A stretch of 64,000 nucleotides of DNA, taken from an uncultured Gammaproteobacteria bacterium. GTDB lineage: Bacteria; Patescibacteriota; Microgenomatia; CAYSOG01. A program made the translations under genes and the position numbers. The notes beneath the pieces are model-generated. The model was not told where the DNA came from. It ran no database searches and was given only the letters and a program-made list of their open reading frames with translations. The DNA lies in the NCBI GenBank assembly GCA_964432675.1, contig CAYSOG010000006.1, positions 1,824-65,823 of the forward strand, in the 5' to 3' direction. Of this stretch, positions 1-64,000 are shown piece after piece; the stretch's first letter is position 1, and the number at the start of each line of letters is the position of its first letter.

Positions 1-774
1 TTCTTTCACAATGATAGGATCAGTCACAATGCCTTCAAGCGTTCGATCGACCTGCGGGTCGGAAGCTGCCAGCACCTTTGAATCATCAGGCAATGTATAT
101 GCGATTAAACTATTTTGCCGGGCAAAGTCATGAACAGTAACCTTGTCAAACCGTATACCATGGCCAATAATCCAAAGTTTTGCAAAATCAGCAACAGACA
201 AGTTTGTTGCCACCTGCCGGTTTATACCGCCGGTTAGAATTTCTGAAAAAAGCGTACCATAACCAAACAAGCGCACTCGCAGGGCTTGGACATTGTCGGC
301 TGAAAATGTTTGTGGTGCATTTAGCTTAACGAAACCGTCAATCGGCACACCAAAGACGTTTTGGGCAGTGGCAATAAAATCTTTACTGGCATTTTCCGGA
401 TTTTCTAATTTACCAACATCATAAATAGCAGAAAATCGGTATTTTGTGCCCGTTGCCGCATCACTGACATATAGATTACCTGGCATTAAAAAGACATCGG
501 CGACATTGGCAAGGTTGTCAATACTTACGAGCGCCACGCCGTCACCATAGTCGACCACCAAATTTGTTCGGCCATTATTAATAACACTATTACCACTTCG
601 TAATACCAAAAGCATTTTCCCTAACGATGTAAGATGCCAAAGCAGTAACCCAACCATAACGAAAACTGCAAGACCAAAAAATGCCTTATTAAATCTATTA
701 ACCACCCGCTGCTTCTCAACGCGGTGGACAACAGACATTTTTCGATGGCGTGGTCTGTGGGTAATCTTATTCAT
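1..774 (-). CDS. Hypothetical membrane-anchored protein, C-terminally truncated by the window edge (possibly LytR/LCP-associated; uncertain)
   Basis: ORF with reverse-strand ATG at 772-774 runs off the window start. N-terminal basic stretch plus a hydrophobic helix. Absent from the ORF track because it is incomplete. Confidence 0.45.
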   Translation of the reverse strand, partial: MNKITHRPRHRKMSVVHRVEKQRVVNRFNKAFFGLAVFVMVGLLLWHLTSLGKMLLVLRSGNSVINNGRTNLVVDYGDGVALVSIDNLANVADVFLMPGNLYVSDAATGTKYRFSAIYDVGKLENPENASKDFIATAQNVFGVPIDGFVKLNAPQTFSADNVQALRVRLFGYGTLFSEILTGGINRQVATNLSVADFAKLWIIGHGIRFDKVTVHDFARQNSLIAYTLPDDSKVLAASDPQVDRTLEGIVTDPIIVKE

Positions 775-821
775 AAACAGTAGTTCATTCTTTTTTACAA
801 AAATTGGCTATTTTAGGCTGT

Positions 822-2516
822 TTAATCCTCCAAATGGTTTTCTCGGTTTCTTCGATAAAACGCTAAGTCGTCCCAGTGTTCTGAAAGTAACCGAACAATT
901 CTTTGGCCTTCAAGAAGCAACGGAATAACCACCTCATGGGCACCGGCTTTGTACAAACTACCTGCTTCTTCTTCGTCGTTTGCGGCAACAATAATAATAG
1001 CGTCAGTTGTGGCTCGATGGACAAGTTCTAACAGCAATAAGTTGTCTTTGAGCTGGCGTATGGTTGATATAATCATGTCAGCCTCTTTGACATTGAGCTT
1101 TTCCACGACATCAGGGTCGGCAATGTCACCAAACACAACTCGGTACCCTTCATGTTCCAGTTTCTTGATAAGCTCCGGATTGTAATCGACGACTAATAGC
1201 TTATCGCCAATTTTTTCCTTCAAAAATTCCAAAAGGGGCTCACCTGCATTATGGGCACCAATAATAACGGTGTGGTGGTTTAACTCAGCTTTTGATTTAA
1301 CTGAAGCATGCTTCGTGCCCTTGCGTTCAAGGGCTATCAACAATTTACTCAGGACTGGATAAAAATGGTCATTTTGGTTTACGAATATCGAAGAAACGAG
1401 CACGGTTAAGACAGTTGTGGCGGCCATAACTGACACCATATTTGCGCTCACAAGGCCATACTGGCTGGCAGCCGCAAACAAGATGACCGAGAATTCAGAA
1501 ATTTGTGAAAGTGATGTTGCTGTGTGGTATGTGGTAAAACGGCGAAAACGTAAGAGTGAAAGAATGCAGATAAATAGCAATGGCTTAATAAATATAGCGA
1601 TAGCTGAAAATAACAATATTATTGGTAATTCTTGAACAACTTTTGAGAAAACGATTCCCATGCCCAAGTTAATAAAAAACAAAGCAATAAAGAAATCGCG
1701 AAGCGGTTTTAACCGGCCTGCGATTTGAAACCGGTATGGTGATGATGCCAAGCTTAAGCCACCTAGAAAAGCCCCAATTTCTAACGAAAAACCGAGAATA
1801 TTAGCTAGCGCGATGAAGATGAAGCACCAAGATATGGCCGAAAAAAACAAGAGTTCAGGGCTTTTGGCGATTAACGAGAACAACTTATTGATAAATACTT
1901 TACTGAGAAATAGGATAATTGCAACAAAGGCAATGGTTTTTGCACCTAGAATGAAGAATGGCGAAAAGTTGGCAATCCCCTGGGTTGCAAGTGATGCAGT
2001 TAAAGACAAAACCATCAACGCCAATATTGCGACCAGGTCTTCAATAAGCAGAATACCAATCGCTATTCGACCATGGAGCGTGGTTATTTCCTGCTTATCG
2101 ACAAGCAATTTAATAATGACTATCGTACTGCTAAATGAGAGCGCCAAACCGATAAAGACCGCCTCTAGGGTAGCAAATCCCAAAAAGCTCACCAATACTG
2201 CTACTAATGTAGTCGTCAAGGCCATTTGGGTAAGACTGGCCAGAATAATCGGTTTGCCAACGAGACGTAATTCGCGGATATCAAGCTCTATACCAATCAA
2301 AAAGAGTAAAAAAGCGATACCAATTGAGGGTAGCTGTTCTAAAATCCCATGGGCATTGCCGGCGTTTAATTGAAAGAAGCTAATCGCCACACCGGTAATA
2401 ATATACGCTGCCACAAGGGGTTGTTTTAAAAAATACAAAACAATACCACACGAAGTGGCAACGCCTAAAACAAGCGCAAATTGTATAAAGATATCAGTCT
2501 GCATGGGCAGCAACAA
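822..2516 (-). CDS. CPA2-family cation:proton antiporter (KefB/KefC-like) with C-terminal RCK/TrkA-N domain
   Basis: Polytopic N-terminal half typical of Na+/H+ exchanger and KefB proteins. C-terminal 'VIIGAHNAGEPLLEFL...VVDYNPE' Rossmann-like RCK domain. Confidence 0.8.
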   Translation of the reverse strand: MLLPMQTDIFIQFALVLGVATSCGIVLYFLKQPLVAAYIITGVAISFFQLNAGNAHGILEQLPSIGIAFLLFLIGIELDIRELRLVGKPIILASLTQMALTTTLVAVLVSFLGFATLEAVFIGLALSFSSTIVIIKLLVDKQEITTLHGRIAIGILLIEDLVAILALMVLSLTASLATQGIANFSPFFILGAKTIAFVAIILFLSKVFINKLFSLIAKSPELLFFSAISWCFIFIALANILGFSLEIGAFLGGLSLASSPYRFQIAGRLKPLRDFFIALFFINLGMGIVFSKVVQELPIILLFSAIAIFIKPLLFICILSLLRFRRFTTYHTATSLSQISEFSVILFAAASQYGLVSANMVSVMAATTVLTVLVSSIFVNQNDHFYPVLSKLLIALERKGTKHASVKSKAELNHHTVIIGAHNAGEPLLEFLKEKIGDKLLVVDYNPELIKKLEHEGYRVVFGDIADPDVVEKLNVKEADMIISTIRQLKDNLLLLELVHRATTDAIIIVAANDEEEAGSLYKAGAHEVVIPLLLEGQRIVRLLSEHWDDLAFYRRNRENHLED

Positions 2517-2628
2517 AAATCAAAAAGTAAAAAATTAAAAATCAACATTATTATCCGAGCATTCCAGACACATGAAACGACACTGCCAATATACGGCTAT
2601 GGGATCGCCTGACGCACTTACAAAATTG

Positions 2629-3387
2629 CTAATTGTTAATCTTCAACCTTTTTAACGCTTCCTCAAGGTCAAACGGCAATGGCGATGAAAATATCATTAC
2701 CTTTCCTGTTTCCGGGTGCTCTAATGATAATTTTTCAGCATGGAGAAACTGCCTGGCACACCATAACAAATCAAGTTTGAGTAACTTCCTGCTACCATAT
2801 ACTGTATCAGATACAATAGGATGCCGTAAAGAATGAAGATGAACGCGCAGTTGGTGGGTACGACCGGTCTTCGGGAAAAGACGGACAAGGCTGTATGCAA
2901 CTGCCTGTTGCTGATAATAGCGCCGCTGGTTTTTATTCAACTGGGGCAGTAAATGCTGGATTGTTTCGGCCGGCATTTCGTAGGTTTGTTCAACTTGCCA
3001 CCGCGTTTCAGATTCCCTGCCATTTGCAAGAACAGTAAACTTATGTCGATTATACGGATTTCGGGCAATACTAACCTTAATTTCCCCTTCTGGCTTCTCG
3101 AAGTAATTATGTGTTAGGGCAACGTATTCCTTCCGCACTTGTCTGCCAGCAAATTGGGCTTGTAGGTTTGCCATGGCCGCTGCTGTTTTCGCAAGAACCA
3201 GTAACCCCGACGTATCTTTGTCTAGTCGATGAACAATACCAGCACGTTCTATCTTGCGATGAAACTCTTTCTCAAGGTACGCTTCTAATGTTTCTTCCTT
3301 TTGGGTTTCCGCACGGTTTACAACTAGTCCTGCAGGTTTATCTATAACAAGAAGAAATTCATCTTCGTAGATGACAACAAGTTGCAT
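2629..3387 (-). CDS. RluA-family pseudouridine synthase
   Basis: 'HRLDKDTSGLLVLAKT' catalytic motif of RluA/RluD pseudouridine synthases. Confidence 0.85.
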   Translation of the reverse strand: MQLVVIYEDEFLLVIDKPAGLVVNRAETQKEETLEAYLEKEFHRKIERAGIVHRLDKDTSGLLVLAKTAAAMANLQAQFAGRQVRKEYVALTHNYFEKPEGEIKVSIARNPYNRHKFTVLANGRESETRWQVEQTYEMPAETIQHLLPQLNKNQRRYYQQQAVAYSLVRLFPKTGRTHQLRVHLHSLRHPIVSDTVYGSRKLLKLDLLWCARQFLHAEKLSLEHPETGKVMIFSSPLPFDLEEALKRLKINN

Positions 3388-3408
3388 ATTATCTCTTGGC
3401 GCTTTACG

Positions 3409-4287
3409 CTATTTTATGAAATATTGATAAAAGGTATTTGACAGCTGGGCTTCAGTTTCTATACCGTCTTGCGGCGTCGACAAACCCTTGGCCATCAAAA
3501 CAATAACGTAGACTTGTTTGCCCGCGGTAACAATACCGATATCATGGCGGACATCATCTAAATCACCCGTCTTGTCAGCAACAGTTACACTGGCTGGTAA
3601 GTATTTTGCTATACGGTCGGCAATTTGCTGTTTGGCCATTAGTGTATAAATATTGTCACGAGCGGATTTTGACATACCTTGGCCATTGTAAATTTTTTCA
3701 AGCAGCACCATCATATCTTTTGGTGTGGTTGTAAAGTGATTATCAAAATAGGTGTTTTGCATGCCTAAACTATTTGTGAATTGTTGGATTTTCGGCCAGC
3801 CTAAAATGGCGGCTAAATTTTCGGCTAAATCTTCCTCGCTTCTTGTAATAATCGGTTCCCTACCGGTTGCGACCGTAAATCCAGCGCCTAAATCTGCATT
3901 AGGATCAAGGTTGCCCTTTTCCTCCTCAACATACGATGTCAAAACCAGCGGCACTTTGTATGTTGACGCCATTAAAAACGGTTCGTTTTCATTTTGGAAA
4001 AAAGTTTCGCCAGTGGTTAAATTTTTGACAGCAATGCCAAATGTCCCAGGTGTCGTGCTTTCCAGCGTTGTAACTTTCTCTTTCAGTGGTAAATCAGCCG
4101 GAAGTGCAATCGGCGTACCCGGTGGCCGACTAGTAGCCGAATCTTGGGCCTGGACATTACCTGTATCTGGCCGGTGTTGTGGTAGTTGCTTTGTGTCATT
4201 CTTAAACCAAACGAAGCCTGCTATGACAGAACTAAGTAATATACACAAAATGAATAACCGGTAGTAGGCGTTATTTTTTCGACGCAT
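3409..4287 (-). CDS. Class A beta-lactamase-like serine hydrolase, membrane-anchored
   Basis: N-terminal TM helix, 'STYK' (SxxK) motif and C-terminal 'KTGD' motif, as in class A beta-lactamases and penicillin-binding serine hydrolases. Confidence 0.65.
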   Translation of the reverse strand: MRRKNNAYYRLFILCILLSSVIAGFVWFKNDTKQLPQHRPDTGNVQAQDSATSRPPGTPIALPADLPLKEKVTTLESTTPGTFGIAVKNLTTGETFFQNENEPFLMASTYKVPLVLTSYVEEEKGNLDPNADLGAGFTVATGREPIITRSEEDLAENLAAILGWPKIQQFTNSLGMQNTYFDNHFTTTPKDMMVLLEKIYNGQGMSKSARDNIYTLMAKQQIADRIAKYLPASVTVADKTGDLDDVRHDIGIVTAGKQVYVIVLMAKGLSTPQDGIETEAQLSNTFYQYFIK

Positions 4288-4342
4288 GTTCTTATCTTAC
4301 CGCATTTAGGCTCGGCAGGAAAGCCGCAGCGCTCTCATAGCC

Positions 4343-5620
4343 TTACCCAAGCCATACATCCTTTAATTTTAGAAGCTGTCCGTCCAATATGGCCTGACGC
4401 ATCTGGGCTACGAGGTGCACCAAAAAATAGACATTGTGATATGTAGCTAAATGGTAGCCGGTGAGTTCGTTTGTCACAAAGAGATGGCGTAAATAAGCCC
4501 GTGAGAAATTCTGGCAGGTATAACACATGCAGGTTTTATCGATTGGTGCCTTATCGCTACGGAATTGTGTATTGAAAATATTAAGCCGGAACTTATTTTT
4601 TGCATTGCCGCCCGATTTGGGACTAATGAGAAGAGCTCCATTTCTGGCCCACCGCGTTGGTGTAACGCAATCGAACATATCCATGCCGCGCTCGATACAG
4701 TTGAAGAGATCATCGATGTCGCCGATGCCTAAGAGGTGCCGCGGCTTATCTTCCGGCAAGAACGGTTCTACCCATTCACAGGTTTCGTACATGATTGGCT
4801 TTGGCTCCCCCACCGAAACACCGCCGATACATATCCCGTCGACCGCTAAATTAGCGATGAATTTTGCGCTTTCTTTCCGGAGTGAGCGTGAAATACCACC
4901 TTGGACGATGCCAAAAAGAAGCTGGTGCTGACTGGACTGTAGTCTTGTATGTTCATCCAGTGACCGGACAGCCCAGCGGTGTGTTCGATCAGTTGCGGCA
5001 TGAGTATATTCGTCGGTGGATGGATACGGCGGGCACTCATCAAACGCTAAAATAATGTCGGCGCCTAACTTATGCTGCGTTTGGATCGATATTTCCGGCG
5101 TAAACCGATGGACTGAGCCATCAATATGCGATTGGAATGTCACCCCATCTTCATCTATTCTTGCTAAGAGATCGATATCCCCCACTCCTTCTATAGTGGC
5201 CCGGACTTTCTTCCCGTTTTGCGCTTCCCGCTTTCCGCTTTTCCCCAGTCCGAGCGAAAACACTTGAAAACCACCCGAATCAGTTAAGATCGGTTTATCC
5301 CAAGACTGAAAGGCATGAACGCCTCCAAGTTTTTGGACCAAATCAGCCCCTGGGCGTAAATAAAGATGGTAAGTATTATTTAGGATAATTTGGGCGCCAA
5401 TTTCATCCAATTCCTTTGGCGTCAAACTTTTTACCGTTGCCTGTGTGCCCACCGGCATAAATACCGGTGTCTGAATTCGTCCATGCGCCGTTTCAAAAAA
5501 ACCCGCCCGGGCTTTTGTTTTGCTGTCTTGTTGTTCAATTTGAAATATGCCCATACTGGCCAATTCTACCAGAACAAGTATGAGGGAACAATCAAAAGTG
5601 GAATTTCCACGTACTGTCAC
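4343..5620 (-). CDS. tgt: Queuine tRNA-ribosyltransferase (tRNA-guanine transglycosylase)
   Basis: 'MFDCVTPTRWARNG' and zinc-site 'CMCYTCQNFSRAYLRHL' hallmarks of Tgt. Confidence 0.9.
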   Translation of the reverse strand: MTVRGNSTFDCSLILVLVELASMGIFQIEQQDSKTKARAGFFETAHGRIQTPVFMPVGTQATVKSLTPKELDEIGAQIILNNTYHLYLRPGADLVQKLGGVHAFQSWDKPILTDSGGFQVFSLGLGKSGKREAQNGKKVRATIEGVGDIDLLARIDEDGVTFQSHIDGSVHRFTPEISIQTQHKLGADIILAFDECPPYPSTDEYTHAATDRTHRWAVRSLDEHTRLQSSQHQLLFGIVQGGISRSLRKESAKFIANLAVDGICIGGVSVGEPKPIMYETCEWVEPFLPEDKPRHLLGIGDIDDLFNCIERGMDMFDCVTPTRWARNGALLISPKSGGNAKNKFRLNIFNTQFRSDKAPIDKTCMCYTCQNFSRAYLRHLFVTNELTGYHLATYHNVYFLVHLVAQMRQAILDGQLLKLKDVWLG

Positions 5621-6794
5621 CTTGAATTACAAGTTCATTTTTCTTATACTAAATAACATTATGACAACACAAAGTGAAACAGAAGTGAAAGCTACACAAC
5701 AAGAAGCGCTTGATGCAATGCTCACTGACTGGGCGACAAGTACGGAAACAGAAGTTAGTCCGAACTTAGTCTCAAAAGGGATTAATCTTTTGCCAGCACT
5801 CGGTACTCATCTAACACAAGACCTACCTATTCAAGAACTTGAAAGATATGAGGAAGTTTTTAAAGCGGTGTTAGCAAATATTCTTAAAGACGGCCCAGTT
5901 GACGGTGATTCCGCTAGACGTTTAGCACAATTCCAAAATGAGATCGGCTTTTTAGACAAATACAAATCATACACCATTAAGGCTGCTACACCACTAGGTT
6001 ACTCAATCTTTTTGCAAGAACAGGGCGAAGGTTTTAGTTATCAACAACACCCAGATCATAAAATCGAGGGTTTTCATATTCTCAAAAAGAAACCCGGAGG
6101 ATTCATGTTTATATGTAGTCTGAATGAATGGCAAGAAGTTTATGACAAAGAACGGTTTGCAAAATGGCTTGACGGCACCCCAGATGAGGCATATGACAAG
6201 TTCCGCTACGACCCTGAACCAGGCGATATGCTCATAATGGATCAGACTGGAATTGTTCATACCGTTGTCGGCTGCGAGTTACAAGAGTTCGCGACTGTTT
6301 CAACTGATATGGTTGACCGATTATACGATCAGAATGCCGGCAAACCAATCCCTTCAAAATATAATCGGCAATATGCCATTAATGAAATCAATCAAATTAC
6401 ATTCCCTACTCACGCCCGCAATGTCTATCGAGATGAAAATGGCTGGCATGCAGAACCAATATCACCAGAACCAATAAAAGGCGGGCAAATGCTTCGACTA
6501 GCCCATATCGGGGACGCTATAGCCACGCAACTAACGGTGGATCCACAACAAAAAACTGACATCATGCACGATACAATAAACTGTGCAGAAATTTATATTG
6601 CAAATGGCAACGGAAAGCTTATTCTGGCCGATGACACAGAGATGAAAGGCAGCAACTTACCAACAATTGAGGCAAAAAAGGGGAATTTATTTTTTATTCC
6701 AGCAGGGTCACATTATGGATTTATTAATGAATCCTCTGATCCTTTTATATTGACACAGCACCAAATACCACTTGAAGTAGCATTCCATCAATAA
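5547..6794 (+). CDS. Hypothetical protein with C-terminal cupin-like domain (likely start at 5661, 'MTTQSE')
   Basis: Long ORF with cupin-like C-terminal segment 'GNLFFIPAGSHYGFINESSDPFIL'. The upstream part of the ORF overlaps the tgt start in a divergent arrangement. Confidence 0.55.
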   Translation: MPILANSTRTSMREQSKVEFPRTVTLNYKFIFLILNNIMTTQSETEVKATQQEALDAMLTDWATSTETEVSPNLVSKGINLLPALGTHLTQDLPIQELERYEEVFKAVLANILKDGPVDGDSARRLAQFQNEIGFLDKYKSYTIKAATPLGYSIFLQEQGEGFSYQQHPDHKIEGFHILKKKPGGFMFICSLNEWQEVYDKERFAKWLDGTPDEAYDKFRYDPEPGDMLIMDQTGIVHTVVGCELQEFATVSTDMVDRLYDQNAGKPIPSKYNRQYAINEINQITFPTHARNVYRDENGWHAEPISPEPIKGGQMLRLAHIGDAIATQLTVDPQQKTDIMHDTINCAEIYIANGNGKLILADDTEMKGSNLPTIEAKKGNLFFIPAGSHYGFINESSDPFILTQHQIPLEVAFHQ

Positions 6795-6923
6795 AACATA
6801 AACGGTTGGAGTGTAAAAAGTAGATAACTATTGCCAATACAGAGATTTTTCGCTATAATCCCCGTAAGAAGTATAATTTACTCGCTCTTTCAGAAATTGA
6901 TCTTTCAGATACCGAAGATGAAC

Positions 6924-6976
6924 CTGGCCACCAAAGCTTTGGCTAATATAGAGCGGTCACCGCCTTTGGTGGCCAG
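6924..6976 (+). terminator. Strong hairpin (13-bp perfect stem CTGGCCACCAAAG/CTTTGGTGGCCAG, 27-nt loop) downstream of the cupin gene; possible terminator or insulator
   Basis: Perfect inverted repeat read directly from the sequence. The loop contains a 12-bp palindrome, CCAAAGCTTTGG. A T-rich stretch follows. Confidence 0.45.
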
Positions 6977-7138
6977 AAAATCTCTGGTATCTTTTATTTT
7001 ACCAAAATTCCCCCAATTTCATAAGTCTTATACGTCTGATATGTCCAATAGGACTTAATGCCCCTTGCATTTCTGCTTGACCACCTTAGAAGTAATAAGC
7101 TTTAAAGCCACTTCCCTAACTGAACTTTTAAACAGGTC

Positions 7139-7167
7139 TTGACACGTTTAGAACAAACAAATACAAT
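7139..7167 (+). promoter_or_regulatory. Sigma70-like promoter TTGACA-17-TACAAT for the large secreted protein; near-leaderless
   Basis: TTGACA at 7139-7144, 17-nt spacer, TACAAT at 7162-7167. The ATG is at 7176. Confidence 0.5.
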
Positions 7168-7175
7168 CCATATCA

Positions 7176-10100
7176 ATGTTTTTTAGGCTTGGGTTACCTG
7201 CCGGCCTATTATTTTTTACCTTTTTTATCCTGCTCCCCCACCCCGTGTTCGCTGCGTCGTGGCAAAAAGTTAGCAATTTGCCAACCACAAATATTAGTAG
7301 TTTTGCTTCAATTGACGCTGGTATATTTGCAGCTGATAATCAGACGACTTTTTCAAGACAATCTGAAAACGGTATTTACCAAATTTTAGTGGACGGATCA
7401 GCTGCGACAAAGACTTTCTCTAATTCACAGTTTTGGGTTAATAGTTTAATTTCGGTTGGTAATACCATGTATGCCACAACTTTTCAGGACACTACTTTCG
7501 GCCAAGGCGGCGTTTATAAATCTGTTGATAATGGCGCATCGTGGCAATTAACTAGTCTAACCCCAACGCATACAAAGTATTTAGCTGGAAATTCAGCCGT
7601 ACTTTTGGCCGCAAGTAATACAACAATGTGGCGTTCGGCTGATAGCGGTGCTACTTGGACACCAGTTATGCAGTTTGGTTCATTCGAACAGTTTTTAGCA
7701 ATTTCCATTGCTGGCAACACTGCTTTCGCATCCAGTACAAATGCTTTATATCGTTCGACAGATGGTGGCACAAACTGGCAAGCTATCACTATTCCTCAAC
7801 TGACCAAACAGTTCTTAGGCCAAAACGGTAATCTTGTATTAGCTGGCGGAAATGCCCAAGGCTTAATGCGGTCAACTGACAGTGGCAATTCATGGCAAAT
7901 TATTAATGATGCTTCGTATGGCGGTGAACAACCAGTTGGACCATTTACTTTTGCACCAAATGGAAATATTTATGCCGGTGGCTATACCATGTCATCTGGC
8001 GGCTACAATACCGGAACGATGTTTTCTTCTTCAGACAATGGCGCAACATGGACAAAAATTGATGCCGGTATTACCCATAGTCTTTCAAGCACACAAGCTG
8101 TCCAGGCAGTTTTAGCAACTTCTAACAAAGTATTCATATCACTTTTGCAAGGTGACGTATTTGTTTTGGACACAACGCCGCCACTTGCTCCAGCTAAAAC
8201 ACCACTCATTTTAATTCCGGGCATTGGTGGCAGCGAATTTACCGCTTCTTCTGCCATTACTCATGCTGCAACCGATGGCCATGGTGGCACTTTTTCACAC
8301 AACTATGATGCTGGAGAATTACTGTGGGTTAATATCGCGCAAGCCTTACTACCTGGTACCGATGATTACTTTGATGTTTTACGCATGAATACAGATGGTA
8401 CTACACCCTTACACAATGAAGTTACTTTAGATGGCAGTGTTGTACCACAGGCATATGGCAATTTTGTGAAGTTCTTTACGGATAATGGTTATGTGTTGAA
8501 CAAGGATTTGTTCCTTTATCCATATGATTGGCGTAAAGATGTTACAATATCAGCTTTTTTACTGGATGGTCGCGTTAACCAAGTATTACAACAAACTGGT
8601 ACCACAAAGGTCGATATTGTCGCCCACAGTTTAGGTGGTCTTATTGCAAGAAAGTATACTGCCGATGCCAGTAATGCTACAAAGGTCCGAAAGCAAATAA
8701 CACTCGGTGCACCATTTTTAGGATCTGTTAACTCTCTTAAAGCTCTACGTTATGGAACCTGTGTTGATTACATACTCTTAAATAATTGCATGGGTATTAA
8801 TAAGGAAGAAATTAAGGATGTTGTCCAAAACATGACGAGCAACTTTGAACTTTTACCAGACCAAAATTACTATACTATTTACGATAATTCAGACAGGAAT
8901 CACCCCTATCCATTCCGTGATGATCGAGATATTGATAATAATGGCGTAACCGGTGCTTTAAATTATGATCAAACGAAAACCCTATTAACTAATCTGCAGC
9001 ATAATACTTCGTTATTTAATCCATCGGAGCAATTTCACACAGTCGACAATACCCTAGCCCAAACAAATGGCGTCGAAATATATACTATCGCTGGCTCTGG
9101 TAAATGTACTCTTGGCAATGTTAGAGAGTTTTCGAAAATAAACTTCTTAGGGCAAGCAGTAAATAAAACCGAAGAAAGTACTATTAATGGCGACGGGACG
9201 GTGCCACTTTTTAGTGCCTCGTTAACTGATACCACAAAAAACTTTAACCTTGCAGGTCAAACTAAGGTCTATTATACGAATCAAGAACACAGCGCGTTAA
9301 CAAGCAATGGCTCTGCCCTGCAACTTGCGAAAGCGATCCTAAATGGTGACTCTACCCTACCAACTGGAGTTAGTAGTAGTGCTTACAAAGCAAGCTGCAA
9401 GCAAATTAGCGTCTTAAGCCCGGTGACTGTCGATGTTTATGACACAAATGGCAATCATACTGGTCCTACAGCTAATGGTGGTTTTGAAACGAATATTCCA
9501 GGCAGCAGTTATGATGAAATTAACGAAGGCAAAACGGTAGTTTTACCAGAAGATGGCCAGTACACAATAAAGTTAAAGGCTACTGATAACGGCTCGTTCG
9601 ACCTGAAAGTGAAAGATATTACCAATGATGCACCCACGCAAGAATTAGTTTACTCAGATGTACCAATAACATTAAGTTCTGCGGCAACACTTGTTGTTGA
9701 CCAATCCCAGCCGTCTCCACAATTACAACTTGATAGTAATGGTGATGGCACAACTGATCAAAACATATCCCCCACTACCTTAGCCGGTAATACGGCAAAT
9801 GACACGGCTGCTCCAAAAACGTCTATAAATGTATCAGGTACACAAGGATATGGGAATTGGTATAAAAGCAGTGTTACAGTGACATTACAAGCGAATGATG
9901 AAATAGGCGGATCTAGTGTTGCCAAAACAGAATATTCACTTGATGGCGGTAAAACTGTTCAATTATATAACCAGCCATTTGTTATATCTGCGGAAGGGAC
10001 GACAAATCTAAAAGTTCGTTCAATGGATAATGCCGGTAATCAAGAAGTGTTCGTAACGAAAGATATATTAATAGATAAAACGCCACCTGAAGCTATAATC

Positions 10101-10544
10101 AGTTATAACCCTGCGACACAGAACATTGAAGTAACAGCAAGCGATAATCAACCGTACCAACCCTCTTTGAATGACGCTGGCAGTACAATTACTATTCAAG
10201 ATGCAGCCGGTAATACTACAGTGTTACAAGTTTCACGCCAAAATACCCAAAAAGGGTTAAAACTTGTCGTTTCGTCAATTCAATATAACTCACTTTCGCC
10301 GACTATTCTACCTGGAGACTTTCTGACAGTAACAGGGCAAAGTAGCATACAAAGGAATACAAAATTAGGTCAATCTGCTAATTTATATAACGAGGAGAAA
10401 GTCAGTGCGCAATATGATCCGACTACGAACACGACATCGATAATAAATAAACTGGTGAATGCAAAACGTCAAACCGAAACACGACAGGGACTTGTATTAA
10501 TAAAAATGGCAACTGCAAACGGTAGCTTAAGTATTATTTATTAG
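7176..10544 (+). CDS. Secreted multidomain protein: N-terminal BNR/Asp-box repeat domain fused to an alpha/beta-hydrolase lipase (LCAT/PGAP1-like), plus C-terminal beta-sandwich domains
   Basis: Signal peptide. Five or more S-x-D-x-G-x-T-W Asp-box motifs (SVDNGASWQ, SADSGATWT, STDGGTNWQ, STDSGNSWQ, SSDNGATWT). Lipase nucleophile elbow 'AHSLGGL'. Long Thr/Ser-rich C-terminal region. Confidence 0.75.
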   Translation: MFFRLGLPAGLLFFTFFILLPHPVFAASWQKVSNLPTTNISSFASIDAGIFAADNQTTFSRQSENGIYQILVDGSAATKTFSNSQFWVNSLISVGNTMYATTFQDTTFGQGGVYKSVDNGASWQLTSLTPTHTKYLAGNSAVLLAASNTTMWRSADSGATWTPVMQFGSFEQFLAISIAGNTAFASSTNALYRSTDGGTNWQAITIPQLTKQFLGQNGNLVLAGGNAQGLMRSTDSGNSWQIINDASYGGEQPVGPFTFAPNGNIYAGGYTMSSGGYNTGTMFSSSDNGATWTKIDAGITHSLSSTQAVQAVLATSNKVFISLLQGDVFVLDTTPPLAPAKTPLILIPGIGGSEFTASSAITHAATDGHGGTFSHNYDAGELLWVNIAQALLPGTDDYFDVLRMNTDGTTPLHNEVTLDGSVVPQAYGNFVKFFTDNGYVLNKDLFLYPYDWRKDVTISAFLLDGRVNQVLQQTGTTKVDIVAHSLGGLIARKYTADASNATKVRKQITLGAPFLGSVNSLKALRYGTCVDYILLNNCMGINKEEIKDVVQNMTSNFELLPDQNYYTIYDNSDRNHPYPFRDDRDIDNNGVTGALNYDQTKTLLTNLQHNTSLFNPSEQFHTVDNTLAQTNGVEIYTIAGSGKCTLGNVREFSKINFLGQAVNKTEESTINGDGTVPLFSASLTDTTKNFNLAGQTKVYYTNQEHSALTSNGSALQLAKAILNGDSTLPTGVSSSAYKASCKQISVLSPVTVDVYDTNGNHTGPTANGGFETNIPGSSYDEINEGKTVVLPEDGQYTIKLKATDNGSFDLKVKDITNDAPTQELVYSDVPITLSSAATLVVDQSQPSPQLQLDSNGDGTTDQNISPTTLAGNTANDTAAPKTSINVSGTQGYGNWYKSSVTVTLQANDEIGGSSVAKTEYSLDGGKTVQLYNQPFVISAEGTTNLKVRSMDNAGNQEVFVTKDILIDKTPPEAIISYNPATQNIEVTASDNQPYQPSLNDAGSTITIQDAAGNTTVLQVSRQNTQKGLKLVVSSIQYNSLSPTILPGDFLTVTGQSSIQRNTKLGQSANLYNEEKVSAQYDPTTNTTSIINKLVNAKRQTETRQGLVLIKMATANGSLSIIY

Positions 10545-10797
10545 TACTTCTATGTTTAAGTATCTTAAGGAAATAGACCACCATAACCCAAAATAATATA
10601 TTCAAAGCATAATAACTAAAGGCAGAATTATAAGGATTTATGCATTTGCTAATAGGATATCCAGTAGGTTGACAAGAGCTAAATCCGGAAGGTGTGTTTG
10701 TTAAATATCCAATTATCATCTGTAGAAGCAAGCTCACAAGCCATAAAGCGATCCCGAGTATTATAAGAATAGCCAGTTTCTTCCAATTTAATTTCAT
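10534..10797 (-). CDS. Small integral membrane protein, hypothetical
   Basis: Two predicted TM helices. Sits in an operon position upstream of trpS. Confidence 0.4.
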   Translation of the reverse strand: MKLNWKKLAILIILGIALWLVSLLLQMIIGYLTNTPSGFSSCQPTGYPISKCINPYNSAFSYYALNILFWVMVVYFLKILKHRSTNK

Positions 10798-10800
10798 ATA

Positions 10801-11796
10801 TTAATACAACTTCATGGCTTCGCGGACGCGGGACATGGTTTTTTGGGCTTCGGTGAGGGCCTTTTGGTTACCGGCGTTTAGTACTTCATCGACGATACCC
10901 GATTTACCTTCAAATTCTTTACGGCGTTGGCGAATGGGGTCCAGAAAAGCGTTTATGGCTTCAACTAACTTTTGTTTTACTTCGGTATCCCCCACTTTGC
11001 CTTCGGTGTATCGCTTTTTTAAGTCTGCAACTTCTTCCTTGTTACTATTAAAGACATCGTGATATAGAAATACGGGGTTGCCTTCGACATGGCCAGGGTC
11101 GGTTGGGTGAATTCGGGTGGGATCAGTGTACATTGATTTTACTTTTTGCTCAACTTCTTCTTTGCTATCGGCTAAATAAATGGCATTATTGAGTGACTTG
11201 CTCATTTTGGCATTGCCGTCGGTACCAACTAATGAAGGGACATCCCCTACCATTGCTTCGGGGCGAACTAATGTGTCGCCGTAAATGCTATTAAATTTGT
11301 CGACAATTTCTTGGGTTTGTTCGATCATCGGCAGCTGGTCTTTCCCGACCGGCACCAAATTTGCACCGACAAAGGTAATGTCAGCGGCCTGGCTTACGGG
11401 GTACATGAAGAAACCTAACGGCACATTTTCTTCCATGCCTTTTTGTTTCATCTCGGTCTTGACTGTGGGGTTGCGGCCAAGTCTTGCTAAGGTAACTAAA
11501 TTAGCATAATAAACGGTCAGCTCAGCAATTTGGGGAATGCATGATTGTACAAAAATAGTTGCAATAGAAGGATCGATACCAACCGACAGATAATCGAGTA
11601 CAACTTCGCGAATATTATCGCGCACTTTTTCCGGGTGGTCGTAATTGTCAGTAAGTGCCTGGACATCAGCCAGCATAATATACGTTTCATATTCATGCTG
11701 CAGCTTTACCCGGTTCTGTAACGAGCCAACAAAATGTCCCAAATGAAGCCGGCCTGTTGGCCTATCACCAGTTAAAATTCTTTTTTTATCAGCCAT
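10801..11796 (-). CDS. trpS: Tryptophanyl-tRNA synthetase
   Basis: HIGH-type motif 'GRLHLGHF' and 'KMSKS' motif. Confidence 0.9.
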   Translation of the reverse strand: MADKKRILTGDRPTGRLHLGHFVGSLQNRVKLQHEYETYIMLADVQALTDNYDHPEKVRDNIREVVLDYLSVGIDPSIATIFVQSCIPQIAELTVYYANLVTLARLGRNPTVKTEMKQKGMEENVPLGFFMYPVSQAADITFVGANLVPVGKDQLPMIEQTQEIVDKFNSIYGDTLVRPEAMVGDVPSLVGTDGNAKMSKSLNNAIYLADSKEEVEQKVKSMYTDPTRIHPTDPGHVEGNPVFLYHDVFNSNKEEVADLKKRYTEGKVGDTEVKQKLVEAINAFLDPIRQRRKEFEGKSGIVDEVLNAGNQKALTEAQKTMSRVREAMKLY

Positions 11797-11812
11797 ATGT
11801 CATTTCCTTCTG

Positions 11813-12301
11813 TCATTCCGGCTTGGCCGGAACCCTTACTTTTTGTAAGGGTTGATCCTGGGTTGGCTTTGGTGCCAGGATGACGAAAAGTAAGGTACCA
11901 ACTACACCAATACTAATACAAGCATCGGCGACATTAAACGCGGGCCAGAATGGCACCTGAATAAAGTCTATCACATATCCTAAGCGCAATCGATCGATGA
12001 TATTGCTGATACCACCGCCTAAAATTAGCGCTAATAAAATACGGGATGCTACAGACGCTCTGCCCTGTTTTAATACAAACCAAATAACGCCACAAATAAT
12101 GAGCAGAGAGATAAAGGCAAATAATGAGTTATTATTGCCCAAAATACCAAACGTGCCACCGGAATTTTGGATAACCGGTAAGCTACTTGTTACAACAAAA
12201 TGTTTGGACAGTTGATCGAGGATAACCACCGTACTTGCAAAGGCAGCGAGAAAAATTGGTAGTGGCAAAATATTAACGTTTACCGTCTTTTTTAGTTTCA
12301 C
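11813..12301 (-). CDS. lspA: Lipoprotein signal peptidase II
   Basis: 'NSGGTFG' and 'FNVADACI' signature regions and four TM segments. The start may be a downstream Met, since the ORF overlaps the upstream gene by 29 nt. Confidence 0.85.
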   Translation of the reverse strand: MKLKKTVNVNILPLPIFLAAFASTVVILDQLSKHFVVTSSLPVIQNSGGTFGILGNNNSLFAFISLLIICGVIWFVLKQGRASVASRILLALILGGGISNIIDRLRLGYVIDFIQVPFWPAFNVADACISIGVVGTLLFVILAPKPTQDQPLQKVRVPAKPE

Positions 12302-12641
12302 AGCTTAAACAAAGGGTTGCCATTGGAAATACTTCGAGGCGCTTCGGGTCAATCGGCTTGCCACAATATTCACAAATACCATAGTTACCGATACCAAGTT
12401 TAGACATCGCCTTTTTTATTTGCGCCAGCAGCCGCTCTGACTCATTTATATTTGACTCAACCCGCCGGTGACCTTCTTCTTCCATTGATTCGGTGCCAGG
12501 TTCATCTAAAAAACTACGGTCATGATCAAGGAATGGGTCATCTTTTTTTAAGCGCGATAGTTGTTTTTCGATTAGGATTTTTTGCGATTCTAACGTTCTC
12601 TTTACTTTATCTAATGTTTCACTTGGCAAAGAAGTTTTCAT
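12273..12641 (-). CDS. DksA/TraR-family C4-type zinc-finger protein
   Basis: C-terminal 'CEYCGKPI...LCLSC' four-cysteine zinc finger with a coiled-coil N-terminus. Confidence 0.75.
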   Translation of the reverse strand: MKTSLPSETLDKVKRTLESQKILIEKQLSRLKKDDPFLDHDRSFLDEPGTESMEEEGHRRVESNINESERLLAQIKKAMSKLGIGNYGICEYCGKPIDPKRLEVFPMATLCLSCETKKDGKR

Positions 12642-12668
12642 AAGTAATATTCTCTCACTTTCTTATAT

Positions 12669-13454
12669 TCAGGATTGACGTATTTCAGTTGTGCTCATTG
12701 GCGGCGGCACAACAGCAAGTGTGGATCGTCTTGGCGTTTTGTACCAATATAATAAGCAAATACCAATTGCGATTATACTCAAAACCCACTGGCTTCGTAT
12801 CCCAGCCCAGTATACACTGTCACCCCGTAAAAATTCAATTAAAACTCGTGCCAGAGCATAGACAAAAATATACAGCAATGCAACATAGCCTTTTTTGTGT
12901 GAGCGATGGATAATTTGCAAACAAATTAGGAATAAGAGAAGTTCAATCAAGGCTTCAAATAGCTGGACTGGATGCCGTTTCCCTTCGAGACCCACAACCA
13001 TTGTACCCCAAACTAACGTGGTCTTAGCACCATAAGCTGAGCCCGCCAAAAAAGCACCAATTAGGCCAATGGCATGACTAATGGCCACGGTCACCGCTGC
13101 TCTATCTAATATATTACCTACCGCGATGTGCTGGGATCGGTAATACCACACGAGCCCTAGCGTACCACCGCCTAAGGCTCCCCACCAGATAAAACCCGGC
13201 CGAGTAAATATATCTATGACACTAAAAAGATGGGGCCAGAATAAATTAAGATGCAGTAGAACAAAAAGCAGCCGTGCGCCAATAAATCCGCTCATCACAC
13301 TAACTAAAAGGCCATCAAATACCTGTTCGATTGAAATGGATTGCTTTCTTACTAGTTCCCAAAACGTAAAGGTACCAGTAACAAAACTGACCGCTGCAAA
13401 AAGGCCAAAACTATAAAGCGTTAGGGGGCCTAAACGGAAAAGTATCGGCAACAT
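12669..13454 (-). CDS. lgt: Prolipoprotein diacylglyceryl transferase
   Basis: Polytopic membrane protein with the Lgt signature region 'GFIGARL'. Confidence 0.85.
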   Translation of the reverse strand: MLPILFRLGPLTLYSFGLFAAVSFVTGTFTFWELVRKQSISIEQVFDGLLVSVMSGFIGARLLFVLLHLNLFWPHLFSVIDIFTRPGFIWWGALGGGTLGLVWYYRSQHIAVGNILDRAAVTVAISHAIGLIGAFLAGSAYGAKTTLVWGTMVVGLEGKRHPVQLFEALIELLLFLICLQIIHRSHKKGYVALLYIFVYALARVLIEFLRGDSVYWAGIRSQWVLSIIAIGICLLYWYKTPRRSTLAVVPPPMSTTEIRQS

Positions 13455-13551
13455 GGTTCACAGTATACCACGATAAAACTACCCGAAGGCAAATCGAAAG
13501 TTGCTAAACAGCAAATGCCAAGTATTTGATAAATAATACCAATTTCGCTTG

Positions 13552-13579
13552 TTGACAAATTGGGATACGTGCTATAGTA
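13552..13579 (+). promoter_or_regulatory. Sigma70-like promoter TTGACA-16-TATAGT
   Basis: TTGACA at 13552-13557 and TATAGT at 13574-13579, upstream of the 13616 ORF. Confidence 0.55.
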
Positions 13580-13615
13580 GGAACAGTCCCGGAACCTTAG
13601 AGTGGGGCTTTCTTT

Positions 13616-14083
13616 ATGTTAGCGACACCGCACGCGTTAGTCGGCGCGATTATTGCTTCGAAAGTTCATAATCCAGCATTGGGTATTCCCATTGCCTTTT
13701 TTTCCCACTTTTTGTTTGACTTAGTCCCCCATTGGGACTGGGGCTGGCATCCTAATGAAGTCGTTAGTCGTATTACAAATCCAGCAAAAAGGAACACCAT
13801 CTTTTGGGAATCGGTTGCTGATGTTATTTTTGGTTTTGTGCTGTCGTATCTAGTATTTGGACAATCGATTGGTCCTGTTTACTTATTTGCAATGATTATC
13901 GCAGCCCAGGGGCCTGATTGGCTTTGTATGCCATCGTGGTTATTGCATATTGATGTATGGCCAGTTAAATTAGTCTGCCAAGTGCAACACAAATTTCAGC
14001 GCCATGCAAAATTACCTTGGGGAATTCTCAACCAGATAGCCGCAGTTGCGGGGTTTGGCATTTTAATGCACTTGTTGTTTTAG
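13616..14083 (+). CDS. Hypothetical integral membrane protein
   Basis: Four hydrophobic segments. The promoter lies directly upstream. Confidence 0.5.
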   Translation: MLATPHALVGAIIASKVHNPALGIPIAFFSHFLFDLVPHWDWGWHPNEVVSRITNPAKRNTIFWESVADVIFGFVLSYLVFGQSIGPVYLFAMIIAAQGPDWLCMPSWLLHIDVWPVKLVCQVQHKFQRHAKLPWGILNQIAAVAGFGILMHLLF

Positions 14084-14112
14084 CTCTAGTCTATTAATCA
14101 AAATTCTAGAAA

Positions 14113-14150
14113 AAACGCCCTCTTCGGTTTATCCGAAAAAGGGCGTTAAA
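14113..14150. terminator. Bidirectional hairpin terminator between convergent genes
   Basis: AACGCCCTCTTCGG...CCGAAAAAGGGCGTT stem flanked by A- and T-runs. Confidence 0.55.
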
Positions 14151-14175
14151 AAATTTCATCTGGCCTACCGATCCC

Positions 14176-14433
14176 TTATCGCAACCGTATTTTATCTGCA
14201 CGACCTAATGCCCAGATAACAAACGGTACTGCAACGCAACTGCCTGCCACTAATCCAAAACCCTGAGAATTTGCTACTATCATGGCTAAGATGAATGCAA
14301 CGATAAACAGCAATACGCCAACAATATGTATACCTAATATGGCCAGTGCGAACAGAAATAGCTCTAAGAGATACCGGGCGATCTGCTGCCTAATGTTAGA
14401 CCATGTTAAACTGGGTGATTCCGATGCATCCAC
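14176..14433 (-). CDS. Small membrane protein, hypothetical
   Basis: Two TM helices. Lies immediately downstream of efp. Confidence 0.4.
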   Translation of the reverse strand: MDASESPSLTWSNIRQQIARYLLELFLFALAILGIHIVGVLLFIVAFILAMIVANSQGFGLVAGSCVAVPFVIWALGRADKIRLR

Positions 14434-14489
14434 GCCTCACCTCATTCTGAAGTTTTATACATATTGGTATTTAAGGAGCAACGCGCACG

Positions 14490-15050
14490 TTACTTTACCC
14501 GCTCGACGTACGCACCTGTCCGGGTATCGACTTTCACAATGTCACCATCTTTAATAAACAGGGGTACGTCAACTTCAACACCATTTTCTAGCTGGGCTTT
14601 TTTCCAAACATTAGAAACAGAATTACCACGAATACCAGCACCTGCTGTTGTAACTTTTAGCTCAACACTTTTTGGTATTTCAACAGCTACAGGCTCGTCG
14701 TTGACTAGCTGGATTGTGGCTTCCATACCTTCCTTCAAAAACTTGGCACTGTCACCGAGTAACTTTTTGGAGACCTCAAATTGGTCAAAAGTGCTACTGT
14801 CCATAAACACTATTGCATCGCCACTTTCGTAAAGATAAGTGCCTTTGCGCTTTTCCGTAGAAACTTCCTGCACTCTTGCCCCGGTAATAAATGACCGCTC
14901 AACGGTTGCGCCGGAACGAATATTTCTGACCTTTACCTTAATATTGCCCGATCCCCTCCCCTGTTTGACATGTTCGTACGACAATACAACGAAGAGTTGG
15001 CCACCTTCTTCAAATAATACACCGTTTCTTAGTTCTGTAACGTTTATCAT
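14490..15050 (-). CDS. efp: Elongation factor P
   Basis: Full-length similarity pattern of EF-P (KOW-like N-terminus 'GNIKVKVRNIRSG...'). Confidence 0.9.
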   Translation of the reverse strand: MINVTELRNGVLFEEGGQLFVVLSYEHVKQGRGSGNIKVKVRNIRSGATVERSFITGARVQEVSTEKRKGTYLYESGDAIVFMDSSTFDQFEVSKKLLGDSAKFLKEGMEATIQLVNDEPVAVEIPKSVELKVTTAGAGIRGNSVSNVWKKAQLENGVEVDVPLFIKDGDIVKVDTRTGAYVERVK

Positions 15051-15340
15051 TGTTGTAATTGTAAAGGAAGCGGCGTTGCGCCGCGTAAGTTAACATTGTC
15101 TGGCAGTGAAAGCGGTGACGCCAATATAGCCGAGTTCGTGCTTATGTTTGGCACACCTGATACTTGAGAGACCTGTGCCTGTGATTTACCAATCGAAAAA
15201 CCAATAACCGTAAAGAGTATTGCACCAGCAGCAAAACCGTAGACGAAAATTCTATTGCGATAAGCAGACTGGCTTTTAATTTCCTTTTTCTTTTGTTCTA
15301 AAAGCTTGCGTTCTAATTTTAACCGTTCAATTTTGCCCAT
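15047..15340 (-). CDS. Hypothetical membrane protein with N-terminal coiled coil (FtsB/DivIC-like?)
   Basis: A Lys/Glu-rich helix followed by one TM helix. Overlaps the efp start by 4 nt. Confidence 0.4.
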   Translation of the reverse strand: MGKIERLKLERKLLEQKKKEIKSQSAYRNRIFVYGFAAGAILFTVIGFSIGKSQAQVSQVSGVPNISTNSAILASPLSLPDNVNLRGATPLPLQLQQ

Positions 15341-15414
15341 CGGGAATATTATAACGGCCTAACTGGTAAATATCTAGCGTGTTGTGAATAATTTAGATGA
15401 TATAGACAGAAGGG

Positions 15415-16110
15415 TTACCGACCGAAGCGCCGTTGCCGATGCATAAACTCGTCTACAATGTTTTCAATATCTGCGGCTGATAAATCGGGAAAATATTTAT
15501 CAGGATAAAAATACTCGGCATACGCGGCTTGCCAAAGCATAAAACCCGATGTTCTCTGCTCACCACTTGTCCGAATAACTATGTCAGGCAATGGGTATGG
15601 CTCATCTTTCGTATCAAGATATTGTAAAAATGATTCTTCAGTTAGATCTTTAAGGTTTTTACCAGCTGCAGTAATCTTTTTGACAGCGCGCAAAATTTCA
15701 TCCCTGCCACCATAATCAAGTGCAATATTTAAAAAGAACTTTGTAAAATGCTTTGTTTTCTCTTCAATTGCGGCAATTTTATCCATTAACTCTTTGGGTA
15801 GACGGTCACTACGGCCCAAATGGACCACTCGAACTTCGTCTTTCATGGCATCTTTCGCCAATTGGTCAAAAAATCCCATGCCAAGCTTAACGAGATAGGT
15901 AATCTCTTCCTCACTCCTACTCCAGTTCTCGGTTGAAAAAGCCCAAAACGTTAAGGTTGAAATGCCCATGGCACGAATTTTACGTGCTAATTCGGTAGCC
16001 TTATTAGCACCTCTTCGATGGCCTTCCAAATTAGGAAGATTATGTTGCTTGGCCCACCGGCGATTACCGTCGGGAATAATAGCAATGTGGTGTGGAAAAT
16101 TATTTGTCAT
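15415..16110 (-). CDS. uppS: Undecaprenyl-diphosphate synthase (cis-prenyltransferase)
   Basis: 'HIAIIPDGNRRWA' signature. Confidence 0.9.
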   Translation of the reverse strand: MTNNFPHHIAIIPDGNRRWAKQHNLPNLEGHRRGANKATELARKIRAMGISTLTFWAFSTENWSRSEEEITYLVKLGMGFFDQLAKDAMKDEVRVVHLGRSDRLPKELMDKIAAIEEKTKHFTKFFLNIALDYGGRDEILRAVKKITAAGKNLKDLTEESFLQYLDTKDEPYPLPDIVIRTSGEQRTSGFMLWQAAYAEYFYPDKYFPDLSAADIENIVDEFMHRQRRFGR

Positions 16111-16166
16111 GGGTTATACCATAGGTCAACCATACCCTGCCTACGGATTATAGTTCTGCTAGATGC

Positions 16167-16736
16167 CTATTCCTGATCTTCTAAATCGAGCCTCCAGGCT
16201 TGTAAACCTGCAATTGTTAACTCACAGAAAAGTGTGGCACCATTTTCTCTTTTTAATATTACACTATCTTTTTCAGGGTGAGAAGTATCTTTTCGCACTA
16301 CCCTATTCATAAACTCAAGGGCTTCGTACAATACTTCGGTATCGGCGCCGGTTAAGAGGTCACGAATCATCACCGAACGAAGCCGTGGGATATCCTGCAT
16401 ACCAATTTCACGCGGACGTAAAATTGGCTCGTGGTCTTTGCCGTCCCAATTGAATACTTCGGGCTTCCGTATACCTGGCGTTCCATCGTCGAAAAAGCCA
16501 TCTACCTCATCAGCAATAGCATTGACCTTTGGCGTTTCTACCATCGTCACGGGCCTTCGAACGATCGTTTCAGTTTGCAACCGAGACGCTCTTGCCGAGG
16601 CTTGCGACAGTGCATCTAAATAGCGCTCGCGGCTTGATCTTTTATTGTTTTTAGATTTTTTGCGTTCTGGCATACTCTTCCCTCTATTATACCGAAGGTA
16701 ATGTGTGTTTACTAACACGATTATACGGCAGTGCAT
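16167..16736 (-). CDS. Hypothetical basic protein (likely start at 'MPERKK', about 16676)
   Basis: ORF with a Lys/Arg-rich N-terminus. No recognisable domain. Confidence 0.45.
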   Translation of the reverse strand: MHCRIIVLVNTHYLRYNRGKSMPERKKSKNNKRSSRERYLDALSQASARASRLQTETIVRRPVTMVETPKVNAIADEVDGFFDDGTPGIRKPEVFNWDGKDHEPILRPREIGMQDIPRLRSVMIRDLLTGADTEVLYEALEFMNRVVRKDTSHPEKDSVILKRENGATLFCELTIAGLQAWRLDLEDQE

Positions 16737-16802
16737 AAGTATACTGCAGCGTGCAATCTTAGGGCAAGTAGGAATAACGCGGCTCGAAAATGGTATAACC
16801 TA

Positions 16803-18146
16803 TCAAAAAAGGGTCACACCAGTAAAATGGAATTTACTAATATGCATTGCAGGAACTAAATATGCACCGCCCCAGCTGCCTTGCAACGATACATCTTTGC
16901 CAAGATCGACAATATGTAAGAATGCGTCGGGAATGGATTGGGTAAATCGCATATTTTTAACTGGCGCTACAATTTCACCATTTTCAATTAAAAATGTGCC
17001 GTCCCTGGTCATGCCAGTCACGTTTAAAAGCATGGGATGCAGCATACGAATATACCAAAATCGAGTGATATAAATACCCCGCTTAACTGAAGCGACCATC
17101 TCATCAACAGATTTAGTGCCTGGTTGGAACGACAAGTGAAGCGGTATTGGACCATAGGTATTTGGCGCTGGAAGCGCATGGCCGGTATTTTGCTGTTTGT
17201 ACTTGTTGGCAGTATAGCTATCGTAGCAAATATGTGAAGCCACACCCTGCTCAACCAGCGGAAGGGCCTTTTTGGGATACCCTTCAAAATCAAACGGTAT
17301 TGGCATACCTTCTTCAGCAAGCGGATCGTCTGTTATTGATAATTTATCCGAATACAACTTCTCACCCAAATGGCCGGTAAGGTGTGACGAGCCTTCATAA
17401 AATACCCTGGCATTTGGCCCAAGCATAGCATAGAAAAACAAAAACTCCCCGGCTAAGGCATTTGGTTCAAGAATTACTTCATACTCCCCAGCTTTGAGCG
17501 CGATTGGTTTTTTTGGAAAAGCGGCTTTCGCTATTGCCGTATCAGCAATTTTTTCTGGATCAAGCTTTTGGATATCTTTTTCGTATTGCGAAGCGAAGCC
17601 CGTTTTATCGCTGCCGGTTAAAACTGTTGAAAAGTCGCTCGCCGTTTGAGCATGATACCCCCAAACACCTAATGAATTACCAATACAAATTTCGCCGACC
17701 GTTGTATCGAGGGCACCAGCTGCAATTAACTTTTTATCTTGCGACATATCGATAACAGTTTTTACCATCTTGGCCTGAACTTGTGGGTCTGCGCCTGCGG
17801 TATTTTGCACAAAGGCACCTTTTATCACTGGTAGCGTTTGTGGCTGTGGTAAAGATACAAAATGAGGGTCTTCCTGCTGCAGCAATGCAATTTCGTATGC
17901 TTCTTGCGCTGTTTTCGCAAGAGAATGCTTATCGAGTTTATTTGTAGAAGCGACACCAATTTTCTTCCCCACAATAGCGCGGACACTAATACTTGAATCT
18001 TCATACCCCATGTTCTGGTGAATTTGGGAATTCGCAAACCGCGTTAAATGATGGTTCGTCGTCGAAATAAGAACCTCAGTCTGGTCGGCTCGACTTGATT
18101 TAAGTACCGTATCGGTAATTCGTTTTAATTTTGTTTCACCTATCAT
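16803..18146 (-). CDS. pmbA: TldD/PmbA-family metallopeptidase (PmbA/TldE-like)
   Basis: Length and C-terminal domain consistent with PmbA. Shares an operon with the TldD-like gene. Confidence 0.8.
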   Translation of the reverse strand: MIGETKLKRITDTVLKSSRADQTEVLISTTNHHLTRFANSQIHQNMGYEDSSISVRAIVGKKIGVASTNKLDKHSLAKTAQEAYEIALLQQEDPHFVSLPQPQTLPVIKGAFVQNTAGADPQVQAKMVKTVIDMSQDKKLIAAGALDTTVGEICIGNSLGVWGYHAQTASDFSTVLTGSDKTGFASQYEKDIQKLDPEKIADTAIAKAAFPKKPIALKAGEYEVILEPNALAGEFLFFYAMLGPNARVFYEGSSHLTGHLGEKLYSDKLSITDDPLAEEGMPIPFDFEGYPKKALPLVEQGVASHICYDSYTANKYKQQNTGHALPAPNTYGPIPLHLSFQPGTKSVDEMVASVKRGIYITRFWYIRMLHPMLLNVTGMTRDGTFLIENGEIVAPVKNMRFTQSIPDAFLHIVDLGKDVSLQGSWGGAYLVPAMHISKFHFTGVTLF

Positions 18147-18709
18147 AATTTCAATTCGCGACGCAATTTTTCTAAATGCAGTTGCCGTGTATAAAGGTCG
18201 TGGGCATAAATGCCTCCAACAAGAAAATCTGATGTATCGTCGTTTGCAATAAACGCAAAAATCAGATACGGATCAATATCGGGATTTTTCATAATATCTG
18301 GTACGACAATCTCAGGAAATTCGTCACTATGCATATTAAATCCCAATCTACCCCTAGTTGTTGTAACGACTGAAATATCTGGCTTCACTGATTGCCCTGG
18401 TGGCCATTCGGCAAGGTAGGCATCCACAAGGGCATCGGAAACCTCTGGAATCGGAATACCGTCTGATCGCAATGACGCAACACAAAGCTCAAAACATTTC
18501 GCGCCCTTAAGCAATTGCATATGTTCACGTTCTGTAGCATCAAAGCATTCCGCTTTTATTAGCCTTGCTAACGGACTAGAAACGCTTACTTCCTCAGGTT
18601 TCATCCAGCCTGCACTGTTAACCTGTCGAATGCTTTCCTTAATAATCTTTGGCGCAATTGGCCCAATGTTATCTGGCAAGGGTCTTTCTATAGGATCACG
18701 ATCTACCAT
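18143..18709 (-). CDS. Hypothetical protein encoded between tldD and pmbA
   Basis: ORF overlapping both neighbours by 4 and 7 nt. No recognisable domain. Confidence 0.55.
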   Translation of the reverse strand: MVDRDPIERPLPDNIGPIAPKIIKESIRQVNSAGWMKPEEVSVSSPLARLIKAECFDATEREHMQLLKGAKCFELCVASLRSDGIPIPEVSDALVDAYLAEWPPGQSVKPDISVVTTTRGRLGFNMHSDEFPEIVVPDIMKNPDIDPYLIFAFIANDDTSDFLVGGIYAHDLYTRQLHLEKLRRELKL

Positions 18710-20205
18710 TTCCCTACCCCCACTTGTATGCCACGGAATCTGGCCGGTGATGCACCGTGGCCGGTGTGGGCGCTTTGCAAAGGTTGGCCCTTACCACAAT
18801 TTGGCAATCCCCATAGTGTCCATTGCGTTTCGTTGCAAACGGCATCACAGGCGTTCCAAAACTGCGGTGTGATGCCCGTGTATGTCGGATTTTTATACAT
18901 TTTGCCGAGTTTGCCGTTTTTAATTTCGTATGCAATTTCGCAACCAAATTGGAAATTCAAGCGCCGGTCATCAATTGACCAGCTTCTATTATTTTCCATA
19001 AAGATGCCATTTTTTGTATCGGCAACCAGTTCATCAAAGTCCCACTCACCTGGTTCTAAACTAATATTTGTCATACGGATTAACGGAATCTTTGACCAGC
19101 CGTCCGCCCTGGCAGTGCCATTTGAAGCTTTGTTACCAATTTGTATAGCCGTTTCCCGGTCGGAAATAAAATCAACAAGCACACCTTTGTCGACTAAGAC
19201 AGTACGCTGTGCTGCTACTCCCTCATCGTCCCAACCGAAGGTGCCTAATCCAGTGGGTTTGGTCGCATCTGCCACAATCGTCACCTTATCGGAACCATAG
19301 TGCAGTTTGCCTCGGTCTTGCGGGCTAATAAAACTCGTACCGGCAAAACTGGCCTCGTAGCCCAAAACACGATCAAGTTCCGTGGCATGGCCCGCACTTT
19401 CATGGATCTGCAATGCCAGCTGCCGTGAGCCAAGAATAATATCAAATGTGCCAGAAGGACATTGCTCAGCAGTGAGCAACTGAACTGCTTCTTCACCTAC
19501 CTTTGCGGCATTACTTGGTAAATCCATCGCTCGGATTAATTCGTATCCGCCAGTTTGGAACTGGCCGCCGGCGAATTTAGGGTACGTCCGGTTTTGGACA
19601 TCGCCTTCACTTATCGCCGTGGCTTCTACACCGCCACCAACTTCTGTAATAACTTGTTCGATGTAGCTGCCCTCAGTTGAGGCAAACGTCTTTTCTTCCT
19701 TAAATACTTGCATCGCGGCTTGGGAAACCTTTACTTTGTCATTAACCCGTAAGGCTTTATCTGCACTAAGCAAAAGCTCAATTTTTTCAGCCAATGGAAT
19801 AGCAAACGGGTCTTCCTTCACCGGCGTATGATAGCGACCATTTTTAATTACTGGCGTTTTCGCTAAGATAACATTATTTTTGCGGGCCAGAGAAGACGCC
19901 TTGGCGATAGCAATTGCGCGCCGCACAACCGCTTCCTGTGATCGTTTGGAAAAATCGTTACTCGCAGCAAATCCCCAAGCGCCGTTAACCAGCACCCGAA
20001 CGCCAAATCCTTCGTCTTCCGAGGAAGCGACAGCTTCAACAATACCATCTTTCGTCGCTAGTTCTTCCTGGGTGCGTTTTGATTTTCGAACATCGGCATA
20101 ACTCGCTCCGCCGACTTTTGCGCTATCTAAAAGATTATTTATTGCAGTTTTGTCCATTTTATTTTCTCTAGCGCAGATTGTAACAATCTTTGCAAAATAC
20201 CGCAA
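18703..20205 (-). CDS. tldD: TldD-family metallopeptidase
   Basis: 'HESAGHATELD' HExxxH-type motif typical of TldD. Probable start at the internal 'MDKTAINN'. Confidence 0.85.
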   Translation of the reverse strand: MRYFAKIVTICARENKMDKTAINNLLDSAKVGGASYADVRKSKRTQEELATKDGIVEAVASSEDEGFGVRVLVNGAWGFAASNDFSKRSQEAVVRRAIAIAKASSLARKNNVILAKTPVIKNGRYHTPVKEDPFAIPLAEKIELLLSADKALRVNDKVKVSQAAMQVFKEEKTFASTEGSYIEQVITEVGGGVEATAISEGDVQNRTYPKFAGGQFQTGGYELIRAMDLPSNAAKVGEEAVQLLTAEQCPSGTFDIILGSRQLALQIHESAGHATELDRVLGYEASFAGTSFISPQDRGKLHYGSDKVTIVADATKPTGLGTFGWDDEGVAAQRTVLVDKGVLVDFISDRETAIQIGNKASNGTARADGWSKIPLIRMTNISLEPGEWDFDELVADTKNGIFMENNRSWSIDDRRLNFQFGCEIAYEIKNGKLGKMYKNPTYTGITPQFWNACDAVCNETQWTLWGLPNCGKGQPLQSAHTGHGASPARFRGIQVGVGKW

Positions 20206-20287
20206 TCACCGAGCATAGATCATCAGATCTTGACTTTCATTATGCGCCATTTTAAGCTAATGGTAATATTACAAGGGATTTGCAATT

Positions 20288-21292
20288 ATGCCGGAAGATG
20301 TATTAAACGAACCGACCACCCATACAACTGCTACCAAACTAGCTGCTGAGGAATACGACCCAACTCTCCCCTCCGATACAGTTGCAGCGCTCGAAAAACT
20401 AAAAAAAGGCGCGACAAAAGAAACTTGGCAGGAAATCCAGCGTAGGTTACAAGAACATATCCAAACCATACGCGAAGATTTTCCCGACCTATCTGAGGAA
20501 GAAATTCAAAGCCTTGCTGAACTGGTAGCTGGCCCGTTCATGTTAGAACAGAAAGCGCTACGAAATGAACCAAATGAGCGGTTAGACTTATCACAGAAAT
20601 GCCTATCAGCCCGAATACAACATAACATGGTTCACGCTATTTTTTATGCATCATCGGGCAAAGCAGATGCTGAATACGTTCGGGACGTTTATACAATGGT
20701 CGAACCGATAGACCAACTAGCAAAAACTGATGCCGGTTATGCAGCCGGTTTACCCAGTTTTATGATAGGTGTTAAATCAGAGCTCGCCATTATTCGTCAA
20801 TTAAACAGTAGCGGCTATACCGTTCTTATTCCCGATTATAACCAAGGCAACCCAAACTTAAGTGACCCAGTAAGTAGTAATACCAACGAAGTGTTGCAAT
20901 GGGATGTGCTTAATGGTATAGATTTCATTGCCAAACAAGGCGACCAAGTATATTTCGTCGACGCTAAGGGAAGATTAATGGTAAATACCGGTACCAAGAA
21001 TGAACAGCGCCAAATAGCAAGCGTCGAAGGACAAGCAAGAAGGCAGACATTACCACCAACCCTTGAAGGTTATGAACTAGCTCTCCGTGCAAGAAAAATT
21101 GAGCAATTGAAAGTATTTATACCTACAGCACCTTCACAATTACCGGGACTTGCGCCATGTGAACCGAACGACGTCGATGGCATGCAACGAGCACTTACAA
21201 AATTTGGTAAATCAAGTGTCGGTGACCAAATCATTGAAGGTATTGACCAGCTGACCCGACATAAGGGCAACGCCATGTTGAAACGAGCGTAG
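20288..21292 (+). CDS. Hypothetical protein
   Basis: 334-aa ORF, acidic and helical at the N-terminus. No recognisable domain. Confidence 0.5.
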   Translation: MPEDVLNEPTTHTTATKLAAEEYDPTLPSDTVAALEKLKKGATKETWQEIQRRLQEHIQTIREDFPDLSEEEIQSLAELVAGPFMLEQKALRNEPNERLDLSQKCLSARIQHNMVHAIFYASSGKADAEYVRDVYTMVEPIDQLAKTDAGYAAGLPSFMIGVKSELAIIRQLNSSGYTVLIPDYNQGNPNLSDPVSSNTNEVLQWDVLNGIDFIAKQGDQVYFVDAKGRLMVNTGTKNEQRQIASVEGQARRQTLPPTLEGYELALRARKIEQLKVFIPTAPSQLPGLAPCEPNDVDGMQRALTKFGKSSVGDQIIEGIDQLTRHKGNAMLKRA

Positions 21293-21347
21293 AGTAAATT
21301 ACTACTGCTAATACTATATAAAGTAAATAACGTAAAAAGATAAACAT

Positions 21348-21554
21348 ATGCCAAAAGAAATTAATCCAAAACAGCTACCCGAAGGTAATAACAGCCTTCT
21401 TAAAGCATTGAGTAAACTCGCCTCGTTGGTTCAAAAGGACGTTGAAGAATTAGCACCAACACCCTCCGACAATGCGACCGACGCCACCCAAAATGACCCC
21501 CAACAGGAAACGAACCCTCTATCAGATTTAACTGACCGAGCAAAAAAACAATAA
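21348..21554 (+). CDS. Small acidic hypothetical protein
   Basis: 68-aa ORF. Weak support. Confidence 0.3.
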   Translation: MPKEINPKQLPEGNNSLLKALSKLASLVQKDVEELAPTPSDNATDATQNDPQQETNPLSDLTDRAKKQ

Positions 21555-21652
21555 CTTCCGAATTACTTCTAATTTATTTTGAGTTTACTTCATACTTGTA
21601 ATGTGTTATTTTCACTTCCGATACGCTATAATATTGTACGAGCTTTGAGCAT

Positions 21653-21735
21653 GCCACGGTGCTGAAATTGGTATACAGGCCGGTCTCAAAAACCGGTGGT
21701 CACAAGCCATGTGGGTTCGAGTCCCACCCGTGGCA
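21653..21735 (+). tRNA. tRNA-Leu (anticodon CAA), type II with long variable arm; CCA not encoded
   Basis: 7-bp acceptor stem GCCACGG/CCGTGGC. Anticodon stem CCGGT/ACCGG with loop CTCAAAA. Long variable arm. T-arm GGTTCGAGTCC. Confidence 0.85.
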
Positions 21736-21788
21736 CTAGAAAGGCACTATTTGTAACATAAGGCTTATTAGATATACATTGTAAATTT

Positions 21789-22742
21789 ATGACAACACAA
21801 CAAATCTTTGATTTAGGATTAGAAATGGGTATCGCAGCCGATCCGCGGGGTAAAGTCGGTGTTAAGCAATATTTGGCACGGAAGAAAAAGGAATTTGAAC
21901 AACTCTCCGAAAAAAAGAAGCAGTATTTTGATAAGGATACGCTAGCAAATCCATATGCCGATTCCCGATTGCTGTATGGCGACCCAAAACGGCCAGTAAA
22001 GCGGGTATTAGCCGGCATTGATATGAATGTTGGTGAGGTTGTTCTGGCTGACCGATTAGCTGATAAAGGTAGGAAGATTGATTGCATCATTACCCATCAC
22101 CCAGAAGGTTCGGCATATGCAGCGCTTCACGAGGTTATGGACCTCCAGATTGATATTTTTGCAAGCCTCGGCATTCCAGTTAACGTGGCAGAGCACCTTA
22201 TGGACAAACGCATTGGTGAAGTTGCGCGCCGCATCCACCCAGTCAACCACCCACAGGCAATTGACGCTTCGCGATTGTTAGACCTGCCATACATGGCCAT
22301 GCACACCATTTGGGACAATATGGGCCACCAGTTTGTTGAAGACTATATTACCAAGAAGAAAAATCTCGACACCGTTGGCGACGTTTTCGACGCAATTATG
22401 GAAATCCCTGAATACCAGGAATCTGCCAAGCAAAAGGCTGGCCCGTTTATCGCTTCCGGCAGTGAACGCAACCGTACCGGTAAAATTTTTGTTGGCTATA
22501 CCGGCGGTACTAATGGGCCAAAGGAACTGTTTGCATATTTATCACGTGCAGGTGTTGGCACAATTGTTGAAATGCATGAACATGAAGAAGATATTGAGGA
22601 ATTGAAAAAACACCACATGAACTTAATTGTTACCGGCCATATGTCCTCCGATTCTATCGGTGCCAATCTTTATTTGGATGAGCTCGAGAAAAAAGGTGTT
22701 GAGGTAGTCCCCTGTTCCGGTTTAATCCGTGTCAAACGATAA
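21789..22742 (+). CDS. Nif3-like dinuclear metal-centre protein (tentative)
   Basis: 'CIITHHPEG' motif and C-terminal 'VTGHMSSDSIG' resemble the NIF3/YqfO family. Confidence 0.5.
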   Translation: MTTQQIFDLGLEMGIAADPRGKVGVKQYLARKKKEFEQLSEKKKQYFDKDTLANPYADSRLLYGDPKRPVKRVLAGIDMNVGEVVLADRLADKGRKIDCIITHHPEGSAYAALHEVMDLQIDIFASLGIPVNVAEHLMDKRIGEVARRIHPVNHPQAIDASRLLDLPYMAMHTIWDNMGHQFVEDYITKKKNLDTVGDVFDAIMEIPEYQESAKQKAGPFIASGSERNRTGKIFVGYTGGTNGPKELFAYLSRAGVGTIVEMHEHEEDIEELKKHHMNLIVTGHMSSDSIGANLYLDELEKKGVEVVPCSGLIRVKR

Positions 22743-22782
22743 GATAGTCGGCACAAGCCACAGTCCAACAAAAACTCCAAAG

Positions 22783-22819
22783 AAAAAGCGGCGCAGCCCA
22801 TATTACTGGACAACGCCGC
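22783..22819 (-). terminator. Rho-independent terminator downstream of dnaB (minus strand)
   Basis: GCGGCG...CGCCGC stem followed on the minus strand by TTTTTCTTT. Confidence 0.5.
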
Positions 22820-23082
22820 GGATAAAATTGCTATACATTTGCCTTACATTTCTGGCTTTAATCGTCCGTATAGGCGATTAACTGGCAAACATTCCAACGA
22901 AGGTGGCAAAACCAGCTAAAAAGTGGGATATCGGGTAAGACGGCGTCTATTGGACCAAGAATATAGTCGTCGATTACCAAGGCAGCGTACCCCAGGATTC
23001 GCTTCAATGTTCCCTCCTTGTAGCAATTTATGTAATTATAACACACTATAAGCTTAAATGCAAGGGTAAATGTGTATGTGAT

Positions 23083-24540
23083 TTATGCAGTGTCTGAAGA
23101 TTTTTGGCGTTTATCAAGCTCGTAGAACTTGACGCGTTCAGGCTTGAACATAAGGTCGATTAAGCCAGTTGGGCCATTCCGATGTTTGGCAATATCAAGT
23201 TTGATACCTTCTTTGTTTTCTTTATCCTCATGGTACAGAAACATTACAACGTCAGCATCCTGTTCGATGGCACCAGATTCCCGTAGGTCAGCCAATTGCG
23301 GCCGCCCATCTCCCCTACCTTCGACTTGCCTATTAAGTTGTGATAAGGCAATAACCGGAATTTTTAACTCACGGGCCAAGTTTTTAAGGCTTTGAGAAAT
23401 TTGGGAAACTTCAACTACTCGATTTTCAGCCCGACCATTCCCAACAATCAGCTGAAGATAGTCAATAAATAAAACCTTAATGCCCACTTCAAGCTGTAAT
23501 CGCCTGGCCTTTGTCCTAATTTCCATAATCGAAGAACCCGGTGTATCATCAATGTACAAGGGCGCATCAGCCAACTCGCCCATCGCTTGGGCAATACGCT
23601 CAAAATCATCCTCTTCTAGCCTGCCGGTTTTTAATTTCCAAGCGTCAACATCTGCCTGACCAACCAAAAGTCGATCGACCAGCTCTTCCTTACTCATTTC
23701 GAGGGAAAAAATGCCGACTGGCACCTCAGCGTGCGTGGTAATATATTCGGCAATATTTAAGGCAAATGAGGTTTTGCCGACACCAGGCCGTGCCGCCAGG
23801 ATAATTAAATTACTGTCTTGAAAGCCAGCTAATTTTTTGTCAAGTGACTTGTAGCCGGTCGCAATGCCACGCAGTTTGCCCTTATTTTTATGCAGGTCGT
23901 CAAGACGCTCAAAGCTTTCGGCAAGTGCGTCTTTAATCGGCGTAAAGTATTGGAAGGTTTGCTCTTGTGAAACGGAAAAGACAGCCGATTCGGCCGCATC
24001 TAAAATGTCTTTTGTTTCAAGGGTGTCATCAAACGCGGCGTCGGAAATTTTCGAAGCAATCGCAACTAATTTTCGTTTGGTGTAATGGTCATGAATAATC
24101 CGGCCGTAATACACCACATGTGCTGAAGTTGGCACTTTCTCGGCAAGCGAGGCCAAGTACTCCGTGCCGCCACTGACATCAAGTGCACCATCCAACTTTA
24201 GCTGTTCGGTCACCGTGATAAGATCGATTGGCCTACGTTTCTCGAACAGCCTAATAATGGCATTATAGATAGCACCATGTTGGTCTTGGGAATAAAAATG
24301 CTCGGGTTTTAAGAATTCGGCAACTTCGACAATTGCATCGCGATCCAGCAACAAAGCGCCAAGGAGTGATTCTTCCGCTTCTAAATTCTGCGGCGGTATA
24401 CGCCCCGCTGGCAGTTTAAAGCCATTCGATTTTATTGTGGGAAATTTTCCGGCTCTCGCCGCTATATCTGGCATAAGGCTCTCACCCCTTAGATAAGGTA
24501 TCAAGTATCGAGTATTCAGTATATTCGCAATATTACTCAC
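23083..24540 (-). CDS. dnaB: Replicative DNA helicase
   Basis: Walker A 'ARPGVGKTSFALNIA'. RecA-like C-terminal domain and DnaB N-terminal domain. Confidence 0.9.
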   Translation of the reverse strand: MSNIANILNTRYLIPYLRGESLMPDIAARAGKFPTIKSNGFKLPAGRIPPQNLEAEESLLGALLLDRDAIVEVAEFLKPEHFYSQDQHGAIYNAIIRLFEKRRPIDLITVTEQLKLDGALDVSGGTEYLASLAEKVPTSAHVVYYGRIIHDHYTKRKLVAIASKISDAAFDDTLETKDILDAAESAVFSVSQEQTFQYFTPIKDALAESFERLDDLHKNKGKLRGIATGYKSLDKKLAGFQDSNLIILAARPGVGKTSFALNIAEYITTHAEVPVGIFSLEMSKEELVDRLLVGQADVDAWKLKTGRLEEDDFERIAQAMGELADAPLYIDDTPGSSIMEIRTKARRLQLEVGIKVLFIDYLQLIVGNGRAENRVVEVSQISQSLKNLARELKIPVIALSQLNRQVEGRGDGRPQLADLRESGAIEQDADVVMFLYHEDKENKEGIKLDIAKHRNGPTGLIDLMFKPERVKFYELDKRQKSSDTA

Positions 24541-24574
24541 GCATGATACCTATTACTTACTACCTAATACAGCT

Positions 24575-25213
24575 TTATTGTTTTTGTAATACCACGACTT
24601 CTGATTCGACGGGTAGTTTATCTTTTGTCACTGTTAATTTCGGTTGCGGTGTGGCACCTTCAGCACCTGCTTCTTTAAGGAATTTCTCAAGTGGGTCGAG
24701 TTCGAATTTTAAACCGGCAATTTTATAATGCATTGGTATCACAATGGCCGGCTCGAGTTGGGTAACAACTTCCTGGGCTTGGTCTGCGGCAATGGTATAT
24801 GTACCACCAACCGGCAACATGAGAATATCACAAGGACTAATTGCAGCCACTTGCTCTTTTGTAAGCGTATGGCCAATATCACCTAAGTGGACCACGGACA
24901 CGCCATCTATATCGCAATGGTAAACAGTGTTTTTACCACGTTCTGCGCCTTCTTGGCTATCATGGAAAGTGGCGATGCCGCTTACCGTTACTCCTTTGAC
25001 TTCATACTCACCGGGCCCTGCAATAACAACTGGCTCTCCTTCGACGATTGCCGTATTATTATGGTCTTCGTGCCCATGCGTCACCAAAACCATGTCGGCA
25101 GAAAGCTTACCCAGCTTAAGACCAGTAAAGGTGGGATCATAAGGGTCTATAACCAGTGTCGCAGTTTTTCCCTTTATCCGAAAACACGCTTGTCCGTACC
25201 ATGTAATATCCAT
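24575..25213 (-). CDS. MBL-fold metallo-hydrolase
   Basis: 'VTHGHEDHNN' metallo-beta-lactamase-fold HxHxDH motif. Confidence 0.8.
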   Translation of the reverse strand: MDITWYGQACFRIKGKTATLVIDPYDPTFTGLKLGKLSADMVLVTHGHEDHNNTAIVEGEPVVIAGPGEYEVKGVTVSGIATFHDSQEGAERGKNTVYHCDIDGVSVVHLGDIGHTLTKEQVAAISPCDILMLPVGGTYTIAADQAQEVVTQLEPAIVIPMHYKIAGLKFELDPLEKFLKEAGAEGATPQPKLTVTKDKLPVESEVVVLQKQ

Positions 25214-25529
25214 AAAGATAAATTATCAATCAATATGTAAAAATGTTACCGTTCGAGTAACTAGCGACCCTTCATCACCGGTTATGCCAGCTGGTCTCAG
25301 GCTAGCAGCTCGAAGAATAATAGTCGTGACCTTTAAACTATTATATTACTCTTTGATTTTTACATTTTTAATTTGGCTCTCAGATCTTATCATTTTCATT
25401 CGCCGCTTGACAAGAGGTTAATAGTAGTGTTAGATTGACTAACGACTGAGCAAATTACGATCACAGTGCATGTTAAAATGGTATTAAAGTTTATATAGTT
25501 CCTGCCTTTTTAAGCTTTCTATTCACTAT

Positions 25530-25955
25530 ATGTCGTCGGACGTACCAAAAAAGATACTCTGGATATTCGTTTTCTTAATTCTCGCAGCAATGGCAGTTTT
25601 AGGTGTCCTTTTTGTTCGAGGTTACCAAGCAAACCATCAAATAGCTTCCCAATCTACAGCGACAACACCGCAGCCAACTGACCAAGCTACCTTGCAACTC
25701 GACGTTTCATCACCTTCAGCTGATATCGCCACTTCCAGTGCTACGTTAACGGTTAGCGGCACAACTAGCCAAAGTGCGATTGTCTCAGTTACGGGTGGTG
25801 CTTCTGACATTATTATGCCAGCCCAAAGTAATGGGACATTTTCGTTTCCCGTATCATTGAACCAAGGGCTAAACCAGTTACAAATTACAGCTTATACTGA
25901 AGAAGGCGACAGCGCGCTCGTAAAGCATAACGTCGTGTACTCGAAAAATTTATAA
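25530..25955 (+). CDS. Secreted/membrane-anchored hypothetical protein (beta-rich, Thr/Ser-rich)
   Basis: N-terminal TM/signal anchor followed by a low-complexity Thr/Ser-rich domain. Confidence 0.5.
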   Translation: MSSDVPKKILWIFVFLILAAMAVLGVLFVRGYQANHQIASQSTATTPQPTDQATLQLDVSSPSADIATSSATLTVSGTTSQSAIVSVTGGASDIIMPAQSNGTFSFPVSLNQGLNQLQITAYTEEGDSALVKHNVVYSKNL

Positions 25956-26007
25956 GTTGCATGACCACCCTTATTTAAGGTGATGTGGTCAAAATAGAAA
26001 GGTACAA

Positions 26008-26811
26008 ATGGATAATCTGCCCGATTACATCGTCGAAGCACTTGATGGCTTCGTCGAAAAAAATATGAAACGAATTTTGATATTTTTATTTGCGCTCATG
26101 ATCGGTATGGCTATTGGTGTCACCGGTGCTCATGCTGCAACAATCCCTACGCCTACACCAGTTTCATCGCCGACTACAAAACCCACAGGCCCAATTCCAA
26201 TTACGGTCGGTACCGTAAATCAAACCCCCGACCTTGCTATTACCATTAGCAATGATAGCGGCCAAACGGTTAGCTTCAAAATTGATCCGAAAACCACAAC
26301 CATTGAAGCGCCAACTATTGCGTCATTAAAGGGAAAGTTAACAGCAAAAAATATCACGCCAGGCGACCGTATTGCGATTGTTAGTTCTGACCAAGCAACA
26401 GCCAACCTCATTGTGATTGCGTCACATGGTGCTACCACCCCACCAAAGCAAGATACAGCGTTTTTAGGCATTGTTTCTTCGCGCGATGCCACTACTTCTG
26501 GTACAATCCTTTCCTTGAAACATCCTAAAGAAGACACCTTCGCGAAGGCACTAGTAAACGCAAATACCAAAATCATTGCAAAAGATATTGCAAAGCCCAC
26601 AACCGATGATATTAAGGCCGGCGATAAAGTCTTGGTTACAGGCCCAACCGACAGTAATAATGTTATCACCGCAACTGAATTATTCTTAATTCCCGGCAAG
26701 GCGCGTGCCTTAATTGACAAATTAGCGCCGTTAGCATCTTCATCGGCGTCTAGTTCTGCCAAGCCCTCTGCCACACCAAAGAAGGCCAGTACATCCGCAA
26801 TAACACCTTAA
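26008..26811 (+). CDS. Secreted hypothetical protein, Pro/Thr/Ser-rich
   Basis: Signal-anchor segment and a Pro/Thr-rich linker. Confidence 0.5.
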   Translation: MDNLPDYIVEALDGFVEKNMKRILIFLFALMIGMAIGVTGAHAATIPTPTPVSSPTTKPTGPIPITVGTVNQTPDLAITISNDSGQTVSFKIDPKTTTIEAPTIASLKGKLTAKNITPGDRIAIVSSDQATANLIVIASHGATTPPKQDTAFLGIVSSRDATTSGTILSLKHPKEDTFAKALVNANTKIIAKDIAKPTTDDIKAGDKVLVTGPTDSNNVITATELFLIPGKARALIDKLAPLASSSASSSAKPSATPKKASTSAITP

Positions 26812-26820
26812 AGTGCGACG

Positions 26821-26845
26821 GGTGTCTTGAAAGCAAAAGACACCA
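26821..26845 (+). terminator. Hairpin terminator after the 26008 gene
   Basis: GGTGTCTT-gaaagcaaa-AAGACACC hairpin followed by T-rich sequence. Confidence 0.5.
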
Positions 26846-27009
26846 TAATCTTCCTTCATCTTCCTATCTTCCCCTTGGTATTTTCTCCTGAAAATGAGAT
26901 AATACTACTACAGTAACAAGCACAGAGTTTGGTCGTCGCGGCGAGATGAAAGTCTACTCCAATCCCCTCGATAGATATAGCCTAAAACCTGACTTGTAAC
27001 TGGACAAGT

Positions 27010-28263
27010 ATGGCAATACAAGCAGTGAAAGGTACACGGGATTTTTATCCACCGCAATTGGCATTTCGCAATTGGTTGGCCGAAAAAATGCGTGCAGCCT
27101 CAATGTTATTTGGTTATCAAGAATGGGACGGTCCAATTTTGGAACCGTTTGAACTTTACGCGGCCAAAAGTGGTGATGAGTTAGTCAATGAGCAGGCCTT
27201 TGTAATGGAAGATCGCGGTGGAAGGAAGATCGTTCTACGCCCTGAATTAACACCATCCCTTGCCCGAATAGTTGCGGCCAAACAGCAAGAACTGGGTAAA
27301 CCAATACGCTGGTTTAGTATTGGCCCAATGTGGCGTTATGAACAACCACAGCGTGGACGGTCAAGAGAATTTTGGCAATGGAATATCGATTTACTTGGCG
27401 TTGATAATGCACAATCAGACGCTGAGCTCATTGCGATTGCCATAACATTCTTACAATCACTCGGCTTAGACCAAAATGACTTTGTGGTGCGAATTAATGA
27501 CCGGAAATGGTTTGAAGAAAAGTTGGTATCGTTTGGGATTGCGAAAGACAAATTTCCCTCGATTTTGCGGGCTGTTGACCGAGCGGACAAGATGCCAAAA
27601 GATAAATGGGACGAATACGTCACTTCCACAGTAGGGCAAGCGGCAAAAGATAAACTCGCCGATTTTCTTTCTTCTTCCCCAAATAGTGAAGAGGGTGAAA
27701 ATTTAGCCCAAGTCAAATCTATTCTCAAGGAAATGAATTTGGATATGTACCTCGAGGTCGACCCAAAAGTTGTCCGTGGATTGGACTATTATACAGGCAC
27801 CGTATTCGAGATCCGCGATAAAGGTAGTAAACTTCGCGCAATCGGCGGTGGCGGTAGATATGCTAATTTGGTTGAACAAGTCGGCGGCCAACCACTTGCC
27901 GGCATTGGTTTTGCCTTAGGCGATTTACCAATTGAAGAACTTCTACGGGAAGTCAATAAGTACCCCGAAAATATCGTTAACGCCCCAAAAGTATTGGTCA
28001 CCGTTTTTAATAACGAAACAGTTGATAAAAGCTTAGGGGTTGCAAATAAGCTTCGTAAAGCAAACATAGCAACAGAACTATACCTTTCAACTGAAGAAGC
28101 CTCATTAGAAAAACAACTAAAATACGCCGACCAAAAAGCGATCCCCTACGCAATTTTGCTTGGCCCCGATGAGATTAAAAACAACAATATTACTATTAAA
28201 GACCTTACCAAGCGAGAACAATCAAGTGTTCCCTTGGACGACTTTATAAGGTCACTTACCTAA
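27010..28263 (+). CDS. hisS: Histidyl-tRNA synthetase
   Basis: 'GTRDFYP' HisRS motif. Class II motifs including 'GGGRYANL'. Confidence 0.9.
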   Translation: MAIQAVKGTRDFYPPQLAFRNWLAEKMRAASMLFGYQEWDGPILEPFELYAAKSGDELVNEQAFVMEDRGGRKIVLRPELTPSLARIVAAKQQELGKPIRWFSIGPMWRYEQPQRGRSREFWQWNIDLLGVDNAQSDAELIAIAITFLQSLGLDQNDFVVRINDRKWFEEKLVSFGIAKDKFPSILRAVDRADKMPKDKWDEYVTSTVGQAAKDKLADFLSSSPNSEEGENLAQVKSILKEMNLDMYLEVDPKVVRGLDYYTGTVFEIRDKGSKLRAIGGGGRYANLVEQVGGQPLAGIGFALGDLPIEELLREVNKYPENIVNAPKVLVTVFNNETVDKSLGVANKLRKANIATELYLSTEEASLEKQLKYADQKAIPYAILLGPDEIKNNNITIKDLTKREQSSVPLDDFIRSLT

Positions 28264-28292
28264 TCCACAATACTGAAGCGTATACTAAATGT

Positions 28293-29258
28293 ATGTCTAC
28301 TAAACTGCCTATGCTCCTGTTATTCCTTTCTGCTGTTCTGTGGGGCATCGCAATTCCCGTCTTCAAACTCGCGCCGCATATCCCCTTGTTTTCCTACGCC
28401 CTTATTCGATTTCTTATTGCCGCGGTTATTTTTGTGCCGCTTTATTTACAAAATTCCCATTACCAGCCGGTTAAAGTTATTGACTTACCAAAGATGTTTT
28501 TAGTAGGGTTCACTGGTATTACTTTAAATATCGGTTTTCTGTATTTAGGGCTTGTCCGAACGAATGCAATTGATACGGCAATCATTATTGACTTAGCCCC
28601 ACTTATTGCAATTTTTTCGGCAGCCCATTTTTTGAAGGAACCAATATTGAAGCGGCAATTGCTTGGCTCTTGCATCGCCTTTACCGGCGCTTTGATTATC
28701 ATAGGCCAACCTTTATTCCAAACCAAGTTTGGGGCTAGCAGCCATGTTGTTGGTAATCTTTTTATTGTCGTATCCGTGCTTGCAAATGACTGGTTTAATA
28801 TACTCTCCAGAAAATTGTTTACAATATATACAGCTTTCACGATTACAGCTTATTTATTTATTGTTGGCGTTATTACTTTTTTACCGCTAGCAATTTGGGA
28901 ATATACGGTAAACCCTCACTGGGTTTATACGGTAACACGGGCTGACATACTTTCGGTGACCTATTATGCTATTTTTGGGTCGATATTGGCATATTTCTTT
29001 TATGAATATGGCCTTGCGAAAGCTGGCATCCAACGTGCTACTATTACCGATTACATGATCCCAGTCATCACAATTACTGTGTCGATTGTCTTTTTGCATG
29101 AAGTTATAACATTGCCATTTATCATTGGTACCGCCCTTGTTGCCGCAGGTGTTTTTTATTCTGTGCACCTACCAACCATTATTGCAAAACAACGTCCTAC
29201 AACAATGGTAACCGCTACCCCTCTTGGCAATCCGACACTAAGCGGAAACAGAGATTAA
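28293..29258 (+). CDS. EamA/DMT-family transporter
   Basis: Ten TM segments in a duplicated EamA-like arrangement. Confidence 0.7.
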   Translation: MSTKLPMLLLFLSAVLWGIAIPVFKLAPHIPLFSYALIRFLIAAVIFVPLYLQNSHYQPVKVIDLPKMFLVGFTGITLNIGFLYLGLVRTNAIDTAIIIDLAPLIAIFSAAHFLKEPILKRQLLGSCIAFTGALIIIGQPLFQTKFGASSHVVGNLFIVVSVLANDWFNILSRKLFTIYTAFTITAYLFIVGVITFLPLAIWEYTVNPHWVYTVTRADILSVTYYAIFGSILAYFFYEYGLAKAGIQRATITDYMIPVITITVSIVFLHEVITLPFIIGTALVAAGVFYSVHLPTIIAKQRPTTMVTATPLGNPTLSGNRD

Positions 29259-29265
29259 ATAGGAG

Positions 29266-29294
29266 TTGTTCTTACGCATAAAATCTGATATAAT
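29266..29294 (+). promoter_or_regulatory. Sigma70-like promoter TTGTTC-17-TATAAT upstream of rpmE
   Basis: TTGTTC at 29266-29271 and TATAAT at 29289-29294. Confidence 0.5.
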
Positions 29295-29303
29295 TTATGC
29301 CGT

Positions 29304-29624
29304 ATGAAAGCTTCGATCCACCCACAATATAATGAAAGTGTTACCGTCACCTGTTCATGTGGCAATACATTCGTCACGGGCTCAACCAAGGATAAAATCC
29401 ACGTTGATTTATGCTATATGTGCCATCCGTTTTATACTGGCACCCAAAAATTGGTTGACACTGAAGGCAAGGTCGAAAAGTTTACCCGCCGACGAAAAGT
29501 TGCCCAAGAAAAGCAGCAAGTGGTCATTGCCAAGAAAAAATCAGAAGAAAAAGACCGCGCCGAACGGCCTTCAACTCTTGCAGACATGGTCGCAGCAATC
29601 CGCAAGCAACAAAAAGCCTCTTAG
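29304..29624 (+). CDS. rpmE: 50S ribosomal protein L31 with C-terminal basic extension
   Basis: 'MKASIHPQY...CSCG...[12 protein letters not shown]' L31 signature with its zinc ribbon. Confidence 0.85.
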
Positions 29625-29714
29625 ATTATTACTCCAATACTGACGTCCATCATATGTGAGATAACTTTTTTGTACTATTTGGCACTGGTATTAGGTATCA
29701 TGTATTAAGCATGG

Positions 29715-30713
29715 ATGCTATGCACCTCGAACCTAATAAGAAAGAATAAGGCGATGGATTATTTACAAGAACAGATTTTAGCAATTGAAGCAAAGATTGC
29801 AGAAACAACAGCACTACTGACCGATCCGCAAATGGCCACATTAGCGCGGGATGAACTATCGCGGCTTGAAGCCGAAAAAGCCGCCTTATTGCAAGCGCAG
29901 CAAAGCGTGGCACAAAGTGTCCAAAGCGCACAAAATGCGGAAAGCCACACTGCAACACTCGGTGCCATTATCGAAATCCGCGCTGCTGCTGGTGGTGACG
30001 AAGCAGGATTATTTGCCAATGAGCTCTACCGCATGTACGTTCGGTATGCGCAAGCGAATAAATGGCACATTGAAGAAATCGACCGCAGTGAAGGCGGTAT
30101 TGGCAACCTTAAGTCGGTAACGGCAAAGATTTCAGGCAAAAATGTTTACGACCTGCTGCAATACGAGTCAGGTGTTCACCGTGTGCAACGAGTGCCACAA
30201 ACTGAAAGTTCAGGGCGTATCCACACCTCCACAGCCACTGTTGCAGTGCTTCCTATTATTCCTGAAGCCCAAATACATATTAACCCGGAAGATATCGAAT
30301 TTGAGTCATTCCGCTCCGGTGGCGCCGGCGGCCAAAACGTTAATAAAGTTTCAACCGCAGTCCGCCTAAAGCATATACCAACCGGCATTGTCGTTGCTTC
30401 GCAGAGTGAGCGTTCGCAATCGCAAAACCGGGAAATTGCCTTCGAAATACTCCGTGCCAAGATTTTTGCGATGGAAGAAGAAAAAAGGCATGCAAAACTG
30501 TCGGAAGAACGCCGTGCCCAATTAGGCACCGGTGACAGAAGTGAAAAAATCCGAACCTATAATTTTCCCCAAGACCGTATCACCGATCACCGTGTTGGCG
30601 TATCTTTCCATAATATTGAAAGCATTTTAGACGGCAATATTGCTACCCTCATTAAAACAGTTAAAGAAAAAATCGAAAGTGGCGAAGTAGTAGAACTGAA
30701 TAATGAAGATTAA
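29715..30713 (+). CDS. prfA: Peptide chain release factor 1 (likely start at 29753, 'MDYLQE')
   Basis: GGQ motif '[12 protein letters not shown]'. RF1-type '[10 protein letters not shown]' tripeptide region. Confidence 0.9.
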
Positions 30714-31620
30714 GGAAGCCATAACTACCGGCGAGAAACTGCTGGCGCCAATTTCTAATGAAGCAAGGCTTGAAACAGAATTGCTATTGGCTTTTGTTTT
30801 ACGCCAAGACCGGATAGCATTACTTACCTCATTAGACAAAATACTGGCACCTCGACAACAACAAAAATTTCACGAGCTGCTGCTGCAACGGTTACAGCGC
30901 TTACCGCTTGCCTATATAATTGGCAAAAAAGAATTTTATGGCTTAACATTTACCGTCACAAACGCAGTTTTAATCCCCCGACCCGAAACCGAACTTTTAG
31001 TCGACAGTGTACTTGCTTGGATAAAACAGCAACAAATGCCGGAAAATGGCTGGCATATTGCTGACATTGGCACAGGCAGCGGCGCCATCGCGGTTAGTTT
31101 TGCTTGTCATCTTCCCGACGCCACGATTTTTGCAACGGACGTTTCAACCCGCGCTTTACAAATTGCCAAGAAAAACGCACAAAGGCATCATGTTCTAGGA
31201 AAAATACACTTTTCAAAAGATCAGTTGATGCCTTTACCTTCAGGTTTTACCCTTACAAAAAATGGACCAAAGCAACTACAAGAAAATAAAAATGTTTTTG
31301 GGATGATTGATATTGTTGTTGCAAACCTGCCTTATATTCCGACCAGTCATATCAATGCACTTACCCCGGAAGTTTCTGAACACGAGCCAAGGTTGGCACT
31401 CGATGGCGGTATAGACGGGTTTGTACTCTATAGAAAACTACTAGACCAAATTGCCGATCTTCCACAAAAGCCAAAATTGGTTGCCTTTGAAATAGATAGC
31501 AGTCAAAGCGCCATTGCAAGGCAAGCTGTCTCGAAAGTGCTGAATGGCCATAAATGCACTATTATAAAGGATCTTCAAGGATTAGATAGGATTGTTATGG
31601 TAGAAACAAGAAAAAAATAA
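30703..31620 (+). CDS. prmC: Release-factor glutamine N5-methyltransferase
   Basis: 'VANLPYIP' NPPY motif and '[11 protein letters not shown]' SAM-binding motif. Overlaps the prfA stop. Confidence 0.85.
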
Positions 31621-31646
31621 GGCAGGCGTATTGTTGTACGCCTGCC
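31621..31646. terminator. Hairpin terminator (GGCAGGCGTA/TACGCCTGCC) between convergent genes
   Basis: Perfect 10-bp stem flanked by A-runs on both sides. Serves the minus-strand gene and probably prmC as well. Confidence 0.55.
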
Positions 31647-31734
31647 TAAAAAATGGACGAATGAAAAGGGTTGCACCCAAAAGAAATAGTAAGCCCAAAG
31701 CCTAAAATGGGCTAACATTTTCAAAAAAGCGACA

Positions 31735-32076
31735 TTAAGCCGTAGCAGCCAATAACTGCGGTTCTGGAGCAGCCAAAAGTTCAGAGAACCGTTTCCAGGC
31801 ACCCAAGGAGGGTGTTGCAGCCAGGCTCATAAGCTGTTTGAACAGTGCCACATAGTCAGCCTTAATCCACACGCCATAATAATCTGGCAACTGATGCCCG
31901 TTGACATTGGTAATTTTGTCTTCAATGTGCATCGGCACAGTCCCAATTGTTTTGATATGCTGCACAGTAAAATCGGGTGACGATTCGAGTTGCACATTTG
32001 TCTGCCAGACATAATGCTCGCCGCCTTCGACGATATCAGGGTAGATCGCACTATAGTCAATCATTTTGTGGCACAT
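31735..32076 (-). CDS. Hypothetical protein
   Basis: 113-aa ORF with protein-like composition. No recognisable domain. Confidence 0.4.
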   Translation of the reverse strand: MCHKMIDYSAIYPDIVEGGEHYVWQTNVQLESSPDFTVQHIKTIGTVPMHIEDKITNVNGHQLPDYYGVWIKADYVALFKQLMSLAATPSLGAWKRFSELLAAPEPQLLAATA

Positions 32077-32348
32077 TATGCCCTCCTTTTTGTGCTGAAG
32101 CCTACATCTGCGAGGTAATCATGAGCACTGACAAAATTGCCTGAAGCTTATTAGCTGGAATGATATATCGCTCTTTCTCCTATTTAAAGTGCTCGAAAAG
32201 CAGTATGCCTTTTCATCTTCCTTTTACGTATCAGTATACTCTGCATTGCAATAGATTAAAATACCTTCAGGTTATTTTTAATCTACTTCGGTCAATAGTA
32301 TAGCAGAACTATACCTATATTTCAACTACTATGGGATTTCAGTAAGTA

Positions 32349-33539
32349 CTATTGGTTCGGGGCTTCTTGGAGAGTAGCTTGGGTGTCCTGGCTTTGGCCA
32401 CTCCGGTAATACGTAATCGTTATCTTATCGCCTACCTTGTGCTTGCCAACTAATTGGGACAAGGAATTTGAGGAATCGACACCTGTACCATCGACCTTTG
32501 TAATAATATCATCCGGCTTGAGGCCAGCCTTATCGGCAGCACTTCCTGGTACAACATCATTAATATACGCACCCTGTGGTACATTATTTAAGATCGCCGT
32601 TCGCTGGTCAATAAGCGTATTAGACACGCCTAAAAAAGGCTGGCTAAATTGGCCACCTGAATTAAAACGGTTAACCGAATCCTTGACAGTATTAATCGGA
32701 ATAGCAAAACCAATATTTTGGGCGGTTGAAGATGTAGCAACGTTAATGCCAACAACCTTGCCATCAATATCCAAAAGTGGGCCGCCAGAATTCCCTGGGT
32801 TAATAGCGGCGTCGGTTTGGATTAAGTTATCAAGCGTCTCTTGGTAACCACCGAACGGATCACCAGCCTGCACTACCCTACCCAAACCTGATATAACCCC
32901 AGTTGTCACCGTATTATTAAACTGGCCCAAAGCATTCCCAATGGCAATAGCAAACTGGCCAACTTGGATTTGTGATGAATCACCTAATGCTACCGGAGTT
33001 AAATTGGAGGCATTAATTTTAATAATTGCTAAATCGTTTTGTGGGTCGCGATAAATTTTTTGAACATCATATTTCTTACCGTCATTTGTGACAACTTCAA
33101 ATTTTGCATCAGAACCGGCGGCGGCAACAACATGCTTATTAGTGACAATTAATCCGTCACGGGTAAGGACAAAGCCTGTGGCAATACTTTGCTCATTTGG
33201 TGAACCGGAAGCGTTTGGTTGCTGAAAACCAAAGGGCCCAAACAACCGCACTTGCGGTTGGCTTGATTGTAAAACGCTAATTGAAACAACCGAGGGCGAA
33301 ACCGTCTTAACGACGTCAATAACGGCTGATTGCTCATTTACAATTTCCCGCCGAGTTTGTAGCGTTGGCTGTGAAGAACCAGAAAGCTTCATCCAATTTT
33401 GGCCAAGTTTCGTACCCTGAAGGAGTGGGAGTTTTGTAAGGGCAAACCCAACTAAAAGAATGATAATCAACACAACCACAATCGTTGCGGTCTTGTTGGT
33501 ATTTGGCCGTGGTTGAATTATTGTGTCTTCCTTTTCCAT
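32349..33539 (-). CDS. htrA: HtrA/DegP-family serine protease with PDZ domain
   Basis: 'GNSGGPLLD' active-site motif. N-terminal TM helix. C-terminal PDZ domain. Confidence 0.85.
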   Translation of the reverse strand: MEKEDTIIQPRPNTNKTATIVVVLIIILLVGFALTKLPLLQGTKLGQNWMKLSGSSQPTLQTRREIVNEQSAVIDVVKTVSPSVVSISVLQSSQPQVRLFGPFGFQQPNASGSPNEQSIATGFVLTRDGLIVTNKHVVAAAGSDAKFEVVTNDGKKYDVQKIYRDPQNDLAIIKINASNLTPVALGDSSQIQVGQFAIAIGNALGQFNNTVTTGVISGLGRVVQAGDPFGGYQETLDNLIQTDAAINPGNSGGPLLDIDGKVVGINVATSSTAQNIGFAIPINTVKDSVNRFNSGGQFSQPFLGVSNTLIDQRTAILNNVPQGAYINDVVPGSAADKAGLKPDDIITKVDGTGVDSSNSLSQLVGKHKVGDKITITYYRSGQSQDTQATLQEAPNQ

Positions 33540-33617
33540 GAGTATTTACTGAGTATTTTAGAGAGCAATTCTTAAAAATTGCTGAGAGATCTGAATTGTC
33601 CGTTTTCCCGGAGTGTA

Positions 33618-34985
33618 TTATTTTATCATGGTCTTGACTACTTCTATCGCTTTATCGAGTTGCGGGTCTTTGCCTGCCTTGGTGTCATCGACTGTCATCG
33701 TAACTTCTACGTCTGGCTTTATACCCTTCATGTGTACCCAGTAGTCGTTTGGCATAAGCCAACGTGCTCGTGTAATATGGATGCCACTGCCCTTATCTAA
33801 CTCCTCAACTTCTTGGATAGTCCCCTTGCCAAAGGAGGTTTCCCCCACTAACTTGCCACGATTGTTAGCGGATATAGCACCTGCCAGAATTTCCGCAGCG
33901 GAAGCCGAACCTTTATTAATCAGCACAACAACTGGCACTTGCAATAACTTACCTTGGCGGACCGAGGTAAATACCTTTTTGGAACCATCACTGTTTTCCT
34001 GTTTAACAATTGTCCCGTTCACAAATTCAGAACCGATATAAATCGCCGACTCAAGATATCCACCAGGGTTATCACGCAGGTCTAAAACGATTGCCGAAAC
34101 ATTTGATTTTAAGGCCTGGTCAACAGCATCATCCCATTCACTGTTTGTCTGGTCACCAAACCGCGATAACTTAATATAACCGATATTGCCTTCTTTTTTA
34201 GCAAAGGTCACACTTTTAACGTGTATTTCTTCCCTCGTTAGGTCAACCGTATATGGCTTATCGGCACCGGTCCGGTAGAGTTCAAGGGTAATATGGCTCC
34301 CTTTTGGCCCTCTTATCTTATCAACAGCCTCGGGCAAAGATATACCGTCTGTTGCTTGACCACCGATCTTAGTAATATAGTCACCTGCCAAAATACCGGC
34401 ACGCTTGGCTGGCGTATCATCAAGCGGTGACATAACGACAAGGTTGTTATCTTTATATCCAAGTTCAATACCCACACCCTCAAAGTTACCGCCTAAGTCA
34501 TCCTTTGCCTGTTTGTTCTGGTCGGGGCTTAGGAAAGTTGTATACGGGTCGCCCAGCGAAGAAACCATGCCCGAAATTGCGCCATACATCATTTTTTGGG
34601 CATTAACTTTGGACTTATCAAAGTAGGTGTTTGCTAAAAGGTCCCAAACTTCCCAGAATTCCGAAAAATCAACTTGGCTTGATATATGGCTTGGGGTAGT
34701 GCGGTTTTTGACATCATTCGAACCTACAATATTTGGGTATGCCCCTGCCGAACTCGGATGCTGCTGCCCGTACCGCACACCCGAACCAAATGACAATATC
34801 ACAATCACAATCAGCATACTAATACCGACAACCCGGCTCGTGGTAAATCGCCAAATATTACCAAAGAAAGTCTTGGGTGAGCCCTGCTGCAAAGGCACTG
34901 TTTCTGGTGTGGAAGATGCAATCGGATTTGGATTATTGTTTGTAATTTCCATCTTTTTTAATAGTGTTTTACGATATTGCCTCAA
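33618..34985 (-). CDS. ctpA: S41-family C-terminal processing (tail-specific) protease
   Basis: PDZ domain, 'GSASAAEIL' catalytic Ser region and 'DLRDNPGG' motif. Confidence 0.85.
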   Translation of the reverse strand: MRQYRKTLLKKMEITNNNPNPIASSTPETVPLQQGSPKTFFGNIWRFTTSRVVGISMLIVIVILSFGSGVRYGQQHPSSAGAYPNIVGSNDVKNRTTPSHISSQVDFSEFWEVWDLLANTYFDKSKVNAQKMMYGAISGMVSSLGDPYTTFLSPDQNKQAKDDLGGNFEGVGIELGYKDNNLVVMSPLDDTPAKRAGILAGDYITKIGGQATDGISLPEAVDKIRGPKGSHITLELYRTGADKPYTVDLTREEIHVKSVTFAKKEGNIGYIKLSRFGDQTNSEWDDAVDQALKSNVSAIVLDLRDNPGGYLESAIYIGSEFVNGTIVKQENSDGSKKVFTSVRQGKLLQVPVVVLINKGSASAAEILAGAISANNRGKLVGETSFGKGTIQEVEELDKGSGIHITRARWLMPNDYWVHMKGIKPDVEVTMTVDDTKAGKDPQLDKAIEVVKTMIK

Positions 34986-36171
34986 GATTTTGTAACGGTA
35001 CTGTTAATTCTTGCATTGTGGTGGACTTTTTTTCAACTGCCGCTGCCTCTGTGGCCTGGCTTTTTTCAGCATTAAGAACAACTGTCGCTGTATATGCATT
35101 TATACCCGAACCCAAAAGTTCTTGGCGCGTGGAAATCTTTTTAATTTTTCCTGTTTTCCCAAAAGTATTCGCTTCAAGTATTCTAACTAAAAGGCCAGGG
35201 CTTGCTTCTACTGTTGCTGCTGCTTTGACCGTCTGTGCCTGCAGTTTCGCCGCAGCAACAAGTTCTTGCTGCTGAATAGGAATGGTTAAACTTGCTGCGT
35301 TCCCATCGATTATAGCATACCGGCCATTATAAGTTGAAAGCATTGCAAAGTGCTCAAGTCCAATACTAACAGTACCAAAACCTTCGGTGACAATAATAGA
35401 TGTACCAACATCGGTAGCCTGTGTTTCTTGTGGCACTTTCATGCCCATGGCTGCAGCATCGCGCAAGTGGATACCGCCTGTTATTATCCCGCTCGCATGA
35501 AGCATGATCGCTTTTTCCAGTACACCATGGTCGACCAAAGAACCGCCGACAATAATACTGTTTTCCAGTCTCTCATCCATTTTTTGGGGTAATAAGAAAT
35601 CTGAGGCTTCGCAGGCCAACGTGATCCGGCCTTGGCGCTTCTTACCTGACCCCATAACACCATACAGCACAGCCACTTGCGTTTCGATGACAACCGTAAC
35701 TTGGCCTTTAGCAAGCGCCGTATCTTCCGTAACCGCAGCGTGTTTGGTCGTATTTTTGTTAATAGCTTTAACAACGCCCCAATAAAGTGATGACTGGGTC
35801 ATGTGCTGCGGAAACATCCTAATCATGACGTCGCCGTTGTCGTCTATTGATTCGATAATACCATCAATTGGCGCTTTAAATACTTGGTGTTTTAACGAAA
35901 AGAACGTCGATTGTTTGGCAATAATCTCGCCGGTAAATACTTTATCACCCACCTGTTTTTTGATAGCCTTTTTAAATGCGCTACCTTTGGCATGGATACT
36001 ATCACCAACATGGAATATTCGAAATCCCCAGGATACATCGTAATCCGCCAAGACCGTTTCAGGTACAACCGCTTGGCCTACACTGACATGGATCTTCGCA
36101 GAATCCGGAAAATCATATTTAACCGTCTCTTTTTCTTTATATAAAATATCTTGGCGGAGTGGAATTTTCAT
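34969..36171 (-). CDS. Hypothetical protein (400 aa) co-transcribed with ctpA
   Basis: ORF overlapping its neighbours. No recognisable domain. Confidence 0.5.
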   Translation of the reverse strand: MKIPLRQDILYKEKETVKYDFPDSAKIHVSVGQAVVPETVLADYDVSWGFRIFHVGDSIHAKGSAFKKAIKKQVGDKVFTGEIIAKQSTFFSLKHQVFKAPIDGIIESIDDNGDVMIRMFPQHMTQSSLYWGVVKAINKNTTKHAAVTEDTALAKGQVTVVIETQVAVLYGVMGSGKKRQGRITLACEASDFLLPQKMDERLENSIIVGGSLVDHGVLEKAIMLHASGIITGGIHLRDAAAMGMKVPQETQATDVGTSIIVTEGFGTVSIGLEHFAMLSTYNGRYAIIDGNAASLTIPIQQQELVAAAKLQAQTVKAAATVEASPGLLVRILEANTFGKTGKIKKISTRQELLGSGINAYTATVVLNAEKSQATEAAAVEKKSTTMQELTVPLQNLEAIS

Positions 36172-36935
36172 GCTGATTTTTCACCTCGTGGTTGCTCGTC
36201 TTCTATTGTTTTAATCCATGCTGAAACCCGTGCCTTGCCTTGGTCGGTTGGCTGTGGCTTTGCAAATGGCCTACCTCGAGTATCAACCACCATGCCAATT
36301 TCGCCAAAGACCACACTCATGTTGCCTTTTTGTTTCCGGTTAAGGGTTGCTTTACTAAATGAAAATTCGATTTGGGCTTCCTTACCGCTTTGGCCAGCAA
36401 CCCAATGAAGTGTATCCGGTTTTAATGGGACGGTTTGTTTTTCACCGGTTATGAACTGTACTGTCAGTGCATCGTGCGCCATATCCTCATTCCCGTGAAG
36501 CTCACCTTCAATGCACAGGGCTAAACCTAAGTAAACTGTACTATTACCCTGTCGCCTAAAAAATTGGGTAGTGGAAGGCTCAAGGCCATCGAGTGCCACT
36601 AGCACCGCTTCGCGAGCATTTTTGGCGTAGTGAAATATGTGGGGTTCGATAATAATACCTTCGTTTTCAACTGTCACTAAATCGGGAAGTACAAGGGATT
36701 GCGATAAAACGCCTTTATCACCAGTGCCATTCACTTCTTTTGTGCTTGATTGGTTAAGTGACTGACGCAAAGCTGCACGAAGTATGGCGAGGTCAAGCAG
36801 TCGATATTCGTTTGTATTGGGTATGGTATTTGGAAAAAGGGCTTGGTTACCAAAATAATCCTCAATGAAAAATGGTGACGAGGAAAACGGCAGCCAGCAG
36901 GCAATTTCTTCAGCTGGGATGTAGGAAAACTTCAT
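36168..36935 (-). CDS. Hypothetical protein (255 aa)
   Basis: ORF overlapping the downstream gene by 4 nt. No recognisable domain. Confidence 0.5.
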   Translation of the reverse strand: MKFSYIPAEEIACWLPFSSSPFFIEDYFGNQALFPNTIPNTNEYRLLDLAILRAALRQSLNQSSTKEVNGTGDKGVLSQSLVLPDLVTVENEGIIIEPHIFHYAKNAREAVLVALDGLEPSTTQFFRRQGNSTVYLGLALCIEGELHGNEDMAHDALTVQFITGEKQTVPLKPDTLHWVAGQSGKEAQIEFSFSKATLNRKQKGNMSVVFGEIGMVVDTRGRPFAKPQPTDQGKARVSAWIKTIEDEQPRGEKSA

Positions 36936-37027
36936 GTACTTCTAGTATACTATGGCCCGCGTTAATGTGTGCAATGCCGATTGACAATTGTCGTTGCGTG
37001 CCAGATGGAAAATCCGCTATCGAAAGC

Positions 37028-37279
37028 TTAAATCCTGGAAGTATACGGCAAAAGCGCCAGAAATCGGGCGCGTTTAAGCGCAGTTGTTAATTGGCGCTGG
37101 TGGCGGGTACAAGTACCCGTACGTTGTGAACCAATAATTTTGCCACGCTCAGATAAAAACCGTTTCAAACGCACAGCGTCTTTATAGTCCGGCAAAATAC
37201 CCTCAGTGCAAAACATACACACCCTATTGCGCAAAACTCGTTTTGTATTAGCTTTTCTAATCATAATAATAAATCTCAA
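37028..37279 (-). CDS. rpsR: 30S ribosomal protein S18
   Basis: '[25 protein letters not shown]' S18 signature. Confidence 0.9.
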
Positions 37280-37359
37280 AGGTCAAAAGTACAGATCAAA
37301 GTTATTGCCCATTCACTCTTCCGTTAACTGGCAAATAGTGTTTCCCCTTTCCGTTTTCT

Positions 37360-37899
37360 TTAGAACGGAATGTCGAGGTCGTCGATATCGATGTCTTCGA
37401 CTTTTTTAGGTTCTTCTTTCTCACCTGCTTCGTCTGTTTTTTCTTCTTTCTTCACCGCTTTTTTCTTGTCTTCCACCTTGGCCTTGGCTGGTTCTTCTTG
37501 GCTTTGGGCAACATCATCGGCAAATGATTTATCTGCCATCTCGGCCAAATCAGCAGTTTCCCCAGATTTTGGCGACAAGATCATCATGTCTTCGATAACA
37601 ATCTCGGTTGTTGAACGCGGTTGACCATCGGGCGTTTGCCAGCTGCGGGTTTGCAATCGGCCTTCAATGTGAATTTTCGTGCCTTTTTTCAATAATTGCG
37701 AACACAACTCGGCCAATTTATTCCAGGCAACCAAACGGTGGAATTCTGTTTCCTCCCGCTTTTCACCGTCTGTAACATACGTTCGGTTTGTAGCAAGACC
37801 GATCGAACAAACCGGCGTACCGCTTGGCGTATAGCGCAATTCAGGATCACGCGTTAAGTTACCGATCAAAAATACTTTATTTAAAGAACGTGAAGCCAT
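37360..37899 (-). CDS. ssb: Single-stranded DNA-binding protein
   Basis: OB-fold N-terminus 'VFLIGNLTRDPELRYTPSG' and acidic tail ending 'DDLDIPF'. Confidence 0.9.
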   Translation of the reverse strand: MASRSLNKVFLIGNLTRDPELRYTPSGTPVCSIGLATNRTYVTDGEKREETEFHRLVAWNKLAELCSQLLKKGTKIHIEGRLQTRSWQTPDGQPRSTTEIVIEDMMILSPKSGETADLAEMADKSFADDVAQSQEEPAKAKVEDKKKAVKKEEKTDEAGEKEEPKKVEDIDIDDLDIPF

Positions 37900-37949
37900 A
37901 TCGTAAGTCCCCTTTCATATCTCCTCGGCCATTAGCCGAGTACGGCAAA

Positions 37950-38330
37950 CTATATATTGGTAACGCTTGGTACAGTTGCTGCCGTTGGCCGCTGCCCAAA
38001 CCCTTTGGCTTTCTTAATCTTGCGCTTTAATTGTCGCGTGATTAGATGCCGAACAATTGTCGGGTCAATCTTTAACTTATTTTCTAGTATTAAAATAGCG
38101 GTGGGATCGGCTTGAAAATATAAGAGGTAATAAACTCCACTTGTCTTTTTCTTGATTGGAAAAGCGAAATCACGCTTGCCCCAAACTTCAAGTTCACCTG
38201 GTTCGCCTTTTTGGGCTTCAACCAGAGCCTTAACGCTTGCGACGGCTTTTTCCCGCTTCTCTTCTGACAAATCGGCGTCAACAATAAATGCCAACTCATA
38301 ACCTTGCATAATTTTGTCCTTTCCTGTCAT
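37950..38330 (-). CDS. rpsF: 30S ribosomal protein S6 (likely start at 38311, 'MQGYELAFIV')
   Basis: S6 N-terminal 'YELAFIV' motif. Canonical rpsF-ssb-rpsR order. Confidence 0.85.
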   Translation of the reverse strand: MTGKDKIMQGYELAFIVDADLSEEKREKAVASVKALVEAQKGEPGELEVWGKRDFAFPIKKKTSGVYYLLYFQADPTAILILENKLKIDPTIVRHLITRQLKRKIKKAKGFGQRPTAATVPSVTNI

Positions 38331-38562
38331 GTACCATGGACGCTACTCAAAGCGGCCATATAGATATAGGTACATCGAACTATTTGGCATTGTAAACTAT
38401 TTTTGGCAGTTTTGCAAGGCCAAGTACAAGTGTGCAATATTATAGATCTCGCTACTGTATCGGGATAATCTCCCTCTCAAAGTAATGCAGCCCACTACCA
38501 CAATTGAAATAGGCCAAAGTGGATTTTTGTGTTTTTTTGAAAAACGTTACCAGACCCTATAG

Positions 38563-38591
38563 TTGATTTCAAGCTGGTGCGAGTGTAAAAT
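38563..38591 (+). promoter_or_regulatory. Sigma70-like promoter TTGATT-17-TAAAAT for the paralog cassette
   Basis: TTGATT at 38563-38568 and TAAAAT at 38586-38591. GGAG RBS before the ATG at 38656. Confidence 0.5.
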
Positions 38592-38655
38592 GGCCAACAG
38601 AATTAGGTAAACGATTAATCGTTTACCAGCACATTTCATTTATGGAGTTTCTCAA

Positions 38656-38988
38656 ATGTCTGGTACGTTGCAACGCATTATCCAAGCTCCGAATCGTAGG
38701 GTTGAACTTAAGGCGTTTGCCGGTTTCCCTAATGCTATTGAACTTAATTGCTATCGGTATGTCATTTCAAAAGCTGTTCGTTTTTGGACAGACTGGCAAC
38801 ATCTCGACTACACACTCATTGAATTTCCCAATGGCAACGATCCTAATTGGGACGAGACAGCAATAAGAATACGCAATATGCTGACAAGGTCATATGGTGT
38901 AGGCGCTTCCACCACTCGGTTATTCAACCGTATTATGGAAGCACTCCACCACTCAGAAGACCTCTTCGAGAATAAGGCGTCATCGTGA
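38656..38988 (+). CDS. ORFan paralog family member 1 (110 aa)
   Basis: Shares the motifs 'QRIIQAPNRRVEL', 'EFPNGNDPNWD' and 'NRIMEALHHSEDL' with the next two ORFs. Confidence 0.6.
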   Translation: MSGTLQRIIQAPNRRVELKAFAGFPNAIELNCYRYVISKAVRFWTDWQHLDYTLIEFPNGNDPNWDETAIRIRNMLTRSYGVGASTTRLFNRIMEALHHSEDLFENKASS

Positions 38989-39338
38989 TCGACCACTTTT
39001 CAAAGACCGACCCAAAGAGTACTATTGTTAAGCGAACTATCCAAAGTCCATATTGCAAGGTCCAGCTGCAATTGCATCCGAACGTTGAAAATACGCTGGT
39101 ACTCTATTGTTATCGTACTACCTGGGGCTTAAAAACGAATTGGGAAGATTGGACGCTTGCAGACCAGTTACTCGTAGAATTTCCCGATGGACAAGATCCA
39201 AACTGGGCTATTGTTGCAGTTAATGTCCGAAAAATGGTCAGCAATGCCATAACAACTACAATATCAGTCTCACGCATTACCAATCGAGTTATGAAAGCCC
39301 TCCGCAGTTCCCAAGATCTCATAGAGAAACGGGTATAA
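38985..39338 (+). CDS. ORFan paralog family member 2 (117 aa)
   Basis: 'KRTIQSPYCKVQL', 'EFPDGQDPNWA' and 'NRVMKALRSSQDL'. Start overlaps the previous stop (ATGA). Confidence 0.6.
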   Translation: MIDHFSKTDPKSTIVKRTIQSPYCKVQLQLHPNVENTLVLYCYRTTWGLKTNWEDWTLADQLLVEFPDGQDPNWAIVAVNVRKMVSNAITTTISVSRITNRVMKALRSSQDLIEKRV

Positions 39339-39369
39339 ACCTGACGATTGCTTTGCAAAGGAGTGTACT

Positions 39370-39711
39370 GTGGGAACAAATACCCAGCGTATTGTCCAAA
39401 ATCCCTATTACAAAGTCGAGCTTCAACGTGCTCACCTTCAAAACGCTCGCGGTGATGGATATGATATCGCGATTCAGCTTAAGTGCTACAAAACTGTACC
39501 ACCTTATAGTACGGGACAACCCTGGAAAGATTGGGAACTCATGTCATTGGAGTATATAGAATTTCCTAATGACAATGAGCCTGACTGGGACCACATCGTA
39601 CCGGATGTACAACGTGGACTTCATTTTCAGCTTAGAAAAAATGCCGCTACAACACGCTTTATCAATCGTGTTATAAGTACCCTTCGCAATTCCCAAGACC
39701 TTATCGCATGA
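39370..39711 (+). CDS. ORFan paralog family member 3 (113 aa, GTG start)
   Basis: 'QRIVQNPYYKVEL', 'EFPNDNEPDWD' and 'NRVISTLRNSQDL'. AAGGAG RBS 8 nt upstream. Confidence 0.6.
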   Translation: MGTNTQRIVQNPYYKVELQRAHLQNARGDGYDIAIQLKCYKTVPPYSTGQPWKDWELMSLEYIEFPNDNEPDWDHIVPDVQRGLHFQLRKNAATTRFINRVISTLRNSQDLIA

Positions 39712-39745
39712 ATATCCTGTCCAAACGCGCGAAAAGGAGAAGGTA

Positions 39746-40042
39746 ATGGATATACGGTTGGAAATAAAGCCCAATAAAGCAAGTGCTGACATTAATAAAC
39801 TCAGCGATACAATTGACGAGGGAAATTTTGACGCAGTCGTTGTTAGCGTGGATGATGACGAGAATACGTCTACGCTAGTCTTTAAGCAAGGTACAAATGG
39901 CACATACACTGTCGAAGTTTATGCGCGTGCTGCAGAATGGACCCTTACCGTCATTAAAGCGCTCATCGGTTTTTACGGTTTTGACATTGTCTCAGAGGCC
40001 GAATTTGACTTCTTAGATGGGAAACAATCACCAAATCTTTAA
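39746..40042 (+). CDS. Small acidic hypothetical protein (98 aa), last gene of the cassette
   Basis: AAAGGAGAAGG RBS upstream. Unrelated to the three paralogs. Confidence 0.5.
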   Translation: MDIRLEIKPNKASADINKLSDTIDEGNFDAVVVSVDDDENTSTLVFKQGTNGTYTVEVYARAAEWTLTVIKALIGFYGFDIVSEAEFDFLDGKQSPNL

Positions 40043-40053
40043 GGTTTCATTTC

Positions 40054-40098
40054 GCGCCACGTTCATGCACTTGTGTACTGAACGTGGCGCTTTTTTAT
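40054..40098. terminator. Bidirectional rho-independent terminator
   Basis: GCGCCACGTTCA...TGAACGTGGCGC stem followed by TTTTTTAT, between convergent genes. Confidence 0.65.
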
Positions 40099-41156
40099 GC
40101 GCCAACTTTAAATTCAACGACATCGCCATCGTGCATTACATAATCCTTCCCTTCCATTCTGGCTTTGCCTTTTTCCCGAGCCTGCTTCCAACCGCCGAGT
40201 TGGACAAAATCTGCATAGTCGACCACTTCTGCCTTAATAAATTTTTGTTCGAAATCGGTGTGGATGATGCCCGCAGCTTGTGGTGCTTTGGTCCCGCGCT
40301 TAATAGTCCAAGCCCGTGTTTCTTTTTCGCCTGTTGTTAAAAAGCTAATCAGTCCTAAAACTTCATAACCCCTTTTGATTAACTTCTCCAACCCGCTTTG
40401 TTTTAGTCCATATTCGGCCATAAATGCTTCGGCGTCTTCTTTTGCCATTGAGGCTATTTCGGCCTCAATCTTAGCCGATATAAATACCATATCAGCATTA
40501 TCATGTTTGCTTATAACATCATTTTCATCAACATTCATAACAACAATTTTGGGTTTGATCGTTAGAAGATTTAATTCACGTATAAGGTCCTTTTCCTCAT
40601 CAGACAATGATAAATCGCGGACAGGTACCCCCCTATAGAGCCCGTCTATTACTTTGTCAATTGTCTCTTTTTGATTTTTTATTTGTAATTTTGATTTTTG
40701 CTGTCTGATTTTTGCATTTTCTGTTGTTTGCATGTCTGCTAGGACAAGCTCAGTATCTATCGTCTCGACATCAGATTCAGGATTTTCGCCGGTTTGAATA
40801 ACGTTAGTGTCAGAAAAAGCTCTAACAACATGGACAATGGCATCGCATTCACGAATATTAGCTAAAAATTGGTTTCCCAAACCTTCGCCTTGGTGGGCGT
40901 TTTTGACCAACCCCGCAATATCAATAAACTTCACCACCGCCGGTACGATTTTTTGAGAACTAGATAGATTAGCAAGGACTGCGAGGCGCTTGTCCGGCAC
41001 CTCAACCACCCCAATGTTCGGGTCAATTGTCGTAAACGGATAATTCGACGCCTGCGCCACCTGCTTCTTCAAAAGCGCGTTAAACAACGTCGACTTCCCC
41101 ACATTCGGCAACCCAACAATACCTATTGATAAGTTCATATTGTGCAATTGTACCAA
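40095..41156 (-). CDS. ychF: Redox-regulated ATPase/GTPase YchF
   Basis: 'GIVGLPNVGKSTLFNAL' P-loop and TGS-like C-terminal domain. Likely start at 'MNLSIG'. Confidence 0.9.
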   Translation of the reverse strand: MVQLHNMNLSIGIVGLPNVGKSTLFNALLKKQVAQASNYPFTTIDPNIGVVEVPDKRLAVLANLSSSQKIVPAVVKFIDIAGLVKNAHQGEGLGNQFLANIRECDAIVHVVRAFSDTNVIQTGENPESDVETIDTELVLADMQTTENAKIRQQKSKLQIKNQKETIDKVIDGLYRGVPVRDLSLSDEEKDLIRELNLLTIKPKIVVMNVDENDVISKHDNADMVFISAKIEAEIASMAKEDAEAFMAEYGLKQSGLEKLIKRGYEVLGLISFLTTGEKETRAWTIKRGTKAPQAAGIIHTDFEQKFIKAEVVDYADFVQLGGWKQAREKGKARMEGKDYVMHDGDVVEFKVGA

Positions 41157-42140
41157 ATTTTGATCGAAAATAACCTACAAACCTGTATATATTTACACAT
41201 ACCAGAAATTCTGATACCATACAAACCTATGACACCAGAAATAGCAGGAAGAATTGAACATATTGCGTTCCATCCGGTTAAGGGTGCTGCTGCGGTTGAA
41301 ACTTCAAGCGCGCGGCTAACGAAAGAAGGCATTGAAGGTGATCGGCAATTCATGGTTGTGCGGGCAGTACCAGACGAGCATGGTGTCTATAATTTCATAA
41401 CGCAACGAGACCGGCGCGATAACGCAGATAAACCACAAGGGCTGGCTGTACTATCCGTTATCAAACCTCAAATAGTAGACGGCCAAATGGTCCTAACCTG
41501 GGAAGGCCGGGATGCAATAGAAGTACCTCAAGACCGTAACGCAGGGCACGAAATATCCGTAAGAATTTGGGACGATGTGGTACAAGCAGTTGACCAAGGG
41601 AATAGGCTCGCCGAGTGGTTAAGTGACCATTTGCAACTGCAAACAAGGCTTGTAAAAGCTGCAGGTTCGTTCCGGCGCGATGCAAGGCAAAATTACGCGG
41701 TGAATGATAATACTGTACGATTTCAAGACGGCTATCCGGTCCATTGGTTTTATCAAGAATCAGTTGATGAGCTCTCAAAATTTGCGGAAGAACCAATTTC
41801 TTGGCGAACATTCAGGCCTAATTTAGTCGCAAGTGGCAGTCCAGCACAAACTGAGCATGTCATTTATTCTGGCGAGGTAGCCGGCATTCCATTCTTTGAT
41901 CCGAAGCCATGCGACCGGTGCCCTGTTACGAATGTCGACCAAGAAACCGGAGAGCTTAAAGTTGGTCGGGCCCTAAGGCATTTAGCGAAATATAAAAGGT
42001 GGCAAAAAAATACAGGTGAACAAGCCGTGATTTTTGGTGAGAATATGCTTCCTTTAAGTGAAGGCCAAATTAATGTCGGTGATGAAATTGTATTAATAGA
42101 GCGCAGATATCCTCCATTAAAATATGGTGCAAAACTCTAG
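41142..42140 (+). CDS. MOSC-domain protein (YcbX-like; likely start at 41229, 'MTPEIAG')
   Basis: MOSC N-terminal beta-barrel and the 'FRPNLVASG' MOSC signature. Confidence 0.7.
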   Translation: MQLYQILIENNLQTCIYLHIPEILIPYKPMTPEIAGRIEHIAFHPVKGAAAVETSSARLTKEGIEGDRQFMVVRAVPDEHGVYNFITQRDRRDNADKPQGLAVLSVIKPQIVDGQMVLTWEGRDAIEVPQDRNAGHEISVRIWDDVVQAVDQGNRLAEWLSDHLQLQTRLVKAAGSFRRDARQNYAVNDNTVRFQDGYPVHWFYQESVDELSKFAEEPISWRTFRPNLVASGSPAQTEHVIYSGEVAGIPFFDPKPCDRCPVTNVDQETGELKVGRALRHLAKYKRWQKNTGEQAVIFGENMLPLSEGQINVGDEIVLIERRYPPLKYGAKL

Positions 42141-42173
42141 TCAATCAGCGTGATTTCGTTACACAAGAATGCG

Positions 42174-43310
42174 TTAGCGGAGGTTGTATATTTGGTCGGC
42201 GAGGGTGGTTAGTTCTTGGGTGCCTTGGAGGATATTAATCCAGGCTTGGGGAAAGACCATGCCATTTTTGGCGCCGGCAAGGGCACCGTAGATTGAAGCA
42301 GTGCTGTCGCAGTCACCGCCGAAGTTGATTGTACGGAGCATGCCTTCGACTGGATTTCCCCAATACTTTTGGAACATGAAAATAGTGAATGGATAATTTC
42401 GGGTCACTGCCCAACCGGTACCAAGTTCGCTGTACGCCTCTTCCTCTTCAGCATCACGATTAGCCAAAACCCAAGCTAGCCGGTCGGCCAGCAATACCTT
42501 TTTCCCCTGCTCTTTTGAATATTCGAAACGCTTAGCGACGTTAACGACACTATCCAAAAACTCATCTTTCTCTAAATTGTACAGCAATGCGTATATGGCA
42601 TGCGCTTGGACAACACCGCTTGCAACCGAGCGGCCGTCTAAGTGTGTCATCTGCCCTACTCGCTCGGCAAACGCCAATCCCTCCCGATAATTTCCCTTCG
42701 CATACATATATAACCCTAGAGGTGCCACCTTTAAAGCAGGCGCATTACCAGGGTTTCTTGATTCCACACCAGAATTTTCTGGTGGAATACCGCGCTTGAG
42801 GTTTTCAAAGCCTTCGATGGTTGTTCCACCAAAACTGCCCCAATCGCCGCCGGTTTGTGCAAGGTCTTTGCGCTGTTCGTACACAAAAAGACTATGTTTG
42901 GCGACATTTTGCAGATCTAAACCACGGCTTTCAATAATTGAACGTGCGGTGATAACCGATAACCAAGTATCATCGGTCCACTGCCCTTTTTCTAAATTCG
43001 TGGAAATATATGGAATACGGCCGTTTTCATCGGCCTCAAGAATATTGCCGGCAGTATCTCTTACAAAAAATGGCTTGATCGGCTCGGTGATTGCGCCAAC
43101 ATGTCGGCGGATTTGTTCCCTATCCCAACCTTCAACCGGCATGCCCAAGGTGTCGCCGACTGCACCGCCGATCATTGTCGCGCGATAATGGCCTATCAGC
43201 TCTTTATCAACTAGCTCATTATTTGGGATAATATCTTTAGAACTTCTTTCGGCCATAATTCCCTTTCGCCGCCATTGTACCAGATTTTTGCTATAAAAAA
43301 AGCGCCACAT
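42174..43310 (-). CDS. ADP-ribosylglycohydrolase-family protein
   Basis: 'GAVGDTLGMPVEGW' and downstream Asp-rich metal-site motifs of the DraG/ARH family. Confidence 0.8.
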   Translation of the reverse strand: MWRFFYSKNLVQWRRKGIMAERSSKDIIPNNELVDKELIGHYRATMIGGAVGDTLGMPVEGWDREQIRRHVGAITEPIKPFFVRDTAGNILEADENGRIPYISTNLEKGQWTDDTWLSVITARSIIESRGLDLQNVAKHSLFVYEQRKDLAQTGGDWGSFGGTTIEGFENLKRGIPPENSGVESRNPGNAPALKVAPLGLYMYAKGNYREGLAFAERVGQMTHLDGRSVASGVVQAHAIYALLYNLEKDEFLDSVVNVAKRFEYSKEQGKKVLLADRLAWVLANRDAEEEEAYSELGTGWAVTRNYPFTIFMFQKYWGNPVEGMLRTINFGGDCDSTASIYGALAGAKNGMVFPQAWINILQGTQELTTLADQIYNLR

Positions 43311-43381
43311 TCAGTTCGCCAGCTGGCGAATGAACATGGCGCTCGTGATTTACCTAAGGAATGAATACATACCCTTACGTA

Positions 43382-43615
43382 TCATCCTTTTGGCTTTGCA
43401 ACACCTTGCAATTCCCCTTCTTCCATCTTGTGCAACCGGTCGAGGTGGAACCGTAAGGGGCCATCCTCTGTACTGACCAATGCCATATCGGTTCCGAGGA
43501 ACCGAAGTATTTTCCCCCGGTAATCTGGTACTGTCGGGATATATAGACTCCCCGTAAAAATTCCCACCTCTTCACCAATGGAAAACTGCTTGTCTTTGTA
43601 GGTACTTGTATCCAC
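43382..43615 (-). CDS. Small hypothetical protein (77 aa, GTG start)
   Basis: AGGAAAG RBS upstream. More protein-like than the overlapping alternative frame. Confidence 0.4.
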   Translation of the reverse strand: MDTSTYKDKQFSIGEEVGIFTGSLYIPTVPDYRGKILRFLGTDMALVSTEDGPLRFHLDRLHKMEEGELQGVAKPKG

Positions 43616-43663
43616 GCTACTTCTTTCCTATGCGCAATTAGCACTTTTGTGTTGTATAACTAC

Positions 43664-43984
43664 TTAACAGAAAAGTACATTGCGATCGTCGGTGATGATT
43701 GCCTTAATCTGCCGGTTAATTTCCGTTTTGCGTGCGGTACGCTCCGGTGTGTCATCTTCAGGATAGCATTCGATGTATGCCTTACCGTTCGCCACGTAGA
43801 ATTTGCCACCAAAACCAAAGTCGCCGATAAACCGGAATTCAATAGTCCCAGCCGGAGGTTCATCCGTAACATACTGGACAAACTGGGCCTTTATACTCTC
43901 GGACATTCCAGCCTCAGCGATAAGTAGCGTGGCTACTGCTTCCGCCTGTGCTTCGCTCAAATGGGTCAGATAGGTAAACTGCAA
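43664..43984 (-). CDS. Hypothetical protein (106 aa; TTG start or internal ATG)
   Basis: ORF with balanced composition. No recognisable domain. Confidence 0.4.
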   Translation of the reverse strand: MQFTYLTHLSEAQAEAVATLLIAEAGMSESIKAQFVQYVTDEPPAGTIEFRFIGDFGFGGKFYVANGKAYIECYPEDDTPERTARKTEINRQIKAIITDDRNVLFC

Positions 43985-44008
43985 TGCGAGTGCCCCTTTC
44001 CCAAAACA

Positions 44009-44764
44009 CTACTTCGCGTTCCACAATGCAAGTTCAAGCGGTGAATTTTCATCACCTGGTTGCGTTTGCCGAAAGCGGAAGTAATTTTTGGTACCAGTTT
44101 TTGGGTTTTCAAGCAAGACCATATTTTGGCCAATCGGTAAAACCCAATCTTCGGTTATCTCGTTCTCACTGCCATACTTTCCCCTATACGTGTTATAGGT
44201 AACAGCCAAAGCAACGCCACTTGAGCCGTCGGACATCTTTTTCTGGCGCGCCGTTATACCGGTTTCTTCCCCAGTTGCGGAAACAACTCTTACGGCGTAT
44301 CCGTTCGTTGTTTTGGCAACATCTGGCGGCTTATTTTGGGCCGCAAAGCTTGTAATCGCTGCCTTATCGTTATTCAGCTGCCACCCTTTTATAGATACCG
44401 AACTTTGGGCGGTTAGCGTATGTTTGCTTTCATAGTCAGCAAGTTTCTTCGGGGTATCATTATCAGATGACAACGCCCAAGCGAATAAACCAATGAATAA
44501 GCTCATGACAAGAATTGCCATAACAGTAATACCGGCATACTTGCCAAACCCTTTCAGCAGTTGTATCCGCTGCTGCTTTTTTTGATCGGCTATTTCTGAC
44601 CTGCCCTGGGCGAACGATTTCTGTTCGGTTGCCAGCCGTAGGATAAAATCGGCTTCAACACCGTACACACCGTGTTCCTGTAATTTTATACTGGTACTCT
44701 CTAAGGCCTCAACTTCTTCTTTCGAAAGGCCACAGTCAGTGACGCTAGCAATGACTTGCTGCAC
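44009..44764 (-). CDS. Single-pass membrane protein, paralog A (251 aa)
   Basis: Cytoplasmic helical N-domain, one TM helix and an extracytoplasmic beta-rich domain. Shares 'GWQLNNDKA...KPPD' and the C-terminal 'SPLELALWNAK' with the next ORF. Confidence 0.55.
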   Translation of the reverse strand: MQQVIASVTDCGLSKEEVEALESTSIKLQEHGVYGVEADFILRLATEQKSFAQGRSEIADQKKQQRIQLLKGFGKYAGITVMAILVMSLFIGLFAWALSSDNDTPKKLADYESKHTLTAQSSVSIKGWQLNNDKAAITSFAAQNKPPDVAKTTNGYAVRVVSATGEETGITARQKKMSDGSSGVALAVTYNTYRGKYGSENEITEDWVLPIGQNMVLLENPKTGTKNYFRFRQTQPGDENSPLELALWNAK

Positions 44765-44860
44765 TGCTTCCTCCTTTACACTCGTGTCGTGGCATGAAGC
44801 GATAAAGAAAGCACTCCATACTCTTTATTGTGAGCATGGAGTGCAATGGTAATTACCTCG

Positions 44861-45637
44861 TTACTTCGCGTTCCATAAGGCAATTTCAACAGGTGAATTG
44901 TCGTCACTGTTTGTATTGGTCCGCCGAACGCGCAGATAATTTTTGGTATGCGTGTATGGGTCTTCGACAACAACAGTGTCATGCCCTAATGGCAGCACCC
45001 ATTCTTCCTTTACCAAGGTGAAGGTATCGGTCGACGATGAAGTATATGGCTTTAGGCTTGTGACAACGATTAATTTAACGCCGTTACTGTTATCAGAGCG
45101 AGTGACGGTGTCAAAACGGATAAAGGTCAATGCCCCGGCAACGGTGTGGATATCCTCGTTTGTGCCAACAGTCTTGATCGAATCGGGCGGCTTATTTTCA
45201 GCACGGAATGTGGCAAGATCTGCCTTGTCATTATTAAGCCGCCAACCAGTTAGAGAAATAGTGCTGGTGTTCGTTAAAGTATGGCTTTGTTCGTAGTTGA
45301 GCCTATCATTATAGGTATTTCGGGCTTGCGCATCGGGTGATCCACAGTTACCCCACCAACTGGCCATTCCCCAGATACAAAGCAGGCCAATAACAACTAA
45401 CGGCGTTATCCAAGAAGCTTTTATAATGAGCTTATGGTTTCGTTCCCTTGACTCTTCAGCCCTCACCGACCGGTTTCGGGCATAGGGTTCTTGCTCTATG
45501 GCAAACTTTAAAGCCCAATCAGCTTCAACAGGCCGTACGCCAGCTCTCGCTAATTTCCGGTTTACACTCTTAAAGGCATTGACTTCTTCCGATGTCAAGC
45601 CAAAATCCGGATTAGGATTAGTTGCAAGCCTTGCCAT
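44861..45637 (-). CDS. Single-pass membrane protein, paralog B (258 aa)
   Basis: 'GWRLNNDKA...KPPD' and C-terminal 'SPVEIALWNAK'. Same topology as paralog A. Confidence 0.55.
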   Translation of the reverse strand: MARLATNPNPDFGLTSEEVNAFKSVNRKLARAGVRPVEADWALKFAIEQEPYARNRSVRAEESRERNHKLIIKASWITPLVVIGLLCIWGMASWWGNCGSPDAQARNTYNDRLNYEQSHTLTNTSTISLTGWRLNNDKADLATFRAENKPPDSIKTVGTNEDIHTVAGALTFIRFDTVTRSDNSNGVKLIVVTSLKPYTSSSTDTFTLVKEEWVLPLGHDTVVVEDPYTHTKNYLRVRRTNTNSDDNSPVEIALWNAK

Positions 45638-45793
45638 GATGAAACTCCTTTACGGAATAGGATGTCAAAGTACTCCACCTAAGGTTGATAACCTTAAACG
45701 AATAGCTGCATTATAGAGCGAAAACACTCTGAACACAATACTATGAGGTAGTATCTAGCATGCGGGTTAATTCGTTTCGGAAGGCACACTCTT

Positions 45794-46075
45794 CTAAAAC
45801 CCTTGCAGTAAATCAACCAGGTCTTTAAGGTAGCCCCAGTATGGGTGCATACGATCGCCCATATTAAAGACAATCAGGTCCCCAAGTTCTGGTTGACGAG
45901 TAATAAGGCCCTTATCAAATGTCACCACCCCATTCAGGCTGGTAAATAAGTGGCCGTCATAGAAAAGAAATGGATGGTTTGTGCCATCTTGGCAGACCGC
46001 CATACCATAGCCAGCATACCCAGGATTACTGCCAGGTTGTATTTCGGAAACCTTAGCGACTAAGAGGCCAAACAT
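45794..46075 (-). CDS. Hypothetical protein (93 aa)
   Basis: ORF only. Gly/aromatic-rich. Confidence 0.35.
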   Translation of the reverse strand: MFGLLVAKVSEIQPGSNPGYAGYGMAVCQDGTNHPFLFYDGHLFTSLNGVVTFDKGLITRQPELGDLIVFNMGDRMHPYWGYLKDLVDLLQGF

Positions 46076-46257
46076 GCTTCACTCTCCTCAAGCATACACA
46101 AATTGTAAAAGTACGAAACTGCTTCAGACTTGCTGAACGGTCTTAATTATAGCAATAATTTGCCTTAATTACATCTATAGGCCTTATTTTCTAAGATTGG
46201 ACGAAAAAAGCGAAAATTAGTTGCATAATACCCATTTTTATCGCTATACTAAAAAAG

Positions 46258-46743
46258 ATGGTAAAAAAGGTTGTCCTTCTGGTAGCGGCATTGGCACTTA
46301 TAGCAGTAGCTTATTATGGTATAAAGCAAAGTAAATCGGTTTCAGCGCCGCAAATAATGCAAGTAACACCAGCATCCTCTTCGGTAGCCTCCACTTCTGC
46401 AAGCATTACTCCTTCCGCAAGCTCGAATGGCCTTGCCAATCCAGCTTCGGTAAACTGTGGCAACTTGGGTGGCAAACTGAGTATCCAAACCCGCGGTGAT
46501 GGCGGCCAATATGGCGTGTGTGATTTCGGCAGCGGGTATTCATGCGAAGAATGGGCATTATACCGCGGCGATTGTCCAAAGACCGGTGTTAAGACAACTG
46601 GCTTTGACACCAAGGCCCAAATTTATTGTGCCCAGGTTGGTGGCAAAACACTAGCGGTAGCAAACGCAACATGTACGTTTCCAAACGGTAAGTCATGTCC
46701 TGTGAACGACCTCTTCAATGGCAAGTGCCAAGCAACTCCATAA
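46258..46743 (+). CDS. Secreted DUF333-like (putative haemolysin-like) protein with duplicated Cys-rich module
   Basis: Signal anchor. Two 'CxxxGGK...GVCxF..G..C' modules ('NPASVNCGNLGGK...CEEW..YRGDC'). Confidence 0.6.
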   Translation: MVKKVVLLVAALALIAVAYYGIKQSKSVSAPQIMQVTPASSSVASTSASITPSASSNGLANPASVNCGNLGGKLSIQTRGDGGQYGVCDFGSGYSCEEWALYRGDCPKTGVKTTGFDTKAQIYCAQVGGKTLAVANATCTFPNGKSCPVNDLFNGKCQATP

Positions 46744-46841
46744 CATCTCATCGGATATTCCACTATCTCGAATAACAAAGCGCATTTTTATTCCGAAAAT
46801 TTTTCCAAAAAACACTAACCACTCATCACATCACCAAAAAC

Positions 46842-47093
46842 TTGACACAGCAAGCAAAAACGGCATACAGTGAAAGCAGAGGAAGGAGGTGGATTTCTGT
46901 GCAAAGAACACTCGATCATGTAACCCGATGGGCACTTGTTATTGGCGGCCTACTTTGGGCGTATGAAGGTTTTACGAATACTGACCTTGTCATGCGCACG
47001 TTCGGCAGCGCCGAACAGGTTGTTGATATTATTGTTTTCGGCGGTTCGGCATTATATGTCGCCTACCGAATGGTTAGCCGAAAGAATGGCTAA
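46842..47093 (+). CDS. Small membrane protein, hypothetical
   Basis: 83-aa ORF with two hydrophobic segments. Confidence 0.35.
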   Translation: MTQQAKTAYSESRGRRWISVQRTLDHVTRWALVIGGLLWAYEGFTNTDLVMRTFGSAEQVVDIIVFGGSALYVAYRMVSRKNG

Positions 47094-47109
47094 GGTATCA
47101 TTTTATTAA

Positions 47110-47178
47110 ACTACTCCGCTTACGCAGCAAGACAGGTATTATTATTCGATTGCTTGCAAAAAAGCGGAGTAGTTTTTT
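47110..47178. terminator. Long hairpin (CTACTCCGCTT/AAGCGGAGTAG) with a nested inner hairpin, followed by TTTTTTAT
   Basis: Inverted repeats read directly. Lies between convergent genes. Confidence 0.5.
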
Positions 47179-47257
47179 ATTGGCAAAATTTCTCCACGAA
47201 AAAAGCAATAAAAAAACCCTGGCCACCGTTTTGTATGGTAACCAGGGCATATCATAA

Positions 47258-47557
47258 TCAGATCGCGGACGCTTCAGCTTCCTCTGAAAGGATCTTACTA
47301 TACGGATCACGTCGTAGGTCTATACACTCACACTCAGGATAATTAATTTGTTCTACGATCGTATCGCGTAGCCGAGTAAGTTGCTCATATTTCAAGGACA
47401 CTACTTCACCTCGAGGCTTGTGATACGAAATTTCTACAATTGAGCCGTCAATACAGTGAAGCTTCAGGTTGGTATTATCGACCGATTTTCCTAGCTCGAT
47501 ACGACAGCAAAGTGCTGTGTCGCCAAGTGGTGTGGTAATCCATACTGGACTTGCCAT
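47258..47557 (-). CDS. Hypothetical protein (99 aa)
   Basis: ORF only. Confidence 0.35.
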   Translation of the reverse strand: MASPVWITTPLGDTALCCRIELGKSVDNTNLKLHCIDGSIVEISYHKPRGEVVSLKYEQLTRLRDTIVEQINYPECECIDLRRDPYSKILSEEAEASAI

Positions 47558-47661
47558 AGTTTCTATCTCCTGTCTCTTCTTTTCAGACTAACGAATATGC
47601 GATTAAGATACTACTGTCAGAAAAGCCTAAAGCTTTGTTAATGGATAAATTCTATAAAGTG

Positions 47662-48249
47662 CTAGATCCAGCCCTTTTTGTAGAAATAAAGCCTTGCTAA
47701 AATTTCATATACAATATTCCGCCAGTGGCCTCGAGTTTGCCAGTGCAGTGAGTTGGGATCGTATGGCACGCCAAAAGTATTGGCAGCGAATACTTCGCTA
47801 AATCCAAGCTTTTTCGTGGTCCAGACTGCCCGAACCATTTGGTCTGGATGCGCAACAATCAAGGCAGTATTCCACCCTCGGTAGCGACAAAGGCTTAATG
47901 CACGCTCTCCTATTTCATGGGTATTCGGTTCTTTGCGGGCAAACATCGATCTTCGTACATTTAACGAGACCTGCCGACGCAAGCCATATGGCAGACAATC
48001 AACAAGTTGCTCTTGCAAGATAAAAGGGATATTGTAGCCTTGGTGTAGCTCAACGGCAATTGCGGCCAACCGCTCGTTTGCTGGGCTTGAACCGTCTTTC
48101 CTTAAACCGCTCGCAAAGCCAATGATAACCTTTGCCCCAGCCTGCGTTGCTGTAAGGCTGGGCTTCATATGCCAGGTAAAAATACAGCGCCAGATCTTAA
48201 TTAGGTCCAAACCGGCACCCCTTTGTTGAGGATTTTGTAAACGTGCCAA
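47662..48249 (-). CDS. Hypothetical protein (195 aa; possibly DUF218/YdcF-like)
   Basis: ORF with globular composition. The family assignment is a guess. Confidence 0.4.
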   Translation of the reverse strand: MARLQNPQQRGAGLDLIKIWRCIFTWHMKPSLTATQAGAKVIIGFASGLRKDGSSPANERLAAIAVELHQGYNIPFILQEQLVDCLPYGLRRQVSLNVRRSMFARKEPNTHEIGERALSLCRYRGWNTALIVAHPDQMVRAVWTTKKLGFSEVFAANTFGVPYDPNSLHWQTRGHWRNIVYEILARLYFYKKGWI

Positions 48250-48310
48250 GATACTTGGAAATTGCTTTTCCTTTCAATACCCAAATATCTTTTGGATGGT
48301 GAAAGGAAAA

Positions 48311-48336
48311 GCGGAGGGCCAATTTAGGCCCTCCGC
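48311..48336 (-). terminator. Perfect 10-bp hairpin GCGGAGGGCC/GGCCCTCCGC at the left edge of the high-GC segment
   Basis: Followed on the minus strand by TTTTCCTTTC. Confidence 0.5.
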
Positions 48337-48528
48337 GATTAGATACTACAGATGCAGCGTTGCGGCAACACGGCCGGCAAAAAAACCGCAATGGTAGCCG
48401 ATTGAATAACCAAAGGCATGTGCCCGCTGATGGACGCGCAACCGAAAGGTTGGGTCGATAAGCTTTGCGGCAAAGTGCCTTACGATAGAGCTTCTCATTG
48501 GCGTTTCTCCTTTACGCTTTTGCGAAAC

Positions 48529-48987
48529 TTATTCGGTAAGAGCAACCGCGGCGGCCGCAGGGCCACTACTCGGCCGATGCGGCACAGGCGAACCAAAAGG
48601 ACCGTCGCCACCATCATCGAGTCGAGTTGGCCCGCTTTCCCCCGGCGAATTTGGCGGAGCAGGAATTTGGTCGAACGCAATCTTCAATGCTACGGATATG
48701 CTAAACTCTTGCTCACACGCTTCACAGGTTGCCAGATGGGCATAAAAAGCCTGATAGTCATGTTCCCTACGATGGCTTCGACCGTCGGCAAAGATTTCTG
48801 TCATGGCTTCCATGAGCCAACGCGCCTGTTGGTGTGTTGCCGGCTGCCAATTAAATAGTTGGGCCTGCAATATTCGCCAGCGCCGAATACAAATGGGACA
48901 CTTTACAATATGGTCGTCGAGAAGTTCGATATTGTACCTTATGTGAAATTCCTGCTGAGGGCAAAAATCGAAACCTTGTCTTGCCAT
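48529..48987 (-). CDS. Zinc-finger protein with zf-HC2-like motif (anti-sigma-factor-like) and Pro/Gly-rich tail
   Basis: 'CPICIRRW' plus 'HLATCEAC' (H-x3-C-x2-C). Confidence 0.45.
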   Translation of the reverse strand: MARQGFDFCPQQEFHIRYNIELLDDHIVKCPICIRRWRILQAQLFNWQPATHQQARWLMEAMTEIFADGRSHRREHDYQAFYAHLATCEACEQEFSISVALKIAFDQIPAPPNSPGESGPTRLDDGGDGPFGSPVPHRPSSGPAAAAVALTE

Positions 48988-49188
48988 GGGCTTGTCTTCT
49001 CCCTGCTACTTGTCGCTGCTGTAGAAATTAAAGTGCTTATAGTACTAGCTCAACCTTTATTCGTAGGGTTAAACTATGGACATTATAACAGAGAGACACT
49101 CTTGGGTCAATAACTATAGGATGTAAAATCTTGCAATGCAACAGTTGTAGCCTGAAACATTGTAAAAGATAGATGGTAATTTTCCATA

Positions 49189-49223
49189 GAAAAAGGGCGG
49201 TTGTCTTGTAAGACAACCGCCCT
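49189..49223 (-). terminator. Rho-independent terminator (GGGCGGTTGTCTT-gta-AGACAACCGCCC) for the high-GC gene
   Basis: Perfect 12-13-bp stem with a T5 run on the minus strand. Confidence 0.65.
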
Positions 49224-49273
49224 GGGTTGGTGTCCGCCATGGTGGCGAACGGGTTTCGTTGAACGGGCCGAGG

Positions 49274-50050
49274 CTATCCGCGACCGCCGCGCTGGCGGTT
49301 TCTGTACTCGGCGTCGCGAGCCGATCTCTCGGCTTGCTGCTGGCGCCGCTCCGGTGGCGCACCCCGGTGGTTGCGCGGGTCTGTGGCCCGGCAGTCTCGG
49401 AGATGCGTGGCCAGTAGCGGGAGCAGCCGGCGAATCTCGGCCTGCTTGGGCCTGCTCTTGGTGGCGCCGTCGATTTCCTCCTGGCTAAGCCAGGGAAACT
49501 CCGACTGCTCGATCTTCTCGACATTTCTGAGAAGGGCGAGCGCGCCAATCAGAAGCAGCTGCTGCGGCTTTCGCATGAGCCCCGCCTCCTCGGCGAGGTT
49601 CTCGAAATGCGGGAGATACGTATCCCGCTGGGCCGACATGCAGGCCAAGAAGAGCTGCCAAGCGGCCTCGCGCGCCGCGGCGTAATCCGGTTCGAGGTCG
49701 TCCAGGATCATATCCCGGATCCGCTCCAGTTCCGCCTTGAGTTCGACCCGGCGTGGCTCGGCGATCCCATCCCAGCCGGTAGCAAATTGCGCGGTCTGGA
49801 ACTGCCGCCGGGCGGCCTCGTCGATCGGGATCCGCGGCTGATGCTGCTGGTCGGTGCCGGACTGCTCGTCGGTAGCGCAACCGAGAGACTTGCTGGCCTC
49901 GCGGATGACCCGGTCGATGGTCCCCTCCACGGGGGTCTCGGTGACGGTCTGGTCGGCGGTCTCGACGACGGTCTGGTCGGCGGTCTCGACGACGGGCTTC
50001 TGGTCGGCGGTGGCTTCGGTGCTATCAACGGTCTTGGCGGTCTTGGTCAT
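49274..50050 (-). CDS. High-GC hypothetical protein with tandem 8-aa repeats (start at 'MTKTAK')
   Basis: Protein-like frame among several GC-driven overlapping ORFs. N-terminal VETADQTV repeats and a helical C-terminal domain. Own terminator. Confidence 0.5.
   Translation of the reverse strand: MTKTAKTVDSTEATADQKPVVETADQTVVETADQTVTETPVEGTIDRVIREASKSLGCATDEQSGTDQQHQPRIPIDEAARRQFQTAQFATGWDGIAEPRRVELKAELERIRDMILDDLEPDYAAAREAAWQLFLACMSAQRDTYLPHFENLAEEAGLMRKPQQLLLIGALALLRNVEKIEQSEFPWLSQEEIDGATKSRPKQAEIRRLLPLLATHLRDCRATDPRNHRGAPPERRQQQAERSARDAEYRNRQRGGRG
49946..50014. repeat. Tandem direct repeat, 24-nt unit GGTCTGGTCGGCGGTCTCGACGAC x2 plus a partial third copy
   Basis: Read directly from the sequence. 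Encodes the VETADQTV repeats of the 49274 gene. Confidence 0.8.
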
Positions 50051-50197
50051 CTGGCCTTCTCCTGTACAATGAACCTGGCAACACGTGCTAAACGGTAGCA
50101 CACCGCGCCCAAAATGGGCGAAAGACTCTTGCCACAGTTTCATCCGGAGGCCCACGGGCCCGCCGAAAAAAACTAACAAGCCGATGACTGGGCGCCG

Positions 50198-50425
50198 TCA
50201 AAACGACGGCGCCTCCGACATGAACTCAAGGAACTTGCGGTCCGCTTCGGTAAGGACTGGGTCGACAAAAAGCCGACCATTGTCCTTTCCACAGCGGGGC
50301 AATGTCCCTCGGGTCGCCGGCGCCTCGGCCGCAGAAAGCCCACCTTCGTGGACCTTACCGCAGCTCAGGCAGGTTACGTCGAATTCCGTTGTGTTCGGAA
50401 TCACCGGTCTTGCCGCAACTACCAT
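50198..50425 (-). CDS. Small Cys-containing protein (75 aa), high GC
   Basis: 'CLSCGKVHEGG...PRCGKDNG' putative zinc-ribbon. Confidence 0.4.
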   Translation of the reverse strand: MVVAARPVIPNTTEFDVTCLSCGKVHEGGLSAAEAPATRGTLPRCGKDNGRLFVDPVLTEADRKFLEFMSEAPSF

Positions 50426-50894
50426 GTATTCCTCCTAAAAACTAGCCTCTCCGCTGAGGCTTCCATTACAAGGACTTACCATTCGTAAATCCCGATAATA
50501 GAAACCTCACCGTTTTAGCGTTGCTTAAAGGAAGTATTGTTCAACGATAATAATAGTAATGTGCAAATGCTTTTGGGTTTTTACGCCCTCAAGCGTTTGT
50601 TTGCAATTTGCGGCAAAAATAATTCGCAAATCCAAACAATTGTTGTGAAGTATATCACACTACAGGCCTTTTGTCAAGTATCTATAGGTCATACTATATA
50701 AATGTATAACCCTGCATAGATGCTATACACGCCATGTGTACCAGGATCAATAAAAGACATATGCCCTACTTCGCCGGACTACTTATACCATATGTATATA
50801 TAACTATAAGTTATGTATAGGCATTGCCTAGACACAGATTTCTGCATATTGTCATCCTGGCTTAATTGCATTATTTATGTTAGATAAAGCCAAT

Positions 50895-50931
50895 AAAAAA
50901 GGGCCGCGGTATTCATACCGCGGCCCAAAAA
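50895..50931. terminator. Bidirectional terminator GGGCCGCGGTA-ttca-TACCGCGGCCC flanked by A/T runs, downstream of the helicase
   Basis: Perfect 11-bp stem. A6 upstream and A5 downstream on the plus strand. Confidence 0.7.
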
Positions 50932-50972
50932 CCCTTGCAGTTTATATTGGTACTGCAAAAACGACAAATAGC

Positions 50973-53939
50973 CTACTTAGCGGAAGGCTGTACCGCTTTT
51001 TGGTACACTTCCCGCAACAGGCCAATCTTCTTTACTTTGTGGCCGCTTTTAAGGCCCTCTTGGTTAACAAATCCCCAATACGTCTTCCCCCTTTCAGGCG
51101 TTGCCACTTCCGAAGCGGTGGCATCGAATTCGAAAAGCATGCCGTATGAAATTTCATCAATCGGCACAACCTTGTCGCCTTCGAACTGGTACTGCCCCGC
51201 TCCCGGCCAATGTTCGGCGTGGAACTGCGCAAGCCATGCGTCGTATTCGGCCTGCTTTTCCGCTTCCTCTTGGGCCAAGAGCTCAGCAAATTCGCGATCG
51301 AACTGCTCCTGTTTCCGTTGCAACAGCGCTTGCTCCAACCGAACCTGTTCGGCTTCGGCAGCAGCTTGCCGCCTTCGCGATAGCTCTTGCGCTTCAGCCT
51401 GCATCCGAGCCAGTTGAGCTTCTCGCTGCGCTTGCAGCGCCACTTCGCGGTTTGCTTCATAGGTTGGCCGGTTAGTGTCGATGAACTCGCTGGCAGCCGA
51501 AAGTCGCATCTCAGCGTCGGCCGGCCACTGCTCATCGAGCACCTTCAGTCGAAGGGCTTCAAGATCTTGGTAAAACGTGTAAGCCCTTTGGTCATCTTCA
51601 GCAAGTCCCCACATCGCCAAATCATTGCGAATTAACCACAGCACACCAGTAATACTATCAATCAAAGCCAGCTGGCTTCGCTGCGCTTCGGTTTGGTAAC
51701 GCCAGCGTTCCGATTCCGGAACTTCATCGCGCGTACACAAAACTTCCTCATATGCCACTTCTTGGCCAAGCACTGTAGTCGTGCGAGATTTGGTCCATTC
51801 TACCCGCATAAAACCGGGGGGTTTTGGATTGCCCTCGCGAACACTGACCATATGCGGGGCAACTTCAAGCAGCCACTCGACCTCGACTTTTTGGCAGCCA
51901 CGGGCAAAATTGCGTTTGCCTTTTGGCGTTGTGACACCTTGAATACCAGCACAGACAATAATCTGCGGTGGCGTATGAAACAACACGCTATCACGCGAAA
52001 TATACAACGCGGTGTCTTCCTCACGCGACAATGACCAAATGCTACGCGGCTTGGCGCCGGCCCAGGTGTAGCTGAACCTGCCATTTGAAACGGCCAAGTT
52101 CTGCATTAAACCAGCTGCCACTGCCTTGCCGATCACCGCAACTTGGCTCTTTTCGGTGTCAGTTAGTTCCCAACGGTCGACTGCCTTTTGGTAGCCTACC
52201 GATGTGACCTCGATCCCCATCAGCATAATAATATCCATAAGTTGCCGACGGATTTTGAGGATTTCATCAAGGCTTCGATGGTTCAAAAAGTGGTCACGTG
52301 CCCAATCATGGTCATAACCCGCGTCTGCGTATTCGTTCATGACGTTTAATACGGTTAGGAAATCGCTGTCATGAACAGACAAGCGTTGCCGCCACATGTC
52401 TGCATCAGCTTCATGGTCACGCGGCCTGGTAAAAAGCCGGTTGACCGAAAGGCTTGCGGCAATGGTGCAGATTTCTGCAATACAGCCATGCTTTTCGGCT
52501 TCCAAGATCATACGGCCGATGGTTGGTTCAACTGGTAGTTTTGCCAATTGCTGGCCGACATCGGTCAACGTATTATCAGCGTCAACCGCCCCAAGTGCCC
52601 GAAGTGTTTCAAGTGCGTTATGGAGCGCTTGCTTTGGCGGCGAGTCGATGAACTCGAACTCCTCGACATCAGTAATGCCAAGGCTCAGCATCTTCAACAC
52701 CACACTCGACAGTTCGCTGCGCACAATCTCGGGTACGGTAAACTCATCTGCATGGTCATACTCGGCCTCTGTAATAAGCCGGTAACAGTTGCCTTCATCG
52801 GTCCGCCCTGCCCGGCCGGCACGTTGGCCCATACCAGACTTCGAATGCAATATGGTCTGCAAGCTGCTAATGCCGCTGTGCGGATCAAACTGCATTTGGC
52901 GGATAAGGCATGAGTCGACCACATCAACCGCAGTTTGCGGTGTGATAGATGTTTCAAGCACGTTGGTGCCGATAATCACCCGACGGCGGTTTGAAGGAAT
53001 AAAGACGCGCTGCTGTTCGTCCGGGCTCATGTCGCCATGAACTGGAATAAGCTCGGCGTCGATATTAAGCCGTTCGAGAAATTCAATTGTCTTATTAATC
53101 CAGGCAAGGCCCGGCATAAAGACCATGATATCCCGTTTGGCTCTTTGGCTGGCAATAATTTGACTTACTTTGTATGCCGCCAGTGCTTCAACCGGAACCG
53201 GTTTGTCCGGATCGATTAGCCCCAGGAACTGGTCTCGAGCCTTATGATGTTCGCCCGGCTGAAGGTAATGGACCGTGACGGGAAACTGTTTCCCAACAAC
53301 CTGGATGATTGGCGCATTGTCGAAAAACGCCGAGAACTTTTCGGCATTAATGGTGGCCGACATGATAATAAGTTTCAAGTCAGGCCGCAACCGTAATGCT
53401 CGCTTCGCCAGGCCAATGGCAAAATCAGTATCGACGTTGCGTTCGTGCGCTTCGTCGAACCCGATAATGCCGTATTGATAGAACCCTTGGTCATGAATGG
53501 CTTCCTGAAGCAGGATACCATCGGTCATAAACTTAATTTTCGTGCCAACGCTTGTTTCATCGTCGAAGCGAATTTGGTAGCCGACTTCGTTGCCAATCCT
53601 ACTACCTAGCTGCCTGGCGACAAATTGGGCAACGGTAATTGCCGCAATGCGCCTGGGCTGGGTGATGCCAATCCTGCCAGTTTGAAGCATGTCTGCGTTG
53701 TACAGGAATTGTGGAACCTGGGTTGTCTTACCGCTGCCAGTTTCGGCAACCAAGATGGTTACCTGGTTCTGCCGAATGGCCTCGACAATTTCGTCTTTGT
53801 GCTGGCCAACGGGCAATTGAAGGTTCACGTTTTCGTTCCTCACGAGCAGGGGCCCTGGCGTTGCCAGGAATTGCCCACCCTGCTCCGACCACTTTTTCAG
53901 GTCTTGTCCGAAGTCTTTCCGTAAAGGGCAACGGACCAT
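50973..53939 (-). CDS. DEAH-box ATP-dependent helicase, HrpA/HrpB-like, with C-terminal OB/coiled-coil extension
   Basis: 'VAETGSGKTTQVPQF' (motif I), 'GFDEAHER' (DEAH) and helicase-associated HA2/OB-like region. Long Gln/Ala/Glu-rich coiled coil near the C-terminus. Confidence 0.85.
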   Translation of the reverse strand: MVRCPLRKDFGQDLKKWSEQGGQFLATPGPLLVRNENVNLQLPVGQHKDEIVEAIRQNQVTILVAETGSGKTTQVPQFLYNADMLQTGRIGITQPRRIAAITVAQFVARQLGSRIGNEVGYQIRFDDETSVGTKIKFMTDGILLQEAIHDQGFYQYGIIGFDEAHERNVDTDFAIGLAKRALRLRPDLKLIIMSATINAEKFSAFFDNAPIIQVVGKQFPVTVHYLQPGEHHKARDQFLGLIDPDKPVPVEALAAYKVSQIIASQRAKRDIMVFMPGLAWINKTIEFLERLNIDAELIPVHGDMSPDEQQRVFIPSNRRRVIIGTNVLETSITPQTAVDVVDSCLIRQMQFDPHSGISSLQTILHSKSGMGQRAGRAGRTDEGNCYRLITEAEYDHADEFTVPEIVRSELSSVVLKMLSLGITDVEEFEFIDSPPKQALHNALETLRALGAVDADNTLTDVGQQLAKLPVEPTIGRMILEAEKHGCIAEICTIAASLSVNRLFTRPRDHEADADMWRQRLSVHDSDFLTVLNVMNEYADAGYDHDWARDHFLNHRSLDEILKIRRQLMDIIMLMGIEVTSVGYQKAVDRWELTDTEKSQVAVIGKAVAAGLMQNLAVSNGRFSYTWAGAKPRSIWSLSREEDTALYISRDSVLFHTPPQIIVCAGIQGVTTPKGKRNFARGCQKVEVEWLLEVAPHMVSVREGNPKPPGFMRVEWTKSRTTTVLGQEVAYEEVLCTRDEVPESERWRYQTEAQRSQLALIDSITGVLWLIRNDLAMWGLAEDDQRAYTFYQDLEALRLKVLDEQWPADAEMRLSAASEFIDTNRPTYEANREVALQAQREAQLARMQAEAQELSRRRQAAAEAEQVRLEQALLQRKQEQFDREFAELLAQEEAEKQAEYDAWLAQFHAEHWPGAGQYQFEGDKVVPIDEISYGMLFEFDATASEVATPERGKTYWGFVNQEGLKSGHKVKKIGLLREVYQKAVQPSAK

Positions 53940-54106
53940 TTGGTTGAGCAGGGCTGCTCGATTACAGAACCGATCGGGCGCTAATTTTTAATAGCCCATC
54001 AGCTTTTTTCCTTTCTTTTTATTTTCATTGCTTGTTAAGGTACATTTGGAAGCTAAACTTCCCTAAAACTCACTTTCGCCTTTATATAGAGCGACAATGA
54101 GCTTGA

Positions 54107-54138
54107 GGAAAGCCACGTCTGTGTAAACCAGACGTGGC
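54107..54138 (-). terminator. Hairpin GCCACGTCTG-tgtaaac-CAGACGTGGC downstream of the 54152 gene
   Basis: Perfect 10-bp stem. Separates the helicase from the ORFan array. Confidence 0.5.
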
Positions 54139-54151
54139 GAAAAATGTCTAT

Positions 54152-54751
54152 CTACTGATTGATGTTAACACCCAGTTGGGCTTCTGCTGGCACGCCTTGT
54201 GCCAAGAGCGCCTGAAGGTATTCCGAACTCGGCAGTTTGTTGATATATTCGGCGAACTTAGCCGGGTACTCCCGACGCGCCCGTTCATACAGGATTTCAA
54301 TGACCCGAGAATCGACAAGCCCATTAAGGTAGTTCCGGCCTGGAGTAAATGGTGCCTGCCGATGGTTTCGCTTGACGAGCTGTCGAGCACCCTGGTCAAA
54401 GTGCTTCACAACATACGCCCGCATGATAGCAACGTATTGGCCGCCTTCCATGTTTGGCAACGGAACCAAAAGGTACCGGTCTGCAATGCGGAGTGCATGG
54501 GCATAGTCCGCATCAAGTCGCAACCTATTGATTAGCTGCTTGCGTTCAACCAACGACTCAGCGAACGGTCGCCGTAAAGCTATGACTGGACCATAGTTCA
54601 GCCGCCTGTTCAGCCACAATAGCTGCCGCCCGAACCAGCGATTTACCCATCGAAACTTCCACCGAAGGGCGAATGAGGCAATGATAAGGAAAAAGGCGAA
54701 AACCGCCATTACGGTCAACACCTGCCCAAAGACTGTTACTACTTCTTCCAT
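54152..54751 (-). CDS. Hypothetical membrane-anchored protein (199 aa)
   Basis: N-terminal TM helix. Arg-rich. Confidence 0.45.
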   Translation of the reverse strand: MEEVVTVFGQVLTVMAVFAFFLIIASFALRWKFRWVNRWFGRQLLWLNRRLNYGPVIALRRPFAESLVERKQLINRLRLDADYAHALRIADRYLLVPLPNMEGGQYVAIMRAYVVKHFDQGARQLVKRNHRQAPFTPGRNYLNGLVDSRVIEILYERARREYPAKFAEYINKLPSSEYLQALLAQGVPAEAQLGVNINQ

Positions 54752-54781
54752 CTGCTCTCCCCTTTCTCTTGCTTGGTAAGG

Positions 54782-55561
54782 TTACGCCGGCACCGGGTCT
54801 GCGAGCCGAACAAGGCGAAAATTAAACCCTTTGCCGTAGGGCGTCGCATGCAAAACTATTCGGGAACGAGCTGGTATGGAACTATGCGGGTCGATCGACA
54901 CCCAAAATGCGGCGGTAAACAATCTAGAATGTTCCTTGAAATAGAGTAGTCGATTATGAATGTAAGACGCTACCTCCGGATCACCTTCGATATTATCTCT
55001 CTCAATAACAACAAAGGCTTGGCCGTTACCACCTGGATAGTAGTAATAGTTATTATCAACAGAAACTGTCACTTCACGAACGCACTTGCGTTCGATCAAT
55101 TCCACCGCCCGACCGTGCCCGATGGACATATATTGCAGTTCACCGTGTAGCATTACCGGTTCTATAAAGTCTTCAGGGCACCTGCCCTCACTAACGCGCA
55201 TAATGCATCCACTTTCCACAATGAAGTCGCAGTATTGCGCGATATAGGAAATCGGGAGATGGTCGTTTGCTATTTGGCATGTTAGGCCCATTTTCCTTGC
55301 TCGAACCTCACCTACTAATTCCATGCAGCCTGAATTTTCAGAGAGGACGACAAAGAGCTCATCGTCATAAAGCTCATGGGATATGTACTGAAGCTGCTCT
55401 CCGGATAAATCACCAGCTCCGAGAAATTCACCCTTCTCATTGAACCATCGTCCCCGCGAAATCCAGGGGTCAGAGCGTTCAACTTGTCCGCCTCGTAAGC
55501 CGAACAAGCCTGCTGCTCCTATATTCAGACCGCTATACATACCTTTGACAAGACGGGACAT
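54782..55561 (-). CDS. Hypothetical protein (about 260 aa from 'MSRLVKG'; ORF extends to 55720)
   Basis: AGGAGG RBS 6 nt upstream of the ATG at 55559-55561. Contains 'NYYYYPGGNG'. Confidence 0.45.
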   Translation of the reverse strand: MSRLVKGMYSGLNIGAAGLFGLRGGQVERSDPWISRGRWFNEKGEFLGAGDLSGEQLQYISHELYDDELFVVLSENSGCMELVGEVRARKMGLTCQIANDHLPISYIAQYCDFIVESGCIMRVSEGRCPEDFIEPVMLHGELQYMSIGHGRAVELIERKCVREVTVSVDNNYYYYPGGNGQAFVVIERDNIEGDPEVASYIHNRLLYFKEHSRLFTAAFWVSIDPHSSIPARSRIVLHATPYGKGFNFRLVRLADPVPA

Positions 55562-55756
55562 GATCTGCCTCCTCTTTTCGCTTTGCTGCTTTCCATCAAT
55601 TTTGTAGATTTTTAATGTACCATTTGGACACGCTTCGTGCCCAAACTGAAGGCTATTCCCTTCCGCAAACGTTTTTATACGCTTAAGGCATAAAAATGCT
55701 TGAGGAAAGGCCCCGTCCATCAGCCAGTTGGTGAATGAACGGGGATGAAAATTACT

Positions 55757-55942
55757 CTACAGAAGATTAAGAAGATCAAAGAGCCCAAGGGAGTTCCAAT
55801 ACTTTAATTTCCTATCCCAGTAGGCAGCCACGGCTAAGTGGAAATGTCTATCGTGCTCCAGCTGTTCACGCCGCGCTTCCAATGCTTCCAATAAGCGCTC
55901 AGCACTCCAGAATAAATAGATGAACTTCCAAAGCTGCTTCAT
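55757..55942 (-). CDS. Small hypothetical protein (61 aa)
   Basis: Overlaps the upstream gene stop. Helical. Confidence 0.3.
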   Translation of the reverse strand: MKQLWKFIYLFWSAERLLEALEARREQLEHDRHFHLAVAAYWDRKLKYWNSLGLFDLLNLL

Positions 55943-56274
55943 CGAATATCGCCGCTTGGCGCAAGTGAGTTGATGTAGGTTGCAATCGTAAGGAGCGCAG
56001 TATTAATGGGTACGGAATGGTTGCTTCTTACTATGCATGCTTCGGACAACGTGTTCAATATTGTTTTTTGTTGAACAGCATTCAATTTGGTATCGAGATT
56101 ATTGCAAAGCCCAAGGAGATTTGACGTAATTAAACTTCCAAGGTCTTCTAATGTTCCAAGTTGTGCAACCGCTCTAATATTCGGGAACAACTCCCCAGCC
56201 CTGGAAATTATATTCCCTAATTCTTGAGCAAATTCTCGAACCGTCATAGGTTCATTAGCGAGTTTCTGGACCAT
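55939..56274 (-). CDS. Hypothetical protein (111 aa), possible HTH
   Basis: Strong RBS AAAAAGGAGG. 'MTVREFAQELG' helix-turn-helix-like segment. Confidence 0.4.
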   Translation of the reverse strand: MVQKLANEPMTVREFAQELGNIISRAGELFPNIRAVAQLGTLEDLGSLITSNLLGLCNNLDTKLNAVQQKTILNTLSEACIVRSNHSVPINTALLTIATYINSLAPSGDIR

Positions 56275-56418
56275 TTTTCCTCCTTTTTGTTCCGCTTCGT
56301 TTTTCTGTAGGTATTTGAATGTGCAATTTGAAGCATACCGCTTCCTGAAACCCTCTAGGCTGCTGGCCTAAAAAGTTTGAGGAATGGGCGGGACGGCTTT
56401 TTAAGCCGTCCCGCAAAT

Positions 56419-56670
56419 TTACAGGTTAGATAATACTTGTTGCGCCCTTACGTCGGGGCAGCATGTTAAAAGGTACAGCACATATTTCTGGCCTCTGTGC
56501 CATGTACGCTTACTTTTTGGCCAAAGGCCTTGTTCGCGAGCTTTGTCGTAGTACGCAGCCACTACTTCGACCATGGCGATGATCTGCTCCCTCTTTTCAG
56601 GATGGAGCAAGATCCAGCTTTTGACGAAGTCAACGACATCGTTCAATGTTTTAACTTGCGGTTGTTCCAT
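56419..56670 (-). CDS. Hypothetical protein (83 aa)
   Basis: ORF in a co-directional array. Confidence 0.4.
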   Translation of the reverse strand: MEQPQVKTLNDVVDFVKSWILLHPEKREQIIAMVEVVAAYYDKAREQGLWPKSKRTWHRGQKYVLYLLTCCPDVRAQQVLSNL

Positions 56671-56687
56671 TGGCTTATTTCCTTGGC

Positions 56688-57155
56688 TTAGGATGAAAAG
56701 TCCTCTGGTTCTGAAATCCGCAGGCTATACAACGGCCGGGGATTGCCATCGCTCAGCTTAAAACGGCGAAAGAGCGTGTAAAGTGCCGGCAAATCGTAAT
56801 CGCCTTGCTGGTAGCGCGCATAGCGCGTTGCAATTGTATTACCGTCTGCCTTAACAACCGTCACCACGAGGGCATCGGTGAACCGGTCGACATGGATACG
56901 ATACTCACCACCTAGACGTTCTTCGCCCGGTAGGTTATCATTGACAATAATCGATAAGAGCCCCTCGCAGTCGACATAACGCAAGGTTTTTGCGTCGAAG
57001 ACTTCGCAACGACTGCCGAGATAAACCCCGTATCGCCGTTCTTCTTCCTTAATAACCTCGTAGGCCGTGTCAAATATAAGTTTGCCAAACAAGATTTCGG
57101 CAAACTTGCCTTTGGCCACCATCTGTTCAGTTTCGAGTGCTACCGGTGTTACCAC
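56688..57155 (-). CDS. Hypothetical protein (155 aa)
   Basis: ORF in a co-directional array. Confidence 0.45.
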   Translation of the reverse strand: MVTPVALETEQMVAKGKFAEILFGKLIFDTAYEVIKEEERRYGVYLGSRCEVFDAKTLRYVDCEGLLSIIVNDNLPGEERLGGEYRIHVDRFTDALVVTVVKADGNTIATRYARYQQGDYDLPALYTLFRRFKLSDGNPRPLYSLRISEPEDFSS

Positions 57156-57158
57156 CTT

Positions 57159-57512
57159 TTACCTCCGTGATGCATGGTTGTTTAAGCGAGACAATATTGG
57201 TGCAATCCACCATGGCAACGGTTCATGTTGCAACCTGTCAACCCAGCTGGCAATCGCCCAAAGGGTTGCGATCACAATGACAAACATGCTGACTGCAACT
57301 GCAAGGTTTGTTCCCGCCGGACCCGGCGTTATAGATGTTAGGCGCCAGTGCAAAAGGTGCGTTACACCTTCATATGCCACTATAATGCCAATATTGATAC
57401 AACCTGCTAATAGTATGACAAGCTGGAACCTCTTGAACCCAAAGACTAGCCGGATAATTATCATACAAAAGATGACGCTGATCGTTATGATTACACCCAA
57501 AAGATACTGCAT
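57159..57512 (-). CDS. Hypothetical polytopic membrane protein (117 aa)
   Basis: Three or four hydrophobic helices. Confidence 0.45.
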   Translation of the reverse strand: MQYLLGVIITISVIFCMIIIRLVFGFKRFQLVILLAGCINIGIIVAYEGVTHLLHWRLTSITPGPAGTNLAVAVSMFVIVIATLWAIASWVDRLQHEPLPWWIAPILSRLNNHASRR

Positions 57513-57706
57513 GACTGCCTCCGTTTGCGCTTCCTGAGCTTTTAACCTGTAATGGTAAGGTGCGATATGATGAAGTCAAAATGGAAAACGATTGCTCGTT
57601 CACTTTCATTTTAACTTCTTCCTGCAATTCTCAAATTTATTTTTGGGAATTATAGGAATGAGGCAGCGCCGAAACGGCGCTGCCCAAATGTACTCAAAAG
57701 AAAAGG

Positions 57707-58039
57707 TTAAGCAACAGCAGCTTGGATTATACCAATCCGCTGCCGGTGCGCCTCGATCCAAACCTTGCCAATCGCTTCAGCCAAGTCTATGACCGGACTG
57801 TAGTCAACATGCTGCTGCATGCGGCAATCGGTCAAGATTGCCGCTATGGTGTTGACAACGATATCTCCCGAGTAATCCTGGAGCGTGCCGTTGACCAACG
57901 CTTTCTGGTAGACTGCAAGGTTCTTGGCCGCCGAACTGATCCGGTTGGCCAATTTAACTTGACCAACTTGAGCCAATTCCTCCGCCCGGTTGAAAAGCCA
58001 GGCAAGGCCATTTTCGACAATCGCTTCTTCTACCTTCAC
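57707..58039 (-). CDS. Hypothetical protein (110 aa)
   Basis: ORF in a co-directional array. Confidence 0.4.
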   Translation of the reverse strand: MKVEEAIVENGLAWLFNRAEELAQVGQVKLANRISSAAKNLAVYQKALVNGTLQDYSGDIVVNTIAAILTDCRMQQHVDYSPVIDLAEAIGKVWIEAHRQRIGIIQAAVA

Positions 58040-58054
58040 ACTACTTCTCCTCTT

Positions 58055-58270
58055 CTAGATAAACTCGAGGTAGTACCGTGTTTTTTGGTCGCGGCGCTGC
58101 CGTTCTTCTTGGCATTCGCTGCAGTCATCCTGATGGACTGGCATGGCGTCGAGCTTACCACTCGCTGCTCGAGCTTTGCAGCGAGCCTCAAGTTTGCTGC
58201 CAGCCGTTGCCACCCAAACGTGACCATTTAAGCAAGCCACATTGTAGTGGACTTCGGTATTAGTGAGCAT
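58055..58270 (-). CDS. Small Cys/His-rich protein (about 71 aa from 'MLTNTEVHY')
   Basis: 'VACLNGH...CKAR...DDCSECQEE' putative zinc-binding. Confidence 0.35.
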   Translation of the reverse strand: MLTNTEVHYNVACLNGHVWVATAGSKLEARCKARAASGKLDAMPVHQDDCSECQEERQRRDQKTRYYLEFI

Positions 58271-58271
58271 C

Positions 58272-58646
58272 TTACCTACTCCTTGTAACTTGTGCATCTT
58301 GCATTGCTTCTCGGGCCAGCTGGTCGAGTTGTCGATACCACCCCGATGGACGTTCAGTTGCCCAGTTAATTGGATTAACGCCATCGTGCAAACGAATGTC
58401 TGCTGTCAGCACTTTGCGCTTTTGGCTTTCATATTCTTCGTAATCCAGCCCACGCAAGCTAATCGTGCTATACAGCGCTTCGCCGTATTCGAGCATGGTA
58501 ATGCCACCAGCTTCATCGTAAAAAACCTCGGAACTGGTATTATCGAGATAATACCAAGCATCCAAGAGTCTCGTATCGTCCATTGCCTGAAGACGAATTT
58601 CAAGCCGTTGGAATGCCAATCGACGATTTTCTGCAGTTATAGTCAC
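58272..58646 (-). CDS. Hypothetical protein (124 aa)
   Basis: ORF in a co-directional array. Confidence 0.45.
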   Translation of the reverse strand: MTITAENRRLAFQRLEIRLQAMDDTRLLDAWYYLDNTSSEVFYDEAGGITMLEYGEALYSTISLRGLDYEEYESQKRKVLTADIRLHDGVNPINWATERPSGWYRQLDQLAREAMQDAQVTRSR

Positions 58647-58665
58647 TTGCTACTCCTTCTTAGCA

Positions 58666-59061
58666 CTACCAGTCTTTAAAGGCAGCGGGAACTTCCGGCC
58701 CCCGGGGCTTGCTCGGGTCGAAGAAAACGACTCGCGTTGGCAGGTAGCGAACAACCTCAGCGTTTGGTAAGTCTTTTACCTGCGCGTACGCTTCGATCCA
58801 CCATCCAGCCTCTGTCTGCTCGCGATAAACGAATTCAACTTTTTGCACCCATTCATGAGCCTCTTGTGGACCCATACTCCGCAAACCTCGAACAACCATC
58901 ATGCGGATTTCAGACCGGCACCACCTGCCATTCGTCAGGGCATAGTTCGCCTCGACAGTTAACTTCGGCAAGTCCCGGTCGTTATAAGCAGCAAACCCAA
59001 AGCCATCAGTTTTCCAGTCATCCGCTTCTTTCTTCCCAAGCCACCTGAGGAAACCAAACAT
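58666..59061 (-). CDS. Hypothetical protein (131 aa), first gene of the minus array
   Basis: AAAAGGAGA RBS. Trp-rich. Confidence 0.45.
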   Translation of the reverse strand: MFGFLRWLGKKEADDWKTDGFGFAAYNDRDLPKLTVEANYALTNGRWCRSEIRMMVVRGLRSMGPQEAHEWVQKVEFVYREQTEAGWWIEAYAQVKDLPNAEVVRYLPTRVVFFDPSKPRGPEVPAAFKDW

Positions 59062-60316
59062 GGCATGTGTCTCCTTTTCTTTTTCGTTAATGTGCGATCC
59101 TTCATTGCCTATTTTCTCAAAGGCAATTATGAGAAGGAAAATTAGCAGACAATGGCTTATCTGCTTACTTTCTCTCTCAATAGCCGACTTCTATAACTTG
59201 CCGTCGGATATGCTAAGCCAAAGAAAAACCAGCTCTTTTTGCGGCTGTCCAAATACAAAATTAGCTAATTTGGGCAGGTGCATTTGAAACATGAGCATAT
59301 AAGCTGGCTGTTTCTTCAGTCGATAAAAATGAAGTGCTATATACCTAAGTATATGTTACAAACGTTTTCCGTTTTCGTGGAAGTATAACATACTATAAGC
59401 TTAAAGTCAAATCTGGGAGGCGCACTACATATTTACTAAACCTGGGTGTTACCACGCGATGTCTATGCAGTAGGTAGACATGATAAGGCAAAATGAGCCA
59501 CAGGGTCTGCTTTCTTATACTTAAACTCATAGTTTAAAGTTGCTATATATAATAGTGTAGCTATTGCAGCTAATTGCCTGTATATCCTTTGCTAGAATTG
59601 TTCATCTTGACAGACTTATAGTTATATGATACACTGCGCCCTACATCGTTTGGCGAAGCAATCACCAGACGATAAGCAATCGCACATTTTAAGAAACCAG
59701 AAAAGCTTAACATACCAGCTTTCAAGTCAAAACCTTTATTTCCTGCCATAGGGGTTCGTAGTACTTCCAACGTACTCCCCTTTTGACAGACAGCTGGTTT
59801 TTTGTTTTTCTTTGTCATTCTGGCAGACGAAGTCGAGACCAGGACCTTTTTGAAACCAAAGGAAACGTTTAGGTCTATGGTCGGAATGACAATATATTGT
59901 GGTGGTAAGCGAGCGCACAATCTGCTCTGTATCGTATCCGATACACCAAAAGGTTTTAAACCTTGTACTGGATACACCAATACGACATGTATTGTGGGCT
60001 CACTTTCCATCCCAAACTTTCTTAGCGGCGCTAAGTGCCGCAACAAAGTTACAAGATGGATCAAAAACCTTACAACGAACTTTCACAATCTACAGTTGAA
60101 AACCTTTAAAGATGCTTTTATTGGCGTCGAAAAGCGGCTTAAAACATTGTCATTCTGAACGGATACGAAGTGTAGTGAAGAATCTACCACGGTCGGATTA
60201 GCAAGCCAGGTAGAAGATCCCTCTCTAATCACTCGGGATGACAACCTGTTTGAGTTTCTTTTCGGCGTCAATAAGCAGCAACGGCGTTTAAAAAGCGTCA
60301 AGATGGAAGGAAAATC
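59062..60316. promoter_or_regulatory. 1.25-kb non-coding divergent control region with direct repeats, palindromes and stacked hairpins
   Basis: No protein-like ORF. TTGACA-17-TACACT at 59607-59635. Repeats TTGTCATTCTG...ACGAAGT at 59812 and 60147. The 16-mer TTCACAATCTACAGTT at 60082. Palindrome CTTAGCGGCGCTAAG at 60021-60035. Hairpins at 59929-59994. Confidence 0.5.
60082..60097 (+). repeat. 16-mer TTCACAATCTACAGTT, copy 1
   Basis: Exact repeat of the 16-mer at 61642-61657. Confidence 0.8.
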
Positions 60317-60652
60317 ATGGCAACGGCTACGATCGACCAACTGGCGAATGAAGTAATGATTGGGATCAGTGGCGTGCTTATGCACGACATCAGAACGACG
60401 GTTTCCGACGCTCGAGTATCGGGCGACCAACCGACGGAAGAAGGTGCATTTTCGACGCTCGACCACCTTGAGAAAATCCATCATGCGATCGTTGTTTTTT
60501 TGAGCTTTCCTGGCAGGCGCAGCCGCGAGCAAGCTGAGAATCTATCGGGGCTCCTTGAGGGTATGGAGGACTACTCCCCCCTCGAGCCAGTTAAGGATGC
60601 AGTCGTCGAGTTACGTAAGTCGTTGCTCGACCTGCTGGCAAACGCTTCATGA
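60317..60652 (+). CDS. Hypothetical protein (111 aa)
   Basis: First ORF of the plus-strand array. Confidence 0.4.
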   Translation: MATATIDQLANEVMIGISGVLMHDIRTTVSDARVSGDQPTEEGAFSTLDHLEKIHHAIVVFLSFPGRRSREQAENLSGLLEGMEDYSPLEPVKDAVVELRKSLLDLLANAS

Positions 60653-60846
60653 GCTCGACGTGAAGTATCCACCTCAGTAAAGAAAGGTTTTCGACGTAGA
60701 TTTTTTGAGTCCCCGTTCAGTTGCATGGACGGGGCTCTTCCTTAAGTCCTTAAACAATTTTGAGGATTGAAGGAAGAACTGATTAAAATAGTTCTTCAAG
60801 AACAGAAATCGCACTTTTAGAGCTGAAAACCAAAAAGGAGAGGTGG

Positions 60847-61182
60847 ATGACAGTCCAGCAGCAACTCACACACGCGCTCCATGACATGGTCATGGTGAGC
60901 CTTCGGGCGACGCCCGAGGAAGTCGAGTTTGGCCCGCCGTGCAGCTATCTCATCGAGAGCTGTATCAGGGCAGGGGTAGACACGGTTGCAAAAGATATAC
61001 TGTCAAACCGGCAAAGCGAGTTCCGCCTCAACGGCGCAGGACTCAAGCTCATTTCGAACTTGTACGGCACACCCGAAAACCCGCGGCTCACCTTGAGCGT
61101 TGGGGGCGACCAGGCGCATCACTATCCATCAACACTCCCCAAACTGCGACAAATCGTCCAAAACGCCGGCCTAGCCGGGTAA
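60847..61182 (+). CDS. Hypothetical protein (111 aa)
   Basis: RBS AAAAGGAGAGGTGG. A palindrome, GTTCTTCAAGAAC, lies 40 nt upstream. Confidence 0.45.
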   Translation: MTVQQQLTHALHDMVMVSLRATPEEVEFGPPCSYLIESCIRAGVDTVAKDILSNRQSEFRLNGAGLKLISNLYGTPENPRLTLSVGGDQAHHYPSTLPKLRQIVQNAGLAG

Positions 61183-61195
61183 AGAGGAGATAGAG

Positions 61196-61510
61196 TTGAG
61201 AAAGTTGACAAAGGCACAGCAGTTGCGGAAGGTCGCTTCGGACCTTGGCGTTGAAGTCAAGGTCGAGGCGGTCGTCCGCCCGTGGGGTGAGACAGATTAC
61301 GTCCTGGAATTCCAGGGCCACTCACCCCAGCCCGAGGTAACCTTTTCATTCATTGAGGCACTAGGCCTCATTTTTGATGAGGTGCCGGACCCCGCCGAAG
61401 GAACGTGTCCAACCTGCGAAAGCGATTGGAGTTGTCCGGTGCACCACACCGGCGACTACTCGCTCACAGGCGGTGACTTTTCAGCTGCCATAATCGCAGC
61501 AGTGTTGTAA
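61196..61510 (+). CDS. Hypothetical protein (104 aa) with a C-terminal Cys/His cluster
   Basis: 'CPTCESDWSCPVHH' putative zinc site. RBS GAGGAGA. Confidence 0.45.
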   Translation: MRKLTKAQQLRKVASDLGVEVKVEAVVRPWGETDYVLEFQGHSPQPEVTFSFIEALGLIFDEVPDPAEGTCPTCESDWSCPVHHTGDYSLTGGDFSAAIIAAVL

Positions 61511-61641
61511 GGAGGTTTTCAGCGTAGATATTGGGCGGCAGCCAACAAGCTGTCGCCCTCTTCCAAAAATCTTTTTTTGGCACATTGCCAAAAGAGGCAT
61601 TTTGGAAGAGCGAATAAGCTTTTCAAGAAACACTTTGTTCA

Positions 61642-61657
61642 TTCACAATCTACAGTT
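61642..61657 (+). repeat. 16-mer TTCACAATCTACAGTT, copy 2
   Basis: Exact copy of the 16-mer. A partial copy, AATCTACAGGTT, is near 63850. Confidence 0.8.
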
Positions 61658-61694
61658 ACTCTTCCGAAACCGGTAATTTGCCCGGGAAGGAAGC

Positions 61695-62195
61695 ATGAAG
61701 CAACAGGAGAAAATCGTGATGTCGTCGCGAACCAACCGGTCAAAGATCGTAACCAGCCCCGGTGCCCAGTTTCTGGCCAACCGAGGGGTTACATTGTGGC
61801 CATTCTTTAATGCCCGCACCCGGCATATCATTGACGTTGGGCAGTCCGCAGGTTCACCGCTGGTCTACACATCGGCAAGCTTCGACCCTAAAGAAGGGTC
61901 GGAATTTATGCTGACTTGCCATTGGCCAGATCGACACCTGTTGACACAGTTAGTCCGTCAGCAGCCCTACGGGCACTGGTACTTGGATATTTACGACACC
62001 AGCCGGCATGCAAGCCAACGAGCTGATTTAGTCGAGGAATGCCAGCTCATCGTACGCGATGAGTACGGACGAAGCGATGATGTGCCCTGGGATTACCAGG
62101 CGTGGAACGGCCCCGACTGGGACAATGCCGAAATCTATTATCTCGGCTGCCCCATCGTCCAACCCCCAGGCTTAATTGCACGGTTGCCAATCTAG
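61695..62195 (+). CDS. Hypothetical protein (166 aa)
   Basis: ORF preceded by the 16-mer repeat. Confidence 0.45.
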   Translation: MKQQEKIVMSSRTNRSKIVTSPGAQFLANRGVTLWPFFNARTRHIIDVGQSAGSPLVYTSASFDPKEGSEFMLTCHWPDRHLLTQLVRQQPYGHWYLDIYDTSRHASQRADLVEECQLIVRDEYGRSDDVPWDYQAWNGPDWDNAEIYYLGCPIVQPPGLIARLPI

Positions 62196-62224
62196 AGGCA
62201 AGAAACTAGCAAAGGAGACGCACA

Positions 62225-62572
62225 ATGGAAGGTCTAAGAGCAATAGTAATCTGTTTCGCTTCTCTCGTGGCATTCGTAACATGCTGCAAAGAGCTAGAGA
62301 AACGGGTTGACATGAGACTCCCCTTCGGCATTCTCATCGGGCTATATCACGGCTTCGCTGCGGCTTTGGTCTTCGCAACCTTTTTAGATCCGCAGAGCTG
62401 GATCGGTGCTGATAAGATGAATGTTGAAACGACGGTATTCACCGTCTTCGTGTCGTTGATCGTGAGCGCATTACCAATAGCGATCCTGTCGCTGCTTGGA
62501 TGCGGCTTATGCATGATCCTTTGGACGATACATCAAGCCAGGACCAGGCTGTCACAACTAGTCTCGTTCTGA
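62225..62572 (+). CDS. Hypothetical polytopic membrane protein (115 aa)
   Basis: RBS AAAGGAGA. Three or four TM helices. Confidence 0.45.
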   Translation: MEGLRAIVICFASLVAFVTCCKELEKRVDMRLPFGILIGLYHGFAAALVFATFLDPQSWIGADKMNVETTVFTVFVSLIVSALPIAILSLLGCGLCMILWTIHQARTRLSQLVSF

Positions 62573-62598
62573 GCAGAACATTCCAGGAGAGGTGAAAA

Positions 62599-62703
62599 AT
62601 GCCCCAAGATAATCTATATTCTGTACTTCTCAGCATCACAATGTGGCTCATAGCACTCGACCTGCTTGGAATAGCTGTCGTTTACAGCTTTGGAATACAT
62701 TAA
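62599..62703 (+). CDS. 34-aa hydrophobic peptide (not in the ORF track)
   Basis: GGAGAGGTG RBS 6 nt upstream of ATG. The peptide MPQDNLYSVLLSITMWLIALDLLGIAVVYSFGIH forms one TM helix. Confidence 0.3.
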   Translation: MPQDNLYSVLLSITMWLIALDLLGIAVVYSFGIH

Positions 62704-62747
62704 CTTCGGTAGCTGGGCCGTATAGCCCACAAAAAAGGAAGCGAAGA

Positions 62748-62879
62748 ATGGATCTTGTTGAGATTCTACGGCATCTCGGGACACTTTCGGACGCAGACTT
62801 GTTGAACGCGCTATTGTTTTCGGTGGCTGGGGTTGGCTATTCAGTTTTGATAATTGCCGGCCTCACCAGGCATCGGTAA
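62748..62879 (+). CDS. 43-aa small membrane peptide (ORF 62643-62879, likely start 'MDLVEIL')
   Basis: AGGAAG RBS. C-terminal TM helix. Confidence 0.35.
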   Translation: MDLVEILRHLGTLSDADLLNALLFSVAGVGYSVLIIAGLTRHR

Positions 62880-62892
62880 CTGTAGAAATCAT

Positions 62893-62936
62893 GTCCGCCC
62901 TTTACGTCTACCAGACGAAGGGCGGACCTTTCCTTA
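62893..62936 (+). terminator. Terminator GTCCGCCCTT...AAGGGCGGAC followed by CTTTCCTT
   Basis: 10-bp stem with an internal second stem. Followed by the further hairpins 62965-62985 and 63007-63028 (GGGAGGGAC-tttt-GTCCCTCCC). Confidence 0.55.
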
Positions 62937-63505
62937 ATGATTGAAGGCAACTTCAGCCATTTAGGAAGGGTGGTAACCACCTTTCATTAACAAATTTATA
63001 TAGGGCGGGAGGGACTTTTGTCCCTCCCCTACCCTGTTCTTTGCACATTAATACAGGTTTTAGTAATAGCCACCCGTTTCACCGCTTTATTGTGGAGGAG
63101 TTTTGCCACGCGAAAAATGGCAGGATTAATTTCTTCAGAATTAAGCGGTGAACAGGTAGCCGCTCGGCACACGAAGGAGTTGTGTTGGGAAGTAGCCTTC
63201 GCACGTCACAGGTCAATTGTCGGCAGGGACAGGCAAGGATCGCTTGCCACATCCACCAGTGCACTGGCTGCGGCAGGAGCATCAGTAACCCGCATGGCAC
63301 CTGCTCAGAGTCGTGCAAACGGCTCTGCGATAGGTGTAAGCACCCCGGTTTTCCTGCGGCAACTGTTTCTGCTACACAGCCAACTGATATAAGACAATCC
63401 AACCCGAGGTCGACTGGAAGGCCTGCTTCAATATTTACGCGCCTCTGATTGCTATCCGCCTGGGTATAATCTCCTACCAAGTCATCTTATTAGAAAGGAG
63501 GAAAA

Positions 63506-63697
63506 GTGGAAGAAGAGGTTTTTGAGGTTAAGTGCCTGAATTGCGGCCGTGTCGCCGGTGAAGTAACGGGCTCAGCGGCCAAGCGCATGGACAGGCCTCC
63601 CAAGTGTAGCCACTGCAACGGCAGGACACACTTGCAACCGCTTGCCAATGACGAACTGGCACTTGCCAGACATCGGCTCAAAGCCAGTATTGCTTAA
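63506..63697 (+). CDS. Zinc-ribbon mini-protein (63 aa, GTG start)
   Basis: 'CLNCGR...CSHCNG' CxxC-x-CxxC. AGGAGG RBS 8 nt upstream. TATAAT at 63461-63466. Confidence 0.5.
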   Translation: MEEEVFEVKCLNCGRVAGEVTGSAAKRMDRPPKCSHCNGRTHLQPLANDELALARHRLKASIA

Positions 63698-64000
63698 ACC
63701 AAATTTGTTCTCCGCCCTTTCCATTGTGGATTGGGCGGAGACACCTACTTTAAGAGGTAAAGTGTCGATATAACTTTTCTTGTGTCCACATTTTCCTTCT
63801 TAAAAGCCATGGATGGCAAGTAGAGTTGGAACAAAAATTTCGTACATTAATAATCTACAGGTTAAATAAAAACTGAAAGCTCCCCTAGTGGAGACAATTT
63901 ATCCTTCGAGCGATTAGGGAGAAGTTCGTCAATAGAATAGGTAGTCCCAGTAAAGTTCTCGCTTTGTGAGTACACGTCGCTCGAACAATAATATATCCAT

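Follow-up and report, generated by a model that had tools for sequence, protein, structure and literature searches.

The window, the whole stretch of 64,000 nucleotides analysed here, contains a 16-kb orphan-gene island besides a 47-kb host part. The island is an array of short ORFs that are mutually unrelated and have no homologues among 5.8 billion proteins; its GC content is ~50% compared to 43% for the host, and its genes diverge in two directions from a promoter region. The gene of a 988-aa DEAH/HrpA-type helicase is the last one of an operon that carries four of the modules described below. The following signals are the likely boundaries of the island operons:

59382..59410, minus strand: near-consensus sigma-70 promoter from the promoter scan (TTGACT-17-TATACT with TG), likely start of the minus-strand operon 59061..50973, which holds M6, M3, M2 and M1
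50901..50926, minus strand: canonical intrinsic terminator after the helicase gene (11-bp GC stem, then TTTTTT), likely end of the minus-strand operon
59607..59635, plus strand: near-consensus sigma-70 promoter from the promoter scan (TTGACA-17-TACACT with TG), likely start of the plus-strand operon, which holds M4, M5 and M7

At least eight modules lie between genes of the island, each in gene orientation, whereas the 47-kb host part has none. They separate groups of 1-4 genes and are flanked by consensus promoters at 59410-, 59607+ and 49110- and by T-run terminators at 50926- and 47248-. On the coding strand, each module consists of a T hairpin, the stem P2 with motif A at its base, the hairpin P3 and motif B, in this order, and is followed by the RBS. 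The ORFs flanking the modules are unrelated to one another. Hence, gene duplication does not explain the similarity of the modules, and a duplication of gene plus spacer was rejected.

M1, 54026..54138, minus strand: between the 199-aa ORF and the helicase; T 54112-54138, motif A 54101-54112, P2 54058-54112 (22 bp), P3 54048-54062, weak motif B 54026-54047; z = -5.6
M2, 55601..55744, minus strand: T 55711-55744, motif A 55698-55709, P2 55658-55710 (21 bp), P3 55648-55663, extra hairpin 55622-55646, motif B 55601-55625; z = -7.3
M3, 56304..56414, minus strand: T 56388-56414, motif A (CATTCCTCAAAC) 56375-56386, P2 56341-56386 (18 bp, three U.G pairs), P3 56330-56344, motif B 56304-56329; z = -7.1
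M4, 60711..60823, plus strand: in the plus-strand operon; T 60711-60734, motif A (TCTTCCTTAAGT) 60736-60747, P2 60735-60777, P3 60773-60797, motif B-like 60806-60823; inverted repeat I16
M5, 61533..61656, plus strand: T 61533-61558, motif A (TCTTCCAAAAAT) 61559-61570, P2 61558-61610 (23 bp), P3 61605-61624, motif B 61633-61656; inverted repeat I1; z = -8.4
M6, 57546..57685, minus strand: T 57661-57685, motif A (CATTCCTATAAT) 57649-57660, P2 57618-57660, P3 57572-57621, motif B 57546-57568
M7, 62893..63057, plus strand: T 62893-62927, motif A (CTTTCCTTAATG) 62928-62939, P2 62928-62969, P3 62965-62985, extra hairpin 63007-63028, motif B 63038-63057
M8, 48234..48336, minus strand: left edge of the island; T 48311-48336, motif A (TTTTCCTTTCAC) 48299-48310, P2 48265-48311, P3 48257-48271, motif B-like 48234-48251; inverted repeat I14

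T is a GC-rich hairpin of 9-15 bp that lies 4-58 nt past the upstream stop codon. P2 is an imperfect intercistronic stem, 15-23 bp in all eight modules and 42-55 nt long, which starts no more than 1 nt from T and is interrupted by 1x1 or 2x2 mismatches. Its interior is unrelated in sequence and length between copies, and only the helix ends are conserved. This, together with the lack of copies in the host part, led us to reject dispersed repeats of the REP/MITE type. P3 is a small hairpin with the GGAAG of P2 in its 5' arm, and motif B (GCACATT..TACAG) is located 23-86 nt (mostly 23-59 nt) ahead of the next start codon. The T hairpins of M2 and M4 are near-identical.

Relatives of the modules outside this contig were not found in the genome, viral and metagenome sequences searched. 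Only tRNA-Leu passes the gathering threshold of Rfam 15, without any module match, and a permissive Rfam scan of 47-64 kb returned only sub-threshold generic hairpins (best 30.6 bits vs. a cutoff of 80). DNA pattern scans gave 54 hits in unrelated phyla among genome contigs, compared to ~46 estimated by chance, no hit among viral contigs and 10 hits among metagenomes, mostly in high-GC, apparently coding DNA; a sequence from an Acidobacterium with two hits was discarded as a different tandem palindrome. Rfam, Pfam, PHROGs and PADLOC returned nothing informative beyond the helicase domains, the 259-aa and 199-aa ORFs have zero homologues, and scans of viral-collection proteins provided no credible relative, the sole match being weak (37 residues, 41% identity). 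Homologues of the helicase (40-52% identical) occur in other Patescibacteria in ordinary host contexts without modules. The only other assembly with the locus is a Logan contig from SRR9179560, which is 100% identical and thus offers no population variation.

Occurrence and placement of motif A

The first-pass annotation had drawn attention to a 12-mer shared by two intergenic gaps. At both positions given, 54101-54112 (+) and 55698-55709 (+), GCTTGAGGAAAG is indeed present, and the window has no further exact copy; its minus-strand form, CTTTCCTCAAGC, is motif A in the coding-strand sense. The sizes reported for the two gaps are correct (212 bp, 53940-54151, and 195 bp, 55562-55756), and the start at 55561 is also used by the NCBI gene call, giving 259 aa. 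A degenerate third copy (CATTCCTCAAAC, in M3) exists as described, at 56375-56386 rather than 56365-56376. The two exact copies are:

54101..54112, minus strand: motif A copy 1 (CTTTCCTCAAGC, exact match), 5' strand of the P2 basal helix of M1; overlaps the last base of T (gap -1); pairing partner GTTTTAGGGAAG at 54058-54069
55698..55709, minus strand: motif A copy 2 (CTTTCCTCAAGC, exact match), 5' strand of the P2 basal helix of M2; 1 nt past T; pairing partner GTTTGCGGAAGG

Recurrence of a 12-mer within 1.6 kb had been considered very unlikely, which does not hold: block-wise shuffles yield 7.9 +/- 3.2 exact pairs within 1.7 kb per window. With ~8 such pairs expected by chance, we do not regard the bare recurrence as significant. 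The real window holds 47 exact 12-mer pairs within 1.7 kb, which merge into 20 distinct repeats, and with up to 2 mismatches the 12-mer itself has 8 matches versus 5.1 expected. The pair is non-random because of its context, that is, the hairpin junction, the orientation and the architecture. In all eight copies (two exact and six degenerate) the gap between the end of T and motif A is -1 to +1 nt, and motif A is always on the local coding strand. The consensus is C[UA][UC]UUCCU[CU]AA, of which only TTCC is invariant. TTTCCT is the top enriched hexamer of the island intergenic regions (7/14 regions, compared to a single occurrence in the 5.7 kb of intergenic host sequence), and GCACATT is also among the top enriched k-mers (6/14 regions vs. 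1 host occurrence). A strict scan for the architecture gave 5 hits in the 16-kb island, none in the host part (47 kb) and a single one in unrelated control DNA (493 kb), an enrichment of more than 100-fold over the control.

Motif A is thus supported as a non-random, island-specific cis-acting signal common to several gene groups. This much of the earlier proposal of an element-specific promoter or operator is retained, while the promoter or operator function itself is not. Likewise, the two "transcription units" that the motif was thought to precede are more likely sub-clusters within one operon, which would begin with the promoter at 59410-59382 and end with the terminator at 50926-50901.

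The TATA(T/A)AAA elements reported downstream of the motif are present, as TATATAAA 12 nt after it in the first gap and TATAAAAA 18 nt after it in the second. This difference in spacing between M1 and M2, and the absence of TATA from 6/8 copies, led us to reject motif A plus TATA as a sigma-70 promoter. The elements belong to the interior of P2, forming the apical loop in M1 and part of the 3' arm in M2. No register of motif A exceeds 3/6 matches to TTGACA as a -35-like hexamer, and the promoter scan of 47-64 kb lists none at the motif A sites. Near-consensus promoters (TTGACA-17-TATAAT/TGnTATACT) are in use elsewhere, both for the organism's genes and in the island itself. Positioning also speaks against a promoter, as motif A is locked to the upstream hairpin and not to the downstream start codon, from which its distance varies between 49 and 177 nt.

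In E. coli, the boxA consensus is GCUCUUUAACAA-like and found next to a hairpin. Antitermination of the boxB-boxA (nut/rrn) type was rejected because motif A aligns with CUCUUUAA over the pyrimidine run only; M4 (GCTCTTCCTTAAG) is the only copy that resembles boxA.

Pairing and folding of the modules

A complement of motif A recurs 25-45 nt downstream, with compensatory changes, and the base of P2 is formed by motif A (..TTCCT.AA..) pairing with the downstream ..TT.AGGAAG. In an alignment (A2) with hand-chosen pairing partners, whose eight copies may share ancestry and are hence not independent, 86.5% of the cells of the P2 base helix pair, compared to 72.5% after shuffling (0/500 shuffles reach this value) and 44-64% in slid registers, and 8/12 pairs are compensatory (0/500 shuffles). 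Each module is far more structured than its own shuffles (z = -4.7 to -8.4). The summed energy is -435 kcal/mol for the sense strand and -398 for the antisense strand. This advantage of the sense strand is confined to M1, M2, M4 and M5; the two strands are on a par in M3, M7 and M8, and in M6 the antisense strand has the better energy. Furthermore, the T, P2 and P3 stems contain 28 G.U pairs but 6 A.C oppositions, counts that stem from MFE folds, which score G.U as a pair and are thus biased toward finding it. The compensatory changes and the excess of G.U over A.C suggest a helix in the transcribed RNA more than a site on duplex DNA. The module is probably a sense-strand structured intercistronic RNA element and not a promoter or operator.

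The first-pass annotation considered a promoter or operator. As a DNA operator, the 12-mer family would be bound on duplex DNA by an island-encoded regulator and block elongation in the manner of a stoperator. Mycobacteriophage stoperators are 13-bp motifs, well conserved inside a given genome, that occur in many asymmetric, element-specific intergenic copies in one orientation relative to transcription (PMC6550527), and the eight motif A copies resemble them in being asymmetric, intergenic, co-oriented (8/8) and island-specific. However, stoperators are sites on duplex DNA for which the cognate repressor is known, whereas the modules have four invariant nucleotides (TTCC), too few for a sequence-specific operator, and a covarying partner strand that an asymmetric operator does not need. 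The G.U excess likewise indicates RNA. None of the ~30 island ORFs shows an HTH or other DNA-binding domain in Pfam, PHROG or PADLOC, and no repressor was detected, a novel fold being possible. We therefore consider an operator very unlikely.

As GGAAG is common to P2 and P3, the two should be mutually exclusive. In M2-M5, P3 has a predicted probability of 0.00-0.07, which increases to 0.56-0.99 upon removal of the motif A side, while folding of full-length and 5'-truncated RNA does not predict this exclusivity for M1 and M6. A three-way pairing, in which GGAAG pairs either with motif A or with CTTCC, explains the invariance of TTCC and GGAA and the retention of an identical 12-mer in two copies. 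The mean unpaired probability of the downstream SD is the same in full-length and 5'-truncated RNA in 6/6 modules, and a SD-sequestering translational switch was therefore rejected. A leader peptide following the SD-like AGGAAG was rejected as well because direct reading revealed no consistent start codon downstream.

The structures could also lack a dedicated function, being relics of spacer duplications or generic hairpins in which TTCC/GGAA resembles anti-SD/SD by composition. Recurrence of the bare 12-mer is expected by chance, the module is confined to one contig and the near-identical T of M2 and M4 suggests copying. Yet the flanking genes are non-paralogous, the architecture is enriched over control DNA to the extent given above, and part order and the tight T-A junction (-1 to +1 nt) are kept in 8/8 copies. 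Moreover, the interiors have fully diverged and are still paired, with compensatory changes. We give this explanation very little credence.

A possible RNA processing and stability signal

Overall, the best explanation, with a probability of about 0.45, is that the 12-mer represents the 5' strand of P2 in a three-hairpin RNA processing/stability module of long operons. In a possible mechanism, RNA polymerase would read through T, for which poor termination is expected because its tail is interrupted by CC (TTTCCTC or CATTCCT). P2, about two helical turns of dsRNA, would then be the substrate of an RNase III-type endonuclease specific for double strands, or the binding site of a protein. The upstream fragment would keep T as a protective 3' hairpin, and the freed GGAAG arm might refold into P3 and shield the new 5' end of the downstream mRNA. 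The outcome would be sub-operon mRNAs of separate stability. Motif B plays no part in this scheme. This specific cut-and-refold sequence, which combines putative read-through, P2 cleavage and P3 formation, is tentative and on balance doubtful.

P2 (15-23 bp) provides the imperfect helix of about 20 bp characteristic of RNase III-type sites, within promoter-to-terminator units, and to our knowledge RNase III has no strict sequence signature. No rnc gene lies within the window. In phage T7, several related stem-loops of ~20 bp with internal mismatches serve as RNase III signals in one long transcript. These sites are intercistronic in the early polycistronic mRNA, cleavage leaves a 3' hairpin on the upstream product, and RNase III substrate helices are 22 bp or shorter, which P2 matches in length (PMC3867540). 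P2 resembles the T7 signals in being mismatched and intercistronic. In contrast to them, the modules share no sequence similarity and add an upstream T and a competing P3 that re-uses a P2 arm; the host is a Patescibacterium, the locus has no phage signature and cleavage is only proposed here.

Intercistronic stabiliser or processing elements are reported to give rise to separately stable mono- or oligocistronic mRNAs (PMC2230500). Examples are the plastid IEE, the hairpins of the Rhodobacter puf and the E. coli pap and daa operons, and REP hairpins. Like these, the modules are short structured elements inside operons, but a T/P2/P3 design with a common GGAAG arm is not described for them, and REP conserves the whole sequence while the modules conserve helix ends only. 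Processing of the daa fimbrial transcript additionally depends on HrpA, a DEAH helicase (PMC8325345, citing Koo et al., 2004), and a DEAH/HrpA-type helicase is also present here, as the last gene of the four-module operon. It is conceivable, though improbable, that the modules constitute a self-contained RNA "punctuation" system, a three-way switch remodelled or cleaved via the operon's own DEAH/Prp22-like RNA helicase, in analogy to the role of HrpA for the E. coli daa mRNA. If so, a Patescibacterial orphan-gene operon would carry its own cis sites together with its own trans-acting RNA remodeller.

The AGGAAG of the P2 3' arm and P3 5' arm, located ~50-105 nt ahead of the start codons of M1-M3, is reminiscent of the STAB-SD of Bacillus thuringiensis cry3A, an SD-like purine block far upstream of the RBS at the 5' end of a processed and stabilised mRNA (PMC12970973). 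However, STAB-SD is a single-stranded 30S-binding site (GAAAGGAGG) whereas the module GGAAG is always within a helix, and the real SD is predicted to be equally accessible with and without module truncation.

Patescibacteria (CPR) represent a large share of bacterial diversity, and genetic tools for them are just emerging. We know of almost nothing on gene-expression signals in this group. The island is a compact natural data set in this respect, with sigma-70 promoters, T-run terminators and eight covarying structured modules in between. Should the module serve as a signal in mRNA processing or stability, it would show how these reduced genomes set gene stoichiometry in long operons and would offer a portable part for CPR gene expression. 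For genome scanning, a short exact intergenic repeat can be one strand of an RNA helix and not a protein-binding box; here, the two were distinguished by the constant spacing from a neighbouring hairpin and by a partner strand that covaries.

Module boundaries and motif B

T resembles an intrinsic terminator, as it is a GC-rich hairpin closely behind a stop codon and has a pyrimidine-rich tail. T might be a weak or factor-dependent (NusA/NusG-type) terminator at the end of each sub-cluster, with motif B as an internal promoter specific to the island, recognised by a putative sigma factor or activator, and with P2/P3 as insulating or leader structures. The 4-58 nt distance of T from stop codons agrees with this arrangement, and the T hairpins of M4 and M8 (2/8) pass a simple terminator scan. 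Unlike the bona fide terminators in the window with their runs of 6-7 T, however, 6/8 T tails have only 2-4 consecutive U, interrupted by CC. Motif B is island-enriched (GCACATT, as above), lies 23-59 nt ahead of most start codons, a normal 5'-UTR distance, has a fixed 10-nt spacing in four copies and includes a recurring exact 16-mer. On the other hand, the spacing between GCAC and TACAG varies overall from 2 to 11 nt, "TACAGN" has no conserved final T, and no -35 hexamer is found at 16-18 nt, so motif B was rejected as a sigma-70 promoter. A sigma-54 promoter was rejected too, since there is a TGGCAC-like block but no GC at -12. The island yielded neither a sigma factor nor an activator, and a terminator-promoter arrangement leaves unexplained the P2 covariation and the sense-strand G.U pairs upstream of the supposed promoter. 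Taken together, we regard it as rather unlikely.

P2 has also to be compared with folded single-strand recombination sites such as integron attC, which fold on the bottom strand; the island would then consist of acquired orphan cassettes. Short unrelated ORFs without homologues, intervening stems with conserved ends and variable self-complementary interiors, and the GC difference to the host would fit such an origin. However, the core sites RYYYAAC and GTTRRRY are present in 0/8 P2 stems on both strands, no complementary R''/R' pair occurs anywhere in the island, and neither tyrosine recombinase nor integrase was found in the window. P2, with 42-55 nt, is at or below the attC size range, and its G.U bias is on the coding (top) strand, unlike bottom-strand attC folding. 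Moreover, the modules separate groups of 1-4 genes and not single cassettes, and the genes run in two divergent directions from the promoter region. An attC-like site is thus most unlikely. As an alternative novel reading, the stems with conserved ends and variable middles might mark the boundaries of gene cassettes of a non-integron type.

Two additional copies of motif B occur in the plus-strand direction:

60076..60096, plus strand: additional motif B (CGAACTTTCACAATCTACAGT), repeat family D2; has the exact 16-mer TTCACAATCTACAGTT in common with M5
63838..63861, plus strand: additional motif B (TTTCGTACATTAATAATCTACAGG), repeat families D2 and D14

A degenerate A/P2-like stem (about 59975-60060) is located upstream of the former, and a hairpin (63709-63741) as well as a degenerate P2-like stem upstream of the latter.

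An orphan-gene island and its repeated 12-mer

The window stems from a Patescibacteria (CPR) genome, a group whose expression signals are barely charted. Positions 1-47 kb hold housekeeping genes (DnaB, HisRS, TldD/PmbA and others) at a GC content of ~43%, which climbs to ~50% from about 48 kb on, in the island. Island genes run leftward from ~59.06 kb and rightward from ~60.3 kb. Apart from a helicase, its ~30 short ORFs have no family-level match in Pfam, PHROGs or PADLOC, and a search of 5.8 billion proteins yielded no homologue of the two ORFs adjoining the 12-mer. The island ORFs are mutually non-paralogous except for two small zinc-ribbon proteins, which share 33% identity along 46 aa (E = 1e-5). 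Each zinc-ribbon gene is the first or last of its unit, and one of the products has a weak PHROG match to an HNH endonuclease zinc finger.

Zinc-ribbon genes
50198-50425 (-), zinc-ribbon protein, CxxC...CxxC, 75 aa
63506-63697 (+), zinc-ribbon protein, CxxC...CxxC, 63 aa

The GC-richest stretch of the island (49.2-50.4 kb, ~55%) includes a GC-rich 301-aa orphan ORF (49274-50179 (-)) with a 24-nt tandem repeat, CGGCGGTCTCGACGACGGTCTGGT, at 49930-50011 (3.3 copies, 89% identity).

The whole window has just two exact plus-strand copies of the 12-mer GCTTGAGGAAAG (54101-54112 and 55698-55709), in gaps of 212 and 195 bp, the latter ahead of a start at 55561 that is also annotated by NCBI (product of 259 aa). 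As described in the first-pass annotation, TATA(T/A)AAA elements lie 12 and 18 nt past the 12-mer on the minus strand, and a degenerate third copy, CATTCCTCAAAC, exists, although at 56375-56386 instead of 56365-56376. The recurrence had been considered very unlikely by chance. However, when the window is shuffled with its local composition preserved, 7.9 +/- 3.2 exact 12-mer pairs are expected no more than 1.7 kb apart; the actual window has 47, merging into 20 distinct repeats. With up to two mismatches, the 12-mer has 8 matches vs 5.1 expected and is thus not over-represented. Hence, the recurrence alone is no evidence. The repeated 12-14-mers of two tandem host paralogues adjoining the island's left side (44009-44764 (-) and 44861-45637 (-); 39% identity, E = 8e-54; no Pfam domain) count among these chance-like near repeats.

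Architecture and specificity of the intergenic modules

Folding of the intergenic regions revealed a composite module, which was then mapped at eight places.

Module copies
54026-54138 (-), M1, with the first 12-mer copy
55601-55744 (-), M2, with the second copy
56304-56414 (-), M3
60711-60823 (+), M4
61533-61656 (+), M5
57546-57685 (-), M6
62893-63057 (+), M7
48234-48336 (-), M8

On the coding strand, all eight modules share the same order of parts: T, motif A, P2, P3 and motif B. T is a GC-rich hairpin of 9-15 bp, located 4-58 nt past the upstream stop codon. Motif A, the family of the 12-mer (consensus C[TA][TC]TTCCT[CT]AA), begins where T ends, give or take 1 nt (-1 to +1), and forms the 5' strand of P2, an imperfect stem of 15-23 bp whose 3' strand terminates in ..TT.AGGAAG. 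Within the motif A family, the two exact 12-mers resemble each other most. P3 is a small hairpin whose 5' arm uses the GGAAG of P2 again (GGAAG..CTTCC, GAAGC..GCTTC etc.). The interior of P2 differs wholly from copy to copy, in contrast to REP/MITE-type repeats, which have interior sequence in common and were rejected. The minus-strand operon has a degenerate partial module in its leader (59085-59165 (-)), combining a weak hairpin at 59144-59165 (tail AATTTTCCTTCTCA) with the motif B core ATCGCACATTAACG at 59085-59098, which precedes the start codon at 59061 by ~24 nt.

Motif B, a second island-specific motif, has the core GCACATT followed after 2-11 nt by TACAG and lies 23-86 nt upstream of the next start in the modules; the core precedes most start codons by 23-59 nt. 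Sites are found at 60082-60097, 61642-61657 and 63838-63861 (+) and at 55601-55625 and 56304-56329 (-). An exact 16-mer, TTCACAATCTACAGTT, is shared by the first two, 1.56 kb apart, and is longer than the 12-mer repeat. The spacing of motif B fits neither a sigma-70 nor a sigma-54 promoter, and a combination of weak terminator and internal promoter at motif B seems unlikely to us.

The modules are specific to the island. A strict scan demanded a T stem of 9 bp or more, TTCC in the tail, and a GGAA partner for which 10 or more of the 12 flanking pairs form. It gave 5 matches in the island and none in the 47 kb of host sequence; 493 kb of unrelated bacterial DNA yielded one. TTTCCT and GCACAT(T) rank top in an unbiased comparison of island and host intergenic k-mers; TTTCCT occurs in 7 of 14 island intergenic regions and GCACATT in 6 of 14, with one occurrence each in host intergenic DNA. 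Protein and DNA pattern scans found no relatives beyond this contig, Rfam holds no family matching the module, and the locus has an identical sequence in the sole other assembly that carries it. In a locus from an Acidobacteria contig (CAJCHM010000050.1), an unannotated, tandemly duplicated unit of ~165 nt (3865-4081 of that locus) includes a perfect palindrome, CCTTTCCTCAAACAGGGAC...GGCCCTGTTTGAGGGAAGG, with ends resembling those of P2. This likeness is probably coincidental because the search pattern imposed partial self-complementarity.

Evidence for a selected RNA structure

The 12-mer had been interpreted as an element-specific promoter or operator. Its distance is fixed to the upstream hairpin (0 +/- 1 nt) and not to the downstream gene (49-177 nt). 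Moreover, the TATA element sits 6 nt farther from the 12-mer in one copy than in the other, and neither copy has a fitting -35-like hexamer. In M1, the TATA element is the apical loop of P2; in M2, it is the 3' arm of the P2 apical helix. The other six modules have none. Just four bases of motif A are invariant. The sequence observation is real but its explanation is probably wrong.

On the sense strand, all eight modules fold far more stably than dinucleotide shuffles (z = -4.7 to -8.4). P2 covaries: in an ungapped alignment of 12 basal positions per arm, anchored on TTCC/GGAA and with partners picked by hand, 86.5% of cells are paired vs 72.5% in shuffles (0/500), and 8 of 12 pairs are changed in both arms (0/500). 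Covariation scores 0.42 vs 0.17, and sliding the partner by 1-3 columns lowers pairing to 44-64%. Possible common ancestry of the eight copies bears on these statistics. The structure is biased to the sense strand. T, P2 and P3 contain 28 G.U pairs vs 6 A.C oppositions, each of the latter being a G.U on the opposite strand, as counted in MFE folds that lean towards scoring G.U as pairs. Summed folding energies are -435 (sense) and -398 kcal/mol (antisense), with a clear sense advantage in four modules, none in three and a reversal in one. P2 and P3 are predicted to be mutually exclusive. P2 (-12 to -28 kcal/mol) is much stronger than P3 (-2 to -17), and the predicted P3 probability in M2-M5 rises from 0.00-0.07 to 0.56-0.99 once the motif A side is removed.

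A covarying partner strand together with G.U tolerance is expected of an RNA helix and not of a duplex operator. A stoperator-like DNA operator is hence improbable; conservation of motif A is not of that type, and no DNA-binding protein or cognate repressor is detectable in the island. A folded recombination site or cassette boundary is about as improbable; the canonical attC core sites are absent. The modules belong to no described family. They depart from the definitions of promoter, attC and boxA in a defining feature each; as for terminators, the hairpin is present in all eight, with a U-tract that is missing or interrupted in six. A switch based on SD sequestration was rejected on test. 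The scans found neither external conservation nor a partner protein in support of the module. Nevertheless, the internal evidence for selected RNA structure is good, and a relic without function is improbable.

Putative punctuation of long operons

The modules sit inside gene arrays bracketed by the island's near-consensus sigma-70 promoters (TTGACA/TTGACT/TTGACC-17-TGnTATACT/TATAAT/TACACT) and canonical terminators. Host signals are of like kind, e.g. TTGACA-17-TACAAT at 7139-7167, right before the gene at 7176.

Promoters and terminators of the arrays
59410-59382 (-), near-consensus sigma-70 promoter
59607-59635 (+), near-consensus sigma-70 promoter
50677-50649 (-), near-consensus sigma-70 promoter
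49110-49082 (-), near-consensus sigma-70 promoter
50926-50901 (-), canonical terminator, T-run tail (TTTTTT/TTTTTTT)
47248-47216 (-), canonical terminator, T-run tail (TTTTTT/TTTTTTT)
49223-49194 (-), canonical terminator, tail TTTTCTATGG

All four promoters carry an extended -10 (TGn), and two of them (50647-50677 and 59380-59410) share 74% identity along 31 nt. The divergent promoters at 59.4/59.6 kb precede leaders of ~320 and ~680 nt without a convincing ORF, which may hold regulatory RNAs.

We tentatively propose, with a probability of roughly 0.45, that the module is an intercistronic RNA element punctuating long operons. The tails of T (TTTCCTC, CATTCCT, CTCTTCC and similar) lack the runs of 6-7 T of the window's true terminators, so T should terminate poorly. 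Polymerase would read through and the modules would be transcribed within polycistronic RNAs. P2, by its length and imperfect helix a candidate RNase III-type substrate, might then be cut. The upstream RNA would retain T close to its 3' end, and the released GGAAG would be able to fold into P3 at the fresh 5' end of the downstream RNA. Hairpins at such positions are classical protective structures. Sub-clusters of one to four genes might thus become separately stable. The three-way pairing (motif A/GGAAG or GGAAG/CTTCC) would explain why TTCC and GGAA are invariant and hence the identical 12-mers.

The idealised RNase III substrate measures 22 bp, with cellular ones generally no longer than 20 bp, and five RNase III signals punctuate the early polycistronic mRNA of T7 (PMC3867540). 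In its working, the module would be most like these signals and further stabiliser or processing elements located between cistrons; one of its features also recalls STAB-SD, in which an SD-like purine block is found in processed mRNA, a long way upstream of the true RBS (PMC12970973). Structured intercistronic RNA elements are known as a class, and this version is new and so far seen only in one orphan-gene island.

The protein encoded downstream of the first 12-mer copy is an RNA helicase with DEAD, Helicase_C, HA2 and OB_NTP_bind domains.

Helicase gene
50973-53939 (-), DEAH/Prp22/DHX8-like (HrpA-type) helicase, 988 aa

It ends an operon with four modules, which is suggestive of a possible link. 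E. coli HrpA influences fimbrial operon mRNA processing, according to a statement in PMC8325345 citing Koo et al. 2004. The closest named relatives are from Patescibacteria/Parcubacteria MAGs (~41-49% identity), where related genes are set among ordinary host genes, and no such modules lie near the homologues in other Patescibacteria. Most homologues do not cover the C-terminal extra ~290 residues. Fungal and other eukaryotic spliceosomal helicases (~37-39% identity) rank just under the Patescibacterial homologues, and this eukaryote-like helicase lineage seems widespread among CPR genomes.

Follow-up and report, generated by a model that had tools for sequence, protein, structure and literature searches.

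A non-coding interval between divergent gene arrays

The last part (about 48-64 kb) of the window, the whole 64-kb stretch of DNA analysed, is most likely a genomic island of foreign origin, its genes lacking homologues, in the chromosome of an uncultured Patescibacteria (CPR) bacterium. Genomic islands are frequent in Patescibacteria (PMC12455944). The GC content of the island is about 50%, compared with about 43% for the host chromosome. Two gene arrays diverge from a long non-coding interval within it:

59062-60316, no strand assigned: non-coding interval, delimited from the ORF list, composition, codon log-odds and Pfam
59061 down to a DEAH helicase, with a terminator at 50926-50901, minus strand: minus array, faced by the predicted promoter P(-)
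60317 to a terminator at 63003-63034, plus strand: plus array, faced by the predicted promoter P(+)

The interval is bounded by the ATG of the minus-strand gene 58666-59061 and the ATG of the plus-strand gene 60317-60652 (gene 1). Both of these first genes have Shine-Dalgarno sites; the ribosome-binding site of 58666-59061 is AAAAGGAGA. The GC content is 40% in the interval versus about 50% in the flanking island genes. Codon log-odds are negative for every ORF within the interval and mostly positive for the flanking genes, and a Pfam search of the interval ORFs gave no match better than E 0.09. These results bear out the original prediction, made from the sequence alone, that the interval is non-coding and that its ORFs do not resemble proteins; a conserved protein gene, looked for by codon usage and Pfam, was not found there. 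The helicase gene that closes the minus operon (50973-53939) encodes a eukaryote-like, Prp22/DHX8-like DEAH RNA helicase.

Neither the region nor the flanking genes tested have a homologue in any collection searched. A distant-mode blastn search with 58600-60700 found no match among plasmids and phages, viral contigs contained no relatives of either flanking gene, and the flanking genes had no match in Pfam, PHROGs or PADLOC. Among 5.8 billion proteins the 131-aa gene matched only itself, and the AlphaFold model of its product has a pLDDT of 45. In a full HMMER search of 1.84 billion representatives, gene 1 also found only itself, besides weak partial matches (E 4e-5 to 8.5e-4), mostly to very large proteins. 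Metagenome scans with the motif 23-mer and with the 312-aa ORFan were negative, as was the search for paralogy among island ORFs. A scan of the genome collection with the helicase found none; the helicase homologues found elsewhere lie in unrelated chromosomal contexts, and therefore there is no synteny to exploit. Logan contigs identical to the region are metagenomic DNA; the source community is represented by the sample of run SRR9179560. One contig (L001), which starts inside the long plus-strand hairpin described below and carries an adapter residue, was considered as an RNA end and rejected, the sample being a large metagenome.

Outward promoters and promoter-proximal hairpins

Two predicted promoters of the sigma-70 type, about 200 bp apart and pointing outward toward the arrays, are directly visible in the interval:

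59607-59635, plus strand: P(+), TTGACA, 17-nt spacer and TG-extended TACACT; predicted start about 59643
59410-59382, minus strand: P(-), TTGACT, 17-nt spacer and TG-extended TATACT; predicted start about 59375

The first had already been named as TTGACA-17-TACACT in the original prediction, and we find that it carries the TG extension in addition; its mirror image on the minus strand had been overlooked. Each scores 10/12, its 17-nt spacer falling within the 16-18 nt of sigma-70-type promoters and the TG being an optional extension of these; the promoter rules of Patescibacteria are assumed to be like those of E. coli. When the interval was shuffled 3000 times with dinucleotides preserved, two TG-extended promoters scoring at least 10/12 arose in only 2 shuffles (p about 7e-4). 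Across the 64 kb there are only six TG-extended sites of such score, four of them in the island. The predicted leaders are about 314 nt (minus) and about 675 nt (plus) long.

Each promoter is followed by a long terminator-like hairpin, likewise overlooked earlier:

59219-59307, minus strand: long hairpin 59307-59229 (dG -22.5) with the base CCAGCT(T)/(A)AGCTGG, then TTTTTCTTTGG
59715-59814, plus strand: long hairpin 59715-59797 (dG -23.9) with the base CCAGCT/AGCTGG and an inner GGGG...CCCC hairpin, then TTTTTTGTTTTTCTTTG

Each of these hairpins, of about 80 nt, lies about 75 nt past the predicted start. The hairpins (-23.9 and -22.5 kcal/mol) have GC-containing bases of 6-7 bp, with T6GT5 or T5CTTT after them. 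The region of the plus short RNA (59640-59815) folds with a z-score of -4.9, and the minus hairpin with about -1.7 alone and -2.7 together with its leader. The 11-mer AGCTGGTTTTT is common to both elements (p about 0.01). We considered whether the two sides are homologous and rejected this, as the terminator-like units have only this 11-mer in common and the match between the promoter regions is non-significant; they are not clear paralogues. The end of a host gene at 6907-6992 is built in the same style, with an 86-nt hairpin followed by UUUUAUUUU. The consensus terminator scan did not flag the two long hairpins because their loops and stems fall outside its rules; a permissive scan finds them and flags many intragenic sites too. 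Hairpins of 80 nt fold slowly and may terminate poorly. A candidate antiterminator, the weak 6-bp hairpin AAAGCU...AGCUUU at 59701-59721, holds the 5' arm of the plus hairpin in a partial transcript.

Transcripts ending at these hairpins would be short RNAs of about 155 nt (minus) or about 165 nt (plus); alternatively, each hairpin would serve as an attenuator. The same promoter-to-terminator geometry would be seen in two independent genes for trans-acting sRNAs of about 155-170 nt, with the arrays using promoters unseen by the sigma-70 consensus scan. The short RNAs fold well and compactly (z -4.9 and -2.7), and neither contains a plausible small ORF with a ribosome-binding site, all of which would suit sRNA genes; a type I toxin-antitoxin reading, which calls for a small toxic peptide, was dropped for want of such an ORF. 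We consider the sRNA reading unlikely. The consensus scan detected no further promoter of 9/12 or better between the terminator-like hairpins and the first genes, and in particular none from the plus hairpin to gene 1. The 500 nt past the plus hairpin are strongly structured, and two of the hairpins there, A and C, are stabler on the plus strand, as expected of a transcribed leader. No Rfam family matches either: the scan of the interval that the original prediction had proposed was negative, the only match above the gathering threshold of Rfam 15 in the 64-kb window is a tRNA-Leu, and a permissive scan of the interval and the plus array gave at best chance matches to miRNA hairpins (E 0.3-10).

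Leader structure and short repeats

Both leaders contain further predicted structures:

59095-59210, minus strand: three minus-leader hairpins that separate the terminator-like element from the ribosome-binding site of 58666-59061 (z -3.6)
59645-59673, plus strand: 5' hairpin of the plus leader (z -5.7)
59813-59891, plus strand: hairpin A, with a 12-bp closing stem formed by TTGTCATTCTGG and its inverted copy (from repeat copies and folding)
59907-60005, plus strand: domain B, a nested long hairpin with two copies of the direct 10-mer GATACACCAA (from folding)
60006-60060, plus strand: hairpin B2, which holds a 15-nt palindrome at 60021-60035 (z -5.9)
60082-60107, plus strand: motif X'1, TTCACAATCTACAGTTGAAAACCTTT, which includes a repeated 16-mer and has its complement at 60683-60703, past the end of gene 1
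60113-60280, plus strand: hairpin C, 168 nt with about 62 bp, the largest in the plus leader (from folding both strands)

Folded segment by segment, the region proved strongly structured, with z-scores of -5.3 for the plus leader (59800-60330), -4.9 for the plus short RNA, -4.7 for the stretch around 59929-59994 and -3.6 for the minus leader. Most named elements lie between -3.3 and -5.9, hairpin A being weaker (-2.8). The three small hairpins described at 59929-59994 in the original prediction were recovered as three small palindromes within that structured stretch, inside domain B, and the 15-nt palindrome at 60021-60035 was found as CTTAGCGGCGCTAAG. Hairpin C stops 25 nt short of the gene 1 ribosome-binding site.

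The stability of several elements depends on the strand. The minus-leader fold (59095-59210) reaches -39.4 kcal/mol on the minus strand versus -30.7 on the plus strand, and hairpin C reaches -63.8 kcal/mol (z -5.5, 9 G-U pairs) on the plus strand versus -48.7 (z -2.2) on the minus strand. In the minus leader, hairpin A and hairpin C alike, the stabler fold is that of the predicted transcribed strand, an asymmetry that fits an RNA on this strand. The spacer downstream of gene 1, E2, also favours the plus strand, and hairpins A and C and E2 contain many G-U pairs.

Domains B and B2, by contrast, fold more stably on the minus strand than on the plus strand, which is at odds with a role as plus-strand RNA only. 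Such behaviour is expected of a DNA-level palindrome and could reflect an oriT or other single-strand-active hairpins of a conjugative or rolling-circle element: a nick-site region, a single-strand origin or the single-strand promoters of a leading region. In RP4 and F, oriT and leading regions lie between divergent operons with arrays of small unknown genes, and the site between divergent operons and the arrays of small genes here recall this layout. An oriT is recognised by a relaxase gene in cis and by a nick site beside an inverted repeat, and nick sites can be told only where their family is known. We regard an oriT as very unlikely, since the scanned island ORFs yielded no relaxase, T4SS, Rep or integrase domain, the hairpin stems contain no -35/-10 pair, and the plus strand is clearly favoured by hairpins A and C and by spacer E2, with their many G-U pairs.

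The direct repeat reported in the original prediction is present, but with a different layout: it consists of an 11-mer plus a 7-mer at unequal spacing, at 59812-59833 and 60147-60171. Its core, TTGTCATTC, has exact copies at 59812 (plus), 59884 (minus) and 60147 (plus), the only three in 64 kb, and a fourth, inverted copy with one mismatch at 60237-60245. The copies, some direct and some inverted and at distances of 72-335 bp, form the arms of hairpins A and C; in the stem of hairpin C, the third copy pairs with GGATGACAA. The exact 16-mer at 60082 and 61642 was also confirmed. It belongs to a family of short motifs in the intergenic spacers of the plus array:

60683-60701, plus strand: motif X1, AAAGGTTTTCGACGTAGAT, partner of X'1, which opens the structured spacer E2 (60680-60835) and lies outside the interval
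61511-61657, plus strand: spacer E3, with motif X2, AGGTTTTCAGCGTAGAT (61513-61529), two hairpins and the second 16-mer copy (61642-61657); z -6.2

The short repeats are either hairpin arms or members of a motif family that closes structured plus-array spacers; they are not iterons. The repeats had been called iteron-like; there is no tandem array among them, and no direct-repeat family of the interval has more than two copies.

The shared stem TTGTCATTCTG of hairpins A and C, whose interiors differ, raises the question whether they and the other palindromes are debris of MITE-, ERIC- or REP-like insertions without a regulatory role, lying beside the promoters. The whole island is about 9-fold richer in strongly folding windows than the host part, and short motif families recur across its intergenic spacers, as might be expected of such debris. 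Like ERIC/IRU, REP/BIME and Correia elements, those of the interval are imperfect palindromes of 80-170 nt in DNA predicted to be transcribed and non-coding, and A and C share stems; unlike them, the copies are confined to the interval or the island, their interiors are unrelated, and the interval has no terminal-repeat or target-duplication signature. Repeat debris seems quite unlikely to us: there are just two to four copies, all within the interval, and hairpin stability is biased toward the plus strand, which suggests that selection acts on the RNA. The inverted 16-mer ends at 59219 and 59814 were examined as the termini of a MITE and rejected, no target-site duplication being present.

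The X'/X motifs (ATCTACAGTTGAAAACCTTT and its complement) might instead be attC-like recombination sites that bound gene cassettes, 60082-60107 being the first site of an array of small genes without homologues. Each X' best matches the X after the same gene or gene group (60087-60107 with 60683-60703, 19-20 bp; 60822-60831 with 61513-61522, 10 bp; 61649-61659 with 62876-62886, 11 bp), and the identity of the 16-mer copies ends exactly after GTT. These sites are extremely unlikely to be attC-like, however. The copies read GTTGAAA, GCTGAAA and GTTACTC where a canonical R' would be GTTRRRY, and TTTCGAC and TTTCAGC in place of the R'' RYYYAAC. The elements are multi-hairpin structures of about 150 nt, versus the single 57-141-nt hairpin of attC, and the best single inverted-repeat score was matched in about 6 of 30 region shuffles. 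No tyrosine recombinase was detected in the scanned island ORFs (the last 4.7 kb of the contig lie outside the window).

The original prediction also read the interval as a replication origin or iteron region, which our results do not support. An integrated plasmid or phage origin would have its repeats and palindromes bound by an initiator from an unrecognised flanking gene and would unwind at the low-GC stretch. In favour of this, the GC content of the interval is 10 points below its flanks, several palindromes accompany the clustered TTGTCATTC motif, and the genes diverge from the interval, near which (59-60 kb) the cumulative GC skew stops falling. The skew change coincides with the switch in gene orientation and therefore does not discriminate. 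Iteron origins have at least three direct repeats of about 17-22 bp in tandem or helical phase, an adjacent Rep gene, and DnaA boxes and/or an AT-rich unwinding element. The interval resembles those of F (oriS), P1 (oriR), pPS10 and R6K in being lower-GC non-coding DNA with short repeats, palindromes and neighbouring genes of unknown function, but no tandem phased 17-22-bp repeats, DnaA boxes or Rep gene were found. Specifically, Tandem Repeats Finder (minimum score 30) detected no tandem or phased repeats, no direct family has three or more copies, and no DnaA box TTATCCACA occurs within one mismatch from 55062 to 64000. The interval is only moderately AT-rich (40% GC), and its repeats pair as hairpin arms, with A and C folding better on the transcribed strand. 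No Rep, primase or other initiator match was found among the scanned island proteins, nor a relaxase or integrase, although an initiator of a new kind may escape such scans, as the flanking genes have no homologues. An origin is thus highly improbable, and an origin or iteron annotation of the interval can be set aside as a false lead.

A putative bidirectional control region

On balance, and with some reserve, we suggest that the interval is a bidirectional control region of the foreign island, consisting of two outward promoters, each with a long hairpin-rich untranslated leader. The original prediction had offered a long structured leader or ncRNA as its other possibility, and this part, itself a prediction, gains support from the outward promoters, the terminator-like hairpins, the folding z-scores and the strand bias. 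P(-) would transcribe the minus array and P(+) the plus array, each through its leader. Within about 170 nt of the start, the leader would form the hairpin closed by CCAGCU/AGCUGG and followed by a run of U, which would act as a promoter-proximal intrinsic terminator, so that the default product of each promoter would be a short RNA of about 155-170 nt. Read-through would then be required for the arrays to be expressed, and the divergent arrays are probably controlled by attenuation or by antitermination, which may depend on a factor. Hairpins A, B, B2 and C probably control the stability or processing of the mRNA and how accessible the gene 1 ribosome-binding site is.

A comparable arrangement is found in the divergent early regions of temperate phages. 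In lambda, PL and PR are followed by tL1 and tR1 and read-through requires N; PR'-tR' yields the 194-nt 6S RNA and is read through with Q; HK022 uses put RNAs. As in these phages, the interval has two strong outward promoters (here predicted) a few hundred bp apart, a terminator-like hairpin within about 170 nt of each start that would give a short RNA by default, and downstream arrays of small genes. Unlike in the phages, there is no repressor gene between the promoters, no recognisable N-, Q- or NusG-like protein, no nut-, qut- or put-like sequence and no phage hallmark gene (PHROGs), and the terminators of lambda are much shorter than the island hairpins.

The downstream hairpins invite a second comparison, with the RNase III sites between the early genes of phage T7 and the long-range stems that flank 16S and 23S rRNA in rRNA operons. 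Long stems occur in both settings (about 62 bp in hairpin C, and about 20 bp in the X'1/X1 duplex flanking gene 1); they are placed in leaders and between the cistrons of one operon, and their ends share short sequences. The island spacers differ in being 150-nt multi-hairpin elements, known here from sequence alone, without sequence similarity to those sites and without an Rfam hit.

To our knowledge, almost nothing is known about the regulation of Patescibacteria (CPR) mobile elements. If our reading is correct, the locus is a concrete, testable example of such regulation, in which two consensus-type promoters, promoter-proximal terminators and unusually long, stable RNA hairpins control gene arrays without relatives in current databases.

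Folding elements are not confined to the interval: the enrichment in strongly folding windows extends across the whole island. A bipartite module, in which a GC-rich hairpin is followed by a YUUCCU...AGGAAR hairpin, has six copies that pass strict thresholds, all in the 17-kb island, where a seventh (57685-57619) lies just at the threshold; in other CPR DNA we found 1 in 608 kb. A more ambitious proposal, which we hold to be distinctly improbable, is that the island has its own expression system based on RNA structure, in which strong promoters and hairpin leaders would be combined with bipartite modules separating every gene or gene group, plus-array units would be bracketed by complementary X'/X motifs, and the DEAH helicase would remodel or process the RNAs. 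If true, a Patescibacteria mobile element would possess an operon-processing or gene-unit architecture not described before. The wider pattern, in which almost all gene junctions of the island carry hairpin modules next to a eukaryote-like DEAH RNA helicase, could become interesting should transcripts or related elements come to light.

A non-coding divergence point with two outward promoters

The interval at 59062-60316 is the point at which two gene arrays diverge, one on the minus strand (59061 down to a helicase gene) and one on the plus strand (60317 to ~63035). It fills exactly the space between two start codons, the ATG of 58666-59061 (-) and that of 60317-60652 (+; gene 1). Three tests bear out the original prediction that it is non-coding. 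Codon log-odds, from models trained on island or on host genes, are negative for all ORFs inside the interval, and mostly positive for the flanking genes in leave-one-out tests. No Pfam match to the interval ORFs is better than E 0.09. Shine-Dalgarno sequences are present at the flanking genes and absent at the internal ORFs.

A promoter scan of both strands of the interval found exactly two strong sites, each with a TG extension and a 17-nt spacer:

59607-59635 (+): P(+), TTGACA-17-TACACT, correctly placed in the original prediction
59410-59382 (-): P(-), TTGACT-17-TATACT, missed there

The two are ~200 bp apart and face outward, each toward its array. TG-extended sites scoring at least 10/12 number six in the whole window, four of these in the island (~48 kb to the window end). 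The two outward consensus promoters are significant: at least two such promoters per 1255 nt of the interval's composition appeared in 2 of 3000 dinucleotide shuffles. Together with strong folding, they support the earlier suggestion of a structured leader, and the interval is best interpreted as a bidirectional promoter region whose 5' leaders are long and structured.

An origin of replication with iteron-like repeats had also been proposed. The positions given for the 16-mer pair, the 15-nt palindrome and three small palindromes are correct; the sequence parts of the direct repeat are also there, but as an 11-mer plus a 7-mer whose spacing differs. Its 9-nt core, TTGTCATTC, has three copies, two direct and one inverted, and no others within 64 kb; a one-mismatch fourth copy, inverted, lies at 60237-60245. 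In the predicted fold, hairpins A and C of the plus leader are closed by stems made of these copies; this explains why the copies are clustered and of mixed orientation. The repeats are not iteron-like: Tandem Repeats Finder found no array in the interval, the direct-repeat families have two copies each without exception, and no DnaA box with at most one mismatch occurs in the interval. Lower GC, divergent genes and a GC skew that levels off at the switch in gene orientation lend the origin generic support, but it fails each specific test run and is not supported.

Terminator-like hairpins and predicted structured leaders

Each predicted start is followed, ~75 nt further downstream, by one long hairpin of ~80 nt, with a basal stem of CCAGCT/AGCTGG and a T-run directly after it. 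A host gene end has a hairpin of matching style:

59715-59797 (+): terminator-like hairpin, -23.9 kcal/mol, then TTTTTTGTTTTTCTTTG
59307-59229 (-): terminator-like hairpin, -22.5 kcal/mol, then TTTTTCTTTGG
6907-6992 (+): host long hairpin, 86 nt, then UUUUAUUUU, 110 nt after host gene 5547-6794

Folding z-scores are -4.9 for the plus unit (59640-59815) and -2.7 for the minus unit. The only sequence common to the two is the 11-mer AGCTGGTTTTT (p ~0.01), with which alone they are not demonstrable as paralogues. A consensus terminator scan called neither long hairpin because it expects compact ones. The host hairpin is probably the terminator of gene 5547-6794; its region has a z of -5.6 (6860-7060) and of -9.8 in the 120-nt scan, and 6907-7000 has no Rfam match. 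Given this host example, long-hairpin terminators seem to be used in this genome, and the two hairpins of the interval may act as terminators. In nascent RNA, the 5' arm of the putative plus terminator might be sequestered by another pairing, which is weak (6 bp) and plays no part in the interpretation. A rival explanation sees in the interval two free-standing sRNA genes.

Logan contig L001 (SRR9179560) starts with an Illumina adapter residue (TTCCGATCT, L001 positions 1-10) joined to window position ~59757, within the plus-strand long hairpin. This junction is probably a short-insert artefact of a low-coverage metagenome.

After the T-run, the plus leader (59800-60330) folds at -166 kcal/mol, compared with -129 ± 7 in shuffles (z -5.3). 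Its centroid structure contains:

59813-59891 (+): hairpin A
59907-60005 (+): domain B, nested, containing the three hairpins of the original prediction
60006-60060 (+): hairpin B2, containing the palindrome
60113-60280 (+): hairpin C, 168 nt, ~62 bp, ending 25 nt 5' of the gene 1 ribosome-binding site

The minus leader forms three hairpins between T-run and ribosome-binding site (z -3.6). This thermodynamic structure is strong, and favours the transcribed strand for the minus leader (-39.4 kcal/mol on the minus versus -30.7 on the plus strand), hairpin A (plus -26.6 versus minus -22.7) and hairpin C (plus -63.8, with 9 G-U pairs and z -5.5, versus minus -48.7, z -2.2). Domains B and B2 have the reverse preference, the minus strand being more stable. 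For several elements, the energies point to RNA-level structure on the predicted transcribed strand. Less probable readings of the region are an oriT or single-strand-active hairpins, and palindromic repeat debris.

In a promoter and leader region, transcription would start downstream of P(+) and P(-) and terminate at the two long hairpins. Since no other recognisable promoter lies between the plus hairpin and gene 1, array expression would need read-through, by attenuation or factor-dependent antitermination. Hairpins A-C might have roles in stability, processing or ribosome access. At lambda PR'-tR', a 194-nt RNA is made unless Q acts. Functionally the layout is comparable to that of temperate phages in which divergent early promoters are paired with promoter-proximal terminators, and the structured spacers are reminiscent of the RNase III sites that lie between early genes of T7 and of rRNA-flanking stems; with no sequence or protein homology to any of these systems, membership is not claimed. 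A PHROGs scan of the island found no phage hallmark genes.

The interval has no match in plasmid and phage collections (blastn) or in Rfam. The first minus-array gene (131 aa) has no homologue among 5.8 billion proteins, nor gene 1 among 1.84 billion representatives (full HMMER), and viral, genome and metagenome scans with the flanking proteins, the largest ORFan and a motif 23-mer found nothing. The original observation is largely real, and the interval is a new case, unique in the databases, of something already familiar: a control region of divergent promoters and leaders. It would gain more than modest interest if the attenuation model or the island-wide hairpin system were borne out by transcript data or by relatives.

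Complementary motifs and hairpin modules along the island

The 16-mer lies within a longer motif, X' (TTCACAATCTACAGTTGAAAACCTTT, 60082-60107). Gene 1 and gene 3 each have the complement X, AAAGGTTTTC(RR)CGTAGAT, just 3' of the stop codon (60683-60701 and 61511-61529). Partial X' copies lie at 60822-60831, 5' of gene 2, and at 61642-61657, 5' of gene 4, the latter being the second 16-mer, and TCTACAGTTAC is in inverted orientation at 62876. These sites, with 62876-62886 and 63847-63862, make up the family of ATCTACAGTTGAAAACCTTT and its complement, which brackets the plus-array gene units. X'/X motifs close the structured plus-array spacers E2 (60680-60835) and E3 (61508-61660), with z of -4 to -6.6.

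Each X' has its best match in the X 3' of its own gene unit (19-20, 10 and 11 bp), and identity between the 16-mer copies stops exactly past GTT. Both features would suit cassette recombination sites, and the motifs were therefore tested as integron attC. Canonical attC core sites are in no copy, the elements are multi-hairpin and ~150 nt, no recombinase is detectable among the island ORFs scanned, and ~6 of 30 shuffles reach the score of the best single inverted repeat, which by itself lacks significance. On these four counts X'/X are not classed as attC.

Windows of 120 nt with z <= -4 make up 10.3% of the island versus 1.1% of the host part. At many gene junctions in both arrays is a bipartite module, always oriented like the local genes: a GC-rich hairpin (-19 to -24 kcal/mol) and, directly after it, YYTTCCTYAA, which pairs 25-50 nt downstream with AGGAAR.

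48336-48268 (-): module
55744-55661 (-): module
56414-56342 (-): module
57685-57619 (-): module
60707-60775 (+): module
61533-61607 (+): module
62893-62967 (+): module

At strict thresholds the 17-kb island has 6 modules, the 47-kb host part has 0, and other CPR loci yield 1 over 561 kb. No module falls inside the interval itself. The first hairpins of modules 60707 and 55744 have CCCCGTTCA...ATGGACGGGG in common. Even so, the pattern marks stable RNA hairpins as part of the general design of the island element.

Within 55561-55757 (-), the first ATG of the 312-aa ORF 54782-55720 falls inside the GC-rich hairpin of a module. NCBI lists this protein with 259 aa; the true start is therefore probably ~53 codons downstream, with a spacer of ~195 nt here. 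Another case of a promoter leading into a long hairpin leader is at 50445-50677 (-). Here a TTGACA-17-TATACT promoter with TG (11/12; 50677-50649) is followed ~130 nt downstream by a near-perfect 75-nt hairpin (50519-50445, -40 kcal/mol), which directly precedes the ribosome-binding site and ATG of a 75-aa ORF, 50425-50198 (-).

The host and the island

The NCBI contig that contains the window is 68.7 kb long, and identical short contigs are present in one large metagenome run, SRR9179560. The first 47 kb (~43% GC) carry the housekeeping genes dnaB, hisS, tgt, htrA, ctp and tRNA-Leu. The host DnaB is at most 65% identical to that of any species representative. Because its best matches are MAGs labelled Patescibacteria, Levyibacteriota, Saccharibacteria, Doudnabacteria and similar, the host is, judged by sequence, an uncultured CPR/Patescibacteria bacterium. 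Patescibacteria genomes reportedly often contain genomic islands and prophages (PMC12455944).

From ~48 kb to the window end GC rises to ~50%, with a 61% patch at 49-50 kb. Nearly all island ORFs are without a Pfam, PHROGs or PADLOC match, with one main exception, the last minus-array gene:

50973-53939 (-): DEAH/HA2/OB-fold RNA helicase of Prp22/DHX8/HrpA type, 988 aa

Its nearest relatives, at 40-52% identity, come chiefly from Patescibacteria MAGs and from metagenome contigs that carry no label; next are the splicing helicases DHX8/DHX16 of fungi. The homologues lie in ordinary, unrelated chromosomal contexts with no comparable gene arrays.

The GC patch (~61-65%, 49200-50450) contains a minus-strand ORF, 49274-50179, and small ORFs, none with a family match. 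It is bounded by compact terminators (49222-49195 and 50227-50178) and looks like a separate acquisition.
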